Shown: positions 1-64,000 of the stretch, one piece after another
Layout: every line of letters begins with the position of its first letter
Numbering within the stretch: the first letter of the stretch is position 1
Virus record (IMG/VR): IMGVR_UViG_3300032334_002567
Span: 186,001 to 250,000 of that record
Strand: one strand, 5' to 3'
Length of the DNA: 64,000 bases
The notes under the pieces: generated by a model
What the model was told of the DNA's origin: nothing
Seen by the model: the letters and a program-made list of their open reading frames with translations, nothing else
Databases searched by the model: none
Position numbers and translations under genes: made by a program

Positions 1-1
1 A

Positions 2-580
2 ATTATTGATGACGTTTTGTCTTCTGAGGAATTAGAATTAATTTCTCTGTTTCTATCCAACTTAGGCCACTGGTCCCAGTCGAATGGGGGTGGCCTAAGT
101 TGGCAGGGAAGGATCATTCATGACTACAACGTATTCGAAGTAAACAATCAGTTGGGTCTTTTGTTGGCAAGTTTTAGAAATAGATTCCAGAAAGCTATTT
201 CTGAAGCATACCAACTCAAGGACTTGATTTATCCTGATACATTTGAAATTGTTCGTTGGGATGTTGGGTCTGAACAATCGCCTCATTGGGATGATATGGT
301 CGGGACTACCGCATCGGAGGAACACCTTCAATGGTGCAAGCACAGGGCTTATGGCTCTGTGCTTTATTTAAACGACGATTATACAGGTGGAGAAACTTAT
401 TATTCAAATTATGATTTCCAAATAACACCAAAAGCTGGTCGTTTGGCTGTGCATCCGGGTGATAAGAACCATGCACACGGAGTTCGTAAGGTATTAGGAA
501 AAACTAGATATACTATTGCATCTTTTTGGACTTTCGATAAAAATTTTGAAGATATATGGATTCCAAATATAAATTCTTGA
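2..580 (+). CDS. 2OG-Fe(II) oxygenase, prolyl-4-hydroxylase-like (probably 5'-truncated by the window edge)
   Basis: HxD (HWD), YLNDDYTGGET, HGV and RYT motifs; frame is open back to position 2. Confidence 0.85.
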   Translation: MIDDVLSSEELELISLFLSNLGHWSQSNGGGLSWQGRIIHDYNVFEVNNQLGLLLASFRNRFQKAISEAYQLKDLIYPDTFEIVRWDVGSEQSPHWDDMVGTTASEEHLQWCKHRAYGSVLYLNDDYTGGETYYSNYDFQITPKAGRLAVHPGDKNHAHGVRKVLGKTRYTIASFWTFDKNFEDIWIPNINS

Positions 581-638
581 CTATTTGCTGCCATTTATTT
601 ATTTTTCATTTTATTTAATATATATCTGCGGAGGGATC

Positions 639-911
639 ATGAAAACATTTAGAGAATGGCAATTAAAAACAAACGAATCTGCGGATTATTCCGATTTGTT
701 TGATGCCGTCACCAAAGAAGGTGCGAAGCAGCAAATAAGCCAGATACTAGATGAGCACCCAGAATTGGTGGATGGAATAAAGAATTTTAAGCAGAATGAA
801 CCAGAAAAGTTCAAAAGAAGTATTAGTAATTTTAACAATAATAGCGTTGATTTAAATCTTTTGATTAAATTATCGAAGGGTAAGTTTCTCGGCTATTACG
901 ATTGGATGTAA
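639..911 (+). CDS. Hypothetical protein with head-targeting-like leader MKTFREWQL
   Basis: Start re-set to ATG 639 after GGAGGG; TATATA at 619-624. Confidence 0.7.
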   Translation: MKTFREWQLKTNESADYSDLFDAVTKEGAKQQISQILDEHPELVDGIKNFKQNEPEKFKRSISNFNNNSVDLNLLIKLSKGKFLGYYDWM

Positions 912-914
912 AGT

Positions 915-1199
915 GTGATAGGTGTTTGCCCTAGTTGTGGTTACAAACTAAACAACAAACTAAATGATGGTTTGTCAAATTGCATCAATTGCAATTGTGT
1001 CTTTAGTTCCACCGTTTTTAATGAGCTTTTAGCTGCCGCATGGCAGATAAGAAAAAACAATCTAACCATTGAGCAGGCACAAGAACAGATTAAAATAGAT
1101 AAAGACTTTATTGTTTTTGCTTTTTGCTTTGCTTCTCTTTTTGAATATTCGCATGATGAGTTTCTTTCTTTATTAAAAAAACTTGGTATCAAAAATTGA
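915..1199 (+). CDS. Small zinc-ribbon protein
   Basis: CPSC and CINC pairs. Confidence 0.6.
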   Translation: MIGVCPSCGYKLNNKLNDGLSNCINCNCVFSSTVFNELLAAAWQIRKNNLTIEQAQEQIKIDKDFIVFAFCFASLFEYSHDEFLSLLKKLGIKN

Positions 1200-1250
1200 T
1201 CGACTAGTTTGTTTCTGCTAAAATCTTCCTCGCAACCCGAGGACGCAGAA

Positions 1251-2258
1251 ATGAATGGAATAAGAATTTTTGGTCTAGGATCAAGCCTCAAATATGCAGA
1301 TAAAATTTCTGGTATTCTCGGTGTAAAAAGAACTCCACATATTGAACAATTTCACGATGACGATGAACCTTACGTTTTATCTCAGGAAAACGTAAGAGGT
1401 TGTGACGTTTTTATTGTTTCTAGTCTGCACTCATGCAATGAGGAAAGACTAGCAGACAAATTTTTAAAATTAATCTTATTTGCACGTTCTTTAAGAGATG
1501 CATCTGCAAAAAGAATAACTTTGGTGGTTCCTTATTTTGCTTTTCAAAGACAAGATAGAAAAACAGAAAGCAGAGCACCCGTATACACAAAGTATATTCC
1601 TGAAATAGTAGAAGGATTGCTAAGGCCAGATGATAGAATTTTAACTATGGATGCACACAATTTAAGTGCATACCAGAGCGGCCTCAGGATGATGTTGGAT
1701 CATCTAGAGGCAAAACCACTAATAGCAGACTGGTTTAGTCGTTCTGTTAATAGACTTTGGCCCGATCTAAATTTAGATAATTTGTGTTTTGCCTCCCCAG
1801 ATGAAGGTGGAGTTAAGCGAATAGGCTATTATCGGAAAAAAGTTCAATCAATAATGGGAATTTCAATTTCCACTGCATCTGTCTACAAAACGCACGAAGG
1901 AAGAGACATACATGCCCACGGAGTCATGGGCAACGTTGAAGGAAAAGATATTTTTCTTGGTGACGACATGATTTCTTCCGGTACCACCCTTGTAAAGGCT
2001 TATGACGCACTTTCAAGCATGGGTGGAAATGTGAGGGCTGCTATTGCGACACATGGCCTTTTTGTGGGTAAATCAAATGAAAATATTAAGTATCTGATTG
2101 ATAAAGGTGTCAGGATAATAACCACAGATACCATCCAAATAAATCGATTAAATGAAAATTTAAAAGAAAAAGTAATCACAATTCCAACATATGGGTTATT
2201 CGCAGAAGCAATTAGGTGTGTTCACAATGAAGAATCCATTAGTAGATTAATTTCTTGA
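1251..2258 (+). CDS. prs: Ribose-phosphate pyrophosphokinase (PRPP synthetase family)
   Basis: ENVRGCDVFIV, VPYFAFQRQDRK, SPDEGG, DDMISSGTTL and ATHGLF motifs; start re-set to MNGIR. Confidence 0.9.
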   Translation: MNGIRIFGLGSSLKYADKISGILGVKRTPHIEQFHDDDEPYVLSQENVRGCDVFIVSSLHSCNEERLADKFLKLILFARSLRDASAKRITLVVPYFAFQRQDRKTESRAPVYTKYIPEIVEGLLRPDDRILTMDAHNLSAYQSGLRMMLDHLEAKPLIADWFSRSVNRLWPDLNLDNLCFASPDEGGVKRIGYYRKKVQSIMGISISTASVYKTHEGRDIHAHGVMGNVEGKDIFLGDDMISSGTTLVKAYDALSSMGGNVRAAIATHGLFVGKSNENIKYLIDKGVRIITTDTIQINRLNENLKEKVITIPTYGLFAEAIRCVHNEESISRLIS

Positions 2259-2280
2259 AAAATTTTTTGAAAAATCAGTA

Positions 2281-2308
2281 TTGCATAACGGATTTTTTTT
2301 GATAGAAT
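2281..2308 (+). promoter_or_regulatory. Sigma-70-like promoter TTGCAT-N16-TAGAAT
   Basis: Intergenic, preceded by an A/T tract, upstream of the 2360 gene. Confidence 0.55.
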
Positions 2309-2359
2309 TCTCACCATTGGTTCGGTAGATTCTGTACCTGTTTCACAAAGGATTAAATA

Positions 2360-2557
2360 ATGGCTAGAGTTAAGAAGGAAACCCAGCAGAAAGTTTCAGT
2401 TATCATGGAAAAGGCCAATAATCTTTGGCAAGAAGTCTCTCCTAAGTTAAGCGAAATTCAAAAAGAATTCCGTGAAATTGGTGATGGTGCCACCACTCGT
2501 AACAAGAAGCTTGAAAGAGTCATCAAATATTTTTCGAGTTTTGTTGACAAGAACTGA
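2360..2557 (+). CDS. Hypothetical protein
   Basis: AAGGA RBS, 65-aa ORF. Confidence 0.65.
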   Translation: MARVKKETQQKVSVIMEKANNLWQEVSPKLSEIQKEFREIGDGATTRNKKLERVIKYFSSFVDKN

Positions 2558-2568
2558 GCTATAAAAAA

Positions 2569-3039
2569 ATGCCTAAAGGCAAAAAAGTTTGTAGCGAATG
2601 CGGCCAAGAAACTGGTGCCCGTGCCACCCAGTGTCGGTGCGGGCACCAGTTTTCTAGGCCCAAGCAAACGCCAATTGCTGTAGAAAAAACTTCTGTTGAA
2701 GTCAAAGAAACTGTTCAACCAACAGAAACAACGGCTTTTAAGAAGGCCAGCATATCTTGTCCAATAATTTATACTCCTTCTGGAAAGTGCCCTCACAAGC
2801 CAGAAGGATATCAAAAAAATTGGCCCGAAGGTCCGGTCGAGGAAAACGTTGTTGTAGAATGGGCGTTAAGGGTTTTGAACTCTGGTGCAGGTAGACGTTC
2901 TTATACTGTACACGCTGTTCAATACTGGGCTCATGAATTTTGGGATATAAATGGAGAAAATTGTGGTAAAGAATATAAAAGAGTTTGTGATATAATATTA
3001 AGAACTCTTTGCCCCCAGCAAGAATCTTCTTTTGAGTAA
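2569..3039 (+). CDS. Hypothetical protein with N-terminal zinc ribbon
   Basis: CSEC...CRCGHQF. Confidence 0.7.
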   Translation: MPKGKKVCSECGQETGARATQCRCGHQFSRPKQTPIAVEKTSVEVKETVQPTETTAFKKASISCPIIYTPSGKCPHKPEGYQKNWPEGPVEENVVVEWALRVLNSGAGRRSYTVHAVQYWAHEFWDINGENCGKEYKRVCDIILRTLCPQQESSFE

Positions 3040-3041
3040 AA

Positions 3042-3902
3042 ATGGGAAGTCCACATCATCAAGATTTTTTTATAGAGCCCTTTACCAGACCAAAAGGTCC
3101 AAATGGACCTTATATCAACGATCCCGGCTACGAAGTTCCTCCTAAAAAAATTGTTGTTGTGCCTTTTAAGGTTGAAAGCTCTACTCCAGTTTCTGGGTTC
3201 GATGGTTACTACAAAGAAATTGTAGAGCCTTTAGCTGGTAAGCTTAGAAGAGATTGGTTTGTTGCTCACTCATACTATTGTTTACCAATCATGGTAGGCA
3301 ATCAGTATGGTTTTTTAGTGAAATCTCTTAGAGATTATGAGCTATTCTGGGACGGCACAGAAAGAGATGCTCAAATTAATTTTCTAAATAATGATAACGC
3401 TGATAGACAGAACGTGCTAGCAAGATTCGGCTCAGGCGTTGTAAGCATACAAAACTTTTTTGCTCTAAAAACTGCTCCTGGCATTAACCTAATGACAATT
3501 CAACCCCCTAATTTGTTTATTCCGGGTTGTGTAGCCATGACAGCAATTATTGAAACAGATCAAATAAGAAGAGACTTTGCCTTCAGCTTTAAAATCACGA
3601 TTCCAAACTACAAAATAACGGTTAGAAAAGGAGATCCTGTTGGAGCTTTTATTCCTATTCAAAGATATTTTGTAGATGACTTTGAATTATCTATGGTTAA
3701 TGAAGTTTTTGAAGATAAAAGTCTATACGAAAATGAAATCGCTGACTCCTTTGAATTATCTAGACAAAGAGCCAATGAAGATAGAACTAAGCCGCATGAG
3801 TGCGGGAGGAAATACTTTAACGGAGAACATGCCTTTGGACAGAAATTTGATGACCACCAAAGGAATGTGCCTTCTAGATGCCCTATGCGTCAAACGCCCT
3901 AA
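3042..3902 (+). CDS. DUF6065-like protein (beta-rich, often near 2OG oxygenases)
   Basis: YYCLPIMVGNQYG, PPN, IETD and KGDP motifs recalled for this family. Confidence 0.65.
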   Translation: MGSPHHQDFFIEPFTRPKGPNGPYINDPGYEVPPKKIVVVPFKVESSTPVSGFDGYYKEIVEPLAGKLRRDWFVAHSYYCLPIMVGNQYGFLVKSLRDYELFWDGTERDAQINFLNNDNADRQNVLARFGSGVVSIQNFFALKTAPGINLMTIQPPNLFIPGCVAMTAIIETDQIRRDFAFSFKITIPNYKITVRKGDPVGAFIPIQRYFVDDFELSMVNEVFEDKSLYENEIADSFELSRQRANEDRTKPHECGRKYFNGEHAFGQKFDDHQRNVPSRCPMRQTP

Positions 3903-3909
3903 TTTAAAA

Positions 3910-4086
3910 TTAGTGGGCGTCAGACTTGCTTAGTTCACTTCTTAATACCGTTATTTCCTTTTCAGCTTCGATTCCAATTCTAACTTTGTTTTTGTTGTCG
4001 ATTCTAACAACGGTAATCCTAATATCGTCCATATTTGGGCCTCTTAGGATGATTGTTTCGTCTTTCTTTCTGCTTAATACTAGCAT
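3910..4086 (-). CDS. csrA: Carbon storage regulator CsrA/RsmA (58 aa; missing from the ORF track)
   Basis: Manual translation MLVLSRKKDETIILRGPNMDDIRITVVRIDNKNKVRIGIEAEKEITVLRSELSKSDAH; GGAAGGGA RBS. Confidence 0.92.
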   Translation of the reverse strand: MLVLSRKKDETIILRGPNMDDIRITVVRIDNKNKVRIGIEAEKEITVLRSELSKSDAH

Positions 4087-4207
4087 TTTTTAGTTCCCTT
4101 CCTATTATTTTCTAAGTGTCCATCAAGCCTGCCGATATCAAAATAGTGTGGCTCTTTTGAATTTTTTAGACCCAAAGAAGAAAAAATAGGTTTTTTCATT
4201 TTGGTAC

Positions 4208-4235
4208 TTTACAATCGTATTTTTCAGTCTACACT
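4208..4235 (+). promoter_or_regulatory. Sigma-70-like promoter TTTACA-N16-TACACT
   Basis: Same hexamers and spacer as at 12800; followed by an imperfect 5'-UTR hairpin at about 4250-4286. Confidence 0.65.
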
Positions 4236-4323
4236 TATTTCTAGAAGTGATGGTTTTCGAACAAACGGCCCTGTTCGGAAAATCATATGAAAGAAAATGG
4301 GCCTTGTTTAGAAGGTAAGTCAG

Positions 4324-4725
4324 ATGACAGTTTCTAAGGAAATCAATAGTCTTACGAAGGGCTTCCAGAAGTTTTTGAAGACCCTTGTTGCTTCTTCGAC
4401 AACTAGTGTCAAGACCAAAAAGGGCACTAAAGCCAAGGCCAAGGTTGTCAAGGTCAAGGCAAAGAGAACGAAGAGAGTCGCTGGTGAAGTTGGCGGTCCA
4501 GGCCGTCCTTCTGGTGGCTTGAAGGAAAAGTTGGTTGATATTATTAAGGATGGTCCGATGACCGAGCAGGATATTGCTAAGAAGCTCCTGTCGGATAAGG
4601 AAAAGTATGGTTGGAATGAGAACGAGAGCACTCTCTATCAGACGCTTCGCAAGTGTGTCAAGGAAAAGCTTCTTGTTGAAGGCGATGATCGTGATAGGAA
4701 AACCAAGACCTATCAGGTCGCCTGA
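4324..4725 (+). CDS. Lys-rich basic protein with probable C-terminal winged-helix (DNA-binding)
   Basis: K-rich N-half; GPMTEQDIAKKL...LYQTLRKCVKEKLL...TYQV pattern; biased codon use. Confidence 0.6.
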   Translation: MTVSKEINSLTKGFQKFLKTLVASSTTSVKTKKGTKAKAKVVKVKAKRTKRVAGEVGGPGRPSGGLKEKLVDIIKDGPMTEQDIAKKLLSDKEKYGWNENESTLYQTLRKCVKEKLLVEGDDRDRKTKTYQVA

Positions 4726-4775
4726 TTTTTGTCCTTTAGAATCCCCATTACGGGGTAGAAAAGTGAGTTGTGTAA

Positions 4776-5174
4776 ATGTCTGCTACTAAGTCCGCTGCCG
4801 CCCCTACCAAGGCCGGTGTTGCTCGTGAGTTTATGAAGAAGATCGGTGCCCTCACCAAAAACCCACCAGAAGGTTGGTTGAAAAAGGTTGAAGATCACCT
4901 CAAGGAAAAGGGTTTTACTCTCGCCAAGTCCTCCGATGTGCAGATCTACACGATTCGAAGCAAGGCGATGGGGAAAACCAAGAAGGCGGCTAAGAAGAGT
5001 GCCGTTCCTAGCAAAGGCAAGGGGAAGATCAAGTCTAAGCCCAAGGCCCAGCACGGAACGATCCACACCTTTTCTGTAGATGATCTCGCTTCTGCAAAGA
5101 AGTACGCTGATGGTGCTGGCGGTGTTATGAGGAGCATCGAAACCCTCAAGGCTCTGCAACGCCTGATGTCTTGA
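4776..5174 (+). CDS. Lys/Ala-rich histone-like basic protein
   Basis: KTKKAAKKSAVPSKGKGKIKSKPK tract. Confidence 0.6.
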   Translation: MSATKSAAAPTKAGVAREFMKKIGALTKNPPEGWLKKVEDHLKEKGFTLAKSSDVQIYTIRSKAMGKTKKAAKKSAVPSKGKGKIKSKPKAQHGTIHTFSVDDLASAKKYADGAGGVMRSIETLKALQRLMS

Positions 5175-5204
5175 TCCTCAAACAAAACTCAATTGAGTTT
5201 TTAT

Positions 5205-5237
5205 AACCCCGCTGGCAATACCAGCGGGGTTTTTTTT
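5205..5237 (+). terminator. Rho-independent terminator
   Basis: AACCCCGCTGG/CCAGCGGGGTT stem plus T run between convergent genes; perfect 18-bp palindrome at 5184-5201 just upstream. Confidence 0.9.
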
Positions 5238-5242
5238 ATTTA

Positions 5243-6331
5243 CTACTCAAAATTCTCTAAAAAACTAATCCACTTTTTGCCCACCACATTGATGTTGAAA
5301 TTTTCTCTAATATAAGAAGGCCCAGAATTTTTATAGGACAGTTTAATATCAGGGTTTTTTTCTAGGTATTTTATCTTTTCCACAATGTTCTTCGTTGAAC
5401 CCATTAATGGTTCCTCGGCAACTTTATCCTTTAAAAACTTTGAAGGGTTAACGCCTTTTGGAAAATCAACCCAAACAACATTGTTCTCATAGTATTCTGG
5501 CAATGCACCTAACCTATAAGTTACAACCACTAGACCCATAGCAACAGCTTCAGCAACCGCACAAGAAAATGTATCCTGATAAACTAGTTTTCCATGAGTA
5601 AAGCTAGGAAATATAAAATATTCACTTGTAATCAATTCTCTAAAAAGACTTATTTTGTCCAAACCTTTTTCTATGTCAAGATAATCAAAAGACTTAAACT
5701 TTGATTTGTCCCACCCGAGCTCCTCCACAGCTTTTAGAGCAACATCACCGCCCCTAGACCATTGTGCATGAAATATTGTTTTATTAGGAATACGGACCAG
5801 ATTCTCTTTTTCTACTTCTTCAATTATATCTGTCATTACGGGGTTAGGGATCACAACAGAAAACAGTTTTTGCACAACACTTTTAATGCCCCGCTCAGTC
5901 TCTTTTGTGTGCCCTAGCTCCCAGTTAGAAACATGAACCATTCCAACATCTAAAGAATTTTCTTTAGCGAATTCAATTAATTCTCTAATTCCATACATCC
6001 AAGCTAAATGGAACCAGTAAATAACCGCTTTTTTAACTTTAAACGGCAAACCTTTGTAACCTTCAAACCACAGGGAGTTTATAAGAATATCAAATTCTTC
6101 GTTTTTGATTTCAGAAAAGTCTAGATTTGTATAGCGAACCCCTCGACAAATTCCTTTTCCACCACACTCTAAAGCGATAGTTACATCATGACCACAAGAG
6201 GCAAGATACTCGGCAATTAAAATACAGCTTGAATCTGTGCCAGAAGAACTTGCACCACCATGCCGAATTGTATCTCCATTTAAAATGTTACTTCTAGGTT
6301 TGTTTCCTACTAATAAGAATAATACCTTCAT
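5243..6331 (-). CDS. GT-B fold glycosyltransferase (GT4-like)
   Basis: YFIFPS...DTFSCAVAEAVAMGLVVVTYRLGALPE. Confidence 0.8.
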   Translation of the reverse strand: MKVLFLLVGNKPRSNILNGDTIRHGGASSSGTDSSCILIAEYLASCGHDVTIALECGGKGICRGVRYTNLDFSEIKNEEFDILINSLWFEGYKGLPFKVKKAVIYWFHLAWMYGIRELIEFAKENSLDVGMVHVSNWELGHTKETERGIKSVVQKLFSVVIPNPVMTDIIEEVEKENLVRIPNKTIFHAQWSRGGDVALKAVEELGWDKSKFKSFDYLDIEKGLDKISLFRELITSEYFIFPSFTHGKLVYQDTFSCAVAEAVAMGLVVVTYRLGALPEYYENNVVWVDFPKGVNPSKFLKDKVAEEPLMGSTKNIVEKIKYLEKNPDIKLSYKNSGPSYIRENFNINVVGKKWISFLENFE

Positions 6332-6344
6332 GCACCTCCATTTG

Positions 6345-6917
6345 CTATTTATTTGATTTTGTTGACTCCATTAGATCCTTAACATTCTCTACACAGAAAC
6401 CATGCTCTCCACGTTCAATAAATTCGTATATAACGCCTGTTAATTCGCTAGGCTTGGTAAACACTTGAGTTAGACCGGGACATGTCAATGGAGCTTCTGA
6501 GGCAAATTCTGCGTATCCTTTTTCTTTCCATTCTTTCATTGTCTTTTCAACGCTCTCTACCTGATATGCTAAATGATGTATTCCTCCGACTCCATCTCTT
6601 CTATCAACCCATTTTCCAACGATAGAATCAGGTGTCCCATCTGATACGAATATCTCTGGTGGGAGGTGGAATTCAGCAAATAAGCTTGAGTCTATTTCTA
6701 ATTCATTAAAAGAGTCCCCAACATATTGTCGAATCAGCCAATGAAGCTTTTTAACTTTTGGTTTTTCTGAAGGTTCTAGTGCAATGCACTTGGCAGTGGT
6801 TCCGTCCGCAAAATTAATGTCAAATTCTGTTTGTACCCTATACCCAAGAGCATTCATAAAAAATTGAGCTGTCTTTTTGCGATCTTTTACCCTGTAAGCG
6901 ATGTGGTCTAGACGCAT
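6345..6917 (-). CDS. VOC-family metalloenzyme resembling the HPPD C-terminal domain
   Basis: LDHIAY, GIHHLAY, QVFTKP, YEFIER (His/His/Glu metal triad). Confidence 0.75.
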   Translation of the reverse strand: MRLDHIAYRVKDRKKTAQFFMNALGYRVQTEFDINFADGTTAKCIALEPSEKPKVKKLHWLIRQYVGDSFNELEIDSSLFAEFHLPPEIFVSDGTPDSIVGKWVDRRDGVGGIHHLAYQVESVEKTMKEWKEKGYAEFASEAPLTCPGLTQVFTKPSELTGVIYEFIERGEHGFCVENVKDLMESTKSNK

Positions 6918-6929
6918 AGCAAACCTCCT

Positions 6930-7118
6930 TTAGTAGATTTTATTTGTTTTATTCACTATCTCTTTTAAACCCATTAACATGTAGTGAACAGCCAAAGCTG
7001 TTACGCATAGGTAAGAAATACCTTCTGTTATCCTATACGCATTTAAGAGAGTTATTCCAAAATAAGTACAAAATAATAGAGGCTGAATTGAAAATATAAA
7101 AAGTAGTATTTTTGACAT
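6930..7118 (-). CDS. Small membrane protein
   Basis: Two hydrophobic segments; TATATA 4 nt before the ATG. Confidence 0.55.
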   Translation of the reverse strand: MSKILLFIFSIQPLLFCTYFGITLLNAYRITEGISYLCVTALAVHYMLMGLKEIVNKTNKIY

Positions 7119-7154
7119 ACCCTATATATTCAGCCAATAAAGGATGTTAATGTA

Positions 7155-7826
7155 TTAAATTTTGATTGGCTTTTTTAACTGTGACTGCCAAAATTCTAGG
7201 TCCCGAGTATAGGTGTCCCCAATATCTGTCTTGTTTAAGTGAACCTGAATGGCCCCGAGGGGATATACGACATATTTTTGATTTAGAGACCGTGATAAAC
7301 AGCAGTCATAATGCATCGTAGGATTTATATTTAATAAAATATCAAATGCACGATAATTAAGAATAAATGCATGAGAGCAAACAGTAACAGAAGCTTTAAC
7401 TAAATTGGGTGTAATTAGGTCTAAACTCTCATCTGCTATTGTTGCCCCTAAAAATAATATTTCCCAATCTTTAATTTTTGAAATTTGTTCAATAGCAGCT
7501 TCTGTTGGATTTAATGGTGGTTGATTGTCTGCGTAAATTCTACAATCGTCTTCAAGCACTAAGATATTATTCATACCTTGTGCCTTAGCTTTTCTTACTA
7601 TCTCCATATGAGCAGCGGCATTACCAGCACTATACTGCTCAATTTTGTACCCCCCGTCAGCGAGTGGCAAATATCCTAGCTCTGCTGGCGTTTTTCCGTC
7701 TATACGTACAACTTTGGACTCTAAATTAAGTTCTTTTAAGTGTGCTAGTATAGCACTATTTTTATCTGTTCGATGTGGTAAATTTATATAAAATATACAA
7801 TCAACAAAATCTATGAGTTTAAACAT
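7155..7826 (-). CDS. Glycosyltransferase family 25-like
   Basis: YINLPHRTD, LVLEDD, LFLG, CSHAF; start re-set to 7826 because the longer ORF overlaps the tRNA. Confidence 0.8.
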   Translation of the reverse strand: MFKLIDFVDCIFYINLPHRTDKNSAILAHLKELNLESKVVRIDGKTPAELGYLPLADGGYKIEQYSAGNAAAHMEIVRKAKAQGMNNILVLEDDCRIYADNQPPLNPTEAAIEQISKIKDWEILFLGATIADESLDLITPNLVKASVTVCSHAFILNYRAFDILLNINPTMHYDCCLSRSLNQKYVVYPLGAIQVHLNKTDIGDTYTRDLEFWQSQLKKPIKI

Positions 7827-7849
7827 TTCAAACAAGAGCAACTGAAAAA

Positions 7850-7923
7850 TGGGCCATCTAGGACTTGAACCTAGGACTTCCAAATTATGAGTTTGGCACT
7901 CTAACCAGCTGAGTTAATGGCCC
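7850..7923 (-). tRNA. tRNA-Ile2 (anticodon CAU, lysidine type); no encoded CCA
   Basis: Full cloverleaf GGGCCAT...ATGGCCC-A; anticodon loop CTCATAA; C4-G69 and C5-G68 TilS determinants; directly downstream of tilS. Confidence 0.9.
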
Positions 7924-7947
7924 CTTGTTCAGTTGCTCTTGCACATC

Positions 7948-8592
7948 TCACTTCTGCCTATTTGCTTCTAAAGTTTTCTCAATTTTTCTTTTCGCAAATT
8001 TTTCTAACGAAAGTTTTTGCGAATTCATTTCTGGGATAATATTTTTTCGAATCCAATTTCTGCGACTCCCTTTGATCACAGAATTGCTTTCGTCTTCAAC
8101 AACATAACACATCCATTTGTTTCGATCAAGGTACTGTTCAAAATCTTTTTTTGTTGAAAGTAAAAATGGGTGAATAATTTGATAGTTTTGAAAATAGCTA
8201 GTTAATTCAAACGGCACATGATTAGGATGCCCTCTAAAACAATTGAGAAGGTAATTCTCTACCCAGTCATTAAGATGATGAGCGGTAATTACTTTTCCTC
8301 CACCAGCGGCTTCTTCATAGAAATTAAGCCGTGCGTTTCTGCATTCTGCTTCTGTTTTTAAATTAGACCCTACAGAACTGATGCCCGCACAATTTAATTT
8401 TTGGCATAGTTCCTTAAATCTAAATTCCATTTTATGGTTTTGTTCCCGCAAATTATGATTAAAGTGCAGTGGTGTAATGTTGTAGCCCTTGCTTTTGAGC
8501 CAAAATAGGGCTGCAACACTGTCTACACCCATAGAAACCGCCAGATAGTAGTGCTGGTCTTTTGGTGCGAGTTGTTTGATGATTCTGATCAT
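7948..8592 (-). CDS. tilS: tRNA(Ile)-lysidine synthase, minimal catalytic-domain-only form
   Basis: AVSMGVDS PP-loop, HFNHNLR, EAECRNAR, TAHHLND, EDESN and RNWIR motifs. Confidence 0.9.
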   Translation of the reverse strand: MIRIIKQLAPKDQHYYLAVSMGVDSVAALFWLKSKGYNITPLHFNHNLREQNHKMEFRFKELCQKLNCAGISSVGSNLKTEAECRNARLNFYEEAAGGGKVITAHHLNDWVENYLLNCFRGHPNHVPFELTSYFQNYQIIHPFLLSTKKDFEQYLDRNKWMCYVVEDESNSVIKGSRRNWIRKNIIPEMNSQKLSLEKFAKRKIEKTLEANRQK

Positions 8593-8668
8593 TCTTAATT
8601 TTGAATTGGGTGTTTCGACTATTTAAAATTTGCTTTTCAATTGATCGTATCTTGTTTTAGGTTTTGGG

Positions 8669-8696
8669 TTTACAACCACTTAGATCGTGCTAAAAT
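8669..8696 (+). promoter_or_regulatory. Sigma-70-like promoter TTTACA-N16-TAAAAT with extended -10 TG
   Basis: Upstream of clpX. Confidence 0.65.
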
Positions 8697-8771
8697 ACAG
8701 TCAGTGTATCAATGTTGTGTCTTTGCGTCAAGGAAAGACGAATCAATTTTAAAATAATAAGGAGTGTTAAG

Positions 8772-10031
8772 ATGGCTAAAAAATCTTTTTGCTGTGATTT
8801 TTGCGGTAAGTCGAGTCGTTTGGTGGGTACGCTTATTGAATCCCCTACTTTTGAAAAAGAAGTGAACGGCAGATCAAAGGGCAGCAATTTTTATATTTGT
8901 TCGAATTGCGTAGAGCTTGCCCATCTAATGTCTAAGAAATCTGTTAAGTCTGAAGAGGGTGAAGCTGCACCTAAGATGGACATTCCCGATCCACAAAAAA
9001 TTGTCGAATACATGAACCAGTATATCGTTGGGCAAGATAGAGCAAAAAAGACTTTGGCTGTTGCTGTGTGCAATCACTACAAACGTTTATTTGCACAAAA
9101 TGTTGGTGATAAAGAATTAGACGAAACTACCATTGAAAAGTCTAATGTGCTTTTGGTTGGTCCTACTGGTTCTGGCAAGACACTTTTTGCTAGGACTTTG
9201 GCTAAGTATTTAAACGTTCCGTTTGCTATCGGTGATGCTACAACGCTCACAGAGGCGGGTTATGTTGGTGAAGACGTTGAGAACTTAGTTTTGAAGTTAC
9301 TTCATAGTGCCGATTTTGACGTAGAAGCAGCACAACGTGGAATTATTTATCTAGACGAGATTGATAAGATTGGAAGAACTAACCACAATGTCTCTATCAC
9401 CAGAGACGTTTCTGGTGAAGGTGTTCAACAATCTTTGTTAAAGATGATTGAAGGAACAGTTTGCAATGTTCCTCCTGCTGGCGGTCGCAAGCACCCAGAG
9501 CAGCAATTTATTCAAGTTGACACCACCAATATTCTGTTTATTTGTGGTGGAACCTTTGTAGGCTTGGATGACATTATTAAGAAAAGGCTTTGCAAAAAGT
9601 CTATCGGCTTTAATAAGGCCGAAGAAAAAGAATTCAACTTTGAAAACGTAATTGAAAGTGATCTTGTAGAGTACGGTTTAATTCCTGAGCTTATTGGTCG
9701 TCTTCCTTGCATCACGCCTTTGAAGGGTTTGGACGTTGAATCTATGGTTCGGGTTCTTTCCGAGCCAAAGAATTCACTGGTAAGGCAATATAAGAAAATC
9801 TTTAAGTGTGACAACGTAAATCTTGAGTTTACGAAAGATGCTTTGGAGGCAATTGCAAAAAGTACGATTGAAAAAGGCACTGGTGCCCGTGGACTCAGAA
9901 GCATGATGGAAAATCTTCTTATGGACTTAATGTTTGAAATTTCAAGTCATGCTGGGGAAACCGTAGTAATCACCGATAGGGTTGTAATTGGTAAGGAACA
10001 GCCTACCTTTGCAAAAAATAAGGCAGCATAA
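8772..10031 (+). CDS. clpX: ATP-dependent Clp protease ATP-binding subunit ClpX
   Basis: C4 zinc domain, [31 protein letters not shown] loop, GARGLR; AAGGAG RBS before ATG 8772. Confidence 0.97.
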
Positions 10032-10044
10032 CTACTTTAAAGTT

Positions 10045-10653
10045 ATGTACCAAGTATGCACTTATTTTGACGATTCAACGTGGCTAGAGTTTGGCTCAAA
10101 TTGGCTTAATAAAGCTAAAAGAAACCAGTTTGAAGGCATTGTTCTTGCACATTTTGAAAATGCAAAGAACTTAGAGCGTCTTCAAGACTTTTGCGAGGGT
10201 TCTAGTTTAAGAGTATTGTCTTTGCAAGAAAAAGTAAGCTTTGTTGAAGCCTCTAGATTGGTGTCTGAGAATTTTGATGAAGTTTGTCTTCTAACAAAGC
10301 CCAACATCCTACCAGTCAAAGGTTTGCCTGAGACAAAGGGCGCTATTTGTTCGATTTCTCAAGAAGAAAAATCTTTTTTTGATGTGGTTTCGATAATTAC
10401 CAATATCAAGAATAGGGCCAAAGTTTTTGTGTGTTTAGAGGATTTAAAGTCACGATACGGTAGCATTTTATCTGCTGATTACATATTAGGAACCGCAGAA
10501 TTTTGGAGTGTGTTTTCAGGTCTTCAGAGCTATTTTCTTGAAAAGGGCTTTTTTGAGGATAATTCTGCTGCATCTGCTGGCTGTTCTGATTTATTTTTAA
10601 ATATTTCTTTTTCTCAATTAACTTCTGTTCCGATTGAAGTCATCAAGGATTAA
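10045..10653 (+). CDS. Hypothetical protein
   Basis: ORF between clpX and the GGCT gene. Confidence 0.6.
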   Translation: MYQVCTYFDDSTWLEFGSNWLNKAKRNQFEGIVLAHFENAKNLERLQDFCEGSSLRVLSLQEKVSFVEASRLVSENFDEVCLLTKPNILPVKGLPETKGAICSISQEEKSFFDVVSIITNIKNRAKVFVCLEDLKSRYGSILSADYILGTAEFWSVFSGLQSYFLEKGFFEDNSAASAGCSDLFLNISFSQLTSVPIEVIKD

Positions 10654-11063
10654 TGAGCAACTTAATTTTCGTATATGGAACCTTGAAAAGCGGTCATGTT
10701 AGAAACAGCTTTTTAAGGGGCCAAAAGTTTATAGGTGTCGCCTACACAGAGCCTAATTATAAGATTTATAGGCATGGTAGCTATCCTGCTTTGGTTGAAG
10801 ACCCCAATGGATCAGAAATATATGGGGAATTATACGAAGTAGATGATAATTGCTTAATTGAATTAGATAAAATAGAAGGTGTGGATGTTGGTTTATTTAC
10901 AAAAAAAACAATTAAATTGAATGGATATCATCTTTTTTCTTTGCCAGTTGAAAAAAATGTCAATCAAATGCTTTTTTCTAAATCAGCATTGTGTTACTTC
11001 TTCCTAAATAGAGATAGACTTGTTGGCTGCAAGGATTGTGGTCAAAACTGGACAATAAATTAG
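10653..11063 (+). CDS. Gamma-glutamylcyclotransferase (AIG2-like)
   Basis: IFVYGTLKSG, YPAL, GELYEV, LDKIEG. Confidence 0.9.
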   Translation: MSNLIFVYGTLKSGHVRNSFLRGQKFIGVAYTEPNYKIYRHGSYPALVEDPNGSEIYGELYEVDDNCLIELDKIEGVDVGLFTKKTIKLNGYHLFSLPVEKNVNQMLFSKSALCYFFLNRDRLVGCKDCGQNWTIN

Positions 11064-11076
11064 AGGTGCTCTATTA

Positions 11077-11445
11077 ATGGAAATATTTTTTAGTTTTGTA
11101 ATTCTTTCTATTCTTTTATTCATTTTATTTGTAACTATTCTTAAGTTTAAAAATAAACTTTCAGAGTTGGAGCATAAAGTTGAGTTAACGATGAAGGAAA
11201 CTTTAGAACTGGCAACAGCAGACCAACTCCTTAAAGAAATTCGTAAAAGAAAAGGAACTCCGTTTGTAATGTTGACGCCGATTAAAGAAAAAGATTACAA
11301 CGGATTAACAATAGAATCACATAGTGTCAACTCTGCTTCTTGTTTGGCAATACTGCATTTAGCTCGTTCTATCACGATGCAGGCTTTTAAAAAAAGAGGG
11401 GAAGATGTTCCCAATTTGCCATCTGTAGATGATTATTTTGATTAA
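11077..11445 (+). CDS. Membrane-anchored hypothetical protein
   Basis: N-terminal hydrophobic helix; GAGGTG RBS. Confidence 0.65.
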   Translation: MEIFFSFVILSILLFILFVTILKFKNKLSELEHKVELTMKETLELATADQLLKEIRKRKGTPFVMLTPIKEKDYNGLTIESHSVNSASCLAILHLARSITMQAFKKRGEDVPNLPSVDDYFD

Positions 11446-11510
11446 AGTTTAATTTAGTATTTACTGACTGTTTTATTTAATATAAACTTCTTTTAACCGG
11501 AGAGAAGTTT

Positions 11511-12389
11511 ATGACTGATAGAATTCTAAACGCATCTAATTATCTTTCTAGGGTTTTTGAGCACCCAGATTTTCAAAATCCTAAAAAATCAATTGAGATA
11601 ACTAAAGACATAGATTTTGAATTGCGACCAAATTCTATGCTTTGCTATGATTCTCCCCTTTTATCTTTTGAGCAAGAGCAACATCTTTTTAGAAAGATGA
11701 ATTATTTTAAATATAAAGCAAAGACCTTGCTAAAAAACAATCAAAAGGTTTCAACTAGAAGATTGATTAAAATAGAAGATTTGATTGCTAGGAGTAAGAA
11801 GGTTAGAAACCAAATAGCAGAATCTAATTTTCGTTTAGCAACTCAACTGCTGAGATGTGACATTTCTTTTTATCAGCAGAATAGCTTGGTTGATTCTTTG
11901 TTGTCAGATGCTTATTTTGATGTTTTAAAGGCAGTAGATTACTTTAATTGGACTTTGGGTAATAAATTCAGCACTTATGCAACTTGGGTTTTGAAAAAGA
12001 ACTTTTTTCGTGATTCTAAAGACAAAAAGAAACATGCTGACAAAACTATGCGATTAGATGACATAAGCCTTAACATTGAAGAATCTACTGGAAGTCTTAC
12101 AGAAGACGAGCTTCAATACTCAAGTCAAAAAAAGCTGGTGCAGAGTTTGCTTCAGCTATTGGGAAATGGAGACGGATCTACTGATAATCGAAGACAGGTT
12201 TTTGTGCTTGAAAATTACTTTGGATTGAATGGTTATGAAGAGCAAACTTTAGAGAAAATAAGTCTTAAATTAGGAGTTACCAAAGAGAGGGTAAGGCAGC
12301 TTAAGGAAAAAGGGCTAGAATGGATAAGATTTAAAGTAAAACAAATGAAAATAGATCAGGATATTGGATTAGAAAGTTTTCGTTACTAA
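11511..12389 (+). CDS. RNA polymerase sigma-70 family factor
   Basis: PLLSFEQE (1.2), ESNFRL, GNKFSTYATW (2.3-2.4), TLEKISLKLGVTKERVRQL (4.2). Confidence 0.92.
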   Translation: MTDRILNASNYLSRVFEHPDFQNPKKSIEITKDIDFELRPNSMLCYDSPLLSFEQEQHLFRKMNYFKYKAKTLLKNNQKVSTRRLIKIEDLIARSKKVRNQIAESNFRLATQLLRCDISFYQQNSLVDSLLSDAYFDVLKAVDYFNWTLGNKFSTYATWVLKKNFFRDSKDKKKHADKTMRLDDISLNIEESTGSLTEDELQYSSQKKLVQSLLQLLGNGDGSTDNRRQVFVLENYFGLNGYEEQTLEKISLKLGVTKERVRQLKEKGLEWIRFKVKQMKIDQDIGLESFRY

Positions 12390-12429
12390 TTGACCTTGAT
12401 TGAAAATAGATTTCAGGTAAGATTCGCCT

Positions 12430-12699
12430 TTGAACTTTCATCCAATAACGAGGTGGCAATTGGACAAATACGAAATTAGAAGTGGTGAATTCGCTATAAT
12501 AATTCAACAAAAATCTGATGAAGCTGCGGCTTTGGAAGCCATAGCTCTTCATTACGAGAGTATGCACCATACTTCTCTAGGTCAGCTAACGATGGTTAAG
12601 AACAAGACGAAGAACTCAGAGGCACTTTATTTCTCGACGGATTCACTAATTGAGGAACTGTTTTGTCCAGCCAGTAAAAAGGGCGTTGCTAAATTCTAA
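12430..12699 (+). CDS. Hypothetical protein (start uncertain)
   Basis: ORF with GAGGTG RBS near 12450; TTGATT-N16-TAAGAT at 12396-12423. Confidence 0.55.
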   Translation: MNFHPITRWQLDKYEIRSGEFAIIIQQKSDEAAALEAIALHYESMHHTSLGQLTMVKNKTKNSEALYFSTDSLIEELFCPASKKGVAKF

Positions 12700-12750
12700 A
12701 TTAGCCAGTTTCAAGTTTAAAATTAGCCAGTTCTAATTCTAAATTGGCTT
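12691..12750. repeat. Three imperfect direct repeats with 21-22 bp period (core TAAATTAGCCAGTT)
   Basis: AAATTAGCCAGTT twice plus AAATTGGCTT. Confidence 0.75.
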
Positions 12751-12760
12751 TGATAAAAAA

Positions 12761-12827
12761 ATTGTACCCTATAAAAGTGTTGCAGTGAGGCACGACAGAT
12801 TTACAAACGCATTTGTCGTGCTACACT
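12761..12827 (+). promoter_or_regulatory. Complex early promoter: shared 22-bp box, TTTACA-N16-TACACT and overlapping inverted repeat
   Basis: ATTGTACCCTATAAAAGTGTTG at 12761-12782; IR GCACGACAGAT/ATTTGTCGTGC at 12790-12821. Confidence 0.65.
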
Positions 12828-12922
12828 AATACAAGCGAGAGAAAGTTGCCCTCTTGGCCCCACAATGTGTGATCGGCCTCGATTTATAGGGCTTTTTACT
12901 CTCATAGTGGAGATTTTTAACC

Positions 12923-13837
12923 ATGGCCCGTGCTAAGAAGACTACCCCTGTTGCTGCTGTTGTCTCGACTCCTTCTTCCGCTAACGTCTTGAGTTCTTCG
13001 GATGTTCTTAAGAAGCTGGCTAATGTTGGCGTTGCTCCTGCCCCCAAGAGTACCAAGCCCGACCGCTGGGAGCTTCCTCTTGATGATAAGACAACCGTTG
13101 CCGCTACCCAGTGGGTTGCTGCCAAGACGGTTTGCGATGCCGTAGAGGCCCGTGTCGAGAATACCAAGGCACAGATTGTTGACTATGCTGTTGGCAAGTT
13201 GGCCGAGAAGTTTTTTGACAACAAGAATCGTCCGTCGAACCCTCAAATTGTTTTGAAGAAGGATGATGGTACTCCTGACCATCAGTTCATCTTCATGCTT
13301 ACCGATAGGTTTAAGGTTGAGTTTAAGGACATTCCTGAGGGTGTTCTTCCTGTTGACTTCTTTACTTCACTTTTTGAACAGGTTGGCCTGTCTCCTGAGA
13401 ACGCCAAGAAGATTACTGAGAACGAACTTGACTTCACCCCTGTGACTGGTGTGCGTTCGTTCACAGAGCTTCTGGATGGCCGATTTGGGGCTAACCGAGA
13501 ATGGATTGATTCTACGTCCGAAGAGAAGGCTGCTGGCAGCAAGATGGCCGCTCTTCTCCTTTGGGATGGCACCGGGGCTGCTCCCCAACCGCTTACTCCT
13601 GCTGAACAGGGTATTGTGGTTCGTCGTGACCCCGGTGTTGTTGTAAAGGCTGGCTTCTATGATCGTGTCGCACTTTACTGCACCACGGTTGATCAGATTA
13701 AGGGTGTGTTTTCTATCATTCGGCCTGTGTCTTATCCTTCCTATTGCAAGTTTGCAATGAATGATACTGATACGAGCAAGCTGAACCGCAAGATTGCCGC
13801 AGTCTCCGATATCCTTGGTGTTGGCGGCAAGGAGTGA
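12923..13837 (+). CDS. Hypothetical protein, probably highly expressed early gene
   Basis: GGAG RBS; strong codon bias (AAG, GCT, GGT/GGC; no ATA seen). Confidence 0.8.
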   Translation: MARAKKTTPVAAVVSTPSSANVLSSSDVLKKLANVGVAPAPKSTKPDRWELPLDDKTTVAATQWVAAKTVCDAVEARVENTKAQIVDYAVGKLAEKFFDNKNRPSNPQIVLKKDDGTPDHQFIFMLTDRFKVEFKDIPEGVLPVDFFTSLFEQVGLSPENAKKITENELDFTPVTGVRSFTELLDGRFGANREWIDSTSEEKAAGSKMAALLLWDGTGAAPQPLTPAEQGIVVRRDPGVVVKAGFYDRVALYCTTVDQIKGVFSIIRPVSYPSYCKFAMNDTDTSKLNRKIAAVSDILGVGGKE

Positions 13838-13850
13838 TTTAGCTAGGTTT

Positions 13851-13899
13851 GCAGTTGGGTGCATGGTTTTCCCCTCCTTTTTTCCATGCACCCAACTGC
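13851..13899 (+). promoter_or_regulatory. Perfect 16-bp RNA stem with a 17-nt pyrimidine-only loop
   Basis: GCAGTTGGGTGCATGG / CCATGCACCCAACTGC, intergenic. Confidence 0.8.
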
Positions 13900-13925
13900 C
13901 ACCTTTTAACCCGAAAGGATTAACT

Positions 13926-14822
13926 ATGTCTTTTTCATTTAAACCCGGATTTCGTGTCACCAAATCCGTTAGGCAAGAACTTAACAAGAGAAATCAGACG
14001 ATCTTTGAGATGCGTGAGTCTGGTGCTTCTTGGAAGCAAATTTCTGCCAAGATAGGCTTGTCAGAACCTAGATGTAAGTTTCTTTGTCGTAAGCACAAAA
14101 GTTGTATTAGAAAACATTCGTCTCCTGCTTCTGTTAAGTCACGGGTGCTGAAGTCATTTTTGAATGATAGTTGGCCCATGATTTTGCTTGCAAGTCATGG
14201 CCCACAGGGCTTCAATTTGAAGATTAACTACCCTGTATTATTTTTGATGCTCGAAAGGATGGACCCATACTTCCAGCGTTCAAATGGAAGAGCGTATGTT
14301 TCTCTTTTAATGAGCCAGATTAAAGATGATCTTTTGAAGCGTTTTAATGAACACGCTCCGAAAGATAGCTTGGCTGTTGGGTGGTCTAGGGCAAGTGCTT
14401 CGGTCGTGCCACCCCATTTTTGGAACGATGCAGAGGTTGAAAGGCTTCTTTTTAATTGCAGCCTTCTTCGGGTAAAAGATATGTCGAACGATCAAAAGTC
14501 ACAGATTGCGGAATCGCTAGAGGCAATTCCAAAGCTATCTTTTGAAAAAAGAACAACTTTGTTGCGTGAAGATAAAGATGTTTTTAAGACAAGGCTTTTT
14601 GATCTTAAAAGTATGATTGAAATTGCTAAAGAAGATGAGTCTCTGCGGCGTGAGGACTACTTGATGCTTTTGGAAGAAGCTTTGGCTTGTATAGATTCCG
14701 TTTTAGACAAGCCAACTTCGGTTCCTGTGGCTGTTGTGGCTCCAACTGTAGAGAATGTAAAGAAAGCGATTTCTGTTTCGAAAAAAGTGCAGAAAGATTT
14801 TTGGCCTGAACCAACTTTTTAA
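13926..14822 (+). CDS. Protein with N-terminal helix-turn-helix
   Basis: RNQTIFEMRESGASWKQISAKIGLS; AAAGGA RBS before ATG 13926. Confidence 0.65.
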   Translation: MSFSFKPGFRVTKSVRQELNKRNQTIFEMRESGASWKQISAKIGLSEPRCKFLCRKHKSCIRKHSSPASVKSRVLKSFLNDSWPMILLASHGPQGFNLKINYPVLFLMLERMDPYFQRSNGRAYVSLLMSQIKDDLLKRFNEHAPKDSLAVGWSRASASVVPPHFWNDAEVERLLFNCSLLRVKDMSNDQKSQIAESLEAIPKLSFEKRTTLLREDKDVFKTRLFDLKSMIEIAKEDESLRREDYLMLLEEALACIDSVLDKPTSVPVAVVAPTVENVKKAISVSKKVQKDFWPEPTF

Positions 14823-14835
14823 ATAGGAGATTATA

Positions 14836-15312
14836 ATGAGAACTATTGCTATTTTTGTTCTGTTTTTTGCTGCTTCGATGGTTAGTGCCGCAGGCGTCGA
14901 TCCTGCTGTTCAAAATGGTGTAACTGAAGCTATGCAGCGTAACTTTTCCGCTTGCAACGAAGAGGATATTAGGGCAACTATGGACTCTTGTTCCATGGAA
15001 ATGCCCGACAGGGATCGTTTTGAGCGTGAAACTAAGGATGTTTTTCAAGAAAAGGACATCTATTATTCGCTTGTCGAATGTGAGGTTCTTGAAGTAAAGC
15101 CTCCTTATGCTTTGGCTCGTATCGTACAAGATACTCATGTTGAGAATAGAGATTCAGGAACGAAGCAGCAATCTGCTTTTCGTAATAATTCTGCCTTGCT
15201 TCCTGATGAAAGAGTTGAGTATCTTAATACCTTCAAGTTTGAAAATGGTGTCTGGAAGCTACTTGTAATTGTTAGTGAGATGAGGCCTGTAAAGGCACAA
15301 CCGGCAAATTAA
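14836..15312 (+). CDS. Secreted NTF2/SnoaL-like protein
   Basis: Signal peptide ending VSA-A; FKFENGVWKL terminal strand. Confidence 0.6.
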   Translation: MRTIAIFVLFFAASMVSAAGVDPAVQNGVTEAMQRNFSACNEEDIRATMDSCSMEMPDRDRFERETKDVFQEKDIYYSLVECEVLEVKPPYALARIVQDTHVENRDSGTKQQSAFRNNSALLPDERVEYLNTFKFENGVWKLLVIVSEMRPVKAQPAN

Positions 15313-15322
15313 AGGTGGAAAT

Positions 15323-15844
15323 TTGTTGCACGAAAAGCTTGCTAATTTAGATTTTAGGGAAAAATGTTCGTTGGTCTGGCAGCATTATGTCTCTAGAAAA
15401 TTAGATAATGAATTTGAACCTGTTTGGACTCATTGTTCGTATGAATTAGTTAAGAATTATATTGACTCAAATGATCTCTCTCAGGAACAACTTTTTTTGT
15501 TAGGGGAGGTCATCAAAAGTCATACTCAAAAAGACGGTGCTGAAGTTCCTTTGAAAAGAGGTTTTCCAAATGAAAACTTAAGGATAATGCATGATTACTG
15601 GAAGGCCGGTAGTTTTACATGGGTTTTTATGGGTAGGTCTTTCTGTGAAAGTATAGAAAAACAAGGTGATTGGGTTGTTTTGAGTCGAACGTTGCCGAAT
15701 GAGCTTTACAAGCTGTTGGATTCAAATCTTGCCCCACCTACTTTGTTTTCCGCATATAGGCTAGACAGGCAAGACACAATAGGCCCAGCAATTTATAGAG
15801 AAAACGTGTTAAAAGAAATTAAAGAAAGAGAGAATGTAGTATGA
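15323..15844 (+). CDS. Hypothetical protein
   Basis: AAGGTGG RBS, in operon. Confidence 0.65.
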   Translation: MLHEKLANLDFREKCSLVWQHYVSRKLDNEFEPVWTHCSYELVKNYIDSNDLSQEQLFLLGEVIKSHTQKDGAEVPLKRGFPNENLRIMHDYWKAGSFTWVFMGRSFCESIEKQGDWVVLSRTLPNELYKLLDSNLAPPTLFSAYRLDRQDTIGPAIYRENVLKEIKERENVV

Positions 15845-16479
15845 ATAAGATTTGCTTTTTTGTTTTCGCTGTTTGTTTTTCGGTCGCTGCAATCGGTGCC
15901 GAAAGACCAGTTATGGTTAGTGGCGACAACGCAGGCCAACTGTCTGATAGCGATGTTGGTAATTTCCTTGAAAGTATTGTGGAAGCGTTTAATAAGCAAG
16001 ACTGTGTGCTTTATTCATCGTATTTCACAAAAGAAAATAGAGACTCAGCCAGAAGAAAGGCTGGAATGTCTTTTGCCAAGGATGACATTAATATTTCTCT
16101 TGTCGAGCATCACATTCTAGATCAAGTAGACGAATCTGCGGAAGTTGCTCTTGCATATAAAGTTTCAAGTGAAAACTGGTCTGGTAAGGTTGTATCAAAA
16201 GTTTATCTTGAAAAAGAAAATGGTGCATGGAAGTTGACCAAGGAGGTTACTGTCCAAAGGCGGATTGAGCAGACTGGTTACTTCGGTCAACCCGTCAGTA
16301 ATGTTCCGCCCAGAGTCGCCAACAACAATAACAATACTCCCAATTGCCAGAACGGTCGTTGTGGCGTACAGGTTCAAGTTCAATCATCTGGTGGTTGTGC
16401 AAACGGTCAGTGTGGAACAAGACTTCCTTTCAATACCAATGACTTCTGTAGAGATCTTGGCTTCAAACCAGTGAGATAA
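15841..16479 (+). CDS. Secreted NTF2-like protein with Cys-rich CxNGxC tail
   Basis: Signal peptide; LEKENGAWKL; CQNGRC and CANGQC. Confidence 0.6.
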   Translation: MNKICFFVFAVCFSVAAIGAERPVMVSGDNAGQLSDSDVGNFLESIVEAFNKQDCVLYSSYFTKENRDSARRKAGMSFAKDDINISLVEHHILDQVDESAEVALAYKVSSENWSGKVVSKVYLEKENGAWKLTKEVTVQRRIEQTGYFGQPVSNVPPRVANNNNNTPNCQNGRCGVQVQVQSSGGCANGQCGTRLPFNTNDFCRDLGFKPVR

Positions 16480-16481
16480 AA

Positions 16482-16757
16482 ATGGATTTGGACTCTTGGA
16501 AATTTACTCCGACCATTAAAAAAGGAGTTGCAGGGAAAATAAATGGTTCTGATGCACATTATGGGTGGTATGACAGGAAAATAAATGAAGTTCGTTGTGT
16601 CATATGCTTTCAAGATTTTTGGTCATATGTTACAATAGACGGTAACATGGAATTGCACAGCAAAGAGCTTACTATAGATTCTAATAACAGATGTTTGAAT
16701 AAACCTTTGAACGAAGAAGAAGTTAAAGCACTTATTTACCAAGGAACAAAGAAATGA
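16482..16757 (+). CDS. Hypothetical protein
   Basis: Operon-coupled ORF. Confidence 0.6.
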   Translation: MDLDSWKFTPTIKKGVAGKINGSDAHYGWYDRKINEVRCVICFQDFWSYVTIDGNMELHSKELTIDSNNRCLNKPLNEEEVKALIYQGTKK

Positions 16758-17098
16758 AGCTAAAAGATTTTTTAAAATCGACCGGTTATCGCATTAGTTC
16801 AGGCGATGAATTTCTTTGGAGTTGTTATGGAGAAAATGCACTTCTTATTGAATCTTGCCGGGGTAATTTTGTTGCTACTGTGGTGTTTGATACTAAAACC
16901 CAAAATGTTTATGAAATGACTTTTGCCGATGAAAAAAAGTCAGAGCCGTATCGTTATTCTAATCCTAGATTTGTTAGCAAACACAAAAAAGAGTCTAAGA
17001 ACAAAGGATTCAGGTTTGAACAGGCTTGGGATGATGTCGATTATATCGAAGTAAGTAGTAAGGAAATTTTGAAAAAGGCAAGAAAGGCTTTTAGCTGA
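16754..17098 (+). CDS. Conserved phage hypothetical protein
   Basis: WSCYGENA, VFDTKTQ.VYE, AWDDVDY pattern recalled from T4-like/large phages. Confidence 0.6.
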   Translation: MKLKDFLKSTGYRISSGDEFLWSCYGENALLIESCRGNFVATVVFDTKTQNVYEMTFADEKKSEPYRYSNPRFVSKHKKESKNKGFRFEQAWDDVDYIEVSSKEILKKARKAFS

Positions 17099-17108
17099 AA
17101 GGAATCAA

Positions 17109-17321
17109 GTGGCAACTATTGATGTAAACAAGGGAACGATGAAGAAGATCATTGAGCTTTACAATAGTGGTTTATCTATTGATAAAGTTGCAATCCAAGT
17201 TGACTTGAAAAGAAGCCATGTAAATACTTTGCTTAAAAACAGTGGAATTCCATTGAGAAGCAAGGGTGCTCGAAAAGGTTACTTTTGGGGCAAACAATTA
17301 AATTCAAAAGAATCTTTATGA
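17109..17321 (+). CDS. Small HTH protein
   Basis: IIELYNSGLSIDKVA...LKNSGIPLR. Confidence 0.65.
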   Translation: MATIDVNKGTMKKIIELYNSGLSIDKVAIQVDLKRSHVNTLLKNSGIPLRSKGARKGYFWGKQLNSKESL

Positions 17322-17719
17322 GCAAGCCTTGGATTCACGCAAAGAATAGTGCAAGGAAATTTGGCGGAAAGCCAGAAGATTATCTTGAAATACACAACTT
17401 GATGGACAGCAGTAAGAGTTGTATTGGTGATAATCGTCATCGTTGTTTGACTCACAACAGTTGGTTCATAGGTGCTGATGGCCCTCTTGAAAAAATATTT
17501 GGACCTGTTATCGTAAACAGTGATAAGAGAGAGGTATCGACCAGAGACATAGGAGAGCAGCACATTCTTGAAGACTTTGGGATGCAATACATCCCAACAG
17601 CACAGGATTTTCTTCAAGAAATGGAAATGAAAGATTGGATGAGCAACGGAAAAGGAAGTCCACCAAGTTTTCAAAAGATTGAAAAGAAAAAGACCAAGAA
17701 GCTTATTGACCTAGATTAA
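17318..17719 (+). CDS. DUF6915-like phage protein
   Basis: PWIHAKNSARKFGG, HR...H, GEQHILED. Confidence 0.7.
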   Translation: MSKPWIHAKNSARKFGGKPEDYLEIHNLMDSSKSCIGDNRHRCLTHNSWFIGADGPLEKIFGPVIVNSDKREVSTRDIGEQHILEDFGMQYIPTAQDFLQEMEMKDWMSNGKGSPPSFQKIEKKKTKKLIDLD

Positions 17720-17730
17720 GGAGAGCAGAA

Positions 17731-18294
17731 ATGCCAACGGTAAAAGAATTAAACGCTAGAATTTCTAGGGCTAAGAAAGACATTGAAAAGCTTAAAATTA
17801 AGCTCGTCAAAGACACGCAGATGCTTTTCAAACAGTCAGTCAAAGATATCTTTAAGAAACATAAAGAGTTAATAAGCTTTTCTTGGACGCAGTTTACTCC
17901 CCATTGGAATGACGGCGACTCATGCCAGTTTTCTGCAAACACAGACTACATTTACCTGAATGGTTCCGAGGAGTCGGAGAGTCTATGGGACAACCAGAAT
18001 CTCTATAATGATCTTCTTGATTATGAGTCTGTACGAAATAAACTAAAGGCTGAAAACGTCAAACTCGCAAAGAAAAAAGATCAAAAGTGGCGAATAGAAT
18101 CAAATGAGAGAAAACTTGAAGAACTTGAAAACGCTGATATTAAACAGGTTAAGTGGAAAACTGAAGTCTTAAAAGACATTAATGGCCTTCTAGACATGGC
18201 TGATACTGATGCTTTGCTGGAAATGTTTAATGATCACGTTAAGGTTACTGTCACAAAAGACGGGATTGAAACGGAAGATTATGAGCATGACTAA
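17731..18294 (+). CDS. Conserved phage hypothetical protein
   Basis: SWTQFTPHWNDGDSC...DYEHD; AAGGAG RBS. Confidence 0.7.
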   Translation: MPTVKELNARISRAKKDIEKLKIKLVKDTQMLFKQSVKDIFKKHKELISFSWTQFTPHWNDGDSCQFSANTDYIYLNGSEESESLWDNQNLYNDLLDYESVRNKLKAENVKLAKKKDQKWRIESNERKLEELENADIKQVKWKTEVLKDINGLLDMADTDALLEMFNDHVKVTVTKDGIETEDYEHD

Positions 18295-18381
18295 TTATCA
18301 TCAACACAACCTATTATAATAGGTATAATTACTTCAACCACAATTAGTGACAGCATTATGAAGCCGATGTAGTTAAAACCG

Positions 18382-18783
18382 TTAATTATACTGTCCATTG
18401 TTAAATTCCTCTTCAAATTCACTAAAAACTCTGTAATCATAGGTGAGTTCTTCACCACAGAAAATGTCTCTATTTGCAATATCTATTCCTTCTTGCTCTC
18501 CTTCTAAAGCTATATTTTTTACATTGTTCTCGTCAGAATGGTTAAAGAATCTAGTATCGTCTGAGCATAAAATATAGTTCCCGGTAGTTTTACTTATGTA
18601 GGCATATTTTAAGAATTGCTGCCTACTAGTGTTTGATAGCTTCTGTATAAATTCTCTGGGGAATTCTTGGTCAAATTCTTTAACAAATTTCCAAATTATA
18701 GTTCCTTTTTGGATGTTTTCATCTGCAAAACATCCTATCCCATTAATTGAACTCTCTTTTAGTTTTGTCTTAATGTATAACAT
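18382..18783 (-). CDS. SET-domain lysine methyltransferase
   Basis: SSINGIGCFA, RFFNHS, RDIFCGEELTYDY. Confidence 0.9.
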   Translation of the reverse strand: MLYIKTKLKESSINGIGCFADENIQKGTIIWKFVKEFDQEFPREFIQKLSNTSRQQFLKYAYISKTTGNYILCSDDTRFFNHSDENNVKNIALEGEQEGIDIANRDIFCGEELTYDYRVFSEFEEEFNNGQYN

Positions 18784-18785
18784 TT

Positions 18786-19484
18786 TTATAATAACTTTAT
18801 TCTTTTTTCTCTTACCTTGATATGTTTGTAGTCTTTTTTATCTTCTAACGAGATATCAAAGCTTTTTATATTTAAGTTTTTTAATCCATTTTTCCACATA
18901 TCACTACGCCCGGCTTTCTCATTTTCTCTTATTGCTCCATTTTTTATGTGAGCCTTGTACTCAATTGGGTCGTGTATTCTTTTTGTGTGTGGGACACAGT
19001 AAAACCTACCGGGAAACTTTTGGGCCGTTAGTCCCACTCTTTTTACCCGTTCGGCTAGTATATTGTCTTCTGATCCCCAACCCACGCAATTTAAGGGATA
19101 TCCATTTACATCTTCAAAGTGTTCTTTTCTAAAAATTATAACCCCACCCATAAACGAATCTTTGTGTTCCGCATACCCAGATTGACTGCTATATGTACTT
19201 ACATGAACAGGACTATCAGGATAAGAATAATCAGCAATTTCTGGAATAAAGTCTACATCATGAAAGCAATAATAATCTGAGTTTGGAAGCAATAAAAACC
19301 CTAAATTATTGATTAATCCTTTGTTAAATAATTTATTGTCATCTTGTTCGACTACAACTAGTTCAAAGTTATTTGTTTGTTTTGGTATGTATTCTTTGAG
19401 TTTAGGAATGAGTATATTTAAAGCTTTTATTCTATTCCTATAAGGTATTATGACTGATAATTTTTTACTTGCCTGCATAGACAT
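18786..19484 (-). CDS. GT7-like galactosyltransferase
   Basis: IIPYRNR, FNKG, FHDVD, NGYP, GWGSED. Confidence 0.85.
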   Translation of the reverse strand: MSMQASKKLSVIIPYRNRIKALNILIPKLKEYIPKQTNNFELVVVEQDDNKLFNKGLINNLGFLLLPNSDYYCFHDVDFIPEIADYSYPDSPVHVSTYSSQSGYAEHKDSFMGGVIIFRKEHFEDVNGYPLNCVGWGSEDNILAERVKRVGLTAQKFPGRFYCVPHTKRIHDPIEYKAHIKNGAIRENEKAGRSDMWKNGLKNLNIKSFDISLEDKKDYKHIKVREKRIKLL

Positions 19485-19525
19485 AGATATGTAGAATGAA
19501 AAAAATTATAAATTATGTGTGTAAA

Positions 19526-20470
19526 ATGAAAACAATATTAGTTACAGGCGGAGCTGGTTTTATAGCTTCCCACATCACCGATTTCTTGTTGTTAAAAGGA
19601 TACAAAGTTAGAGTTTTAGATAATTTCTATACTGGATTTAAAGAAAACTTAGAACACAACTTTAACAACAGTAATTTTGAATTGTTTGATGGAGACATAA
19701 GAAACATAAATATCGTTAGAGTTGCTTGCCAAGGGGTTGATGCCATTTGCCACCAAGCTGCTTTGGGATCGGTGTTTAGAAGTATAGATGATCCTCTTAC
19801 TTCATATGATATAAACGTCAATGGGTTAATTAATATATTAGTATCTGCCAAAGAAGAAGGCATTAAAAGAATCGTTTATGCTTCTTCCTCTTCTGTTTAC
19901 GGTGATGAACTAACTCTTCCTAGGATGGAATCTAAGATTGGGAACCCTTTGTCCCCATATGCTCATACAAAACTTACGAATGAGATTTCTGCAAAATTAT
20001 TTTGTGATTTATATGGATTAGAATGTATAGGCTTGAGATATTTTAATGTTTTTGGACCGAGACAAAACGCAGGTGGTACATACAACCCTATCATACCCCA
20101 AATAATCACTAGTTTAAGAGACAATAAAGAAATAACAATATACGGAGATGGCTCTTTTACCAGAGACTTTACCTATGTTTCAAACATAGTTGCAGCTAAT
20201 TACCTAGCCATGACCAGTGAAAAAAGAGAAAATTTTGGTCAAGTTTTTAATATAGGATCTGATGGAGAGACATCAATAATAGAATTGTTTGATATTATCA
20301 AGAATATTATGGGGAAAAACTGCAGAATTAACTTCTCTGAAAGTCGTTTGGGAGATATTCCTCATGCTCGTGCTGACATTTCTAAAGCCAAGGATTTATT
20401 AGGTTATGAGCCTGATACTAATTTAATAGACGGATTAAAAAAGACCATAGATTATTATTGCAAAAAATAG
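19526..20470 (+). CDS. NAD-dependent nucleotide-sugar epimerase (WbpP/GalE-like)
   Basis: GGAGFIAS, HQAALGSV, YAHTK, LRYFNVFGPRQ. Confidence 0.92.
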   Translation: MKTILVTGGAGFIASHITDFLLLKGYKVRVLDNFYTGFKENLEHNFNNSNFELFDGDIRNINIVRVACQGVDAICHQAALGSVFRSIDDPLTSYDINVNGLINILVSAKEEGIKRIVYASSSSVYGDELTLPRMESKIGNPLSPYAHTKLTNEISAKLFCDLYGLECIGLRYFNVFGPRQNAGGTYNPIIPQIITSLRDNKEITIYGDGSFTRDFTYVSNIVAANYLAMTSEKRENFGQVFNIGSDGETSIIELFDIIKNIMGKNCRINFSESRLGDIPHARADISKAKDLLGYEPDTNLIDGLKKTIDYYCKK

Positions 20471-20494
20471 ACATAAAATAATATATAATTCATC

Positions 20495-22777
20495 ATGCTT
20501 GGCTTTATTGAATACTTAGAGAATTACAATGAACAACAGCTTTTAGATATTATTCTAGAAGCTGTTGATATTGATTTAAGCAGCGTTGACGGCGAGTGGG
20601 ATAGCGGTCGAAGTAACTTCTATTTTAACGTTCCTGGAGACAATTGCCCAGAGAGTAGAAGAATATATCCTGGAGGAAGATGCTATAAAGTACACATTTA
20701 CGGAGGCGACAGTGTTAGTATCGCTTTTGATAGAGGAGGTAGCTACCAAGATGCTGACGCTGGTGCTGCTTTTAATGCTATAAGAATCATCCTTGCAGCA
20801 ATTGGCGTGTATTTAGAAGAAAAAAAGCCTTCAAAAATAAGTTGGAGTGCTGTTTCAAAAAGCAAAGCTAATAAAGTTACTGGACAAATGCAGAATCCAG
20901 ATGCCAGAGCAAGTATCTACGAAAGATGGGCTAAGAGGCACCTATTTCCAGATAAATATGTTCCTTTGAATCGTGATCATTGGATTTCTAGGGAAAAATA
21001 TGATAACGAATATGTTTCAAATGGATATCCAGCTATTCCTCAAACTATAAACTTGCAGAGTTCTGATCGTGAAAAAACTATTGTTATCAAAGATTTAAAA
21101 GAGAAAGCTGCGGCTGCACGTGAAGAAATCCAAAGAAGAGAAATAGAAGCTAGGGAGAGGGAAGAACAGGAACGTGAACGTGTAAGGACCGAAAGAGCAC
21201 AGGCGGCACAGCAAGACCCAAGGCACAATCCTGAAGGGCTTAAAGTTGATGATTTAATTTATGTGCTTCAAAATAGACAGTATGTTGAAGAAGGTACTAT
21301 AGGAAAAATTACGGGTTTTGATTTCCGTCCTATAGATCCATACGCAGAAGATCGGGGTTATAAGCTTTATGTCAATTTTAAACAACAGGTGTCAGATGGT
21401 TCATTTCGGTCAGACATTTTTAGGTTGCCCGTAGAAAATGTACAAAAAGACACAGAAGAAAGACGCTCTGAAAGAGAAAGACAACGTGTAGCCAAGCTAC
21501 AGGAACTACTTGCTGATCGTAGGAGTAATCCTAACGATATTAAAGTAGGAGATGAAGTTGCCTATCGTTCAAGACGAGGTGACATGAATGTTTTCACCGG
21601 CACAGTAGAAGACCTTAACTTCAAAAAAGAGTATGGCGACTATAAACTTCTGGTTAAAATAAACTGGGATGATTCTTCAAAAATTTCCATGAGTCATGCA
21701 AACATTGAGTTTGATAACTATGTCAATTTAGAAAATGTATCTAAAGCATCTGTTTATAAAGACAAACTAGCTAGTCTAATATCAGATAGAACTGCCAATC
21801 CAAATGGAATTAAGGTAGGAGATCAGGTAATAACTTTTTTGGCGAGTGATCCAACACATCGACACAATGGTATGGTTGGAAAAGTAAGAGAAATGATGTA
21901 TCAAGAAGGTTATAATTGGAGCGGTACAGCAAATGACTACAAGCTACTTGCATTTGTTGATTGGGATGAAAGATCCGCAACTTCTTTAGGCCCTAATCAG
22001 AACAGGGCTGTAGATGCAAAAAGCCTCATCCTAAACAATTCAGATGTTAACAACCGTATTCAGGCTGCTACAAGAGGGCATCAAGTTCAACAGCAAGTTG
22101 ATAGAAACAGAGAAAGACACGAAAGAAGACTACGAGATGATGAAGAGTTAAGACGAAGTCAGGAGTCTGGAATAAGCTCTCAGACGCCAGAAGAACTAGA
22201 AAGATTAGTCAATCATCCATCTAATCCACAAAAAATTAGACCTGGCGATTTCGTCAAAGTTGTTAATCACTGGAGAAGAGGCCTAAGAAATAAAAAAGGT
22301 GTAGTCGTAGGCCTATACAGTTACACTTATGATCGAGATATAATATATGTAAAAATAAAGATACATAGGTCTGATAGATCTGCTACAACCCTTCAAATTT
22401 CAAACGTAGAGAGAGACACATCAGCTACAGCAGCCAGAATACAGAATAGACAAGCTAGAAGAGATTCTGTGAGTGCTCTTTCTAGAGGCTTTAATATTGG
22501 AGATAGAGTAAAGGTAACAAGAGGAAGATACAATCAAAGAACAGGTAGGATATTAAACTTCCGACTAACCGCTAGTGATGCTTTGTCTGCGATAATCGTG
22601 TCAGACCAAGGTACAACCGGCGTAGACGGGACACACCAGCCTTTTCCGAATTTTAGTGTTAATGTTAATTTTATTGAAAGTTTACAGGGAACACCAACAC
22701 AGCCGTCTAATCATGGCCTACCAGAAAACAATTTAACTTTTTCTGATTACTTAAGAATAGTTGAAAGTTTTAGTTAA
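20495..22777 (+). CDS. Large protein with head-targeting-like leader and about five KOW/SH3-like repeats
   Basis: MLGFIEYLE; repeats NPxxxK[VP]GD.V and FNIGDRVKVTRGRY. Confidence 0.7.
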   Translation: MLGFIEYLENYNEQQLLDIILEAVDIDLSSVDGEWDSGRSNFYFNVPGDNCPESRRIYPGGRCYKVHIYGGDSVSIAFDRGGSYQDADAGAAFNAIRIILAAIGVYLEEKKPSKISWSAVSKSKANKVTGQMQNPDARASIYERWAKRHLFPDKYVPLNRDHWISREKYDNEYVSNGYPAIPQTINLQSSDREKTIVIKDLKEKAAAAREEIQRREIEAREREEQERERVRTERAQAAQQDPRHNPEGLKVDDLIYVLQNRQYVEEGTIGKITGFDFRPIDPYAEDRGYKLYVNFKQQVSDGSFRSDIFRLPVENVQKDTEERRSERERQRVAKLQELLADRRSNPNDIKVGDEVAYRSRRGDMNVFTGTVEDLNFKKEYGDYKLLVKINWDDSSKISMSHANIEFDNYVNLENVSKASVYKDKLASLISDRTANPNGIKVGDQVITFLASDPTHRHNGMVGKVREMMYQEGYNWSGTANDYKLLAFVDWDERSATSLGPNQNRAVDAKSLILNNSDVNNRIQAATRGHQVQQQVDRNRERHERRLRDDEELRRSQESGISSQTPEELERLVNHPSNPQKIRPGDFVKVVNHWRRGLRNKKGVVVGLYSYTYDRDIIYVKIKIHRSDRSATTLQISNVERDTSATAARIQNRQARRDSVSALSRGFNIGDRVKVTRGRYNQRTGRILNFRLTASDALSAIIVSDQGTTGVDGTHQPFPNFSVNVNFIESLQGTPTQPSNHGLPENNLTFSDYLRIVESFS

Positions 22778-22970
22778 TTTTACAAATTGTTATAATTGCA
22801 CCTATGAATTTTTCTACTTCTTCTTTTTTGACTTTCTTTTTAACTCGATTAAACTTAAAGTTATTTTTGTCTTGTTCAACTTCTGTATAAGTTATTTGGT
22901 AACCTCCATCTTGGGGGTCAGCATGAATTTCGACATCGGGATACTGATCAAATATGCTTATGATATTCAT
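22770..22970 (-). CDS. Hypothetical protein
   Basis: ATGA overlap with the upstream gene. Confidence 0.55.
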   Translation of the reverse strand: MNIISIFDQYPDVEIHADPQDGGYQITYTEVEQDKNNFKFNRVKKKVKKEEVEKFIGAIITICKIN

Positions 22971-23227
22971 AGTTTTATTTCTTTTAGCATTCTATCACAC
23001 TCTGCTTGTATTCGAAGCATTTGAAAAACTATTAATCCACAAAATATTGCTCCATTTTTATCTTTGGTGGTTTTGGAAAAATTTTTAATCCAAAAAGATA
23101 AAACAGGGTTTTCTTCATCTAGTTTCTTCATTTGTTCTTTAATATAAGCCTTATCTTGCCGCCCAGTTAACGCTCTTTCTATAGATGCTCCGATTTCTGG
23201 ACGTACTTTTGGTAAAAGATTCTTCAT
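22967..23227 (-). CDS. Hypothetical protein
   Basis: AGGAG RBS before MKNLLPK. Confidence 0.65.
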   Translation of the reverse strand: MKNLLPKVRPEIGASIERALTGRQDKAYIKEQMKKLDEENPVLSFWIKNFSKTTKDKNGAIFCGLIVFQMLRIQAECDRMLKEIKL

Positions 23228-23314
23228 AATTTTCTCCTGTGCAATAATATTATATGACAGGCTTTTCTCGTTCAATAGCAATAATTTAATTTTGTGGATC
23301 ATAAATATTAAAAG

Positions 23315-24196
23315 ATGAAATATAAAATATCTTTAGAATTCAACTGCAATCTAGACACAGACATATCAGAAAAAGAAGTTCAAAGTTTTTTTGAATCTAA
23401 TTTTGCTTCAATAAATGGTGCTTTTGATAAGAAGCTGAACATAAAAATAGGCAAAATAGACAAGATCGAAAGAATAAAATTAGGAGAATTTTCTGTAAAT
23501 GATGTGCTCTCTAATTTGTCTAAAACTAAAAAGGATTATGAATGCAATGGTCAAATTTACTGTGTGAAAATGAATTCTCACAGGTACTTTATGTTTAAAG
23601 AAAATAGGTTTTGTGTTTGCTGTGGAATAGAAGGAACTAAAATGTTCTTGGAGTGTCACAAGGCAGATATGACGCCACACTTTAACTTGTATGGCGAAAC
23701 TAAAGATGGATTAGTTTTAATGACAAAAGACCATATTCAGGCTAGGGCTTTAACAGGAGAAGATAGGCACTCGAACTACCAAACAATGTGCTCTGTTTGT
23801 AATAATTTAAAAGCACATACATCTTTGACGCTTGATTCTTTAAAAAGCTTGCGAGTGCTTTATGACGATAACAAAAATAATTTAGGCAAAAAGGCTCTAC
23901 ACATTTTGTTGGAAGAGGCAAAGACAAATCTAAAGAAATCAACAAGAGATACAAGCCAAAAGAATAAAACCAAAGAATCAGTCTTTACAAATTGTGATAT
24001 AAATTGCTACATCGATAAAGGGGATATTTTTGGCAAGTTTGTTTATGATTTAGCTGTGGGTAAGAAGCAAATAGGTTGTATAAAAAAAGGAACGCAGCTT
24101 GAACCTTTAGTTGAGTGCAAAAATAAAATCATATGCAAGCTCACAGACACAGAAGCCATATCTCTGGATAAACATCTGGTTGGTTCAAAAAATTGA
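23315..24196 (+). CDS. HNH endonuclease-domain protein
   Basis: CVCCG...TKDHI...NYQTMCSVCNNLK. Confidence 0.8.
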   Translation: MKYKISLEFNCNLDTDISEKEVQSFFESNFASINGAFDKKLNIKIGKIDKIERIKLGEFSVNDVLSNLSKTKKDYECNGQIYCVKMNSHRYFMFKENRFCVCCGIEGTKMFLECHKADMTPHFNLYGETKDGLVLMTKDHIQARALTGEDRHSNYQTMCSVCNNLKAHTSLTLDSLKSLRVLYDDNKNNLGKKALHILLEEAKTNLKKSTRDTSQKNKTKESVFTNCDINCYIDKGDIFGKFVYDLAVGKKQIGCIKKGTQLEPLVECKNKIICKLTDTEAISLDKHLVGSKN

Positions 24197-24234
24197 ATTT
24201 GAATAATACATATATTGAACAAATAAGGAGGAAC

Positions 24235-24765
24235 ATGGCATTAGAACAATGGGAGATTGATCTTAGAAATCAATTAAATGGAGTTCAAGGGACTGTTAGT
24301 TTGGAAACTCCCCAGGAAGTAGTTGTTGAGGAAGCGGTTGTTAAACAGACAAGTGATTTAGCTCTTTACTTTGCTTTGGGTTGTTTTTTACTAGTTGCTT
24401 CTCTTCTTCTTTTGGACTTTAAGACTAATTTTATTTCTAATCTTGTAAGAAAAGATAACATGGTGGAAATTAAAGTTGATGACGAAATTCTCGCAGGAGC
24501 TGCATCTAACTCAAATGCTGCTCCAAATCTAATTCTTGAGGAAATAGACTCTTTAAAGAAAAGGGTTAAATCACATGGAGATAAAATTTTTCTTTTAGGT
24601 GTAGTTTCAAATGAAAATTCAACTATTTCCAAATATAATGGCAATAAGAAAGAAATGATATCTATTAACAAAGATTGGACGCTTAGTAGAAAGCCTACTC
24701 ATTTGTCTTTCACACAAGAAGATATGACGTACTTAGACAGTCTTCAGGGCAAGTTTAAAAACTAG
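24235..24765 (+). CDS. Single-pass membrane protein
   Basis: AAGGAGG RBS; hydrophobic segment LALYFALGCFLLVASLLLL. Confidence 0.65.
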   Translation: MALEQWEIDLRNQLNGVQGTVSLETPQEVVVEEAVVKQTSDLALYFALGCFLLVASLLLLDFKTNFISNLVRKDNMVEIKVDDEILAGAASNSNAAPNLILEEIDSLKKRVKSHGDKIFLLGVVSNENSTISKYNGNKKEMISINKDWTLSRKPTHLSFTQEDMTYLDSLQGKFKN

Positions 24766-25451
24766 TATATATTATTTGGTGTGTAGCTGTAACCGTTTGA
24801 GCATATTATTTTCTCTATAACTTTTGTGATGCAGTATGCTGTTTCTGAGGCTATGGATTCTTCACTTCTTAATTCGTGAACAATTTCTATTTGCATAGAT
24901 TGAACCTTGGGTTCAAAATACCATTTTCTAAATAGTTGGTTCATATTGTTCTTACCCCAACCAGAAAACTTTCCTCCGCTAGACCCCTCGTAGACTTTTA
25001 CTCCTAGTCCTTCCATTAAGTGTATGAACATATTTTTTCTCCAAAGGTCACAACTGAGACTTTGTGGGTAGCCTTCTCCATAGCCAACTACCATATCCAT
25101 TTTAGGATCATTTGCTATTAGTCTATGTCGATTTGACATGCCATGTATATGAAACATACAAACTATTGAATTCTTTTGTATTAGTTTATCTTTATAGCGA
25201 ATTATTGGATCTAAGAATTCTTCTTTTACAACGTCTTCATGGCAATGATTTACATTATTACAATCTGCTTTGTCTTTCATGAAATCTACCGATACACCAC
25301 GTTCCCAACCCAAGTTGATTACAGCACAGGCTTTTAGGTTTTTTGCAACAATTTCCGCAATAAACGCTGTTTTTTCGTCATCACCGTCAAATCCATGTGG
25401 GGCCACTATTATGACCGGTGTGTTCCCAGATATAGTTCTTACTCTTTCCAT
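24762..25451 (-). CDS. Zn-dependent amidohydrolase, N-formylglutamate amidohydrolase/poly-gamma-glutamate hydrolase-like
   Basis: APHG...D, HIHG, QIEI. Confidence 0.6.
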   Translation of the reverse strand: MERVRTISGNTPVIIVAPHGFDGDDEKTAFIAEIVAKNLKACAVINLGWERGVSVDFMKDKADCNNVNHCHEDVVKEEFLDPIIRYKDKLIQKNSIVCMFHIHGMSNRHRLIANDPKMDMVVGYGEGYPQSLSCDLWRKNMFIHLMEGLGVKVYEGSSGGKFSGWGKNNMNQLFRKWYFEPKVQSMQIEIVHELRSEESIASETAYCITKVIEKIICSNGYSYTPNNIY

Positions 25452-25489
25452 AATAAAATTTTGCTTTCTTCTCCCATATATAAGAGTCT

Positions 25490-25639
25490 ATGGGGCAAAA
25501 TCACAAATTAATTAGAATTAATCTCTCTGAGGCGTCACCCCAACAAGTTTCTGACTGGCTTTCTGCGATAAAAAAGCTACTGGCACAAAAAAAAGTATGG
25601 GTAAGAGCTAAAAAACCAAAATTAGCAAAATCCGTTTAA
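25490..25639 (+). CDS. Small basic protein (49 aa; missing from the ORF track)
   Basis: Manual translation MGQNHKLIRINLSEASPQQVSDWLSAIKKLL...; TATATA at 25477. Confidence 0.4.
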   Translation: MGQNHKLIRINLSEASPQQVSDWLSAIKKLLAQKKVWVRAKKPKLAKSV

Positions 25640-25739
25640 CCTATTGAGCATTTTTAAATTAGGTTTCATATTGCCAATTTCAATTTAGACCTAGACTAAT
25701 TTTAAGTTTGTCCAAATGCAAAATTTAGACGGCAAATTG

Positions 25740-25786
25740 ATTGTACCCTATAAGGGTGTTGACACTAGGATTGAAGGTGGTATGCT
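25740..25786 (+). promoter_or_regulatory. Shared 22-bp box overlapping TTGACA-N16-TATGCT promoter
   Basis: ATTGTACCCTATAAGGGTGTTG, 20/22 identical to the box at 12761. Confidence 0.7.
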
Positions 25787-25842
25787 AGTGAAATCTAGTC
25801 CACTTCTAAAGCAAGGATGCACTTTAACCCGTTGGAGAACAA

Positions 25843-26859
25843 ATGCTAAAGAGCCAGATCAACCATCGTGACCTTTCCATCGAAGAAAAGCTGTCTTTGA
25901 AGCAAAAGCTTCTTGGTGTTACGGCTCTTTTGACGAAGTGGTCAGCATACTACCCAGACCATCCAATGACAGAATTGAAGAATGAAATTTTTCGTGGCGT
26001 GAAGAATCCTTTCGGCAAAATTCCAGAAGCCGAGCTTGAACAGTTTTGGCAAGATCAAAAAGTCATCATGGATTTTCAGACAAAGATACTCCCAGAATTT
26101 GGAGTGACTGCCGAGATTGCTTTGTTAGAGTCATTCATGAAGGCTTGCTACAAAGAAGCAAGACGATGGGCCAGGCGTGTTTCCTCTTCATTGAATCTAA
26201 TTTTTGAAGATGCTTTTGAAGACTTGTTGCAAGACGCCTACAAATCTGTTCTTAGTTCGATGTATTATTTCACAGAATCTGACAAAGAAGTTTCTACCTA
26301 TGTGATTGGGTCTTTAAGAAAAAGTTTAGAGAGAGCCACCAGATACGATTACTGTAAACTTTCTCCAGTAAACCCAGACGATTTAAAGTTGCTTTACACA
26401 TACAACAAAGAAAGCATGGCAGAGGGCAGGACTTTTGAAGAAATTGTTTCAATAATGGGACTGAGTGAAGAACAGGTCGCAATTTTGTCCGATGTAATTC
26501 GTCCCGTAAAAAGGGAAGCAATCGTAACAAGCCATGACAAGGAAGTTAGAACGCTTGAACTTGTGCCATGCAAGAGAAACGATTCAGAAAGTGAATGTCT
26601 TGAGACCTTTTCTTTAATTAAGAGTTTTCTAGACCCTTCGTATGATAGTGTTTTGAATTTGACTGAAGAAGAAAAGAAGGTAATCAGGGCTGGTATGGAT
26701 AACAATTTTGCTAGAGGCTGGCAGTCTAGCTTTGCTGCTACTTCCTTGAGTCCCAACACAGGCAGACCTTATACCCGTCAAAGAGTTGGACAGTTGTTTG
26801 ATTCTGCGTCCTCAAAAATCAAGCCCTTGCTGCTTCAGAAGGCTAGAGGTGTTGCATGA
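25843..26859 (+). CDS. Divergent sigma-70-like factor
   Basis: EDLLQDA...VSTYVIGSLR (region 2), TFEEIVSIMGLSEEQV (region 3), LTEEEKKVI...TRQRVGQL (region 4). Confidence 0.7.
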   Translation: MLKSQINHRDLSIEEKLSLKQKLLGVTALLTKWSAYYPDHPMTELKNEIFRGVKNPFGKIPEAELEQFWQDQKVIMDFQTKILPEFGVTAEIALLESFMKACYKEARRWARRVSSSLNLIFEDAFEDLLQDAYKSVLSSMYYFTESDKEVSTYVIGSLRKSLERATRYDYCKLSPVNPDDLKLLYTYNKESMAEGRTFEEIVSIMGLSEEQVAILSDVIRPVKREAIVTSHDKEVRTLELVPCKRNDSESECLETFSLIKSFLDPSYDSVLNLTEEEKKVIRAGMDNNFARGWQSSFAATSLSPNTGRPYTRQRVGQLFDSASSKIKPLLLQKARGVA

Positions 26860-27719
26860 ACAATATTGATGTAGCAAAACAATTCCGTGATTTAAATTAT
26901 AACGGTAAAAATCAGTTGGTTAAAGATTTTATCAATAGTAGAGAGCAACTAGGAAAAAACGAATTTAGACTTAGCAAGAGCGTTTTCAACCCAGTTGTTG
27001 TTGCAAAAAGTAAAGAAGATGAGATTTTAAGCATCGTTTCTGCTCCCAATTGTGATAAAAGAGAGGCACTATATGCAGCAGAAGTTTTAAATTTGCTTTT
27101 CAATCCAGATGGCTTGATCCTTTTTTTTGATGGCAATATTAAAAATGGACCTTTGTTGCAAAAAGAGTGCATCATTTCTTGTGAGTGCAACAAGGACTGT
27201 GCAACGAGAGTCGAAATTCTGCCTTATAACTTTAGTCAAGGAAACATTGAATGGGGTGAAATCCCAGACAATACAGTTCAAGGTGCCGGTGGTGCCATTG
27301 TAGATCACCTTAAAAAGACAATGAAGGTAAAGAGAGATCCCAAACCCCTTCACTTTTGCAAGGCGGCTTTTTCTAACTTAGCTTCTATGGGGTTTTTTGT
27401 CGAAGAATTTATTTCCAGAAAAGAATATAAAGACAAAAAAGCATACTTTAATTCTAAGGCTTTTATTGAAGAGGCGGAACAACTTGGTGTGCCAAGTTCA
27501 GCTATGTCTTGTTTACAGATTGCTTTTGATAACTTGGGAACAACAATGTTCAGAGATTTGCTTGAAAAAGCAATGCAGTCTTGTCCACAAATTACACAGG
27601 CTTTTAAAGTTGATCCGGGTCAAGAAAGATTGTTTGCTTGCTTTGTGGAAAAGAAGATATTTGATTGCGACTATACTGATTACGTTTCTTACGCCAACGA
27701 TTGCTATAAGTGGAATTAG
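26856..27719 (+). CDS. Hypothetical protein
   Basis: ATGA-coupled to the sigma-like gene. Confidence 0.7.
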   Translation: MNNIDVAKQFRDLNYNGKNQLVKDFINSREQLGKNEFRLSKSVFNPVVVAKSKEDEILSIVSAPNCDKREALYAAEVLNLLFNPDGLILFFDGNIKNGPLLQKECIISCECNKDCATRVEILPYNFSQGNIEWGEIPDNTVQGAGGAIVDHLKKTMKVKRDPKPLHFCKAAFSNLASMGFFVEEFISRKEYKDKKAYFNSKAFIEEAEQLGVPSSAMSCLQIAFDNLGTTMFRDLLEKAMQSCPQITQAFKVDPGQERLFACFVEKKIFDCDYTDYVSYANDCYKWN

Positions 27720-27731
27720 AGGAGAATAACA

Positions 27732-29870
27732 ATGTCTGTTTTCGTTAATCGGTATCCTTCTACTTGTTCAAATAAGGCTTGTGGTCAAGCTTTTGGAATT
27801 GGGCAGGGATACGTTCAAAAGACTAATGGCTCTTACATTCCTTGGTGCAAAAACTGTGTGCCAGAAAAAATTGGGCCTTCTAAATCTACTGCATCTACCG
27901 CTAGAAGAGAACTCACAGAAGATTTCAAAATCTTTATGCCCTATGAGCCAGAAAATATTCTTTTAGTTAAGTCGCTTCCTAAAGCCAAATGGAATCCAAC
28001 CGATAAGTTTTGGAGCGTTAGTAGTGACTTAGCAGACAGAAGGCGTATTCTGGAGGTTGCTAACTTAATTGGTTTAGATGTTCCTTCGGGCTTGAAATTG
28101 CCAGAGGAAGAAAAGCCTAAGCTGGAATTCGATACCAGTGAACTGTACCCCTTTCAAATTGAAGGCTCGACGTTTTGTCTTCAAAAGGGCAAATGTCTCT
28201 TAGGAGATGAAATGGGCCTTGGAAAGAGTGTGCAAGCACTTATGGCTCTTTCCAATAATAGCCCCGCTATGATCATCTGTAGGGCTGGTCTAAAGTATAA
28301 TTGGCTTGATGAAATCAAGCGATGGAGGCCGGATTTAAAGCCCGTTGTTATTTCTGGTAAGGATAATTTTTGCTGGCCCGAAAATGGCGAGATTATCATT
28401 ATTAATCACGACATTCTTCCCAAAGAATTTCAGTGTCCTACAAAGATCAGGGGAGAGATTAAGGGTGCTTATATGGATCGTGTTAAAACCTTTAGGAAAG
28501 AACTAAAGGTAATGAATTCAAAGGCTTGTGAAGTCGAGCTTATTGTAGATGAAGCACACGATTTTAAGACTTATTCTTCCCAAAGAAGCAAAAAGGTCAA
28601 AGAAATTTGCCGTATGGTTAAAAAGGTTATCGGTTTAACTGGTTCACCTTTGACTAATCGTCCGTCCGACCTTTATGGTGTGTTTGACACTTTAGGATTG
28701 GCGGGGGAAACCTTTGGCACTTTTGATAGATTCAAGACTTTATTTAACGCCAGAGACGAAGTCGTTAACCGTCACGGCCAAACTGCCACTGTTTGGGGCT
28801 TGCCAAATCCTATTGTTCCCGAGCTTCTCAAGCGTGTAATGCTTAGAAGGCTTAGAAAAGATGTTTTGCCTGATCTTCCTTCTAAGACTTATACCAATCT
28901 TTTTGTTGATTTAGGCTCTAAGCTTAAAAAGCAAATGGATGGTTTGTGGGAAGATTGGAAAGACTTGATGGAGCAAAAAGGCGAACTTCCTCCTTTTACA
29001 TGTTTTAGTGCAATAAGGAAAGAAATAGCTACTAGTAGAGTTGATGCTATGCTTGAATATGTTGAGGATGCCGAAGACCAGCAAATTCCTTTGGTGGTCT
29101 TTAGTGCTCATCTTGCTCCTCTAGATGCATTGTTGACTAGACCGGGTTGGGCTGTAATTAGTGGAGATACTCCGCCCGAAGTTAGACAAGAAATTGTCAG
29201 AAGCTTTCAGAATAATAAACTCAAGGGTGTTGGAGTAAGCATCCGAGCCGGTGGCGTTGGTATTACCTTGACTAATGCTTGGAAGGTTCTTTTTGTTGAT
29301 TTAGATTGGACCCCTGCGGCTAATTGGCAGGCAGAGGATAGAGTAGCTCGTATTGGGCAAAAGTCTAACAAGGTGGAAATTGTTAGGATGGTAAGCAATC
29401 ACGTTCTTGATCTTCACGTTCATGAACTTCTTGCCCAAAAAATAAAGGTAATTCAGGATTCAATTGACGGTAATATTCAAGGCAAGAAAGTCATAAGCAA
29501 TGTTGAAACAGACGAACAGTTTGAAAACAGAATCAAGGCCGTTGTTGAAAAACAGCAACAGTTTGAAAAAAATCTTGCTAAAACAAAAGTGCAAGAAATC
29601 TATAAAAGAGAAAAAGAAAAGTCTTGTCCTGTTGTTCTTAATGAAAAAATTATAGAATCCACTAGAAAAGCATTTAATCATATGCTTTCTGTTTGTGACG
29701 GGGCAGTTTCTGAGGACGATATTGGTTTTAACAAGCCTGATTCTGCCATTGCACATTGGGTTCTTTCTGCCGGTTTGGAGACTGATGAAGAGTTACAAAC
29801 CGCTCATTTCATTCTGAGTCGTTACAAAAGGCAGCTTAAAACCAAGTTTCCGGCCTTATTCCGAAGTTAA
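27732..29870 (+). CDS. SNF2/SMARCAL1(HARP)-like helicase
   Basis: LYPFQ, DEMGLGKS, DEAH, LTGSP, GVGITLT, QAEDRVARIGQ. Confidence 0.93.
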   Translation: MSVFVNRYPSTCSNKACGQAFGIGQGYVQKTNGSYIPWCKNCVPEKIGPSKSTASTARRELTEDFKIFMPYEPENILLVKSLPKAKWNPTDKFWSVSSDLADRRRILEVANLIGLDVPSGLKLPEEEKPKLEFDTSELYPFQIEGSTFCLQKGKCLLGDEMGLGKSVQALMALSNNSPAMIICRAGLKYNWLDEIKRWRPDLKPVVISGKDNFCWPENGEIIIINHDILPKEFQCPTKIRGEIKGAYMDRVKTFRKELKVMNSKACEVELIVDEAHDFKTYSSQRSKKVKEICRMVKKVIGLTGSPLTNRPSDLYGVFDTLGLAGETFGTFDRFKTLFNARDEVVNRHGQTATVWGLPNPIVPELLKRVMLRRLRKDVLPDLPSKTYTNLFVDLGSKLKKQMDGLWEDWKDLMEQKGELPPFTCFSAIRKEIATSRVDAMLEYVEDAEDQQIPLVVFSAHLAPLDALLTRPGWAVISGDTPPEVRQEIVRSFQNNKLKGVGVSIRAGGVGITLTNAWKVLFVDLDWTPAANWQAEDRVARIGQKSNKVEIVRMVSNHVLDLHVHELLAQKIKVIQDSIDGNIQGKKVISNVETDEQFENRIKAVVEKQQQFEKNLAKTKVQEIYKREKEKSCPVVLNEKIIESTRKAFNHMLSVCDGAVSEDDIGFNKPDSAIAHWVLSAGLETDEELQTAHFILSRYKRQLKTKFPALFRS

Positions 29871-29895
29871 ACCCGCTGATTTAAGCCATTTCCTG

Positions 29896-29923
29896 TTTAC
29901 AAGCTACTCTTTCAAGCTATAAT
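29896..29923 (+). promoter_or_regulatory. Sigma-70-like promoter TTTACA-N16-TATAAT
   Basis: Intergenic, near-consensus hexamers. Confidence 0.7.
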
Positions 29924-29957
29924 GTTAAGTGTCAGCTTTGTAGCTTTTGGAGGAATT

Positions 29958-30272
29958 ATGGCTGCTATTTCAAATTTAGAAAATGGGTTTGTTTCGATGA
30001 TTTCTGCAACAAAATATCTCACGCAGGAACAACTGAAGAAGGCAAAAAATGTATTGCTTTTAGATAAGAAGTTTAATGAAACTCCATATAGCTTTGCCTA
30101 TTTATGGCGCATGTTCAATCAAGACCCGCCTGAGCCTCCTTATGACTATTACTTTGAATCTCAAGATGAGGCTGTTGATTTTGCTGAACGGGCAATGGAA
30201 AAGTACAACATTACTTGTGAAATTGATCCGGTTGAATCAAGGAAGTGGAAGCTAGTTAGCAAGCAATATTAA
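29958..30272 (+). CDS. Hypothetical protein
   Basis: GGAGG RBS before MAAISN. Confidence 0.65.
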   Translation: MAAISNLENGFVSMISATKYLTQEQLKKAKNVLLLDKKFNETPYSFAYLWRMFNQDPPEPPYDYYFESQDEAVDFAERAMEKYNITCEIDPVESRKWKLVSKQY

Positions 30273-30281
30273 GGTGCAACA

Positions 30282-30812
30282 ATGACAATTACTCGGAATA
30301 AGCATTTCTCAGAAAGAAGAGTTGAATTTGCTTTGCTGACTCGGCAAGGTTGGAGTATGTCGAAAATAGCTAAAAAGTACAATATTTCACGGCAAGCAGT
30401 ATCTTTGTCTTTGAAAAAAGCGGCTATTGAAGGTGAAGTGGTCTACAAGTGTAAAGCATGTAAAAACGATGCAACAAACTATATTATTGTTAGAAGAAAG
30501 AAACCTTCTGCTTGTTGTGAATGCGGCAAAGAGTTTTTTGTAGCCAACAAAAAGACTAAGACTTGTAGTCCTGAATGTCTTAAAAAGCTTAGAGAAAAAA
30601 CTCTTTATGGCGGTGAGTGGAGTAGAGCAGAATTCATTGAATTGGACTGCAAAGGCTGCGGGCAGAGTTTTAAAAGGTCGAAATACATTTTTAGTGTAAC
30701 CTCTAAATGTAAAAAGAATAAAGATCATAATTACTGTAGCAGAAAATGCTACCACCATTCTAAGAGATGGCCAAATAAATTGCCAGAATTAATTCTATAT
30801 GGAAAATATTGA
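30282..30812 (+). CDS. HTH plus multiple Cys zinc-ribbon protein
   Basis: SMSKIAKKYNISRQAV; CCECGKEF, CSPEC, CKGC, CSRKC. Confidence 0.7.
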   Translation: MTITRNKHFSERRVEFALLTRQGWSMSKIAKKYNISRQAVSLSLKKAAIEGEVVYKCKACKNDATNYIIVRRKKPSACCECGKEFFVANKKTKTCSPECLKKLREKTLYGGEWSRAEFIELDCKGCGQSFKRSKYIFSVTSKCKKNKDHNYCSRKCYHHSKRWPNKLPELILYGKY

Positions 30813-31230
30813 TTATTACCAAAAGATGGGTATAAACTCTGTTAAACCTTTTAAAAAGAATGACAGATGGGTTTTTAAAGCGGACAATGGAATGGTTTAT
30901 GACATGGCTCCCGCACAAGCAACAGAAGCAATTCTAGACCCACTAGTAATAGGTGCAGATCGACTAATTGCTGTGGGTTGCAAACTAAAAGGAATCAGGA
31001 ACCCAGAGAATGGGTTTTTGCTGTTGTTTTCTAAAGACTATTTCCCAAATGCTGATGTAAAGTTTACTCTCTCCGAACCAAAGTTTACAGGTTGGGTCTA
31101 TACGGTAGAAGAGCTTAATTTAAAAGGAATTCCCGTTGGCCAAGCAGCATGGGTATGTCCGTACATTACTCAATTTTATTCACAACCACCACAACATGTA
31201 TACCTCAGAATTGAAGAGCTAGAATCATGA
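30799..31230 (+). CDS. Conserved hypothetical protein
   Basis: GAD, GWVY and WVCP motifs. Confidence 0.6.
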   Translation: MENIDYYQKMGINSVKPFKKNDRWVFKADNGMVYDMAPAQATEAILDPLVIGADRLIAVGCKLKGIRNPENGFLLLFSKDYFPNADVKFTLSEPKFTGWVYTVEELNLKGIPVGQAAWVCPYITQFYSQPPQHVYLRIEELES

Positions 31231-32082
31231 AGTTTCAAATTACGGTAGAAATCTTTAATGAAAAAAAGAACAGAAATGTGACAACTAAAGATTTAAAGCC
31301 TTTTGGCACAATTTCTTTCGTTAAAGGACTAACTAAAGCATTAAAGAAATCAATTAAGGCAAGTTGTTGGCCTTTTGATGCCAAAATTCATGTAAGCGTA
31401 TTAGATAAGCCAAAGCAAAAACAATCATGAAACAAGACAAATACATCACAGATTTTTTAATGTGCTTTTTTATGTTGATATTAGGCATATTGAGATTTTT
31501 GGATGACGATGTTATTGGCCTTACTGTATTTGTTTCATTGGCTTCTTTATTCTTTTTTTCTTCTTATTCATCTTGGTACACAGAAGAGTACGGTTCTCAG
31601 TCCAAAAAGGTGCAAGAGAACAGGACAAAAATTTTTAAATCGCTTTCAACTCCTAGAATAGAAACAAAAATAGAGAGCAACTCCAATATCACTACTTTAA
31701 TTGTCCCCTCTTTAGAGTTCTATAAGGAACAACAGAACAAGCAAAATAAGCTAAAATGATGATTTTTCTTATAGAAGATGAAGGTTTTACTGGAAAGTAC
31801 ATTCTTTTAAAAGAAGAAGGTGATCTTTGTGTTGTTCAAGAACTGAAATTAAGCGGCCAATGTGGAGAGCCTTTCCAGATAAGCAGGTCTCTTTTGGTAG
31901 AGCATAAAGCTTCTTTGCCGTGGCTAGCAGCTTTATCCGTATGGAAACTCACTAATAGTTCAACAAACCAAGAAGAAAAGTACAAAGACAAAGTTGTTAG
32001 TTTATTGGCACAAAAGTATAAAATGTCTTTTGAAGAAATGAATGAACTAATTGATGAGCTAAGAGAAGTAGACATTATCTGA
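31227..32082 (+). CDS. Three small coupled hypothetical genes (31227-31430, 31427-31759 membrane, 31756-32082)
   Basis: Overlapping start/stop codons. Confidence 0.6.
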
Positions 32083-33086
32083 TGATAGATTCTCTGAACA
32101 ATTATTGCGAGATGGGCCTACTTCACAAACAAGCCCATCCAACACTGCCTCTTTTTATTTGGAACTATACGCCAAAAGTTCAATATGAGAGGCTTTGGGA
32201 TTCGATAACTTTAAGTTGTCGAGGTCTAGTTACAGATCATCAAGGCAACGTTGTTGCAAAAAGCTTTGATAAGTTTTTTAACTTAGAAGAGCTTTCTTCT
32301 TTTGAAATTCCTGTGGAGCCTTTTGAGGTCTATGAAAAATTAGATGGTTCTTTGATTATTGTTTTTTGGTATCTAGGGCAGATCGTTGTTGCTTCAAGAG
32401 GCTCTTTTGATAGCGATCATGCCTTAGAAGCAAAAAGCATACTTGATGCATATGATCTTGATAAACTCGATAAATCCAAGATTTATTGTGGAGAACTAAT
32501 TGTACCTTGGAACAGAATTGTAGTCGGCTATGGAAACAAAAGATCTGTTGTTTTTCTAGCAAAGTTTGATACTGCTGGCAATGAATATCCAATAGACGAT
32601 TACAAGCAATATGGTTTTGAAGTAGTTAAAAAATTAGATCTATCAAACTTAGATCTATCTAAATTAAAACAACAAATAAGAGATGATGAAGAAGGCTATG
32701 TTATCAAGTTTAAGTCAGGTAAAAGATTAAAAATAAAAGGACAAGAATATATCAGATTACATAAGATAGTAACAGGAATTTCTAGTGTAGTTATATGGGA
32801 AAACATGATGAGTAATATCCCTATTGATGCTATTCTGGAAGAACTTCCAGATGAATTTTATAACTGGGCAAAAGACGTTCAAAGAAATCTTCAAGACAGA
32901 TACAACTTGATTCTTGAAGAGTCAACTAAAGTTTATCGTGAGTTCGAAACTAGAAAAGAGACTGCTCTTTATTTTCTTGAACAAAAATACCCTCAAGTTC
33001 TTTTTTCTATTCTAAATAAAAAAGACCCTAGCAAGTTAATATGGAAGTTAATTAGACCTGAGTACAAGACACCCTTTGGTGAATAA
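32082..33086 (+). CDS. T4 Rnl1-like RNA ligase
   Basis: CRGLV, KFFNL, YEKLDGS (motif I), SRGSF, EGYVI, LKIK. Confidence 0.88.
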   Translation: MIDSLNNYCEMGLLHKQAHPTLPLFIWNYTPKVQYERLWDSITLSCRGLVTDHQGNVVAKSFDKFFNLEELSSFEIPVEPFEVYEKLDGSLIIVFWYLGQIVVASRGSFDSDHALEAKSILDAYDLDKLDKSKIYCGELIVPWNRIVVGYGNKRSVVFLAKFDTAGNEYPIDDYKQYGFEVVKKLDLSNLDLSKLKQQIRDDEEGYVIKFKSGKRLKIKGQEYIRLHKIVTGISSVVIWENMMSNIPIDAILEELPDEFYNWAKDVQRNLQDRYNLILEESTKVYREFETRKETALYFLEQKYPQVLFSILNKKDPSKLIWKLIRPEYKTPFGE

Positions 33087-33087
33087 A

Positions 33088-33261
33088 TTAGCTCTTTTTT
33101 CCGTCTTTTTTCTTCCACTCTTCTAGCTTATTTTTCGTAAAAAAAGCTGCGATTCCACTAATTATTCCGCCAATTATGCTCTGTGCTACCAATAAAATAA
33201 TTGTACACAAAGAAAAAGAGGTGATAATAGCAGTACCTATAAAAGACTTCTTTTTCTTCAT
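33088..33261 (-). CDS. Small membrane protein
   Basis: MKKKKSFIGTAII...; divergent from 33275 across a 13-bp gap. Confidence 0.5.
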   Translation of the reverse strand: MKKKKSFIGTAIITSFSLCTIILLVAQSIIGGIISGIAAFFTKNKLEEWKKKDGKKS

Positions 33262-33265
33262 GCTG

Positions 33266-33271
33266 TATATA
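33266..33271. promoter_or_regulatory. Palindromic TATATA putative late promoter between divergent ATGs
   Basis: Central motif of the 13-bp gap; same element precedes many other genes. Confidence 0.5.
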
Positions 33272-33274
33272 GCC

Positions 33275-33916
33275 ATGCTAAAAATAAAATATAATATAAA
33301 AGAAATAGCTTCTAACGTGTTCGCAATAATTATAAAAGATGAGTACACTAGAGGTATGCTCTTTTGTAAAATTCAAGAATATTACGAATGCAGCAATGAA
33401 AAGTTTAAGAATAAAAAGTTTTCTATATGGGAATATCAATATTGGTATTCCCACAAGCATAAAGGTTGCTTTTCATACCCAGCAGATTACGAAGGGTTTA
33501 ACATTCCTTTAGAAGTCGCCTTAAGATGTAGGAACACATGGAGCATAGAAACTCCCTATGATGAAGAGATGGATAAAATACTCTCAAAAATCAACGGAGG
33601 GCCTAAGGCTTATATTATAGGCGTTAAGAGTTTAAAGGGAATGATATTTAAGCACGAAATGTGTCACGCCCTTTATTATACAAATAAAAGTTACAAAGAG
33701 GACATGGATCAAATAACAAATTCTTTAAGCAAAAATAAGTATAAAAAATTTGTTAAGAATCTTAAGAAATTGGGGTACCATAATAGCGTAATGAAAGACG
33801 AGATACAGGCTTACATGTCCACAGATACAGACTACAGGGTTCTAAAAGGAATTTCTCAAAAAAAGATAATACATAAAGAGTATAAATCTATTTTCAAAGA
33901 ATACTATAAAAAATGA
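33275..33916 (+). CDS. HExxH zinc-metallopeptidase-like phage protein
   Basis: FKHEMCHALYY...DEIQAY. Confidence 0.6.
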   Translation: MLKIKYNIKEIASNVFAIIIKDEYTRGMLFCKIQEYYECSNEKFKNKKFSIWEYQYWYSHKHKGCFSYPADYEGFNIPLEVALRCRNTWSIETPYDEEMDKILSKINGGPKAYIIGVKSLKGMIFKHEMCHALYYTNKSYKEDMDQITNSLSKNKYKKFVKNLKKLGYHNSVMKDEIQAYMSTDTDYRVLKGISQKKIIHKEYKSIFKEYYKK

Positions 33917-34557
33917 ATATAAATATAAATCCATTTTATTGTTATGTAAAAAAAGAACACTTGTTTGGATATGATGAAAAAAGTGAAGGCTTTGAGAGTG
34001 TTCTTGTATTTGCTGCAAGAAGCGTACCAGCTAGAGCCCTTCTTTTTCACATAATGACAGAGGGTGGTGCACAAAGAGCTAATGTTCCAATATCAGCCTT
34101 AGTTCATAAAAAGGATGCAGTAAGTATACCACTAGATTATCTACAGCTATGGGATTGTTTTGGAAAAGAAATTAATGTTGTTGTTTTTGACTACTTAGTT
34201 AACAAAAGGTGTCAGGTTGTATTAAAGGACAAAACAGTTAATTGGGGAACCTATATGATGACATTTGACTGGGCGAACAACACGTACTCAGACACACCAC
34301 AAGACTATAAGAATGCACATCTAATAAAGCTTGATAATGGTTGTTTCGCTCTTCAGCCAAATAATAGAATATTTTGGAGGGATTCTAATTTTATTACTAA
34401 ACCCATAAATATTGGCGACGTACCTAAATATAAAGTGGATAATAAGATCTTCGTTTGCGAGGTATCAGATCGCTGGACTTCCCAAGATACGGATTGTTTT
34501 TATTACGATGTTATGGAAGAAAATGAACTTCAAAAAGTGGATGACAGAACAACCTGA
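33913..34557 (+). CDS. Conserved phage hypothetical protein
   Basis: LQLWDCF, YMMTFDW, LDNGCFALQPNNRI. Confidence 0.7.
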   Translation: MNININPFYCYVKKEHLFGYDEKSEGFESVLVFAARSVPARALLFHIMTEGGAQRANVPISALVHKKDAVSIPLDYLQLWDCFGKEINVVVFDYLVNKRCQVVLKDKTVNWGTYMMTFDWANNTYSDTPQDYKNAHLIKLDNGCFALQPNNRIFWRDSNFITKPINIGDVPKYKVDNKIFVCEVSDRWTSQDTDCFYYDVMEENELQKVDDRTT

Positions 34558-34879
34558 AGCAGACTATATTGGGAAAGTAGCAATATTTTATATTCCCGAG
34601 AATAAGTTAACAAAATCTGTTAGAAAAGAACTTCATGATTTTTTTGTTAAAAACTATAACGCATATACACACGAAGTAAGTAAGATACAAGGTTATTGGG
34701 TCAAGCAAAACAAACTAATTAAAGACAAACACGAAAGATATGAAGTTGCTTTTGACGGAGAGCAAAATCTTAAGAAATTTGTCGGTTTTTTGTCTAAATT
34801 GTGCGATACCATAGAGGAAGATTCTATTTATTTAATTGTTGGTGATGAGTCTTATCTGGTAAGACCTAAGAAAAATTAA
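34523..34879 (+). CDS. Hypothetical protein with leader MNFKKWMTE
   Basis: Start re-set to 34523. Confidence 0.6.
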   Translation: MNFKKWMTEQPEADYIGKVAIFYIPENKLTKSVRKELHDFFVKNYNAYTHEVSKIQGYWVKQNKLIKDKHERYEVAFDGEQNLKKFVGFLSKLCDTIEEDSIYLIVGDESYLVRPKKN

Positions 34880-34896
34880 ATTTAAACTATATTAGA

Positions 34897-35184
34897 ATGG
34901 AGGATAAAATGGCAATATTCCAGAAAATTAAAGATTGGTTTGAGAAGGTCTGTTACCCATGTTGTGAAGGCAATGAGTGCAAATGTAATACCGCACAAAA
35001 TTCTTTACCAGCACCAGAAGTTGTAGCAGATAATGTGGTTGATACCGTAGAAGAAACGCCAACACAAGCTGTGGAAGCACCAATTAAATTAGAACCTGTT
35101 AAAAATCCAAAGAAGGCTGCCGGTGCCCATAAAAAGAAACATGCCAAAAAGCCTCCAAAGCCCTCAAAGAGAAAAAAGAAGTAA
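34897..35184 (+). CDS. Hypothetical protein with basic C-terminal tail
   Basis: GGAGG RBS. Confidence 0.6.
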   Translation: MEDKMAIFQKIKDWFEKVCYPCCEGNECKCNTAQNSLPAPEVVADNVVDTVEETPTQAVEAPIKLEPVKNPKKAAGAHKKKHAKKPPKPSKRKKK

Positions 35185-35185
35185 T

Positions 35186-35443
35186 TTACTTATTTTCTTG
35201 TCTTTTGATTCTTTCGTGGTGTTGGTAAGTCATTTGACCATGATCTACTTCATCCTCATCGGCTTTTGGACCCAGCTTTTGTAAAGCATCTGCCGCAATT
35301 GGTGTAAAGTACCCAGCGGAGTAATGGCTCCTCATATACCCATCAGGATAGGCCCAGTGAGATATGCCTGCTCGTGCGGCTTTTTCAGATATTACTGGTA
35401 GCTCTTTTTTATTATCTGTGCAAAATTCTATAAATGTTTTCAA
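35186..35443 (-). CDS. Small protein with leader MKTFIEF
   Basis: AAGGA RBS; TAAATA upstream. Confidence 0.65.
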   Translation of the reverse strand: MKTFIEFCTDNKKELPVISEKAARAGISHWAYPDGYMRSHYSAGYFTPIAADALQKLGPKADEDEVDHGQMTYQHHERIKRQENK

Positions 35444-35493
35444 TTTTCTTCCTTTAAATGCTTTTTTTGTACTAGTTTAAAGCATACTTATTT

Positions 35494-35812
35494 ATGGAGC
35501 TAACAATGAATTTTAAAGATGTTATATTTTCGGACAATACCGCAGTGCCTCAAAGTCTGACAGTAACGAATGTTTCAGCATTTAATGTCTCTGATGAACT
35601 TAATATGTGCTCAATTTTGGATGTGATAAATAAAAAATTTGTTGATGGAACATACTTAGAAATAGTCTCTATGAATTCTTAGGAGGTCTATGCAGTGTTT
35701 TTTTCAAGTTTGCTTGTGTGTAATTGCTGCTTCTTTTTCTCTAGTTGTATTCTCCGCCTCTGTTGGCTTCGCAACCGCAGTTTATCGTTTTATTTTTAAA
35801 ATAGAAGAATAG
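35494..35812 (+). CDS. Two small ORFs (35494-35682; 35690-35812, hydrophobic 40 aa)
   Basis: AGGAGG RBS before the second; manual translation. Confidence 0.45.
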
Positions 35813-35813
35813 A

Positions 35814-36431
35814 ATGAACTTTTTTGAAATATTTGATAAAGCTTATTGTATCAATTTGGACAAAAGAAAAGATAGACTACTCAATTTCGAACTACAGGTT
35901 AAAAAGTATAATTTGGGGCCATATGCGAGGTTTAGAGCCTTTGATGGCTTTAAGATGCCCACAAACCTTGATAAAGGAAATGCAGGCCTAATTAAGTCCG
36001 TAATCGCTGTATTAAAAGAATGTTTAGATGAAGGTACCAGCAAGGTACTTATTTTAGAAGATGATTGTGAGTTTAAAGAAGATATTATAAATATATACGA
36101 ATATTTTAAATATGTACCCTCTGATTGGGACATGGTCTATTTTGGTGGAAATCACAATATCCATATTGGAAAGGAACCACCAAAAAGAATAAACGAAAAA
36201 ATAGCTAAACTACATTACACTTTCACTACTCATTGTATTGCAATAAAAAGGCATATGTTTGAGCCTATAATTCAAAAAATAGGTAATTATGAATCGCCAA
36301 TTGATGTTGCTTACCAACAGTTTCAACAAACACACAACGTATATGGATTTTATCCTTCTCTTGTAAAACAAGCCTCTGGATTTAGTGACATAAGGGGCCA
36401 GCATGTTGACTATGACTGGTTGATTACGTAA
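35814..36431 (+). CDS. Glycosyltransferase family 25-like
   Basis: CINLDKRKDR, LILEDD, DWDMVYFG. Confidence 0.85.
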   Translation: MNFFEIFDKAYCINLDKRKDRLLNFELQVKKYNLGPYARFRAFDGFKMPTNLDKGNAGLIKSVIAVLKECLDEGTSKVLILEDDCEFKEDIINIYEYFKYVPSDWDMVYFGGNHNIHIGKEPPKRINEKIAKLHYTFTTHCIAIKRHMFEPIIQKIGNYESPIDVAYQQFQQTHNVYGFYPSLVKQASGFSDIRGQHVDYDWLIT

Positions 36432-36911
36432 TTAGTCTGAAAAGACGGCACACCAATAAAGCCTGCCCTCTTTGTCTTCTTCTACACCGAATCCAACCCT
36501 CTTATAGCTTGTCCCTAGTATATTCCATCTATGCATTGGAGACCACATCCAAGCTTCAACAACCAACTTTTCTGTTTCTTGTCCCCAAGCAATGTTCTCT
36601 CCAACTAAACTCGAATCTTCATTAACCTTAATAAGGTCTGACATGCTTGAATGATACAAAGAATTCTTTTTAACCATTTTTTGTGCGTGTTTTTGTGCAT
36701 ATTCGCACAGTTTTTTGTCAAGTGTTAATGGTTTTAGTTTTCTAGAGGTTCTTTCTCGGTTATGAGCAACCAGAAGTTTTTCTTTTGTGCTAATAATTGG
36801 AGCACTGATTTCATCTGGTATCTGGGGCGTAGATTTTTGGGGCACTTCTTTTTTTTGGGAGCTGCATCCAATTAGAACAAAAAATGCGATTAAAATAATG
36901 ATTGTTTTCAT
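36432..36911 (-). CDS. CAP/SCP-domain lipoprotein
   Basis: Lipobox LIGC; HNRER, GENIA, WMWSPMHRWNIL. Confidence 0.88.
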   Translation of the reverse strand: MKTIIILIAFFVLIGCSSQKKEVPQKSTPQIPDEISAPIISTKEKLLVAHNRERTSRKLKPLTLDKKLCEYAQKHAQKMVKKNSLYHSSMSDLIKVNEDSSLVGENIAWGQETEKLVVEAWMWSPMHRWNILGTSYKRVGFGVEEDKEGRLYWCAVFSD

Positions 36912-36945
36912 ATTGTATTTATTAATGTGCTAAATATATATATTT

Positions 36946-37107
36946 ATGAAAACTTTTAATCAGTGGCTTCAAGAAATGGTGGGGTCAAATTCGATAACGA
37001 CTTGCAAGGACAGAAAAAATCCAAATTTTCAAATTTGGGGAGCTATGTCTGACTTGGGCTGCAAGCCGGAAAAGAAAATTCCAACAATGAAATTCAATAA
37101 AAAATGA
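36946..37107 (+). CDS. Small protein with leader MKTFNQWLQE (53 aa; missing from the ORF track)
   Basis: Manual translation; TATATATAT just upstream; ATGA overlap with the PLA2 gene. Confidence 0.65.
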   Translation: MKTFNQWLQEMVGSNSITTCKDRKNPNFQIWGAMSDLGCKPEKKIPTMKFNKK

Positions 37108-37595
37108 AACTAAAATTTACAGAGTGGCTAAAATTAGAAGAAATCGATACTCGTAATCTTAAAGATTACATGAAGACTAAGTTTGATCTAAACATAGACG
37201 AATTACCTCTTAACCCTATGGACTACGCTAGTAGAGCTGAAACGGAACCAGAGGGTCAAGGATTAGACACTCAAGCACCTTGGTACAGATACGGAAACTA
37301 TTGCGGACCAGGACCGGCATTAGCTAGTTCATGTAATAAACTTGCAACAGGAGATAAGCTTCCTCCTGCGAAGAACAGTGTTGACAGTCAATGTAAGAAT
37401 CATGATGTTGATTACTGTAAATGTGGAGTAGATTGGAAGGCTGGATTGCCGGGTGGTGGCACACCTTGTTCAAAAGAAGCCGATAAAGATTTTGTTTCAG
37501 GCCTTCAAAGATTAAGAAAAAAGATAAATCCAGAAGAAAGAAGGATAGCGGATATTATTAGGACTTATTTTACTTGGAAGAAAATATTCGGTTAG
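37104..37595 (+). CDS. Phospholipase A2-like protein with head-targeting-like leader
   Basis: YGNYCGPG Ca2+ loop; DSQCKNHDVDY catalytic His-Asp; downstream ADKDF. Confidence 0.8.
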   Translation: MKLKFTEWLKLEEIDTRNLKDYMKTKFDLNIDELPLNPMDYASRAETEPEGQGLDTQAPWYRYGNYCGPGPALASSCNKLATGDKLPPAKNSVDSQCKNHDVDYCKCGVDWKAGLPGGGTPCSKEADKDFVSGLQRLRKKINPEERRIADIIRTYFTWKKIFG

Positions 37596-39088
37596 TGATT
37601 TCTATTTTCTACTTGAGCTAGTTGTTGTCCAACAATTGGTGTTCTTGTTTGCTTTCTTAACATCTCAGGAACAAATGGTACATCGTACTTCTTAAGTACC
37701 TCTTTAAGGTTATTCGCATAAGGTGCTAAACTTGGACTTTGTAGGTCGTTATTTTTGATTGCCTTTATCACATTATCGATGTTCTGCTTGGTTGGCGGGA
37801 AGTTCAATTCTAAGTCGCCGGAATCTGTTTTCTTAATTAAGTGTTCATTGCTAAAACCTTCTGCGTTTCTAAAAAAGGAACCATCTTTATTTAAAAGCAA
37901 TACTTTATTATTATAGTAATAAGTTGCGGGGTCATGTTTAACCATAATTCCTTCATAAAGTTGAGACTGATTTCCATACCATTTTACCACAACTATTGTA
38001 TTGATTAGCTTGCTTAAAAAAGATTGAATTTTTCTTTTAAATTCCTTTTCTTTACGTATTTTCTTTAGTCCTATTACAGTGTCTCTTTGTGTTTGTAATA
38101 TGGACATCAAAGCTTCTTTTTTATAAGAACTCGGCAGTGTTTTTATTATTTCTCGGATGTAACTTCGGGTTAGATACAAATTAGGAGAAACCCTTAAAAA
38201 ATCAGCGGGTCTCAAATAATCTGTGTAGAATCTCTGATACATTAAGCTCATTGCAGGATCGGCTGCAGAGAAATTAAAGCCATTTACTTTTGACCCAGAT
38301 TTTTCTTCTTCTTGATTCATTTTCGCCACAGAAGCCAATAAATGATTGTATATTTCTAAAGCGGTTTTTGTGTCGTTATTTTTTGTAAGGCTGTAGCCGT
38401 TTGGTCCTTCAAAATATATTTCATAAACATTTTTTAATTGCTTGCCTTGAAAGTTTATGCTTGATGGTTCGATACCTACTTTGTATTCGTTGCCTTTTAT
38501 TTCAAACTTTGCTTCATAGCCTCCATGGCTGTCTGGTGGGTTTTCTTCTTCATGAGAAATTCTACGTTCTTCCTGTTCTGATTCGTGGTCACTCATTTTT
38601 TCTTGTACACAGGCGTCTATTGCTTCATCTCGGGCTTTTCTTATAGCTTCTTCCATTTCTTCTCTTCTTTCATCCATTTTATCTCGCCAATCTTGTAGAG
38701 CACTATCATATTCAGACTGAGCACTTTCTAGTTCTTCTTCCCAATTAGCAACTGCCTCTTCATGTTCCTCATCTGATGACGAGTCTTCTCTTTCTGGTTT
38801 GGGGTTTTCTTTTTCCCATTCCTCTCCATTTATGTGTTCAAAGTCTGGGTCTTCATCTGGCTCATCATATATGGGTTCGTCATAAACATCTTCATAACTA
38901 ATGTCATCACCCGCATCCATACAATCTTCATAAGCACTATCATGATCAAATTCTTCTCCTTCGAATTCTTCTGATTCACCAGGTCTTTTTTTTAGTTTGA
39001 TTTTGTCGAGTGGTAATTGAGAGGCACTACGCAAACCTTCCCAGAATATTTCGCCGTTATTACTTAGCCATTCACTGAAGTTGAACAT
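37592..39088 (-). CDS. Paralog-family protein with leader MFNFSEWL and a long acidic insert
   Basis: D/E-rich N-terminal third; shared FEGPNG...IYNHLLASV...GFNF...YL.P domain. Confidence 0.75.
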   Translation of the reverse strand: MFNFSEWLSNNGEIFWEGLRSASQLPLDKIKLKKRPGESEEFEGEEFDHDSAYEDCMDAGDDISYEDVYDEPIYDEPDEDPDFEHINGEEWEKENPKPEREDSSSDEEHEEAVANWEEELESAQSEYDSALQDWRDKMDERREEMEEAIRKARDEAIDACVQEKMSDHESEQEERRISHEEENPPDSHGGYEAKFEIKGNEYKVGIEPSSINFQGKQLKNVYEIYFEGPNGYSLTKNNDTKTALEIYNHLLASVAKMNQEEEKSGSKVNGFNFSAADPAMSLMYQRFYTDYLRPADFLRVSPNLYLTRSYIREIIKTLPSSYKKEALMSILQTQRDTVIGLKKIRKEKEFKRKIQSFLSKLINTIVVVKWYGNQSQLYEGIMVKHDPATYYYNNKVLLLNKDGSFFRNAEGFSNEHLIKKTDSGDLELNFPPTKQNIDNVIKAIKNNDLQSPSLAPYANNLKEVLKKYDVPFVPEMLRKQTRTPIVGQQLAQVENRNH

Positions 39089-39091
39089 AAT

Positions 39092-39403
39092 TTATTCCTC
39101 TACAAAAAAAGCTTTCTCCCACCAGTCATCGTTTATCTGTTGGAAGCCCGCAGCCAAATATTCAGCAGTTTTGTCTTTGCTAACAAATTTCGCATGACCT
39201 GCACCGTCATAAGCAAGGTACATTGAAGTATTTGGAATTCTTGCAATAAAATTGGATCCCTGATTCATTACCTTCCCAGATTGATTTATCGTGGGTGGAG
39301 ATTTCTCAAACTGCATATCAACTGCAGCTACAATTTGATCTTTAATTTTCACCGGATGCGGCAAAGTGAAGCTTGCCATTTCTATAAATTGTTTAAATTC
39401 CAT
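39092..39403 (-). CDS. Small protein with leader MEFKQFIE
   Basis: TATATA 4 nt before the ATG. Confidence 0.65.
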   Translation of the reverse strand: MEFKQFIEMASFTLPHPVKIKDQIVAAVDMQFEKSPPTINQSGKVMNQGSNFIARIPNTSMYLAYDGAGHAKFVSKDKTAEYLAAGFQQINDDWWEKAFFVEE

Positions 39404-39442
39404 AATTTATATATTAACAATAGAAAAAAAATGGGGGTATGA

Positions 39443-40176
39443 TTGTTTACTTTAGCATTATTGGCAATTTTTATCTTTATTTTAGCTATACTTATAGGCC
39501 CAATTGTTTTCTTGGTTCATAAGGTAGACTTTGTCCCAAACTACATAAAATTTACTATTTCTTTTGTTTCAATTTGTTGCTGTGCTTATATGATAGCGGT
39601 AGTGCCAGTTCCTATATTGCAACTATTCTTTTTAATTTCTATAGGCTTTATCTTAGCTGCAAGGGGCAAACCTCACATAAAATAGTGCAGATGTATTGCG
39701 TAAACCAAGCAAAGAAAAAAGTGCCCCATCATGCAAAGAACCAAGAATTTGCATGTATTTGCCATTGGGCTAGTGTACTCTAGTTGCTTTACTATTTGAT
39801 GTACACGAATCTTGTCAAGCTTATTTTGACATATTAAATAGTTGAGCTGAACATCTGTGCAATCACCACTAACGTATCTTTTTGCAAGGTTGTATTCTAT
39901 ATCTGTATTTTCCATTTTAGGCCTCAAAATATTGTAGTATTGAATGCCTAAATATATCAAAATGGAGGAAGAATGGAAATATTAACTAATTTTTGGCTTT
40001 GGCTAGCTGTATTCATTGTTTCCGGTGGCTACATTCTTTATATCAAAAAGAAAGAAAGAGAAAACGTACAGGCACAGTTTGTTATTACCGGTACGTTGCT
40101 TATTGTGTTTTATGCGGTATGCTTTTGTTCAGGAATATGCACTATTTTAAATTTTATTCGCAACTGGTTTTTTTAA
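39443..40176. CDS. Three small membrane-protein ORFs (39443-39685 +, 39673-39960 -, 39973-40176 +)
   Basis: Hydrophobic segments. Confidence 0.5.
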
Positions 40177-40184
40177 GGTAAAAT

Positions 40185-41420
40185 ATGAATTTTAAACAAT
40201 GGCTCCTTACAGAAGAGCGTCAATCAATGGGTGCATCTATCCCCATGCCAGATGAAGTACAAATTCTATCCAATCTGTTTAGTAGTTTTGGAGCTAAATT
40301 GTATGCTGTTGGTGGAGCTATAAGAGACTACTTATACCATATATTCCACGATAGACATATTCCTTACAACCCCAAAGACGTAGATTTAACCACAGATCAA
40401 CCACCAGATCAAGTTACAAGAATACTTAGCTCTCCAGCAGCAGTTCAGCATGGGATTAGGGTCTTACCTAAGGGAGAAAGCTTTGGAGTTATCAGTGCTA
40501 TTATAAATGGCAAAGAATTTGAGATCGCAACCTTCCGAACAGAAGTCTATGATGCTGCCACGGGTGATGGCAGAAGACCAGATAGTGTTCAATACAGTAC
40601 AGCCGCTGAAGACGCCAAGCGTAGAGACCTTCACATAAACGCATTGTTCTATGATCTTCATAGCAAAGAAATACATGATTACAATGTAGATGAGAATGGA
40701 GAGGGAGAAGGATTTAAGGACATTAGGAACAAAAAAGTTAGAGTTGTAGGAGATCCTTTTGAGAGATTTAGAGAAGATAAGCTTAGAGTTTTAAGGCTTG
40801 TCAGATTCTTTTGTAGGTTTAATGAGGACGTGATAACCAGTCACTTAGATTCAAGAACATTATCTGCCGTAGATAACTTCAAGGATTTGAAGGGAGTTAG
40901 TGGCGAAAGAATAGCAAATGAATTTATTTCTGGACTTAAGACTTGTAAGAGTACAAAAAACTACATTTTAAGCTTCAAGTCTTTGGGGTTGATACCAACA
41001 ATATTTCCCGGCTTAAATGTTAATACTTCTGAAATGGATGCTATGGACTCTTCAAGAAACTCAATAGCAGTCACTGCTTTTTTACTCAGAGACAATGATA
41101 TAAAAGTTATTAAATCTAAGCTAAATTCACTCAAGTACTCTAACGAATTTATAAACACACTTTCTTTGGTGCTCATGGCAGCTTACAAATTAGATAAGTC
41201 TAATTTTATTCGTTTGTTAAGAATGAGAGATAATCTAAATGATAGCTTAAAAAGTTCGCTTGTTGAATTCGGTAAAATAAGTGGTCTGGAAAGAGAAATG
41301 AGTCATTTTGTACATTACACTCAAGTCACAAAATCAGAAGACTATATGCATCTACAGAATGAAAAAAGAGGAGAGAAGATGAGTGAAGATGAATACGAAA
41401 ATTATAAGGAAAATTCATGA
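40185..41420 (+). CDS. cca: Class II tRNA nucleotidyltransferase (CCA-adding enzyme) with leader MNFKQWLLTEE
   Basis: VGGAIRD, DVD, EIATFR.E, RRDLHINAL, FREDKLRVLR; poly(A) polymerase GRRF signature absent. Confidence 0.88.
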   Translation: MNFKQWLLTEERQSMGASIPMPDEVQILSNLFSSFGAKLYAVGGAIRDYLYHIFHDRHIPYNPKDVDLTTDQPPDQVTRILSSPAAVQHGIRVLPKGESFGVISAIINGKEFEIATFRTEVYDAATGDGRRPDSVQYSTAAEDAKRRDLHINALFYDLHSKEIHDYNVDENGEGEGFKDIRNKKVRVVGDPFERFREDKLRVLRLVRFFCRFNEDVITSHLDSRTLSAVDNFKDLKGVSGERIANEFISGLKTCKSTKNYILSFKSLGLIPTIFPGLNVNTSEMDAMDSSRNSIAVTAFLLRDNDIKVIKSKLNSLKYSNEFINTLSLVLMAAYKLDKSNFIRLLRMRDNLNDSLKSSLVEFGKISGLEREMSHFVHYTQVTKSEDYMHLQNEKRGEKMSEDEYENYKENS

Positions 41421-41908
41421 ACTCTTTCATTTCTTGGCTAGAAAATAGAGATAGAAAAGAACTCATACTAATGAGAGGTGTTTCATCATCGGGTAAAAGC
41501 ACTGTAGCTAAAAGTTTGGTTGGCGGTGGAAAGATATTCTCTACAGATGACTTTTTCATGCAGGGAAATAGGTATGTTTTTGACCCAAAAAATATTGGTA
41601 CAAACCACAAACTAAACCAGAGCAGAACAGAAGAAGCTATGAAACAGGGTATTAGTCCAATTATAATAGATAATACTAATACTGAGTCTTGGGAGATGAA
41701 ACCTTACGTTTTATTGGCCGATAATTATGGATACTCAATAAAAATAGTAGAACTACCACCTTTAGACATAGAAGAGTTGATGAGACGACAAGAGAGTAGA
41801 AGATCTTTTAATAAGGCTTTGCCTAGAAAGTCCTTGGAGCGGGCGATAGAGCGCTATCAACACAATGTAAGTGTAGACGATATTCGAAATAGTTCGCCTC
41901 CTTTTTAA
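41417..41908 (+). CDS. AAA_33/N4BP2-like P-loop polynucleotide kinase with leader MNSFISWLE
   Basis: RGVSSSGKST, STDDFF, IIDNTN, WEMKPYV; ATGA-coupled to cca. Confidence 0.82.
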   Translation: MNSFISWLENRDRKELILMRGVSSSGKSTVAKSLVGGGKIFSTDDFFMQGNRYVFDPKNIGTNHKLNQSRTEEAMKQGISPIIIDNTNTESWEMKPYVLLADNYGYSIKIVELPPLDIEELMRRQESRRSFNKALPRKSLERAIERYQHNVSVDDIRNSSPPF

Positions 41909-41910
41909 TT

Positions 41911-42498
41911 ATGTGTTTATTTGATGCCTTAATCCTTTTATATTGTTCTCCAATTATACTGCTTTATTTTTTGATGTGCTCAACCATACCTTTCATCAGG
42001 GTAGGAGAAATAAAGAAGGGTAAGGGTGTAGATTTGTTTATTTGCCGGGATATAATCCACTCAGACTTTATTTTTAAATCTAGTCTTTGGAGTGAAGTTT
42101 TTGAGCCAAAAGGCGAATACATTAAAATCGGTTGGGGAGACAGAAAAATATTCTTAGAAACAAAGGTTTGGGCTAATCTAAGAGCCTTTGATGTAATGAC
42201 AGCATTTGTCGGTATCAATAAAACAGTTTTAAGAGTAGAGTTTTTGGACACAGTGCCAGAAGGCTGTGTCAAAATGGAAATAGATGACTGCCAACTAGAA
42301 GTGATTAAAATCCACGTTAACCAATCTTTTAGTGGTAAACCTATAAAGAAGCAAAGTTGGCACTGTGAACGTGGAGACTTTTACGAGTCTAAGTTGAGAT
42401 ACAATTGTATAACAAATTGCAATAACTGGGTTAATCGTGCTCTCTTCGTATGCAGAGCAACCAATAGAGTTTGGTGTCCACTAAGTTTATACTTTTAG
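41911..42498 (+). CDS. DUF2459-like protein
   Basis: IHSD, IGWGDR, TNCNNW. Confidence 0.7.
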   Translation: MCLFDALILLYCSPIILLYFLMCSTIPFIRVGEIKKGKGVDLFICRDIIHSDFIFKSSLWSEVFEPKGEYIKIGWGDRKIFLETKVWANLRAFDVMTAFVGINKTVLRVEFLDTVPEGCVKMEIDDCQLEVIKIHVNQSFSGKPIKKQSWHCERGDFYESKLRYNCITNCNNWVNRALFVCRATNRVWCPLSLYF

Positions 42499-42692
42499 TG
42501 CTTTTTCTTTTTGTGATTTTTCTTTTTATGTTTTTTCTTGAGGCTGTTGCGACTAGCCTTTACATAAACTTGATCCGACCCAGTTTGATTCGCTAGTGGA
42601 GGATGAGTTCCTATACCGCCATATTGGGGTGGGTAAATTCCAACTATTCCTTCTCCAAGTCTGCTTTTTAGAAATTCAAAAAATGTTTTCAT
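42495..42692 (-). CDS. Small basic protein with leader MKTFFEFL
   Basis: LGE after the leader; K/H-rich tail. Confidence 0.65.
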   Translation of the reverse strand: MKTFFEFLKSRLGEGIVGIYPPQYGGIGTHPPLANQTGSDQVYVKASRNSLKKKHKKKNHKKKKH

Positions 42693-43000
42693 TGGTTAAA
42701 TACGTTCTTTCCTGTTGAAGCTTGCATTTTGCTTGTTTCTTCTACTAGCTGTTCAAATAAAGCTAACATTCTGGGATTTCTTGCAACATACCTTAGTAAA
42801 GGAACATATGTGTTTGACTTCTCTCCAATTTTATTTGAAATTCTATTTAGAACTCTTGCAAATGCATTTTTGTCCTCGTGCCCGGTATTTAGCTCGTTAT
42901 CATCAGGGTTAGCAGCGGCCTGTGTTTGTCTATTAGTCATTTGAGGGTTTGCTACAATCGGTTGTGCATTCATATTTTGAACTAATTCATAGAAATTCAT
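42689..43000 (-). CDS. Hypothetical protein starting MNFYELV
   Basis: AAGGA RBS; TATATA at 43027. Confidence 0.6.
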   Translation of the reverse strand: MNFYELVQNMNAQPIVANPQMTNRQTQAAANPDDNELNTGHEDKNAFARVLNRISNKIGEKSNTYVPLLRYVARNPRMLALFEQLVEETSKMQASTGKNVFNQ

Positions 43001-43132
43001 TTTATTCCTTTTCTGTGTGGACAAACTATATATGCTTAAGGGAAAAAATCAAAATGACAGACTTAATGATATTAAATTATTTGGCCTTTTTTGCGTTTGT
43101 TTTAGTTCTATTAACTTGGATACATTTCAACA

Positions 43133-43567
43133 ATGATTAAATTTAGTGTATGGTTAGAAAACAAGATTAAAGCTATTCGAACAGCTAGTGATGCTGAGTT
43201 GGACCAAGTTGTCAAGGGAGCACCTTACACTTCTCCTATGTTAAGAAGAATTAACTATTTAACAAATAATGGGAAACCGTTCGATCCTTCTAGTCCGGTA
43301 AATGATTACTTTCAACATTATGTTGGCGTTAACAAAACAAGATCTAGAAAAGCAAATAAAGATAGAGCCTGGGCTTTAGGGCTGGAAGTGCCAGAAGAAG
43401 ATAGAGAAATAATTCGGGTCGGGGGCATTGAAAAACCCAGCAGTGCGGTTCCTTATCTTAAACCAGATCACATAAAAACAATTACTAGGCTGGGTGCAGG
43501 AAAGCAAAAGCCCAGAGATGCACAAAGATTTGTAGGTACTTACAAAAGATTATTTGGCGAAAGATGA
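43133..43567 (+). CDS. Hypothetical protein with leader MIKFSVWLE
   Basis: Coupled to the next gene. Confidence 0.65.
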   Translation: MIKFSVWLENKIKAIRTASDAELDQVVKGAPYTSPMLRRINYLTNNGKPFDPSSPVNDYFQHYVGVNKTRSRKANKDRAWALGLEVPEEDREIIRVGGIEKPSSAVPYLKPDHIKTITRLGAGKQKPRDAQRFVGTYKRLFGER

Positions 43568-44280
43568 AAACATTCAAACAATACCTAGAAGATCGTCAAA
43601 TAATGATTTTTTCTACTAGACCGGTAGAGTTATATCATGGTTCAAACACTGGAGCCGATAATAGTGCTTTAAATAGCTTGTTAAAAGATGGCATTAAACC
43701 AACAGTAGCTCAAGGACATGGCCAAGGATCAGGTTTTTATGTATGGTCAGATAAAAACAGTGCCATCAACCACACTAAAGCCATAACCTCAGGCTCTATT
43801 ACAACTAATGCTAAGACAGACGGTCTTCCAATGATAGTAACAGTCGAAGCCATAGCAGACCCAGAAAAATGGGATTTAGATTATGAATCTAATAAACGAT
43901 CAATCGTTAATTGGCTACATGATAATTTTGAAAAACTTCAACCGCTATTGAAACCAGAAGACAAAGTTCAACTAAGGTCTAAACAGAATAGAGAAATCGT
44001 AAACAATAGAGATGAAAAAATAATGTCAAAGGGTGTAAGTGTTTCTTTAGAGACTTACAAAACACTATATGCTCAGAGTGAACCTAATATTCGGGACGGA
44101 GAGGTTATAGCACCAATTATAAATAAGCTACAACAAAAAGACCCTCAAACTGTACATAAATTCGAAGAACTATTTTTTGCCAACATGAAGCCAGGGGTTG
44201 CAATAAAGTATGTTGGCAGTGAAATATTAAGACCCAAAAGAATAGAGATATTTAAAGATGGTCAATGGGTTCAAGCTTAA
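43564..44280 (+). CDS. ADP-ribosyltransferase-like (H-Y clade) protein with leader MKTFKQYLE
   Basis: LYHGS...SLLKDGI...GSGFYV...A pattern of PARP/diphtheria-toxin-type ARTs. Confidence 0.6.
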   Translation: MKTFKQYLEDRQIMIFSTRPVELYHGSNTGADNSALNSLLKDGIKPTVAQGHGQGSGFYVWSDKNSAINHTKAITSGSITTNAKTDGLPMIVTVEAIADPEKWDLDYESNKRSIVNWLHDNFEKLQPLLKPEDKVQLRSKQNREIVNNRDEKIMSKGVSVSLETYKTLYAQSEPNIRDGEVIAPIINKLQQKDPQTVHKFEELFFANMKPGVAIKYVGSEILRPKRIEIFKDGQWVQA

Positions 44281-44636
44281 TTAGGGAATCTATTTCTGAT
44301 GTGGTCAACGTCTTTCATTATATCAGTGTTACACCTAGTCCAGTTTTTAAGGTGCCCGAAAAATAGATGACAATTAAAGCTTTCGCTTTCACAAAGAGAA
44401 ATTAGATTTTCTGGGTCAAGTTCTCTGTCAGGATCTAGATGAACTGGGACTATATGATGTGGCACAACATTCTTGTCGCTTCCGCATATCGCACATCTTG
44501 GATTATTTTCTAGATGTGCAAGTCTAACTTTTCTCCATTTTGAAGATCTTGGATATGCTAGAACCTGCACCTCATCTACAGAAAGGCTCTGTATCTGATC
44601 CCGAAAACAAAATAATTTTTTTAAGAACTCTATCAA
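44277..44636 (-). CDS. HNH endonuclease
   Basis: CAICG...PHHIVP...NLISLC...CH. Confidence 0.85.
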   Translation of the reverse strand: MIEFLKKLFCFRDQIQSLSVDEVQVLAYPRSSKWRKVRLAHLENNPRCAICGSDKNVVPHHIVPVHLDPDRELDPENLISLCESESFNCHLFFGHLKNWTRCNTDIMKDVDHIRNRFPN

Positions 44637-44648
44637 ATGAAACTTTCC

Positions 44649-45032
44649 TTATTCTGGTTTTGAAGAGTAGTGATTTCCACTTCTTGTCATTCTTGACCAT
44701 GAAGAGAAATCAGAAGATCTTAGCTTGCTACCTTTTTCAGCTAATCCAATAGCTTTACTAACTGCTTCTTTTATTTTGGATTCTTCTTTTAATCCATATT
44801 CTAAAGTTCTTTTAATTTCAAGAAAGACTTTTAGCAACTCACTATTTAATTCTACAAAGTTTGCTATTCTTTCGTCTTTTTCATCTATCATGTCTGCGAT
44901 TTGACGCAAATGATGTGTATGAGAAACCTCTGATTTGAGTGTGCCCGCTGGAGGAGTGCGTGGAAGGCCAATATCCCCGGTCGGCGGTACATTTTCGGAT
45001 GATGATTCTAAAAATTGCTCAAAACTTTTCAT
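44649..45032 (-). CDS. Hypothetical protein with leader MKSFEQFLE
   Basis: AGGAG RBS; TATATA at 45058. Confidence 0.7.
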   Translation of the reverse strand: MKSFEQFLESSSENVPPTGDIGLPRTPPAGTLKSEVSHTHHLRQIADMIDEKDERIANFVELNSELLKVFLEIKRTLEYGLKEESKIKEAVSKAIGLAEKGSKLRSSDFSSWSRMTRSGNHYSSKPE

Positions 45033-45126
45033 ATTTGTCTCCTGTAGAATTCACTTTTATATATCAAAACTTGACAAAAAAAGCAAATTAGGCTATCATT
45101 CACTGATCTTGCCAAGGAAATATCAC

Positions 45127-45585
45127 ATGAAAGAAAATTTGTGTAAATCTCTGAAGATTCTCCCCACAGACTACGAAGATTACGGGGGTGAGGTAAAGAG
45201 ATGGAAAGATCCAAATTTAAATTACCCAGATTGCTCTTCTGGATGTAAGTTTTTTGCTGAACTAAAAGGTTCTTTAGGCCTTGATTGGGGCGTTTGCTCA
45301 AATCCAAACGGCCCCAGAAAAGGAATGTTGACTTGGGAGCATCAAGCTGGTTTTGGATGTTTTGAACGTGAGCCGTCTTGTGAAGTAAAAGATGTAGTTC
45401 AAGAAGTCATAGATCATTTAAATAAGACCACAAAACTCCCAGAAGGTTGTGATTTAAGTGATCTTGGAAATGAAATCGGACTTGTAATCGGCAAATATGT
45501 CACAAGCAAAAACATTGGTTTCGAACTAGAAAGTTTCTTGTCGGGCGTTAAACACGGTGTTAGCTTAGTTGATGGGACACATTAA
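45127..45585 (+). CDS. DUF3027-like Cys-rich protein
   Basis: DCSSGCKFF...DWGVCSNP...LTWEH; TTGACA-N17-TATCAT at 45071. Confidence 0.6.
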   Translation: MKENLCKSLKILPTDYEDYGGEVKRWKDPNLNYPDCSSGCKFFAELKGSLGLDWGVCSNPNGPRKGMLTWEHQAGFGCFEREPSCEVKDVVQEVIDHLNKTTKLPEGCDLSDLGNEIGLVIGKYVTSKNIGFELESFLSGVKHGVSLVDGTH

Positions 45586-46197
45586 ATGGGCAAAGTTACA
45601 TTAATTGGCGACTTGCACGGCAAATATAAAAGATATCACGAAATAATTCGTGAGAAGGATCGCTTTCCATACACCGTACAGTTGGGCGATTTTGGTTTTG
45701 ATTATGAAACTCTTAAAAACGTTGATTCAAAAAATCATGTTTTCGTTGGAGGTAACCACGACAACTACGAAAAGGTTAAAACCGTCCCCAATTATCTTGG
45801 TGATTTCGGACACATGGTCAACTTTAACGGTTTAGACTTTTTCTATTATCGTGGAGCTTACAGTATCGACAGACAGTATCGCACTATAGGAATTGATTGG
45901 TGGGCAGAAGAACAAGTGAGCGTTGAAGGCTTTATGGAAGCTAGAGAACTTTATCGTGGGATAAAGCCTAGAATTATGCTTACTCATGATTGCCCCGAAA
46001 AAATAGCATATCTGATGTTGGAGCCCGGATGTAGAATATACCAAAATATGACGGGCTGGGCGTTACAAGAATTGCTCAATATTCACGAGCCAGAATACTG
46101 GATTTTTGGTCACTACCATCAATCTAAAACTATTAAGCATGGTAACACCACATTTATTTGCCTTGATGAACTAGAAACTTATGATATAATTGCATAA
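45586..46197 (+). CDS. Calcineurin-like metallophosphoesterase
   Basis: GDLHG, LGDFG, GNHD, THDCP, FGHYH. Confidence 0.92.
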   Translation: MGKVTLIGDLHGKYKRYHEIIREKDRFPYTVQLGDFGFDYETLKNVDSKNHVFVGGNHDNYEKVKTVPNYLGDFGHMVNFNGLDFFYYRGAYSIDRQYRTIGIDWWAEEQVSVEGFMEARELYRGIKPRIMLTHDCPEKIAYLMLEPGCRIYQNMTGWALQELLNIHEPEYWIFGHYHQSKTIKHGNTTFICLDELETYDIIA

Positions 46198-46305
46198 GTC
46201 TGAGTCGAAAGACTAACGAATCGCGGGTATTTCGTTAAATAGACAGCCGTAGACTTTGGTGGTTTTGTGTAAGACTGAAAACCACTTTTTAATGAAAGTT
46301 GAAAA

Positions 46306-48601
46306 ATGCTTGATTTGACCGGTCATGCTATGGATCACGGATGGTTTCCGCATAAACCCGAAACATGGAAATATAAATTTGCAACACTCCGCAAGCCAGT
46401 TGTTATGTTGCATTTGCAGAATTCTAAAGAAGTTGAAATTCCTGTTCCTGCTGGACAAACAGTGAAGCTCGTTATGGTGTCAAGATTTGGCGATGTTGGA
46501 GTCACCGAGGATCTAAATGCGGAGAACGGTTATGGAGTTCGACTGCCTTTAGACGATCTGTGTGATTGGAGAGCACAACCATAAATGAAACCTAAACTAA
46601 TTGAACTTTTGGAAGAAATCATTGAATCTGCTGATTCTTATTACATAGAATCAAATCCAAGCGTTCCAGTAATACTGGAAAAAATAGTTTTTAATGCTGC
46701 TAGTATGATTAAGATATTATCAAAGGATAATAAAAAAATATCTATCACAGAGGGTGACACTCTGGCAAATATCCGAACTACAGATTCTTATCGTGAAATG
46801 CCAAGTGGTCCGCCGCCTTCTTTATCTAAAAATGCAGAGATTAAGAGTTTGAAACTTACAGATAAAGAAATTGTGGCGATTGAGTGGTGTGTGGAGCAGT
46901 GGACAGGTATAAAAAGAGCAGAGACTCTCCGTAATCTATTAGAAAGAATAAAGAAAAATGAACGATAACAATGAAGTAGTTACTGTGACACTATCGCTTA
47001 CCAAACATCAGTGGAAAGACATTATCCAACATATTATGAACGACGCTAGTATGTTAGAAATGGGATTATGCGCCCAAGCTGGTCGTGATGCAGTAATGAG
47101 AATAACATCTAACGCACTAGAAATGGCAAACAAAATTAAAGATGCCACTGGTGTTGACGTAGACTTGGCAGAATGGAAATTTATGTATGGAGAAAGAATA
47201 AAGGATAAATAATGAATAACCTACCAGAAATAGACAAAATATCAGTAATGAATCTGAAACCAGACGATATACTAGTTTTTAGTACCTATGATAAAATAGC
47301 TAGTAGTGTTTATTCAAGAATAGATCAAAAAATAACCGATTGGAAAGCCCAAAACAATATAACAAACAAACATTTGATACTAACTTCTCTAAAACTAGAA
47401 GTATTATCAAAGGAACAGACTCAAAAACTGGAAAATAACTAATGACTAAAGAAAATGAACCTGTAGCATGGCACGTTTCCGATAAAAACGGTCAGGTGTG
47501 GGCTTGTGTTGAATCTGAGGATGAAGCACTTCAGATAGCTAGAGATTTCTCAAATACTGATGATAATCATATGGTATATTCGTCTTTTCCTGTTTATCGT
47601 CAGATAACCCTTACTGATGAGGAAATTGAGGCGATTGAGGCGGCTATTGACCGATTTAGAGATTGGGTCAATGGATTTGATGATGATGAACGTGCCACTA
47701 TCCTTCGTAATCTATTAGAAAGAATAAAGGATAATGAAAACTCTAATAACAATTGAAGTTGAAAATGAAATCGGCAATCCTTCTGTTGAAGAAGTAAAAT
47801 CCTTTGTTAAACAAATCTTAGAAAAAGGACTTGTTGGGAATTTTGACATATACAAGTATTGCCCAATGAGTGGAATATCGCTAAGAGTTTTAAGCACAGA
47901 AATTGAACGATTGAAACTTACAGATAAAGAAATTGAGGCGATGGCGTATTTTGCACATTTTTTCCCAGTATGTGCAGCAGAGATTGATGCAGCATCAGAC
48001 ATTCTTCGTAACCTATTAGAAAGAACAAAGGATAAATAATGATTACCTATAAAAATAAAAAGATCAAAATTTTACCCAAATCCGAATTACCAACAGTATT
48101 GGAAAAACATAACCAATCTGATATACAAGTTCCATTTCATCAGTATAATAATGATTTGATGGAGCATTTATGTTCTTTTGTGGACGATATGGAAAAGTAT
48201 GATCCTAAGAATGAATATGATACAGTTTACAGCTTTTATCATAATAATGAATGGGGAGTTATTGCGTTCAATCCAAATGTTCAACAAAATAAAACCTACT
48301 TAGTAAAGAGTACAAATGACCGAAACTAAACAAAAAAGCTGGACTGATCTTTTGGGCAAACCTCAAACATACGATCAGAGATTTTACAGGAGAATAAATA
48401 ATGACCCCAGAAGATATACATGATTTGCGATCAGTTGTTAATGAACAATTTGACTATATTAATAGACTCATGCCACTGGTTTATGCTGCAAACAAAGACC
48501 CTAAAGATTTTCAAACAATATATGAATCCATAGTAGATTGTAATAAAGTTATGATGGAGATAATTAATGGACCAAGTGGAACTATTGAGAAAATGATATG
48601 A
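46306..48601 (+). CDS. Array of small hypothetical genes (46306, 46585, 46958, 47212, 47442, 47734, 48039, 48401)
   Basis: Tightly coupled ORFs; three share an LTDxEI...LRNLLER C-terminus. Confidence 0.65.
46848..48041 (+). repeat. Dispersed direct repeats at gene 3' ends
   Basis: CGTAATCTATTAGAAAGAATAAAG at 46930 and 47706, variants at 48007 and 47191; TTGAAACTTACAGATAAAGAAATTG at about 46849 and 47911. Confidence 0.8.
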
Positions 48602-48770
48602 AAATACAAAATATTCCAAATTGGGAAAAAGATGATATAATTGCTTTGATAAACCATGATGGTGGAGTTATATCTTTTACACCCCCAAAGAATATGCCAG
48701 AAGGATGTAGTTGGGAAAAGATTCAAGAAAATGTAGTATAATTACTCAAATTAGTGCCCGAAATTCTACT

Positions 48771-50649
48771 ATGACTAAGCTAGATCAATTTATTTCAGAC
48801 TGTCCTAATTGCATTTCTCCTTGGAAATGTAATGGTCCTCATTTAGAAAAAGCATACGAGAACATTTATCGTAGCAAAGATGGGTATTACATGTTGTCTA
48901 AGACCACAAATATGTGGGTTTTTGTGGCTCACGAAGGCGAATACACAGCACAGAATTTGCTTGACATTGCAAACACACTCAGTATACTGAGTGAAGGATG
49001 TCACAAAGTTTAAATTTCAAAATTGAAAGTCAAAACATGAACGCTGAACTTGAACAAAAGCTTTTTGAAGAACACCCAGATTTGTTCCAAAACCGTCACA
49101 AATCTAGTCAAGAAAGCTGTATGGTCTGGGGCATAGAATTTGGTGATGGATGGTATGACCTCATAAAGAATGTGTGTGTTGAAATAACACGACATGAAAA
49201 AAATGTGACTAATGAAAAAGACGCTTATAGGTATAAAAAAGACTACGAACAGGTTAGATTTGATCAAACAAAACAAAAATTTGGTGGTTTAAGAATTTAT
49301 TACTCTGGTGGTGACGACCATATCAGAGGTGTAATTGATATGGCAGAAGCAATGAGCTACTGTATCTGTGAGGATTGTGGTAATAAAGGCACACCTAATA
49401 AAGGTGGTTGGATTACCACTCTTTGTGAAAATTGTAGGAGCAGAACAACGAAATAGATAATTGAGAACACATGAAAATTCAAATTAATAACGCAGAAATA
49501 ATAGATCTAACCACACCAGAACTATATGATTGTTGGCTTATAGATAAAGAAAGCTTTCATCATTGGTTAACTAGAAAGTCTAACCTAAAAATACCTCTAG
49601 AAGCGGATACTGGGACTTGGTTTTTCTCAGACAAAATATCTGGGGATAGAGTGTTTACTGTTGATTTAAAAGATTATATCGAATGGTGGAATCCTCTTGT
49701 TGCTTATATAAAAGCTCAACGTGTAGATAGCTACAAAATAATTGAAGAATCAATAGTTAATATAGAGTTTGAGACATATTTGAATAATTACCCAGAAGGA
49801 TATTGGGACTAAAACAACAGATTGGTGGAATTATGAACAAAAACATTATGAAAAAATGGATTAAAGCTCTTCGATCTGGCAAGTATAAGCAAGGCAGAGG
49901 AACTTTAAAACATTATGACACTAACGCACAAGCACGGCATTGTTGCTTAGGCGTTCTTTGTGAGCTGTATAACGATCAAATGAGAAAAGATGAAAAGAAA
50001 ACTTTGTCTGAAAAAACTCTTCATCATGATTCCTTTACTCATGGAGTAGTTGAATTTAGTAGAAACAGGGATTATTTGCCAAAAAAGGTTGTTGATTGGG
50101 CTGATATGAATGATAATCTTGGTTATTTTTATGATGAAAAAAATAAAGATAATTGCTTGTCTGATATGAACGATGACGGCAAAAAATTTAAAACAATAGC
50201 GAACATTATTGAGAAAAATTGGGAAAATATATGAAAAACATGATTGAATCTGAAGACTCTGATATCCGCCTACATAACCCAACATTAAAAGAATTGTCGA
50301 GAGCATGTGAGGATTTATGCCATAAATTGAGAGTACCATATGATCCGTATAAAATACGAGTCACTACAGACTATGGCGCCAAGGTGGTAATTTATTATGA
50401 TGGTGGTGGTGAGTTATTATGATAACAAAAACTAAAGACGTTCAACAACAATTGCTCTATCTTATCAGCAAAATAGAAAAGATAGAGGATTTGTGTAAAG
50501 AAGAAACTCTGGAACCATTCGGACCTTATCTTGACAGTATAGACTTTATGAAAGTGCTTGAGGGTAGTAAAAAGCTCTCATACTCAGATGGATTAGAGGC
50601 GGGGATATCTCACATGGCAAGTAAAATATTAAGGATACTCTACTCATGA
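48771..50649 (+). CDS. Six small hypothetical/conserved phage genes (48771, 49037, 49471, 49833, 50219, 50419)
   Basis: 49037 has GDGW...KQKFGGLR...CEDCG; 49833 has KWIKALRSGKYKQG; TTGACA-N16-TATACT at 48961. Confidence 0.65.
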
Positions 50650-50741
50650 ATTTACAGATTTTATATTTCATATTAATGGTAATGGAGAAGAATGGTATCA
50701 AATAAAGCTAAACAAATTCAACTATTGGAGTGTGTAGAAGT

Positions 50742-52199
50742 ATGAGAAAAGAAGAATTAGCCGTTGACCACATCATGTTGTTTGGTGGACTAGTTATATT
50801 TACAGCAGTATTATGTGCTCTTGTTCTTAATCCTATTCATAAAAAGAATGTAGAAAAGTTAAAATCAAACAAGCTAATAAACAGACAGAAAATTACCATC
50901 GACAATATTGTTGGTACCGTAGAAAGCATTCATCCTTGGGGACGTACAGAAATTGTTCCCATGAAGAGTATCGAATTAGAATATTTTGAATATGATGATC
51001 AATGGGTTATGTATGGTGATGTTGTTCAACCAGTTGGTCGCAAAGATTATTTTATGCCGGTCATGAAGGGCAGACTAAATCTTGATGTTAAAGAAATGAC
51101 TCAAACATGGATTGAATATGGTAGCTATGCTACTGGTCTTGATAAGGAAGCAGAAACTTATGAAGATTTTAGATTAGCTCATATCAAAGTCAAGCAGGGT
51201 AAAATTATTGATATACAATACTCTCATTATAGATTACTATCAAATAATACTTGGAGCATAATAGCGTCGTGGAAAGCAAAAATATAGAAGTTAAAGTGAT
51301 TGAATGGTTTGCGGAGGTGCGCAAGCCGCTGACCGTATTATGTTTTTTAATTTTGTGCGTCCCTATACCTGTTTTGGGTGAGAATTATATTTCACTTAAA
51401 AAAGATTTAGTAGTTACTGTTGACCAAGACTATATCGATTTACCTGTAATTTCGATTGATAGCGAAAAAATAGAAAGCAGAATTGGATACGGCATTTATT
51501 TTGAGTCTTGGTCATCTAAATCTTATGTTTGCCGTATTCATCTAAACAGAAATATAGATAAAATTAAAAAAGACACCGTAATTGTTTTAAATGGTAAATA
51601 TGAGATTGAAAAGACTTCTTCTGGTATGTTTGCACACAAGTTCTTCGTAAAAGAGCCGAAAGAAATAAGCTATATAGCCTGCGGTGTTTATGTAGACTAC
51701 TATAGAAGTCTTTTGGGCGAAAAAGTGCGACTGATATCCAGAACTTTTCCAGATGATTTTAAATAAACAGTATTTGACTTTATGCTTGCTTAATTGTATA
51801 CTAAGCACTTTAATTCACGTCAAAAAGGAGTTTCAAATGAAAAGATTGTTTTTTCTTTCTTTTATTGTTGGATGTGGAGTTTCCTCTAAGCCCGCCAAAG
51901 AAATTATAGTCGAGACTCAGCCGACAGTTGTAGTAGAGCAATCTGTTGTAGAGAATGAAACTCCAGATTTGCAAAGGATTGCTTATGATATTGGATACAA
52001 AAGAGGATACAAAAATTTTACGAGTCAGATGAACCTTGAGCCAACTGTTGAGTCTAAAGAATTTGCTTACACGGTTAAAAAGGAAGACGAAGCAATTTTA
52101 GAAACAGAAGCATATCAAGATATTATGATGAAAGGCTATGTAGATGGCTATCATAAAGCGGGTGAATCGATGGTACAAGGTTGCCCAAGAAAGAATTAA
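50742..52199 (+). CDS. Three membrane/secreted hypothetical proteins (50742-51287, 51251-51766, 51837-52199 lipoprotein-like)
   Basis: N-terminal hydrophobic segments; IVGC lipobox in the last. Confidence 0.55.
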
Positions 52200-52201
52200 C
52201 A

Positions 52202-52960
52202 ATGTTAAGAAGCCGAATTAATTATTGGGGTTGTTCTAAATTTGCCGATTGGATTCGGGGCGAAAAGAAACCATTCGCTCTTGAATGGGGCAAGTGGGAA
52301 GAGTGGAAAGAAGAGCAAAGCAGAAAGAGACCAATTCGTTTTTGGATATCAGATACTCTGTTGAATAAAATCCAAAATTTTATCTTTTATCCTTCTGATG
52401 TTTGGAATGAAATTAGACACTACTATTACAACAGGTTTGTTTCTAAAACTCATTATCTCAAAACAGGATTGAAACCCGGAAGATACCATGAACTAGATGA
52501 AAGAATAATTCATGGATTGTTCAACGAGTTAGTTGATTTCGTGGAATGCGAACAAGCATGGATGAACCACATCTGTAGTGAAAACAAAAACTTTAAGTTC
52601 AAAAAAGGCAGATGCCCAGAAGCAGGAATAGATTATCTTAATTGGGCCATTTCACTTAAAAATGACGAAGATAGTGGTTTTGAAAAGGGAGATAAAGATT
52701 ATGGCACACCAAGTCGCCAATCCATAGCAGCACAGAAAATTCTTGATATTTATAATTGGTGGAAGTTTGAACGCCCTAACAGAAAAGACCCTATGGAAGT
52801 CAGTGGTTGGAGTGATTATTATGACAACAAAGGCAACTACACAAAAAAACAACAATCAGCAATTCTAAAAAAGCTTGATAAGGTTGAAGTATCATACAAT
52901 CAAGAAGACGAAGACATGATGATAGAGCTAATAAAGATTCGCAGCAGTTTGTGGACTTAA
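52202..52960 (+). CDS. Conserved phage hypothetical protein
   Basis: LFNELVDFVE...YNWW...RP...LIKIRSSLWT. Confidence 0.7.
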   Translation: MLRSRINYWGCSKFADWIRGEKKPFALEWGKWEEWKEEQSRKRPIRFWISDTLLNKIQNFIFYPSDVWNEIRHYYYNRFVSKTHYLKTGLKPGRYHELDERIIHGLFNELVDFVECEQAWMNHICSENKNFKFKKGRCPEAGIDYLNWAISLKNDEDSGFEKGDKDYGTPSRQSIAAQKILDIYNWWKFERPNRKDPMEVSGWSDYYDNKGNYTKKQQSAILKKLDKVEVSYNQEDEDMMIELIKIRSSLWT

Positions 52961-54123
52961 ACTAAACTTTCTTCAATAAGCTCTGGACACTCTAATCCCG
53001 TCCATATATCTTTATTTCCTTCGACTCTGCTTCTCATTAGTTTAATTCTTTCTCTGCGAATCTTCTCCATCAAATCTCCAGAAGAAGCAACATTTTTACT
53101 AATTATTTCTTGCTCTCTTTTTCTCAATCCATTGATCTTTTTAACTTCAATGCTTGAAATCTTTATTTTTAACCTAACTAAATTCGATATAACTCTTCGG
53201 TTGTTTACAGGAAACTTTGCATTAGCCTTGTTCCAAAGTATCATTAGATCGTTCGGTGTCTTGCCAGCCCAGTTGCTCAAAAGAAAACTCTTGAATCTTT
53301 CCTGAACATCCATTGGCAATCCGACTATTTTTAATTTTTTTGCGAGACCAAGTCTGCAAAGTTTCTTTTGAATTGCATTTAAAGTATAGGGCAATATCTT
53401 TAAGTTAAAAACTACACGAGCAGATTTGCCTTGATTGTGTAAATCATGCAATAAGTTAATATGCTCAATAGGCCATTCTGGGCGACTTGGTTTTGTCTCA
53501 ACCAATCCCAATCGAATCATCTTGCTCTTAATTGCACTTTTGGATCTATTTGAGCGAACTTTACCACACTTTAAATTTTCTATTTCTTCATTTGACCAAA
53601 CTTTCGTTCTCTTTAATCCCATCCTATAAAGTTTTAGTTTAACGCTTTCTTTACTACGGCCGGGAACTTGAGGAATAATACCATCCGCATCAGAATAGTT
53701 TTTTAAGATTTCTAACTCTGACTTTTTCCATTTTCTGCCCTTCAGCAGGCCAAGTGAAGCCATTTTTAATCTAACTGCATAGTCAGTTCTACCCGCTATT
53801 TGTGGTATTTTTCCTTGGCTGTTTCGGATGATGGCTACTTCTTCATCCGTCCAATATTGGCTTTTGATTAGCTTTAAACGATACATTCTTCTTTTAATAG
53901 AAGCTTGGCTTTTTCCCTTTATTTCTGGGATTATTCCTTTAGACGCTGCCTCTTTAAGAATTTCAATTTCTTTATTGTTCCAAACTCTTGAGTTAAGCAA
54001 CCCAAGACGTAGCATTTTATTTCTTACATATCTTCTTTCTCGTCCTTTAATATTCGGGACAATATCTTTAGAGCTGGCTCTTTCGAGGATTTTTATTTCC
54101 TCTACAGTCCATTTCGCCACCAT
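52957..54123 (-). CDS. Tandem Myb/SANT-like repeat protein
   Basis: About six W[TNSK]xxExxIL...GR[ST]...K...LGL units; GGAGG RBS; TTGCAA-N16-TATACT at 54193-54166. Confidence 0.72.
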   Translation of the reverse strand: MVAKWTVEEIKILERASSKDIVPNIKGRERRYVRNKMLRLGLLNSRVWNNKEIEILKEAASKGIIPEIKGKSQASIKRRMYRLKLIKSQYWTDEEVAIIRNSQGKIPQIAGRTDYAVRLKMASLGLLKGRKWKKSELEILKNYSDADGIIPQVPGRSKESVKLKLYRMGLKRTKVWSNEEIENLKCGKVRSNRSKSAIKSKMIRLGLVETKPSRPEWPIEHINLLHDLHNQGKSARVVFNLKILPYTLNAIQKKLCRLGLAKKLKIVGLPMDVQERFKSFLLSNWAGKTPNDLMILWNKANAKFPVNNRRVISNLVRLKIKISSIEVKKINGLRKREQEIISKNVASSGDLMEKIRRERIKLMRSRVEGNKDIWTGLECPELIEESLV

Positions 54124-54274
54124 AAAACACCTCCATGCTCTTAGCGTCTACAAGTTGGAATGATTAGTATAGCAAACTAATTCTTTTTTGCAACTAATAA
54201 TATAACAAATTTTAGATTAGAATGTCTTGACTAAAGATCAATTTTTCATTATATTTGTCACCAAAGGAAAAAAT

Positions 54275-54631
54275 ATGCCAAGCAACAGATACGACTCAAT
54301 AAAATACTACATTGAACCAAACGCAAAAGAAATACTTCACCCAGAAGAAGTTGATAAACTTGTTAAGTTTATGGTGGATGAAATTTTTGATCGCAACTGG
54401 AACGGTCAAGGAACACTTGTAAGCAGATGTTTTACAGATGATGATCAAGTAATTTATGTCTTAGCAATGGAAGCAAAAGGCAAAGGTTTTGATTATGTCA
54501 TTCTTCTTACTAGAAAAGACCTACAATATAGCCACAACGGCCACAGCCCAGAATTATCTAAGCTTCTAGACGACTATGATGAAAAACATTCTAAAAATCA
54601 GGTCGCAACAAAAAAATTAAGCGACTTGTGA
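54275..54631 (+). CDS. Hypothetical protein
   Basis: AAGGA RBS before MPSNRYD. Confidence 0.6.
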   Translation: MPSNRYDSIKYYIEPNAKEILHPEEVDKLVKFMVDEIFDRNWNGQGTLVSRCFTDDDQVIYVLAMEAKGKGFDYVILLTRKDLQYSHNGHSPELSKLLDDYDEKHSKNQVATKKLSDL

Positions 54632-54632
54632 A

Positions 54633-55289
54633 TCATCTGGAAGGAAAAACAAACTCTTCTTTTAATACTATGACGCCGGGAGGCAGATCCCAGAAATCCC
54701 ATAGGTTTGAATGTATGTCTTTAGTTTGAAACATTAGTTCGTGCGTCTTCATATTATCTGAAGTTCGTTGAACTATCTTTTGGATTTTTTCTCTAGCTAT
54801 CCCAGAATTTAATTGATCCGTTATATACAGCCTCATTGCTGCTTGTTCTATGCGTTTATTTCTCCAACACAGATATCCACAAAAATATGGTTCTTCACAC
54901 CACTCACAGTAATTGTTTTTTTTAAGCTTTAAAATATATTTTTCGCCAACATCTAGTTCAGTTTTAATTGAGCACATATCATTCTTAGACGAATATAATA
55001 TTTCAAATCCTTTTGGGAATCTATCTTCTTTATTTAAGAACCAAATAGAAGGGATGTTGCCTTCTTCATCTGTTACGCAAAAATATTCTGATAATATTTC
55101 TCCACATCTTAATGCTATTTCTGTGTCATTGTGATTTAAGTTTGCCCTTAAAGCTGGTACCGCTTTAAACCCAAGCTTTTTAAGTTCCCCAGAAGCAATT
55201 TCTCTTTCTTTATACTCTTCTTTACCAAGATCATTAATTAATTGATCTAGATTAATTTGGCAAAACAACAAAATTAAGAGCATTAACAT
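54633..55289 (-). CDS. Secreted protein with HEAT-like helical domain
   Basis: LINDLGKEEYKEREIASGELKKLG.KAVPALR. Confidence 0.6.
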   Translation of the reverse strand: MLMLLILLFCQINLDQLINDLGKEEYKEREIASGELKKLGFKAVPALRANLNHNDTEIALRCGEILSEYFCVTDEEGNIPSIWFLNKEDRFPKGFEILYSSKNDMCSIKTELDVGEKYILKLKKNNYCEWCEEPYFCGYLCWRNKRIEQAAMRLYITDQLNSGIAREKIQKIVQRTSDNMKTHELMFQTKDIHSNLWDFWDLPPGVIVLKEEFVFPSR

Positions 55290-55337
55290 TGTAATTTATA
55301 TACTATCATAATATATCTAAATTAACAGGGGAAATAA

Positions 55338-56762
55338 ATGCCATATAGACGTTATTCAATATTAAAAGGACCAGCAGAAGACAATAAAACATTAATACAA
55401 AATATTGCTAGCCCCAAGACTTCTGGGCCTTATTTGCCTATGGAACTAGCTACTATTTATAATTTTCCATCTGGCTTCAATGGCTCGGGTCAAAAAGTAG
55501 CATTTATTGAATTAGGCGGTGGATTTGTACAGTCTGATTTAGATGCCTTTTTTGCTTCTTTTGGAATAACCGCACCTACTGTTCAATTTGTTTCTGTAAA
55601 CGGTGCACAGAACCTTCCAACAAATGCAAATTCTGATGACGTAGAAGTAATGTTAGATTTAGCTGTTACTATTGGAGTCGCTCCCGGTATAACTCCAATT
55701 GTTTATATGGCTCCTAATTCGATTCAAGGGTTTGTAGGAGCTATAAATAGAGCTGTAACAGACGCAGTAAACATTATAAGTATATCGTGGGGAGCACCAG
55801 AGCCCTATTGGAATAATACTGAATTAGCTATGATGAATGCAGCTTTTCAAGCTGCTGTTAATGCTGGGATATCTGTCTTTACTGCCTCCGGAGACGCAGG
55901 AGCTAGCGATGGTTTAAGTGGCTTGAATGTTGATTTTCCAGGCAGTTCTCCTTTTGTGACTAGTTGTGGTGGTACAACTTTAAATGCTAGTCAAAATACT
56001 TACTTATCAGAAACTGTTTGGAATAATTCTACTTATTCTTCAACAGGTGGTGGATTGAGTGCGAAATTTGGACTCCCCACATATCAGATTAATGCGGGAG
56101 TAAAGAATAATACAGGAGCAAATTCGGTAAGAAGAGGCGTTCCAGACGTTGCAGGAAATGCAGACCCAGATACTGGCATAATAGTTCCTGTTGATGGTGC
56201 CAATTACATTGTAGGCGGCACAAGTGCTGTGGCTCCTTTATGGGCAGGGCTCACGGCCGTTCTTAATCAAGGTTTGGGTAGGAATTTAGGTTTCTTGAAT
56301 CCAATAATATATCCTTTATTTTTAGATCATCGAGGCGACCCTGCTACACCGCTTCACGATATTACCTTAGGCAACAACAATGGCTATACAGCTAAATCTG
56401 GCTGGGACGCTTGCACCGGTTGTGGAAGTCCCAATGCACAAGTTCTTTATAATCTACTTTCTTCTTCACCTACTCCAACCCCCACCCCCACAGCAACACC
56501 AACTCCCACTCCAACAAGAACAAGAACTCCTACCCCCACTCCAACAAGAACAAGAACTCCTACCCCAACTCCAACAAGAACAAGAACTCCTACCCCAACT
56601 CCAACAAGAACCCCAATTCCAACAAGAACACCAACCCCTACACCAACTAGAACAAGAACACCGACGCCAACTCCAAGGTCTACAAGAACTCCAACACCCA
56701 CCCCAAGGGTCATGAGAACACCAGCTCCAAGAATACTCAAGAAAAAAAGAGATTCAAAATGA
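55338..56762 (+). CDS. Peptidase S53 (sedolisin/kumamolisin-like) with Pro/Thr/Arg tail
   Basis: [44 protein letters not shown]. Confidence 0.93.
56468..56730 (+). repeat. Coding tandem repeats (30-bp [10 protein letters not shown] units)
   Basis: ACTCCAACAAGAACAAGAACTCCTACCCC[CA] repeated from 56508. Confidence 0.9.
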
Positions 56763-57412
56763 AAAAATATATCGCTATTTTATCGCTGTTACTAATTATT
56801 ATTATTGGATATTTCTGCATAGAAAATCACGAATCATATAGCAAAGAAGAAATTACTTTCACTATAGACAAACCCTATTTATCAACAGTAAAGGGTCTAG
56901 CAACAAAGAACTCTTTAGAGAAAATGGTAGAAGAAAATGATGGTATGCTTGTTTACAAGAACTGGGAGAATTTTGATATTGAAGTGCCCCAAAGAATATT
57001 GAGAATAAAAGAATATAAAGTACATGGCAAACTCAGATTTACGGTAGAAAAAACAGATCATGATCTTGGACAAATTAAATTACCATTTATACAAGAAATA
57101 CATTTAGACAACCACATCTTTGACATAAGCACTAAACTAGTTTCACCACAAAAACACGTACCATCCTACAACAAGACCATACAAATAAGTCCGCTCTTTG
57201 AAGACAACAATAAGATCGCTCAAAAAACTCATGTAAAAATAAGCAGTGAACTTAAGATAAAGAAATTAATACCAATATTTTTCAAAAAATTTATGGACGA
57301 TAAGGTAGAGCAAACCAACCAAAAAGATATAGACCAACTCAAGAACAATATATTAAATATATCTAATCAAAAAAGTATATTAACTTTTAAGCTACAACCT
57401 CAAGGGATTTAG
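56759..57412 (+). CDS. Membrane-anchored hypothetical protein
   Basis: N-terminal hydrophobic helix; ATGA-coupled to the peptidase. Confidence 0.65.
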
Positions 57413-58481
57413 AAGGCTCGTTTTGTAGCCATGTAGAAAAAGGCCCAGAAGGCTTATAGGTTTTAAGTACCTCTTCAAAGTTACGACTATAAGCCGCTGC
57501 ATTTGTGGGATGAGAGATACCCCTCATAGTAGCCATTCCTGATGGAAGAGGTATCGAAACTCCTGTTGCTTTTATATTTTCTATTGCATGTAATACTTCA
57601 TCTATTTGGCTCTTGGTAGGAGCCGCAGTGAGCTTAAATTTAGGAAACTCACCTTTAATTGAGGTATTTCTTATTATATCATTATGGTGTACATCTATCA
57701 TGTTCAGTTTTTTATCTTTTAAAACAAACATCTTAACAAAATTGGTAAAAGACAGTGGCGGTCCAACTGCAACTATAAAACCTACAACTTGTTTCATACT
57801 ATTTGACGCATGATCTACGCCATTAAAAGCAACAATTCTATTTACCATTTTATTTAAAAATGCCGTTGCTGCTCTATCGACCATTTTTTCTTTTCTTGCA
57901 TCATTTATTCCTTTATCTGCTTCTTTATTGTTGTCTGCTATTTGCCCCAAAACATTTTTCTTATCTGGACCACTCAACCCAGACATAAGTTGTCTAATGT
58001 ACGGTTTCTTTAAGTACAGCTGTGAATTCACCCTGAGATAACCAGCAGGTTTTAGATAATCTTTGTAAAATTTTCTATACATTAGAGCCATCTTAGACTC
58101 GGCCGGGGTGAAGACAAATCCTTGTACATTTTTTTCGACATCTACCATTTTTACTACCGATGCCAGCACATGGTCATAAACGCTTTTTGCAACGCCGGGA
58201 TTATTTTTATTTGCTGTAAGGAATCCAGTTGGACCATGAAAACTTATGTCATAAACTTTTTCTAAGATTTTTCCAATGAATTTTTTATTTTGTAAAGATT
58301 TTATGTCTACGGTGTAATCGTCTTCGCCTATCTTAAACTTGCTAACATAGTTTGCTTGACCTCTGTTGTCAAAAAAACTCGTCAAATTAACTTTATCCAA
58401 TGGTAGAATGCTTGTATCTCTTGCAACTTCCAGATAGTCACAAAGAATCTCTTCAAACTCGAACCAATTTCTAAATTCCAT
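57387..58481 (-). CDS. Paralog-family protein with leader MEFRNWFEFEE
   Basis: FHGPTGF...VYDHVLASV...GFVF...ESKMALMY.KFYKDYLKP. Confidence 0.75.
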   Translation of the reverse strand: MEFRNWFEFEEILCDYLEVARDTSILPLDKVNLTSFFDNRGQANYVSKFKIGEDDYTVDIKSLQNKKFIGKILEKVYDISFHGPTGFLTANKNNPGVAKSVYDHVLASVVKMVDVEKNVQGFVFTPAESKMALMYRKFYKDYLKPAGYLRVNSQLYLKKPYIRQLMSGLSGPDKKNVLGQIADNNKEADKGINDARKEKMVDRAATAFLNKMVNRIVAFNGVDHASNSMKQVVGFIVAVGPPLSFTNFVKMFVLKDKKLNMIDVHHNDIIRNTSIKGEFPKFKLTAAPTKSQIDEVLHAIENIKATGVSIPLPSGMATMRGISHPTNAAAYSRNFEEVLKTYKPSGPFSTWLQNEPSKSLEVVA

Positions 58482-58551
58482 GCTTTTCCTAATATTTTCT
58501 ATTATTTTGTAATATTTTATATACACTTTCTCTTATACATTTAGGTGTAAT

Positions 58552-59868
58552 ATGGAACATATATTTCAAAAAGAACAATTTGGCGAAGATTGGTTCACCT
58601 CTCCTGATCTTTATTCCCGTATGGTTAAAAAAGCAATAAATGGGAGCATATTTGTTGAGGTGGGTTCTTGGAAAGGCAAATCTTCTTCCTATATGGCCAC
58701 AGAAATAATTAACTCAAATAAGGACATACAGTTCTTTTGTGTTGATACTTGGGAAGGCAGTATAGAACATGAAGGAATGGAATTAGATAATCTTTATGAA
58801 ACTTTTTTAAATAACATGAAACCTTTAGAGTCTTATTATTTTCCTTTAAAAGTCACATCAATAGAAGCAAGTAAAAAGTTTAAGGACAATTCCTTAGATT
58901 TTGTATTTTTAGATGCTTCTCACGAATATGAAGATGTTAAAGCGGATATCTTGGCGTGGCTACCCAAAGTAAAACCGGGCGGAGTTCTCGCTGGTCATGA
59001 TTATTACCAAGAAACTGATTACTTTCCGGGTGTAAGTAAAGCAGTAGATGAAGTTTTAAACAACTTTGAAATTGTTGATAATTGTTTTGTGTTTTACAAA
59101 GACAAGCTAAGAAACTTCCCATCAGTTAATTTTATAAGCATAGAAGAAAGCCAACACAGAAGAGATTTATTAAAAAAGAAGTTCAATTCTTATGGTATCA
59201 AAAATACAACAGGATATGTTTTTGAAAGATATAAAGAAGGTGATTGCAACCTATTTGGAGAAATGATTATTGATCTAAAAACAGAAAGTAAAGGACCGGT
59301 AACATCTCACTTAAAAGCAATCAAAGATTGGTATAATAATACGAACGAACCTTATGCATTTTTCTGTGAAGATGATTTAAGCCTAGAAACAGTTAAATAT
59401 TGGAACTTTACTTGGGAAGAATTCTTTGCTCGACTCCCCAAAGATTGGGGTTGTGTTCAACTTGCTTGGATACGTGATGAGTTTTTCAAGTTCGGATACA
59501 AACTAAGAAACAGATGCTGGTGTGATTGGTCTGGGTGTGCCTACCTATTAAGCAGAGAACACGCTAAGAAGCTAATAGAATCATACCACTATGACGATAA
59601 CTTTTACCTAGACTTCAAAGGATCAGACACAGATGCAAGAGAAGATTGGGCTAAAGTACCAGTTATAGAAACAGTAATCTTTTCCCCAGTTACAAAGGTG
59701 TACTCTTTTCCAATGTTCGTTGAAGACGTAATTCTTTGTAACTCTACTTACCAAGAAGGCCAAGGAGATATGCACTTTGGCTCACATCACAACACAATAG
59801 AATTTTGGAAGAATATAGGTAAATATGCTTCTTTAAATGAACTTGTTGATCATTCTATTTTGCACTAG
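58552..59868 (+). CDS. SAM methyltransferase (Methyltransf_24-like) fused to a GT25-like domain
   Basis: VEVGSWKGKS, FVFLDASH, GGVLAGHDY; then SHLKAI, FCEDD. Confidence 0.82.
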   Translation: MEHIFQKEQFGEDWFTSPDLYSRMVKKAINGSIFVEVGSWKGKSSSYMATEIINSNKDIQFFCVDTWEGSIEHEGMELDNLYETFLNNMKPLESYYFPLKVTSIEASKKFKDNSLDFVFLDASHEYEDVKADILAWLPKVKPGGVLAGHDYYQETDYFPGVSKAVDEVLNNFEIVDNCFVFYKDKLRNFPSVNFISIEESQHRRDLLKKKFNSYGIKNTTGYVFERYKEGDCNLFGEMIIDLKTESKGPVTSHLKAIKDWYNNTNEPYAFFCEDDLSLETVKYWNFTWEEFFARLPKDWGCVQLAWIRDEFFKFGYKLRNRCWCDWSGCAYLLSREHAKKLIESYHYDDNFYLDFKGSDTDAREDWAKVPVIETVIFSPVTKVYSFPMFVEDVILCNSTYQEGQGDMHFGSHHNTIEFWKNIGKYASLNELVDHSILH

Positions 59869-60037
59869 CAGCTATCGTTTCTTTCAACTTTTGATTCTCA
59901 GTCTTTAAGAACTTAATCTGATTTTCCATGTCGGTAATCGCACGAATAATCCTATAAACCTGATTGCTCTTTTCTTGCTCATAGGTATTGGTAGCAAGAC
60001 GCTTTAATTCATTCATATCATCTAAAGAAATAGGCAT
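59855..60037 (-). CDS. Small coiled-coil protein
   Basis: AGGAGG RBS. Confidence 0.6.
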   Translation of the reverse strand: MPISLDDMNELKRLATNTYEQEKSNQVYRIIRAITDMENQIKFLKTENQKLKETIAASAK

Positions 60038-60056
60038 AAATCCTCCTGTATTACCA

Positions 60057-61115
60057 TTAAGATAGTACAGCTGGAACAGAACTGGGAAAAGATAATTTGT
60101 ATCTATCGAGAATTTTTTGTAAAAAAATAGCTGTTTGGTTAGGACTTCCTTCCCAAGAATCTATGGACTTCTTGATAGAAGCCAAAATAGGTTCTATTTC
60201 GCTCTTTGTTGCAGGAGGCAATAGTTCGAAACGGCCATTGTCTGCAGACTGGAAAAAATCCTTATAAGGAATGGAATAATCCCATCCAGTACCATTCTGT
60301 ACTATTATTACTTTAGCTAATCCATCTGAAGTATGAAGTTCTTTTAAAATTCCAATTGATCGTGGTCGGTTTGCCCAACCATCAGTTCCATGAGAAGCAA
60401 AAGGAACTATGTGACCTATCATGCGTTTCAAAGTAGGTTCTGCTTGTCTGTTCAAAGCTTTTAAATTTCTTATTTTTTTAAGCCCTTCTTTTTCTGATCT
60501 TAAATTATCTCTTATTTGTTTCGCTACTTTAGGCTTTTCTTCTGCTTTTAAAAGTTCACGGAGATAATTTTTTCTAACAATGAACCCTCCCGAACCTTTT
60601 ATGAATCCATTTGGTCTCAAGTACTCTTTATAGAACTTGTCATAAATTAAAGCCATTTTGCTTTCTTGAGGACGAAAAACAAAACCATTTACCTCTCTAC
60701 CTTCTTCTTTTTCTCTTTTCATCATCTTCCATATAGAAGCTAATAAGTGGTCATAAACTTGCCTAGCCGTTGCAGCATTATTTCCTCCAGTAGTCTGGAA
60801 ACCTTTAGGCCCATGAAACGCAACACTAAAAAGATTGTTAATATCAATCCAACGTTCCACAGAAACACCGTCAGTTTTTGTTACCGGCAATTGATCATTT
60901 GTTCTTTCCATTTCTACTTTATAAGGAACTCTGTCAACCTTAAAGGTCGAATAATAATTATCTGGTGGATCAATATTAGAGATATCGTCCTCATATTCAT
61001 CATCGTAATTATCGCTATCAGGAGCAAAGCCTATTCCAAGCTTAACGCTTCCTGTAGGCAATAGGTTTGGGTCTCTAGCCTCTATTGTTATCAACCACTC
61101 TTTAAAACTTATCAT
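60057..61115 (-). CDS. Paralog-family protein with leader MISFKEWL
   Basis: FHGPKGF...VYDHLLASI...GFVF...ESKMALIY.KFYKEYLRP; TATATA 4 nt before the ATG. Confidence 0.75.
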   Translation of the reverse strand: MISFKEWLITIEARDPNLLPTGSVKLGIGFAPDSDNYDDEYEDDISNIDPPDNYYSTFKVDRVPYKVEMERTNDQLPVTKTDGVSVERWIDINNLFSVAFHGPKGFQTTGGNNAATARQVYDHLLASIWKMMKREKEEGREVNGFVFRPQESKMALIYDKFYKEYLRPNGFIKGSGGFIVRKNYLRELLKAEEKPKVAKQIRDNLRSEKEGLKKIRNLKALNRQAEPTLKRMIGHIVPFASHGTDGWANRPRSIGILKELHTSDGLAKVIIVQNGTGWDYSIPYKDFFQSADNGRFELLPPATKSEIEPILASIKKSIDSWEGSPNQTAIFLQKILDRYKLSFPSSVPAVLS

Positions 61116-61245
61116 GTTTTATATATGAGCCTACTATATTAATTAGGTTCAGGTTTACCTGTCTTTGACAGATAAACATGGTAACTTCGAAAGAAGAAAT
61201 AATAGTTTTTAGCGTGGTTTTCTATTCAAAAAAATCACGCTTTAT

Positions 61246-61318
61246 GCGAGTGTAGCTCAGTTGGTAGAGCATTTGATTTCCAATCAAAATGTCGCCGGAT
61301 CGTACCCGGTCACTCGCT
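61246..61318 (+). tRNA. tRNA-Gly (UCC); no encoded CCA
   Basis: Cloverleaf GCGAGTG...CACTCGC-T; anticodon loop TTTCCAA; U73 discriminator; atypical T-loop ATCGTAC. Confidence 0.9.
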
Positions 61319-61589
61319 CTTTTCTTTAAATTTTGTCCAATAACCTTTACCGTTTACAAAATTTTATAAGAGAATTTTAATCTTTATTCGCTCTCATCTT
61401 TAAAAGGCTTAAATCCAACCCTTTTCATATTTTCGTATTCTTCTATATTCTTCCAGACTTCTCTTACTGGCTGGGACATTATTATTGCAATCAATAAGAA
61501 CAATAGTGCCAAAACACAAAATTGCATAGTTTATCTCCTGTGAAAAGTGACGTAAATTATCAAATACAATTGGAAAAATCAATCCTGAA

Positions 61590-62009
61590 CTATTTTTCTA
61601 ATTGAACGTCTTTAAGCGTTTTGTTTTTACGCAATCTTTCAATAAAGGAATTTATGTTTTTGAGAGCAAAAAGCTTAACTTCATAGGTGCTATTTTCATT
61701 CTGTTTCACAGAAATTATTTGGCCACCACCATCAGAAACAATATCTGCAATAGTTTTTGTATTAGCGTTATTGGCTTCTATTACAATTGTGACATTTTTA
61801 TTTGGCATAGAATTATAAGTCAAAAATCCAGCCCCTATCAATAAACAGGCGGCAGCTACATAAGAAAATCTTTTATACCAATATGGTTCTTCTAGTATAA
61901 TTTGTCCCATGTCCACAACAGGCCCATCACCAAAACTGTTATTTTCTTTAATAGATTCAAGATATTGAGGTAAATCTCTTAAGGGCATTGGATCTTTTTG
62001 TGGGTTCAT
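61590..62009 (-). CDS. Single-pass membrane protein
   Basis: One TM segment; exact T4 late-promoter sequence TATAAATA upstream on the minus strand. Confidence 0.65.
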   Translation of the reverse strand: MNPQKDPMPLRDLPQYLESIKENNSFGDGPVVDMGQIILEEPYWYKRFSYVAAACLLIGAGFLTYNSMPNKNVTIVIEANNANTKTIADIVSDGGGQIISVKQNENSTYEVKLFALKNINSFIERLRKNKTLKDVQLEK

Positions 62010-62113
62010 TTTATCCTTTAATTTGGTTATTTATATCTATCAGAGTAAATATCTTTTTAGATTGAAAAGCATAAATAAGAATGAATTATTTATAGATTTG
62101 GAGTTTTTAAACT

Positions 62114-62650
62114 ATGCAAAATAAACAAAATATTAATGAAATGTGGCCGTTTTCAACATCAGATCTTTATCATCCTGATGCTATGAAAAAGATTAATCTT
62201 AAAGACCTAGAACGTAGAATATACAAATCAATAAATAGCTATAAAGACATGCTTTTAGATGCGTCTAGGAAGCAAGGAGAAACGGACGATAATATCCATC
62301 ATGATGTGATTAGGAAGGATCAAGAACATAGAAGCATAGTAAAGTTTATTGCACAACTCTTTGCTCAGGTTTACGATTACGAGAAAGGTTCTACGAAACT
62401 AAAGCCAAGTTTTTTTAGCGACACAGTTTTTGAAAAAGTAGCTCGTTACGCAAAGAACAAGCTCGGATATCATGCAGATGAGATCGCAGACCACCTCAGA
62501 CAATTAAATCCAGCTTCTTTAGAGGATCTATACAACATTTGGCGTCCAGGTTCTTGGACTGGAATGAGGGAAAATATGAGCTTTTATAAAATGATGCAAA
62601 TCATGGAATCGAAATCTGCCCCTCAAGGTAAAAGCATTAGAAAAAAATAA
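62114..62650 (+). CDS. Hypothetical protein
   Basis: GGAG RBS; leader-like MSFYKMMQIME near the C-terminus. Confidence 0.65.
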   Translation: MQNKQNINEMWPFSTSDLYHPDAMKKINLKDLERRIYKSINSYKDMLLDASRKQGETDDNIHHDVIRKDQEHRSIVKFIAQLFAQVYDYEKGSTKLKPSFFSDTVFEKVARYAKNKLGYHADEIADHLRQLNPASLEDLYNIWRPGSWTGMRENMSFYKMMQIMESKSAPQGKSIRKK

Positions 62651-62742
62651 AGTTACTAATATATAAAAATATGTGTTTTTTGCTATTTTGGCAACAATCC
62701 ACGCTCTAAAGATCAAGCATCTATTAATGGTTAGTAATTTAT

Positions 62743-64000
62743 ATGGGAACATTTGCAAACAATAAAGACAATAAAACTACTATCAGAATGTCTGGTGGTA
62801 AGTTTTTTATAAAGTACAATAACTCTTTAACACTGGGCGGATATGGATCAACGATAAGCAACTTTAATCTGACCCCTGTTATTAACTACCAAAAATTAAA
62901 TTATTCATTAAGCGTTTCTGGTTCTTCTCTCACGTTAACCGATACACAAATAAACCAAATACAAGCACTTAATCCTGACGGATTGCTAATAGAAAGCAAC
63001 CAAAACAGTATAGATCTACAAACCGGACAATCAATCAGTTTTAGTCTATATTACCCAACATCTGCCACAAAATTAAGACAAGGTGGAAGTATAGTTTTAT
63101 CTATTCTATCATCATTGTACTACTCGATGGTGAAGAAAGATGTACAGGATATACCCTCAAAAATAAGCGCCAGTTTAGGAATAGATATTTCCCAATATGT
63201 AGGTAGTCAAAATGACACAACACCGTCAGGAACAGTTGCTGAGACTATTAGTAGACTTCAGGTTTTATCAACAGCTTCCCAATCTAATATTTCAAATTCT
63301 ACATTTACTCATGTTCTAGATAGTATCAGTGAAATAATAGGTTCAGGTGTTTCTGCCGCTACACCCACGCAGTTTTTTAGCAATAACGCATCAGATATTG
63401 TTACGAAGATTCAGAAAAAAGCATTGGGTCTAGCAGATAATCAAAGCGTTCCAAATCCAACGGCATTATCGAACTTGGCTCAGAACATAAATTCTATAGC
63501 TCAAAATCAAGTTGACCAAACCAACGCAGGCAATATTGTTTCTTCTATAGTCTATTCTTCTCAAGTATTACAAAGCATAGCAACTCCACTTACAAATTCT
63601 ATAACTTCACAACAGATAAATTCTGCGGCATCAAGTGTTATATCGAGTTTGACACCAACAGCCACACCAACACTAACTAATACACCGATACCAGCAACAA
63701 ATACACCTACGCCAACTAATACACCCATACCAGCAACAAGCACACCTACACCGACTAACACACCCATACCAGCAACAAGCACACCTACGCCAACTGCCGC
63801 AGTGTCGATTTCATATGCTAACAAGTTTGGTTACGGTAACGGCAGCGTTGATGCAGCGTACTCGGTTAGCGGCACTGGAACGATAACCGCTAGCCTGACA
63901 GGAGGTGGTGACAACTCTGACACTCGGCTCTGGCTTCTGATCGGAAGCTCTGGATCTCTCAGTTACACGGTGACAGCCAACAGCGAGGACGGTTACGACG
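62743..64000 (+). CDS. Ser/Thr-rich putative virion surface/fibre protein, 3'-truncated (missing from the ORF track)
   Basis: Frame open from ATG 62743 to the window end by manual translation; Pro/Thr linker then a beta-rich domain. Confidence 0.75.
   Translation, partial: MGTFANNKDNKTTIRMSGGKFFIKYNNSLTLGGYGSTISNFNLTPVINYQKLNYSLSVSGSSLTLTDTQINQIQALNPDGLLIESNQNSIDLQTGQSISFSLYYPTSATKLRQGGSIVLSILSSLYYSMVKKDVQDIPSKISASLGIDISQYVGSQNDTTPSGTVAETISRLQVLSTASQSNISNSTFTHVLDSISEIIGSGVSAATPTQFFSNNASDIVTKIQKKALGLADNQSVPNPTALSNLAQNINSIAQNQVDQTNAGNIVSSIVYSSQVLQSIATPLTNSITSQQINSAASSVISSLTPTATPTLTNTPIPATNTPTPTNTPIPATSTPTPTNTPIPATSTPTPTAAVSISYANKFGYGNGSVDAAYSVSGTGTITASLTGGGDNSDTRLWLLIGSSGSLSYTVTANSEDGYD
63679..63795 (+). 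repeat. Three 39-bp coding repeats (NTPIPAT[NS]TPTPT)
   Basis: Units at 63679, 63718 and 63757. Confidence 0.9.

Follow-up and report, generated by a model that had tools for sequence, protein, structure and literature searches.

The interval 43133-44280 of the window, by which we mean the whole 64,000-nucleotide stretch of DNA analyzed in the present study, contains two open reading frames on the plus strand: ORF A (43133-43567), which encodes a basic protein of 144 aa beginning with MIKFSVWLENK, and ORF B (43564-44280), which encodes a protein of 238 aa with a predicted ADP-ribosyltransferase (ART) fold that begins with MKTFKQYLED. The preliminary description had assigned the interval to a single ART-like protein; it spans two genes, and the likeness to ARTs that had been recognized is confined to ORF B, with none in ORF A. 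The proposed coupling of ORF B to another tagged ORF was correct, the TGA of the leader-bearing ORF A overlapping the ATG of ORF B in the tetranucleotide ATGA.

The ORF A protein, with a computed pI of 10.0, resembles a T4 internal protein (IP), the IPs of T4 also being small and basic. No family was assigned to either ORF in Pfam and PHROGs scans, blastn and tblastn searches against 50,697 phage records returned no match, and the profile search of ORF B against PDB sequences yielded a chance OTU match alone (E 0.7). Promoter and terminator scans remained at the background level. A functional pairing of the two products, with the ORF A protein as a partner, chaperone, or immunity factor, was considered and is not claimed here because ORF A has four homologues, all of which are close, and the adjacency, which is retained in a 92%-identical relative, is absent from a 71%-identical relative.

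The first nine residues of the ORF B protein, MKTFKQYLE (43564-43590, plus strand), read as a T4-type capsid-targeting sequence (CTS) with the key positions F4, Y7, L8, and E9. In the T4 record NC_000866, ipI begins with MKTFKEF, while ipII and ipIII begin with MKTYQEFIAE; the first five residues of the ORF B leader are those of T4 IPI, and the leader shares with the T4 IPs, whose N-terminal propeptides span 10-19 residues, the aromatic residues at positions 4 and 7, the aliphatic residue at position 8, and a Glu soon after. Residues 4 and 7 of the T4 CTS are required for targeting and residues 8 and 10 for processing, as summarized in a review (PMC9026906). The leaders of the genome as a whole conserve F4, [WFY]7, and [LI]8, which are these mapped positions, and the description of the protein as tagged was, therefore, well founded. 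An acidic residue lies one to four positions downstream in 29 of 44 leaders, at a variable distance. T4 gp21 cleavage sites carry Leu or Ile at P3; the ORF B leader has Tyr at P3 and its Glu at position 9 rather than 10.

When the pattern M-x(1-2)-F-x-x-[WFY]-[LIFVM] was searched for at the first Met, it was found in 35 of approximately 520 crude gene calls on the contig, against approximately 1.4 expected from the amino-acid composition, and at only 8 of 1,525 internal Mets, an enrichment that is far beyond chance. The tagged proteins are otherwise mutually unrelated and include a CCA-adding enzyme, a kinase, a Nudix protein, a phospholipase A2-like protein, and the ART. The codons for the conserved residues vary (TTT and TTC for Phe; CTA, TTA, CTT, TTG, and CTC for Leu), and, thus, selection acts on the leader peptide and not on DNA or RNA. 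Among the homologues listed from other contigs, the leader is kept in 48 of the 151 short ones (400 aa or less), whereas the MAG homologues from the species-genome collection do not have it. The structural model of the ORF B protein places residues 4-15 in a helix of their own, predicted with lower confidence, and, where the family domain is part of a giant protein, it begins at approximately residue 17-20.

Eleven leader-bearing ORFs form an island at 34523..45032 on both strands in the pattern scan of the window, with starts at 34523, 36946, 37104, 40185, 41417, 43133, and 43564 and minus-strand members at 37592-39088, 39092-39403, 42495-42692, and 44649-45032; the member at 37104-37595 matches Phospholip_A2_4. 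T4 has three IPs with the leader, whereas this contig has approximately 35 leader-bearing genes that include sizeable enzymes. The phage contig is 381 kb in length and 79% complete, and its large terminase subunit (TerL) is of the T4 type. The Pfam families S77, Gp23, and Portal_T4 were not found on the contig, tblastn searches of it with T4 gp18-23 and with the two S77 proteins of the nearest complete relative returned nothing, and the large ORFs at 0-20, 20-40, and 360-380 kb of the contig, when scanned with PHROGs, included no capsid protein or prohead protease; what these scans did identify were genes next to the terminase, genes for baseplate and tail, and a head-tail adaptor. We presume the head module to be located in the missing part, approximately 21%. 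Among complete genomes, the nearest relative is LR756511.1 (595 kb, TerL 49% identical), which carries 35 leader-bearing genes and encodes a Peptidase_S77 protein (E 6.7e-28) among the large ORFs just downstream of TerL.

The leader may, alternatively, be a shared element that serves translation initiation or stability, marks proteins for degradation, or directs them to another compartment; the ART-fold protein would then act only after its synthesis in the infected cell. A function of this kind would explain why housekeeping-type enzymes, such as the CCA-adding enzyme, carry the leader, and it is in keeping with the failure of the Pfam and tblastn searches to find a prohead protease or capsid gene on the contig and with the position of the Glu. 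We regard it as unlikely, though by no means negligible, considering that the variation in synonymous codons argues against an RNA element, that the sequence has no hydrophobic core of a secretion signal, and that the likeness to T4 extends to the first five residues of IPI and to the mapped CTS positions. The T4-type terminase on the contig and the S77 protease of LR756511.1 also argue against it, as does the occurrence of the same domain elsewhere in giant proteins of the ejected type, which would represent another route to the same destination. The ORF B protein is, thus, probably packaged in the head and injected with the phage DNA.

The AlphaFold (AF2) model of the ORF B protein (pLDDT 86.9, pTM 0.79) was compared with known structures, and the top 50 matches of both the Foldseek search of the PDB and the VIA-wide search were nearly all ARTs. 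In the VIA search, the matches were Tpt1 (Z 7.4, rmsd 3.4 over 85 residues), PARP16 (Z 7.1), pertussis S1 and PltA (both Z 7.0), diphtheria toxin (Z 6.3), Arr (Z 6.1), DarT (Z 6.0), the DUF3990 protein 2aua (Z 5.6), and MbcT (Z 5.0), with the pseudo-PARP domains of TASOR and PARP13 also within the list, and Foldseek placed Tpt1 at ranks 2-3 with a probability of 0.93-0.96. The alignments cover residues 18-238 except for a family-specific insert that is described below. Proteins of Bacillus phage G, including Gp610 (E 6e-5), were retrieved from BFVD together with ART-PolyVal-like proteins, and DUF3990 and PARP clusters were the fold neighbours in the ESM Atlas. No Z score exceeds 7.4, which is a middling value, and the assignment is based on the uniformity of the match list and not on a single strong match. 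The ORF B protein was, thus, shown at the level of the predicted structure to have the split beta-sheet ART fold: the model and three fold searches bore out the ART-like reading, and the suggested comparison with PARP, DarT, and Tpt1 found all three among the matches.

ORF B itself had no match in Pfam at E values up to 0.1, including PARP (PF00644), ART-PolyVal, DUF3990, PTS_2-RNA (PF01885), and ADPrib_exo_Tox (PF03496). Its family comprises 288 cluster representatives and is regarded as uncatalogued, with no Pfam or PHROG entry. Weak Pfam signals among 105 diverse members came exclusively from ART-clan families, namely DUF3990 in six, ART-PolyVal in four, and PARP in one, all below the curated thresholds. 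DUF3990 (PF13151; BC2332, PDB 2aua) is, thus, the most frequent of these sub-threshold signals, and the likeness yields no mechanism because DUF3990 is without a known function. A profile search of the genome itself identified ORF B as the sole convincing family copy on the 381-kb contig (E 1.4e-84). A broken, weak family match with five internal stops was noted at contig positions 260871-261254 (E 6e-6), and a match to motif I only at contig position 308336 belongs to a separate, untagged ART-like ORF.

The family occurs both as stand-alone proteins and as an internal domain of proteins of 1,500-6,400 aa. Two of the giant ORFs were scanned with Pfam; both start with a PhageMin_Tail (tape-measure) domain, and one also has an ADPrib_exo_Tox ART. 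Injection has been predicted for polyvalent virion proteins, in which ARTs are the commonest modifying domain; one of these ARTs, of the H-Y type, is ART-PolyVal/Tox-ART-HYD2 (PF18760), which resides in giant phage proteins of this kind (PMC5512222). ORF B resembles ART-PolyVal in having relatives inside giant proteins, and the two are also linked by the weak HMM signals in four relatives and by the BFVD matches. However, polyvalent proteins combine several effector domains in one giant polypeptide, whereas the ORF B protein is a tagged, stand-alone protein of a single domain with no match to PF18760.

The best Foldseek match of the ORF B model was a chain of the pre-ejectosome of cyanophage A4 (9k3a chain B, E 2.6e-4), which we take to be gp27 from its size, residue numbering, and LYHGT and GSGTYF motifs. 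A4 gp27 is a virion-internal ejection protein with SLYHGT ... GSGTYF around residues 1420-1470, and differs from the ORF B protein in being a structural protein of 1,717 aa from a podovirus. Its inclusion in the ORF B family was considered and rejected: the hhalign probability was 27%, the WDLDYE and KYxG motifs described below are missing, and gp27, therefore, represents a different H-Y family.

Enzymes of nucleic acid metabolism are encoded next to the locus. A CCA-adding/PolyA_pol-type nucleotidyltransferase (40185-41420, plus strand; Pfam E 1.6e-23; PHROG tRNA nucleotidyltransferase) with the leader MNFKQWLLTEE overlaps by 4 nt with an AAA_33 P-loop kinase (41417-41908, plus strand; Pfam E 1.3e-16; PHROG ATPase/polynucleotide kinase) with the leader MNSFISWLENR, and a metallophosphoesterase was also found among the neighbours in the Pfam and PHROG searches. 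The block with these repair-type genes is syntenic in the 92%-identical relative, whereas the neighbours in the 71%-identical relative are glycosyltransferases and an RNase T-like gene. Together with the finding that no structure matches the ART core better than that of Tpt1/KptA, an NAD-dependent RNA 2'-phosphotransferase, this context is consistent with the ORF B protein being a cytoplasmic Tpt1/KptA-like repair or modification enzyme that mends tRNAs cut by host defences with the CCA-adding enzyme, the kinase, and the metallophosphoesterase, and that has an RNA or DNA end rather than a protein as its target. Phage KptA homologues have been reported for RNA repair (PMC9503650), and the glycine-rich loop and the near-invariant K215 of the ORF B family, which are described below, would suit a phosphate-bearing substrate. 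Nevertheless, Tpt1 aligns by its ART lobe alone (chain residues 91-180), leaving the extra RNA-binding lobe unmatched, and it belongs to the H-H-h clade, in which motif II has His where the ORF B family has Tyr or Phe; a PTS_2-RNA match is lacking as well. In addition, the domain is equally frequent in giant proteins, those examined being tape-measure proteins far from repair genes, and the replacement of the neighbours in the 71%-identical relative weakens the link to repair further. We, thus, consider a repair function to be improbable. Since the repair-type neighbours share the leader, such a function would be compatible with packaging and not opposed to it.

Conservation was assessed in the 105 diverse family members, which are only about 25-40% identical in sequence. 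Motif I, LYHGS (residues 23-27; 43630-43644, plus strand), lies on the model strand 21-28: H25 is kept in 104 of the 105, position 26 is Gly or Ala, and position 27 is Thr or Ser in 100. H25 is presumed to be the NAD-binding histidine. Motif II, G51-H-G53-Q54-G55-S-G57-F58-Y59-V60 (43714-43743, plus strand), consists of a glycine-rich loop and strand 2, and its conservation among the 105 members is G51 in 97, G53 in 92, Q54 in 103, G55 in 97, G57 in 103, and F58 in 92. Position 59 is always aromatic, with Tyr in 84 members and Phe in 21 (20%). The loop is of low confidence in the model (pLDDT <50 for residues 50-54) and is followed by the strand 58-61. The preliminary description had noted LYHGS...GFYV downstream of the MKTFKQYLE leader; these elements are at residues 23-27 and, within the stretch GHGQGSGFYVW, 57-60 of the ORF B protein, and their conservation is far beyond chance. 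With H25-G-S on strand 1 and Y59 on strand 2, the ORF B protein is assigned by these two motifs to the H-Y type.

Two further elements complete the family pattern. WDLDYE (43870-43887, plus strand) directly follows strand 4, and its D106 and E108 are the sole two columns that are invariant in all 105 members. K215-Y216-V217-G218 (44206-44217, plus strand) is on strand 5 (model strand 213-216), and K215, Y216, and G218 are conserved in 103, 104, and 102 members, respectively. This element resembles in its sequence pattern, and may be equivalent to, the E-Y-[IV] of PARP and diphtheria toxin. The signature of the family may, thus, be written as [LVF]-[YF]-H-[GA]-[TS] on strand 1, G-x-G-Q-G-x-G-F-[YF]-V, D-x-E after strand 4, and K-Y-x-G on strand 5. 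A catalytic Glu had not been obvious in the initial inspection; this was accurate for the front edge of strand 5, at which the H-Y-[EDQ] clade has Glu, Asp, or Gln and which here reads P-G-V-A-I-K-Y with no acid, whereas the alignment offers the invariant D106-x-E108 at the other base of the insert. These residues are candidate catalytic acids from their conservation, and where they would stand with respect to the NAD pocket was deduced from the topology of the fold: strand 4 lies next to strand 5 in the ART sheet (PMC7955679), and, thus, D106 and E108 may reach the active site. ART-PolyVal differs in having an Asp in strand 5, whereas the acids of the ORF B family follow strand 4, with the insert of 100 residues in between.

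The lack of an evident acid at the start of strand 5 is also what would be expected if the ORF B protein had lost transferase chemistry and served as a structural component of the internal head or ejection apparatus, or as a decoy that binds NAD or ADP-ribose. The A4 pre-ejectosome chain is structural, and the main text of the paper describing it attributes no enzymatic role to it; the pseudo-PARPs TASOR and PARP13 in the match list are consistent with the same idea. However, invariant acids and near-invariant His, Gln, Lys, and Tyr residues at approximately 25-40% identity form a pattern of an active site that is unlike that of a scaffold, and mono-ART PARPs function without a Glu on strand 5, with the triads H-Y-I, H-Y-L, and H-Y-Y (PMC7955679). 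A non-catalytic protein, thus, seems quite unlikely to us.

The insert of approximately 100 residues between strands 4 and 5 (43888-44193, plus strand) was predicted with high confidence when modelled alone (pLDDT 91.6), and its elements are in the order helix-helix-strand-strand-strand-helix-helix. Comparisons of the insert with solved structures revealed no convincing relative (Foldseek E at least 0.14; best VIA Z 4.0), and a dsRBD-like identity, suggested by faint Foldseek rows at E values of about 0.3, was set aside. The insert sits at the site of the usual target-recognition loop of ARTs, and a large conserved element at the position of substrate recognition argues for a macromolecular target. 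This speaks against the possibility that the ORF B protein is an NAD+ glycohydrolase or phosphorylase that, without transferring ADP-ribose to a macromolecule, changes the NAD+ pools of the host, or the defence signals derived from NAD, as the phage enters. ART-fold NAD-degrading toxins, such as MbcT, do occur among the structural matches, and some phage ARTs have been proposed to be NADases or NAD+ phosphorylases (PMC9503650). Nevertheless, no specific likeness to NAD-degrading families rises above the ART background, and a decrease in NAD+ at entry would presumably harm the phage as much as its host; we consider this activity to be very improbable.

Taken together, we favor with moderate confidence the view that the ORF B protein is a packaged H-Y-type ART-fold effector, a stand-alone member of an uncatalogued phage family, its packaging, activity, and target being inferred. 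In this scheme, the leader would tether the protein to the scaffold core while the prohead is being assembled, an S77 (T4 gp21-type) prohead protease would remove the leader after the nearby Glu, and the mature enzyme would remain in the head with the DNA and be ejected into the cell upon infection. It may then use NAD+ to ADP-ribosylate a host macromolecule ahead of any phage gene expression, for the purpose of host takeover or counter-defence. The ORF A protein would be packaged independently, as a further cargo that resembles the T4 internal proteins.

A close functional precedent is T4 Alt, which is also a phage protein with an ART fold and is annotated as a capsid component of T4 that accompanies the DNA into the host. 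Alt is a member of the R-S-E (Alt/VIP2) clade (PMC5512222), has known targets, and is approximately 680 aa in length by its annotated coordinates, whereas the ORF B protein has 238 aa with an IP-type leader of nine residues. In the Alt/VIP2 family, strand 1 has Arg, strand 2 S-T-S, and E-x-E precedes strand 5, whereas ORF B has His on strand 1 and F-Y-V on strand 2. Judged by these motifs, the ORF B protein is not a member of the Alt/VIP2 family; the preliminary description had placed it in a clade other than the R-S-E clade of Alt, and H-G-S in motif I, G-F-Y in motif II, and the absence of an ADPrib_exo_Tox match agree with this. An Alt-like mode of working may be proposed for the ORF B protein by analogy.

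A broader view, which we offer tentatively as a possibility, is that huge phages with T4-type terminases have made the CTS a general address label that loads dozens of enzymes into the head, so that a kit for takeover, counter-defence, and tRNA repair would be delivered with the DNA. The ORF B family would then represent a variant of the ART active site, with His, Tyr or Phe, D-x-E on the strand-4 side, and Lys on strand 5, in which the insert picks the target, which may be a phosphate-bearing end of a nucleic acid rather than a protein.

Head-packaged ARTs beyond T4 Alt were earlier predicted through domain fusions and gene neighbourhoods; in the present study, a simple, readable peptide label connects the head with an ART-fold family that had not been catalogued. 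Provided that this label functions as in T4, the injected effectors of uncultivated huge phages may be listed from their sequences alone, and a purpose would be explained for some of the small unannotated genes of these phages. The ORF B family would then become a defined candidate when enzymes that act early in host modification or counter-defence are sought, and the unusual placement of its acids and Lys would pose a concrete question on ART catalysis and the choice of target.

The interval at 43133-44280, described preliminarily as a single ADP-ribosyltransferase (ART)-like protein, comprises two plus-strand ORFs, of which the second is ART-like and the first is not. ORF A (43133-43567, +) encodes 144 aa with the N-terminus MIKFSVWLENK, and ORF B (43564-44280, +) encodes 238 aa with the N-terminus MKTFKQYLED; the TGA of ORF A overlaps the ATG of ORF B in the sequence ATGA. 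The proposed coupling to another tagged ORF was confirmed by this overlap and by the leader on ORF A, and the LYHGS and GFYV motifs were located at residues 23-27 and 57-60 of ORF B. The standard genetic code is used throughout, and broken genes are not involved. Both ORFs lie on a single IMG/VR virus contig of 381,443 bp (36.5% G+C), which is rated as 79% complete and of which the window spans bases 186001-250000. Neither was assigned to a family in Pfam or PHROGs, and neither gave a match in blastn and tblastn searches of phage records or in a sequence search of solved structures.

ORF A is basic (computed pI 10.0) and has four homologues only, all of which are close. A relative locus with 92% identity (L040) retains the whole block in the order of a PLA2-like gene, a CCA-adding enzyme, a kinase, the 144-aa ORF, and the ART-like gene, followed by a 115-aa ORF in the place of the HNH gene of the window and then a metallophosphoesterase. 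In a 71%-identical relative (L042), a DUF2459 gene is followed by the ART-like gene and ORF A is absent, which suggests that ORF A may be read as independent cargo resembling the T4 internal proteins rather than as a partner that ORF B requires. The DUF2459 gene is a recurring neighbor, being located near the ART-like gene in the window (41911-42498) and directly upstream of it in L042 (5391-5984). The HNH endonuclease gene (44277-44636, -) runs toward the ART-like gene, the two overlapping by 4 nt at their 3' ends. Further downstream, at least three adjacent small ORFs (46585-48039) with a common internal L-T-D-[KE]-E-I-x-A-[IM] and a C-terminal L-R-N-L-L-E-R-[IT]-K represent a local paralogous family.

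A word-based protein search with ORF B retrieved 30 metagenomic homologues (25-92% identity), and an AlphaFold2 model built on their alignment had a mean pLDDT of 86.9 and a pTM of 0.79. The model consists of a strand at 21-28 (with H25), a helix at 31-42, a low-confidence glycine-rich loop, a strand at 58-61 (with Y59), a helix at 64-76, strands at 89-96 and 103-105, an excursion at 109-210, and strands at 213-216, 226-231, and 234-237. A Foldseek search of the PDB gave Tpt1, PARP1/2/3/14/16, tankyrases, exotoxin A, cholix, and the pertussis and cholera toxins, the top match being a chain from the pre-ejectosome of cyanophage A4 (E 2.6e-4). An independent all-against-representatives structural search agreed, with Z scores of 7.4 for Tpt1 (rmsd 3.4 over 85 residues), 7.2 for the Rhs toxin TreX, 7.1 for PARP16, 7.0 for PltA and pertussis S1, 6.3 for diphtheria toxin, 6.1 for Arr, and 6.0 for DarT. 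A viral structure library yielded Gp610 of Bacillus phage G (E 6e-5) and three other phage G proteins as well as ART-PolyVal-like proteins and viral PARPs, and the ESM Atlas yielded DUF3990 and PARP clusters. The structural alignments range over residues ~18-238 with only ~100 residues aligned, which fits a core with an unaligned insert. The ART nature proposed from the motifs was thus borne out by structure prediction and fold search: no individual score was high, and we regard the modeled ART fold as secure because the match lists were uniform across the four libraries, all of which gave ADP-ribosyltransferases.

At E <=1e-3, an exhaustive profile search extended the family to 288 cluster representatives, 69 of which scored 1e-30 or lower. 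Some members stand alone (~220-300 aa), and the others are domains within proteins of 1,500-6,400 aa; the giant ORFs examined at IMG/VR loci start with a PhageMin_Tail (tape-measure) domain, and one also contains a separate R-S-E ART. In an alignment of 105 diverse members (23-53% identity to ORF B), only D106 and E108 of the segment W-D-L-D-Y-E are invariant, while H25 and Y216 are kept in 104, Q54, G57, and K215 in 103, and G218 in 102 of the 105; F39, G43, G51, G55, and A67 are each retained in >90% of members. At position 59, 84/105 have Tyr and 21/105 have Phe, and H70 is kept in 79/105. Pfam scans of all 105 members gave sub-threshold matches only, and the recurrent ones all belong to the ART clan (DUF3990 in 6/105, ART-PolyVal in 4/105, and PARP in 1/105). 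Together with the conserved residues, these matches argue that the family is a distinct, uncatalogued branch of H-Y ARTs. A further ORF beyond the window (contig 308348-309040; 230 aa) starts with MERLYHGT, lacks the leader, and has Y-L-T at motif II; its only family signal is a faint match to PTS_2-RNA (E 0.048). It could encode another H-Y ART-like protein, one that is made in the cell.

The catalytic triad of ARTs is drawn from strands 1, 2, and 5 of a sheet with halves 4-5-2 and 1-3-6 (PMC7955679). The front of strand 5 in ORF B reads P-G-V-A-I-K-Y without an acid, in keeping with the initial impression that a catalytic Glu is not obvious, but the invariant D106 and E108 qualify that impression. 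This D-x-E directly follows strand 4, at the other base of the 100-residue excursion; since strands 4 and 5 are neighbors, its two bases are expected to lie near each other, and the D-x-E could therefore act as a displaced catalytic motif. As leads only, the strand-5 K-Y-V presumably resembles E-Y-I of PARP1 and diphtheria toxin, and the distance in sequence between the acid and the residue of motif II presumably resembles that in Arr and cholera toxin. A strand-5 acid is not obligatory because mono-ART PARPs with H-Y-I, H-Y-L, or H-Y-Y triads exist (PMC7955679).

Modeled alone, the insert (residues 109-210) had a pLDDT of 91.6 and a helix-helix-strand-strand-strand-helix-helix arrangement, and searches of solved structures gave no convincing relative (Foldseek E >=0.14; VIA Z <=4.0). 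It takes the place of the strand 4-5 loop, which is the target-recognition loop of other ARTs, and target selection is a natural guess for its role by analogy.

The leader of ORF B matches the T4 capsid-targeting sequence (CTS), supporting its earlier designation as tagged. In a genome-wide scan for N-terminal M-x(1-2)-F-x-x-[WFY]-[LIFVM], 35 of ~520 crude gene calls had the pattern from their first Met, against ~1.4 predicted from composition, compared with only 8 hits among 1,525 internal Mets. Alignment of the leaders on the Phe gave the consensus M-(x)-[NST]-F-K-[EQN]-[WFY]-[LI], with an acidic residue up to four positions on in 29/44. Codon choice is variable for the conserved Phe and Leu, indicating that the constraint acts on the peptide. 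Its bearers are mutually unrelated, including a CCA-adding/PolyA_pol enzyme, an AAA_33 kinase, a Nudix hydrolase, a PLA2-like protein, the ART-fold ORF B, and many proteins without any family, and 11 tagged ORFs form an island at 34523-45032. In T4 (NC_000866), ipII and ipIII start with MKTYQEFIAE and ipI with MKTFKEFTSTTTPVSTITE, the first five residues of IPI being identical in ORF B. The first 10 residues of T4 IPIII are sufficient for head incorporation, residues 4 and 7 of the CTS mainly govern targeting and 8 and 10 processing, and the CTS has been proposed as a possible evolutionary device to load varied proteins (PMC9026906); the positions conserved on this contig coincide with these, being 4, 7, and 8, followed by Glu.

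The window holds 13-14 of the ~35 leader genes of the contig (20495, 34523-45032, and 57387-61115). The CCA-adding/PolyA_pol and AAA_33 (polynucleotide-kinase-like) genes (40185-41908), both with leaders and overlapping by 4 nt, could encode a packaged tRNA-repair pair; a second tRNA-nucleotidyltransferase-like ORF is located at contig 340477-341964. A 163-aa leader-bearing ORF (37104-37595), which is kept in L040, matches the parvovirus-type Phospholip_A2_4 just above the Pfam cut-off (E 2.4e-5). Just past the leader of ORF B, most close homologues keep R-Q-M-M-M-F-S-T (residues 11-16), at the three consecutive Mets of which some gene callers place the start; this segment could be an internal start for an untagged isoform or a piece of the mature N-terminus.

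Regarding the head machinery, TerL (contig 4213-6039) is a T4 gp17-type large terminase that matched 2,852 phage records, most of them from T4-like phages; the closest was LR756511.1 (49% identity), a 595-kb uncultured phage record that we take to come from a huge-phage survey. PHROG scans revealed baseplate, tail, and adaptor genes, indicating that the phage has a contractile tail. Pfam, tblastn, and PHROG scans of the 79%-complete contig found no S77 (T4 gp21-type) protease, gp23-type capsid protein, or T4 portal. In LR756511.1, a Peptidase_S77 protein (E 6.7e-28) is present among large ORFs immediately downstream of TerL, which may be read, from gene order and size, as a portal-protease-scaffold-capsid block. 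The same genome has 35 leader genes, many with MKTF-x-[EQ]-W-L-E, one being a 1,076-aa ORF a few kb past the putative head block; the leader and the protease presumed to remove it thus co-occur in the nearest complete genome. On the present contig, a 4,404-aa ORF outside the window (348024-361238), a few kb upstream of baseplate-wedge and tail genes, has no Pfam family and lacks the ART-like domain of ORF B.

Among the matches listed, 48 of 151 short homologues (<=400 aa) carry the leader and others bear different short peptides at the N-terminus, for example MKLLLENWRKYL-x-EE and MNWYKIAQ; homologues in MAGs labeled as DPANN archaea, Bdellovibrionota, and others lack it. The non-leader peptides, MKLLLENWRKYL-x-EE and MNWYKIAQ-like, recur in stand-alone members (P0111, P0115, P0131, P0140, P0147, P0152, P0157, and P0163; P0059, P0068, and P0121) and may serve other phage lineages as targeting leaders. 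In giant proteins, homology starts at approximately residue 17-20 of ORF B. What is predicted to be one catalytic domain is thus joined to lineage-specific N-terminal peptides or fused into ejected-type giants, as expected of an effector that the virion delivers. Polyvalent virion proteins, together with the ARTs that they contain, are known from earlier work, with injection predicted (PMC5512222; PMC9503650).

The A4 chain, taken as gp27 of the solved pre-ejectosome from its size and residue numbering (Anabaena phage A-4L, KF356198, 20116-25269, minus strand), has SLYHGT ... GSGTYF at residues ~1420-1470 and an ART-like fold by structure search. Its membership in the ORF B family was rejected by profile comparison (27% probability). 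The main text of the structure paper does not mention ADP-ribosylation.

ORF B is closest in fold to Tpt1 and PARP and is similar in deployment to ART-PolyVal domains, but belongs to none of these by their defining tests. The suggestion of an analogue of T4 Alt from a different ART clade holds for the H-Y type and, by inference, for the role; by the defining tests, ORF B is not a member of the Alt family either. That the protein uses NAD+, which residue is its catalytic acid, and what it targets are inferred. ORF B is probably a head-targeted, injected H-Y-type ART-fold effector that would be packaged, cleaved, and ejected, and the ~35 tagged genes here, as well as the 35 in LR756511.1, look like a large predicted set of head cargo.

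What the first reader, a model, noticed from the sequence alone, without database searches (positions are those of the whole stretch)
46585..48041. Small-gene array with shared 3' modules that include the next gene's ribosome-binding site
Seen: genes 46585, 47442 and 47734 have unrelated N-termini but end in LTDxEIxA...LRNLLERxK, encoded by near-identical DNA, with a variable segment between the two conserved blocks. AGAAAGAA[TC]AAAGGATAA(ATAA)TG joins stop, RBS and next start at several junctions, including after 46958. Inference: homology anchors for recombinational shuffling of cassettes, or a shared C-terminal targeting helix.
Basis: partly seen in the sequence, partly recalled or inferred. 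Interest (0 to 1): 0.62.

Follow-up and report, generated by a model that had tools for sequence, protein, structure and literature searches.

The report
Shuffled small phage genes, shared tail
Three small genes of a giant phage share a two-helix tail whose conserved ends are the points where related phages have swapped gene pieces, a coding-sequence version of modular shuffling already known in phages.

Summary
Three ORFs (46585-46968, 47442-47756, 47734-48039) have unrelated N-termini. All end in LTDxEIxA[IM], then a variable 15-22 aa segment, then LRNLLER[IT]K. The 3' block runs into the next gene's Shine-Dalgarno site and start codon.

The window lies in a 381 kb phage record. An HMM of the module finds only these three copies in that record.

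In related metagenomic phages, N-domains, middle cassettes and tails (with their downstream genes) occur in many combinations: 13 N contexts x 9 cassette types, with 6 four-gamete violations. Of 30 homology-tract ends, 23 fall in the conserved blocks, which cover 27% of the region (P about 2e-8). Gene order differs in every relative examined. Anchor codons are far more alike than codon usage predicts (0.80 vs 0.37), and they use rare codons.

The module defines a large family absent from Pfam, PHROGs and NCBIfam: 1480 clusters at 50% identity. It is also present in high-GC phages, where it reads TLTDEEREAI...TLRGLLERTK.

AlphaFold2 models an alpha-hairpin with conserved base and variable tip. 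No informative structural match was found, and protein function is unknown.

Best reading: a conserved protein module whose coding blocks act as short homology anchors for recombination. The closest analogue is PeSL shuffling in T4-type phages, but here the anchors are intragenic.

The parts
46585..46968 (+). Gene A (127 aa). Extra N-extension 46585-46720; N-domain 'TEGDTLANIRTTDSY' type 46721-46834; extended anchor 1 46835-46881; cassette EWCVEQ type 46882-46926; anchor 2 LRNLLER 46927-46947; tail IKKNER overlapping the next start 46948-46968.
   Evidence: homology to L010/L014 starts at 46721; to L009/L033 at 46852-46858
46958..47212 (+). Gene without the module (84 aa). It ends in ERIKDK and carries the same junction (47191-47218). 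It moves independently in relatives: next to gene B in L005, after another N-domain in L033.
47212..47442 (+). Small gene (76 aa) without the module. It is present at 89-100% aa identity in L009, L014 and L025, in other neighbourhoods.
47442..47756 (+). Gene B (104 aa). N-domain 'PVAW...PVYR' 47442-47609 (beta-beta-alpha-beta in the model); anchor 1 47610-47636; cassette EAAIDRFRDW type 47637-47702; anchor 2 47703-47723; tail 47724-47756, which overlaps the start of gene C by 23 nt.
47734..48039 (+). Gene C (101 aa). N-domain 47734-47896; extended anchor 1 47897-47943; cassette AYFAHFF type 47944-48003; anchor 2 48004-48024; tail TKDK plus stop/SD/start junction 48025-48041.
   Evidence: in L014 the same N-domain carries a different tail with no module
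48039..48329 (+). Downstream gene (96 aa) started by the junction. In L028 it is found at 84% aa identity behind a different upstream gene.
47191..47218 (+). Junction copy (last codons, AAAGGA SD, TAA, ATG) between 46958 and 47212. It is 93% identical to 48018-48045.

Best explanation
The three genes belong to a large, uncurated family of small phage accessory proteins. The family is defined by a C-terminal two-helix hairpin of about 35-60 aa. Helix 1 begins at LTD-x-E-[IR]-x-A-[IV]; helix 2 ends at LR-x-LLER-[TI]-K. The two conserved blocks would sit side by side at the base of the hairpin. The segment between them, the tip, comes in discrete cassette types.

The genes lie in a hyperplastic run of tightly packed small genes of a jumbo phage. 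Within this low-GC phage lineage the two blocks are encoded by almost the same nucleotides in otherwise unrelated genes. Anchor 2 continues through the stop codon into the SD and start of the following gene.

I infer that these 13-25 nt exact (about 25-50 nt near-exact) stretches are crossover points for homologous recombination. The exchange would occur between paralogues and between co-infecting relatives, probably through the phage's own RecA/UvsX-like system. N-domain, tip cassette and downstream gene are thereby reassorted in frame, and a working translation start is carried along.

Shown: the mosaic, the breakpoints at the blocks, and the codon-level identity.
Inferred: that homology rather than selection alone places the breakpoints, and which enzyme acts.
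Speculative (about 0.3): the protein is an interaction module whose tip sets partner specificity in phage-host or phage-phage conflict.
For: Mosaic:
- 13 N contexts x 9 cassette types in the low-GC lineage, with 6 four-gamete violations (sequences).
- One cassette type is joined to up to 5 tail types or downstream genes.

Breakpoints:
- 23 of 30 ends of homology tracts (at least 100 nt, at least 84% identity) lie in the anchors, which cover 27% of the region. Binomial P = 2e-8.

Segment identities:
- Individual segments are 87-98% identical to relatives while their neighbours are unalignable.

Gene order:
- It differs in L005, L009, L010, L014, L025 and L028.
- The metallophosphoesterase gene lies on the other side of the array in relatives.

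Codon level:
- LRNLLER copies share 0.80 of codons against 0.37 expected from the genome's codon usage.
- They use rare codons: CTC 6%, CGT 13%, CTA 15%. Anchor 1 uses GCG (7%).

Protein-level conservation:
- The module is present in contigs of 53-66% GC with different codons.
- 1480 clusters at 50% identity match at E<=1e-3.
- Stand-alone module proteins of 46-65 aa exist.

Structure:
- AF2 hairpin H59-75/H83-101, pLDDT 80.5; isolated module pLDDT 82.3.

Translation signals:
- SD usage in the genome.
- In high-GC copies CTG GAG CGG ACG AAA TGA gives GGAG plus an ATGA/GTGA overlap.

Recombinase:
- RecA/UvsX-like ORF in the same record, 99.5 bits.

Not an assembly artefact:
- The same combinations recur in JGI, ENA, Logan and NCBI assemblies.
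Against: - No direct observation of an exchange event. The read tools could not be used.
- Exact identity between anchors in this genome is short (13-25 nt), at the lower limit for efficient homologous recombination.
- Breakpoints at conserved blocks are also what selection on random illegitimate joins would leave behind.
- Seven of the 30 tract ends lie at gene starts or domain starts outside the anchors.
- Protein function is entirely unknown. There is no family hit, and fold matches are generic helical hairpins only.
Confidence: 0.72

Rival explanations
1. Selection only. The blocks are conserved because the protein module and the embedded ribosome-binding site are needed. Joins arise by random illegitimate recombination, and only in-frame joins at module borders survive. 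The shared DNA plays no mechanistic role.
For: - The blocks are conserved as protein across GC-divergent lineages.
- Exact identity is short.
- Some breakpoints lie outside the anchors.
- In L014 the N-domain of gene C is joined to an unrelated tail right after its last conserved residue, with no anchor.
Against: - The 45-66 nt cassette has been exchanged repeatedly and independently on both of its sides, always in frame. This is hard to get from random joins.
- Anchor codons are far more alike than protein constraint plus codon bias predicts, and they use rare codons. Unrelated genes therefore carry the same DNA.
Confidence: 0.17
2. The module is a divergent ribbon-helix-helix (NikA/MobC-like) or other small DNA-binding domain: strand xLxLTD, helix A, loop or insert, helix B. 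The genes would then be a set of small regulators with different specificities.
For: - Repeated sub-threshold Pfam hits of 'RLTDAEREAIE' to the first 25 positions of NikA-like (E 0.074 and 0.0022).
- HTH_8 and HTH_38 hits at E 0.016 and 0.0013.
- One JGI automatic name, 'predicted DNA binding protein'.
- This rival concerns protein function and is compatible with the anchor mechanism.
Against: - All hits are below the curated cut-offs.
- A profile search of PDB sequences gives no RHH or HTH protein.
- AF2 models an antiparallel hairpin with no strand. VIA-align finds only generic hairpins, Z at most 6.5.
Confidence: 0.12
3. The conserved C-terminus is a targeting or turnover signal (packaging, export, localisation or degradation). 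It needs a free C-terminal end and is shared by unrelated cargo domains.
For: - The module is at the extreme C-terminus in 127 of the 149 best family members, and 51 end in exactly TK.
- N-terminal domains are unrelated.
- This rival is compatible with the anchor mechanism.
Against: - Stand-alone module proteins have no cargo.
- Proteins with 2-4 modules carry internal copies.
- A signal would not need a discrete, conserved set of tip cassettes.
- The C-terminal position is equally explained by the embedded SD and start of the next gene.
Confidence: 0.15
4. Programmed diversification within one genome: a DGR, or antigenic-variation-like switching from silent cassettes.
For: The layout, a conserved-variable-conserved segment in several nearby copies, resembles such systems.
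Against: - No reverse transcriptase in the record.
- Cassettes differ in length and are unalignable rather than differing at adenines.
- All copies are complete ORFs with start signals.
- Only three copies exist in the genome.
- Cassette types are discrete and shared between distant phages.
Confidence: 0.02
5. The mosaic is an artefact of metagenome assembly across short repeats.
For: - The anchors are repeats shorter than the reads.
- Several contigs begin or end near the module: L027 starts exactly at 47726, and L009 and L015 start close to a copy.
Against: - The same combinations recur in independent samples, assemblers and databases.
- Contigs of 200 kb and the 381 kb record carry several anchors without collapse.
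Confidence: 0.03

Closest known systems
PeSL (promoter-early stem-loop) cassettes of T4-type phages (Arbiol et al. 2010, PMC2839356; Comeau et al. 2014, PMC4122927)
   Same: Short conserved motifs are repeated between small non-essential genes of hyperplastic regions. Close relatives differ by insertions, deletions and replacements bounded by the motifs. The motifs carry expression signals, so the moved gene stays expressed. The phage encodes its own recombination machinery.
   Different: PeSLs are intergenic promoter-plus-terminator units. Here the anchors are coding blocks of a protein module, and the expression signal is an SD and start embedded in the last codons. Exchange therefore shuffles protein domains and a 15-29 aa cassette inside a gene, not only whole genes. 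The promoter-like scan is at chance level. Mini-circles were not testable.
Conserved glycine-rich motifs flanking hypervariable segments in gp38 adhesins of T4-type phages (Trojet et al. 2011, PMC3157838, listed; details from my own knowledge)
   Same: Conserved coding motifs delimit hypervariable segments within a gene and are thought to allow segment swapping by recombination.
   Different: gp38 is a structural host-range determinant with a known function. Here the proteins are small accessory proteins of unknown function, several paralogues sit in one array, and the 3' anchor reaches into the next gene's start.
Mosaic boundaries in lambdoid phages and relaxed homologous recombination by phage recombinases (Clark et al. 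2001; Martinsohn et al. 2008; De Paepe et al. 2014; from my own knowledge, not checked here)
   Same: Short, imperfect homologies at gene borders serve as exchange points between diverged phages.
   Different: Those cases involve Rad52-like or RecT annealases. This record shows a RecA/UvsX-like gene and no RecT or ERF, and the homologies lie inside genes.
Ribbon-helix-helix proteins (NikA-like, PF21983)
   Same: Small size, the pattern xLxLTDxE-helix-loop-helix, and a C-terminal position.
   Different: Scores are below the cut-off, there is no PDB sequence match, and the model is an antiparallel hairpin without a strand.

Membership tests
PeSL-type modular shuffling (T4-type hyperplastic regions) | Short conserved motif repeated among small genes of a variable region | tested here: met
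   Three copies each of anchor 1 and anchor 2 and four junction copies within 1.5 kb. Junction: 4 found vs 0.06 expected.
PeSL-type modular shuffling (T4-type hyperplastic regions) | Differences between relatives bounded by the motif | tested here: met
   23 of 30 homology-tract ends lie in the anchors, P = 2e-8. Gene order differs in all relatives examined.
PeSL-type modular shuffling (T4-type hyperplastic regions) | Motif is an intergenic sigma-70-like early promoter followed by a stem-loop terminator | tested here: not met
   The anchors are coding. Genes abut or overlap. Promoter-like sites: 37 found vs 34.4 expected; no terminator-like site was found at the junctions.
PeSL-type modular shuffling (T4-type hyperplastic regions) | Circular excision products between neighbouring motifs | not testable with these tools
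Diversity-generating retroelement | Reverse transcriptase and a template repeat differing from the variable repeat at adenines | tested here: not met
   No RVT_1 match in the 381 kb record. Cassettes differ in length (15, 20 and 22 aa) and are unalignable.
Simple tandem paralogues | Copies alignable over their full length | tested here: not met
   No BLASTP alignment between the N-terminal parts at E<=100.
Ribbon-helix-helix (NikA-like PF21983) | Score over the Pfam gathering threshold (27 bits) | tested here: not met
   Best scores 18.5 bits (P0028) and 13.6 bits (L011 copy). The three window proteins give no such hit.
Ribbon-helix-helix (NikA-like PF21983) | Beta-alpha-alpha fold forming an intertwined dimer | tested here: inconclusive
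   The monomer model has two antiparallel helices and no strand, and no RHH appears among the VIA-align matches. The dimer job used a construct lacking the putative strand and gave no verdict.
Any curated protein family (Pfam, PHROGs, NCBIfam) | Significant profile match | tested here: not met
   No hit over a curated cut-off for the three window proteins or for 20 relatives. Some sub-threshold hits pass E 0.001 (e.g. PF18938 aRib, 21.2 bits vs cut-off 27; NF040692, 21.3 vs 40).

The most novel reading that the evidence does not exclude
A widespread but undescribed phage mini-domain works as a coding-sequence-embedded cassette-exchange system. Its two conserved helix ends serve as recombination anchors, and its last codons carry a portable translation start. 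Phages can thereby reassort N-terminal effector domains, a small set of long-lived hairpin-tip specificity cassettes, and downstream genes. One cassette type is shared between a 36% GC and a 62% GC phage contig, so the pool would be common to very different phages. The arrangement would be maintained because it speeds adaptation in phage-host or phage-phage conflict.
Probability: 0.25. Interest if true: 0.75.

Novelty: new variant of a known kind. Interest (0 to 1): 0.58.

Why it matters
Most genes of large phages are small ORFs of unknown function in hyperplastic regions, and how these regions turn over is known in mechanistic detail only for PeSLs of T4-type phages.

This locus gives a second, different design. 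The repeated anchors lie inside the genes, so shuffling works at the level of protein domains and of a 15-29 aa cassette, and the 3' anchor brings a ribosome-binding site with it.

It also defines a large family with no entry in Pfam, PHROGs or NCBIfam: at least 1480 clusters at 50% identity. The family has a clear conserved-base, variable-tip layout. That makes it a tractable candidate for a specificity-bearing interaction module, and it deserves a profile in the phage databases.

Tried and rejected
- **Cultured phages.** blastn of 45000-50000 and tblastn of two family members against 50,697 GenBank phage records gave no match.
- **Bacterial genomes.** Two alignments were too variable for the scan. 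A third found only one Pirellulales MAG, so no host could be named.
- **Literature.** A search for the motifs returned only chance strings.
- **Fold searches.** Foldseek against PDB and BFVD, the ESM Atlas by features and by shape, and VIA-align wide gave no match beyond generic helical hairpins and uncharacterised phage proteins.
- **Homodimer of the module** (complex prediction on A4). No verdict, score 0.02. The construct also lacked the residues before LTD, so this result says nothing either way.
- **Ribbon-helix-helix or Fis-type HTH reading.** Only sub-threshold hits; kept as a low-probability rival.
- **DGR.** No reverse transcriptase.
- **RecT and ERF annealases.** Absent from the record.
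- **Promoters and terminators.** Promoter-like sites are at chance level. Terminator-like sites number 9 vs 4.2 +/- 2.5 expected, and none was found at the junctions.

Full report
**Setting.** The window is bases 186001-250000 of a 381,443 bp IMG/VR virus record, estimated 79% complete, with about 36% GC. It encodes a DNA helicase, a clamp-loader-like ATPase, a CCA-adding enzyme, glycosyltransferases and two tRNAs. The record also has a RecA/UvsX-like ORF. The finding lies in a long run of tightly packed, same-strand small ORFs with no family assignment. This is a typical hyperplastic region.

**The observation.** ORFs 46585-46968 (A, 127 aa), 47442-47756 (B, 104 aa) and 47734-48039 (C, 101 aa) all end in the same layout: LTDxEIxA[IM], then 15-22 variable residues, then LRNLLER[IT]K.
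- Their N-terminal parts give no BLASTP alignment at all.
- The two conserved blocks appear as three-copy DNA repeat families. Exact runs between the anchor regions are 10-25 nt.
- The junction motif occurs four times against 0.06 expected.
- The genome uses AAGGA/GGAG Shine-Dalgarno sites centred at -10 to -8. The AAAGGA in the tail is therefore well placed for the next ATG in the full junction form (47191-47214, 48018-48041).
- In the other two junctions the next start lies inside the upstream ORF.
- An HMM of the module finds only these three copies in the whole record.

**Relatives.** A word search with gene B found 27 metagenomic proteins. They do not look like orthologues with point changes.
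- The same N-domain (MTKENEPVAWHVSDKNG...) carries at least six unrelated middle segments.
- Each of those segments also occurs behind other N-domains.
- More loci from viral and metagenome collections gave 40 distinct low-GC module genes. These fall into 13 N contexts and 9 cassette types, with six four-gamete violations.
- Tails and the gene that follows vary independently of the cassette.
- The module also exists alone as a 46-65 aa protein (MTKPIILTDKEIEAI...).
- In L014 the N-domain of gene C exists with a different tail that has no module.

**Breakpoints and gene order.**
- blastn of the low-GC loci against the window shows segments of 87-98% identity flanked by unalignable DNA.
- Of 30 tract ends inside 46585-48100, 23 lie in the anchors plus or minus 6 nt. 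The anchors cover 27% of the region (binomial P about 2e-8). The remaining ends lie at gene starts or at the start of the N-domain of gene A (46721).
- Gene order differs in L005, L009, L010, L014, L025 and L028.
- The metallophosphoesterase gene lies upstream of the array here and about 4 kb downstream of the module gene in relatives.

**DNA or protein conservation?** Both.
- Within the low-GC lineage, LRNLLER is written CTY CGT AAT CTA TTA GAA AGA in nearly all copies, whatever the rest of the gene.
- Pairwise codon identity is 0.80 against 0.37 expected from the genome's codon usage, and the codons used are rare ones. Anchor 1 mostly uses GAG GCG, although GCG is 7% of Ala codons.
- In contigs of 53-66% GC, the same protein blocks (TLTDEEREAI ... 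TLRGLLERTK) are written with other codons. There they are again uniform among paralogues.
- In that lineage CTG GAG CGG ACG AAA TGA supplies GGAG plus an ATGA or GTGA stop-start overlap.
- So the blocks are kept by selection on the protein and on the embedded translation start. Within a lineage they are the same DNA in unrelated genes.
- That sameness, plus repeated in-frame exchange on both sides of a 45-66 nt cassette, is what makes homologous exchange the simplest account. The selection-only rival remains possible (confidence about 0.17).

**Family size.** A profile of the module against 1.84 billion representatives gave 1480 clusters at E<=1e-3 and 55 at E<=1e-10.
- In 127 of the 149 best hits the module is at the very C-terminus, and 51 of them end in TK.
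- Several proteins carry 2-4 modules, probably fused neighbours.
- Pfam, PHROGs and NCBIfam have no family for it.
- GenBank phages gave no match at the thresholds used.
- Species-representative bacterial genomes gave one Pirellulales MAG.

**Structure and function.**
- AlphaFold2 models gene B as a small beta-beta-alpha-beta domain (residues 9-51) followed by a helical hairpin (59-75, 83-101; pLDDT 80.5).
- The isolated module folds as the same hairpin (pLDDT 82.3). I infer that the conserved blocks then form the base of the hairpin and the cassette its tip.
- Fold searches returned only generic hairpins and uncharacterised phage proteins.
- Weak NikA-like and HTH hits raised a ribbon-helix-helix reading. 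The PDB profile search and the models do not support it.
- The dimer job gave no verdict and is not evidence either way.
- Function is therefore open. My working guess, at low confidence, is an interaction module whose tip sets specificity.

**Cross-lineage cassette.** The cassette of gene B occurs with 20 of 22 residues identical in a 62% GC contig (P0022/L036).
- Nucleotide identity is 76% over the 66 nt cassette and about 89% over its first 38 nt. It is 52-63% in the anchors and the upstream flank.
- The two copies share codons such as TTT, GAT and AAT, which by my own expectation are not preferred at that GC; codon usage of L036 was not measured.
- This suggests that cassette types are old and shared across very different phages, or that they have moved between them. 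It is suggestive only.

**Comparison with known systems.** The closest known mechanism is PeSL-mediated modular shuffling in T4-type phages (PMC2839356, PMC4122927).
- Shared features: repeated short motifs in hyperplastic regions, differences between relatives bounded by them, and expression signals carried along.
- The defining PeSL composition, an intergenic promoter plus terminator, is not met. This is therefore a new variant, not a member.
- DGRs, simple paralogy and assembly artefact are rejected on tested features.

**Limits.**
- No exchange event was observed directly.
- The host is unknown.

Noticed in passing
window 44277-44636 (-): A free-standing HNH endonuclease gene (119 aa; Pfam HNH 21.6 bits, cut-off 21.4) lies on the opposite strand about 2 kb upstream of the array. 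Homing-type nucleases can stimulate local recombination. No link to the anchors was tested.
   Followed up: partly
L036:355-510 versus window 47595-47760: The middle cassette of gene B is nearly identical in protein (20 of 22 residues) and 76% identical in DNA in a 62% GC contig, while the flanking anchors are only 52-63% identical. Cassette types seem to be shared across phage lineages of very different base composition.
   Followed up: partly
L028:1822-2010: A stand-alone module gene carries an internal duplication of about 15 residues (EIE-A-I/W-AEMDAILQ) inside the DWAEMD-type cassette. This looks like the product of slipped or unequal exchange.
   Followed up: no
L027 (IMGVR_UViG_3300037189_025222), bases 1-3349 = window 47726-51074: A 146 kb contig from another sample is 100% identical to the window over 3.3 kb and starts exactly inside the junction between genes B and C. 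This is as expected if the assembly graph branches at the anchor, but a repeat-induced break would look the same.
   Followed up: partly
L014:6116-6349: The N-domain of gene C occurs in a relative with an unrelated 24-residue tail instead of the module. N-domains are therefore detachable too, and here the join has no anchor.
   Followed up: partly
L015:162-668; P0028, P0029, P0031: Some family members have 2-4 modules in one ORF, joined by linkers that look like read-through of former gene junctions. Whether these are real fusions or sequencing frameshifts is unknown.
   Followed up: no
window 45586-46197 and loci L005, L007, L010, L014, L032: The metallophosphoesterase gene (Pfam Metallophos, PHROG 1649) lies immediately upstream of the array in the window but several kb downstream of the module genes in relatives. 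This shows larger rearrangement of the region.
   Followed up: partly
window 7850-7923 (-), 61246-61319 (+), 40185-41417 (+); G000:C1:94964-95767: The phage carries tRNA-Met and tRNA-Gly, a tRNA nucleotidyltransferase (CCA-adding) gene and a RecA/UvsX-like gene. At 58552-59865 there is a methyltransferase-glucosyltransferase fusion.
   Followed up: no
P0183 (NCBI MEW6144118.1): A 435 aa protein named 'TolC family protein' from a Thermodesulfobacteriota MAG sits in the same 90% cluster as a 41 aa stand-alone module (P0066). This is odd and was not examined. It may be a clustering quirk or a fused module.
   Followed up: no
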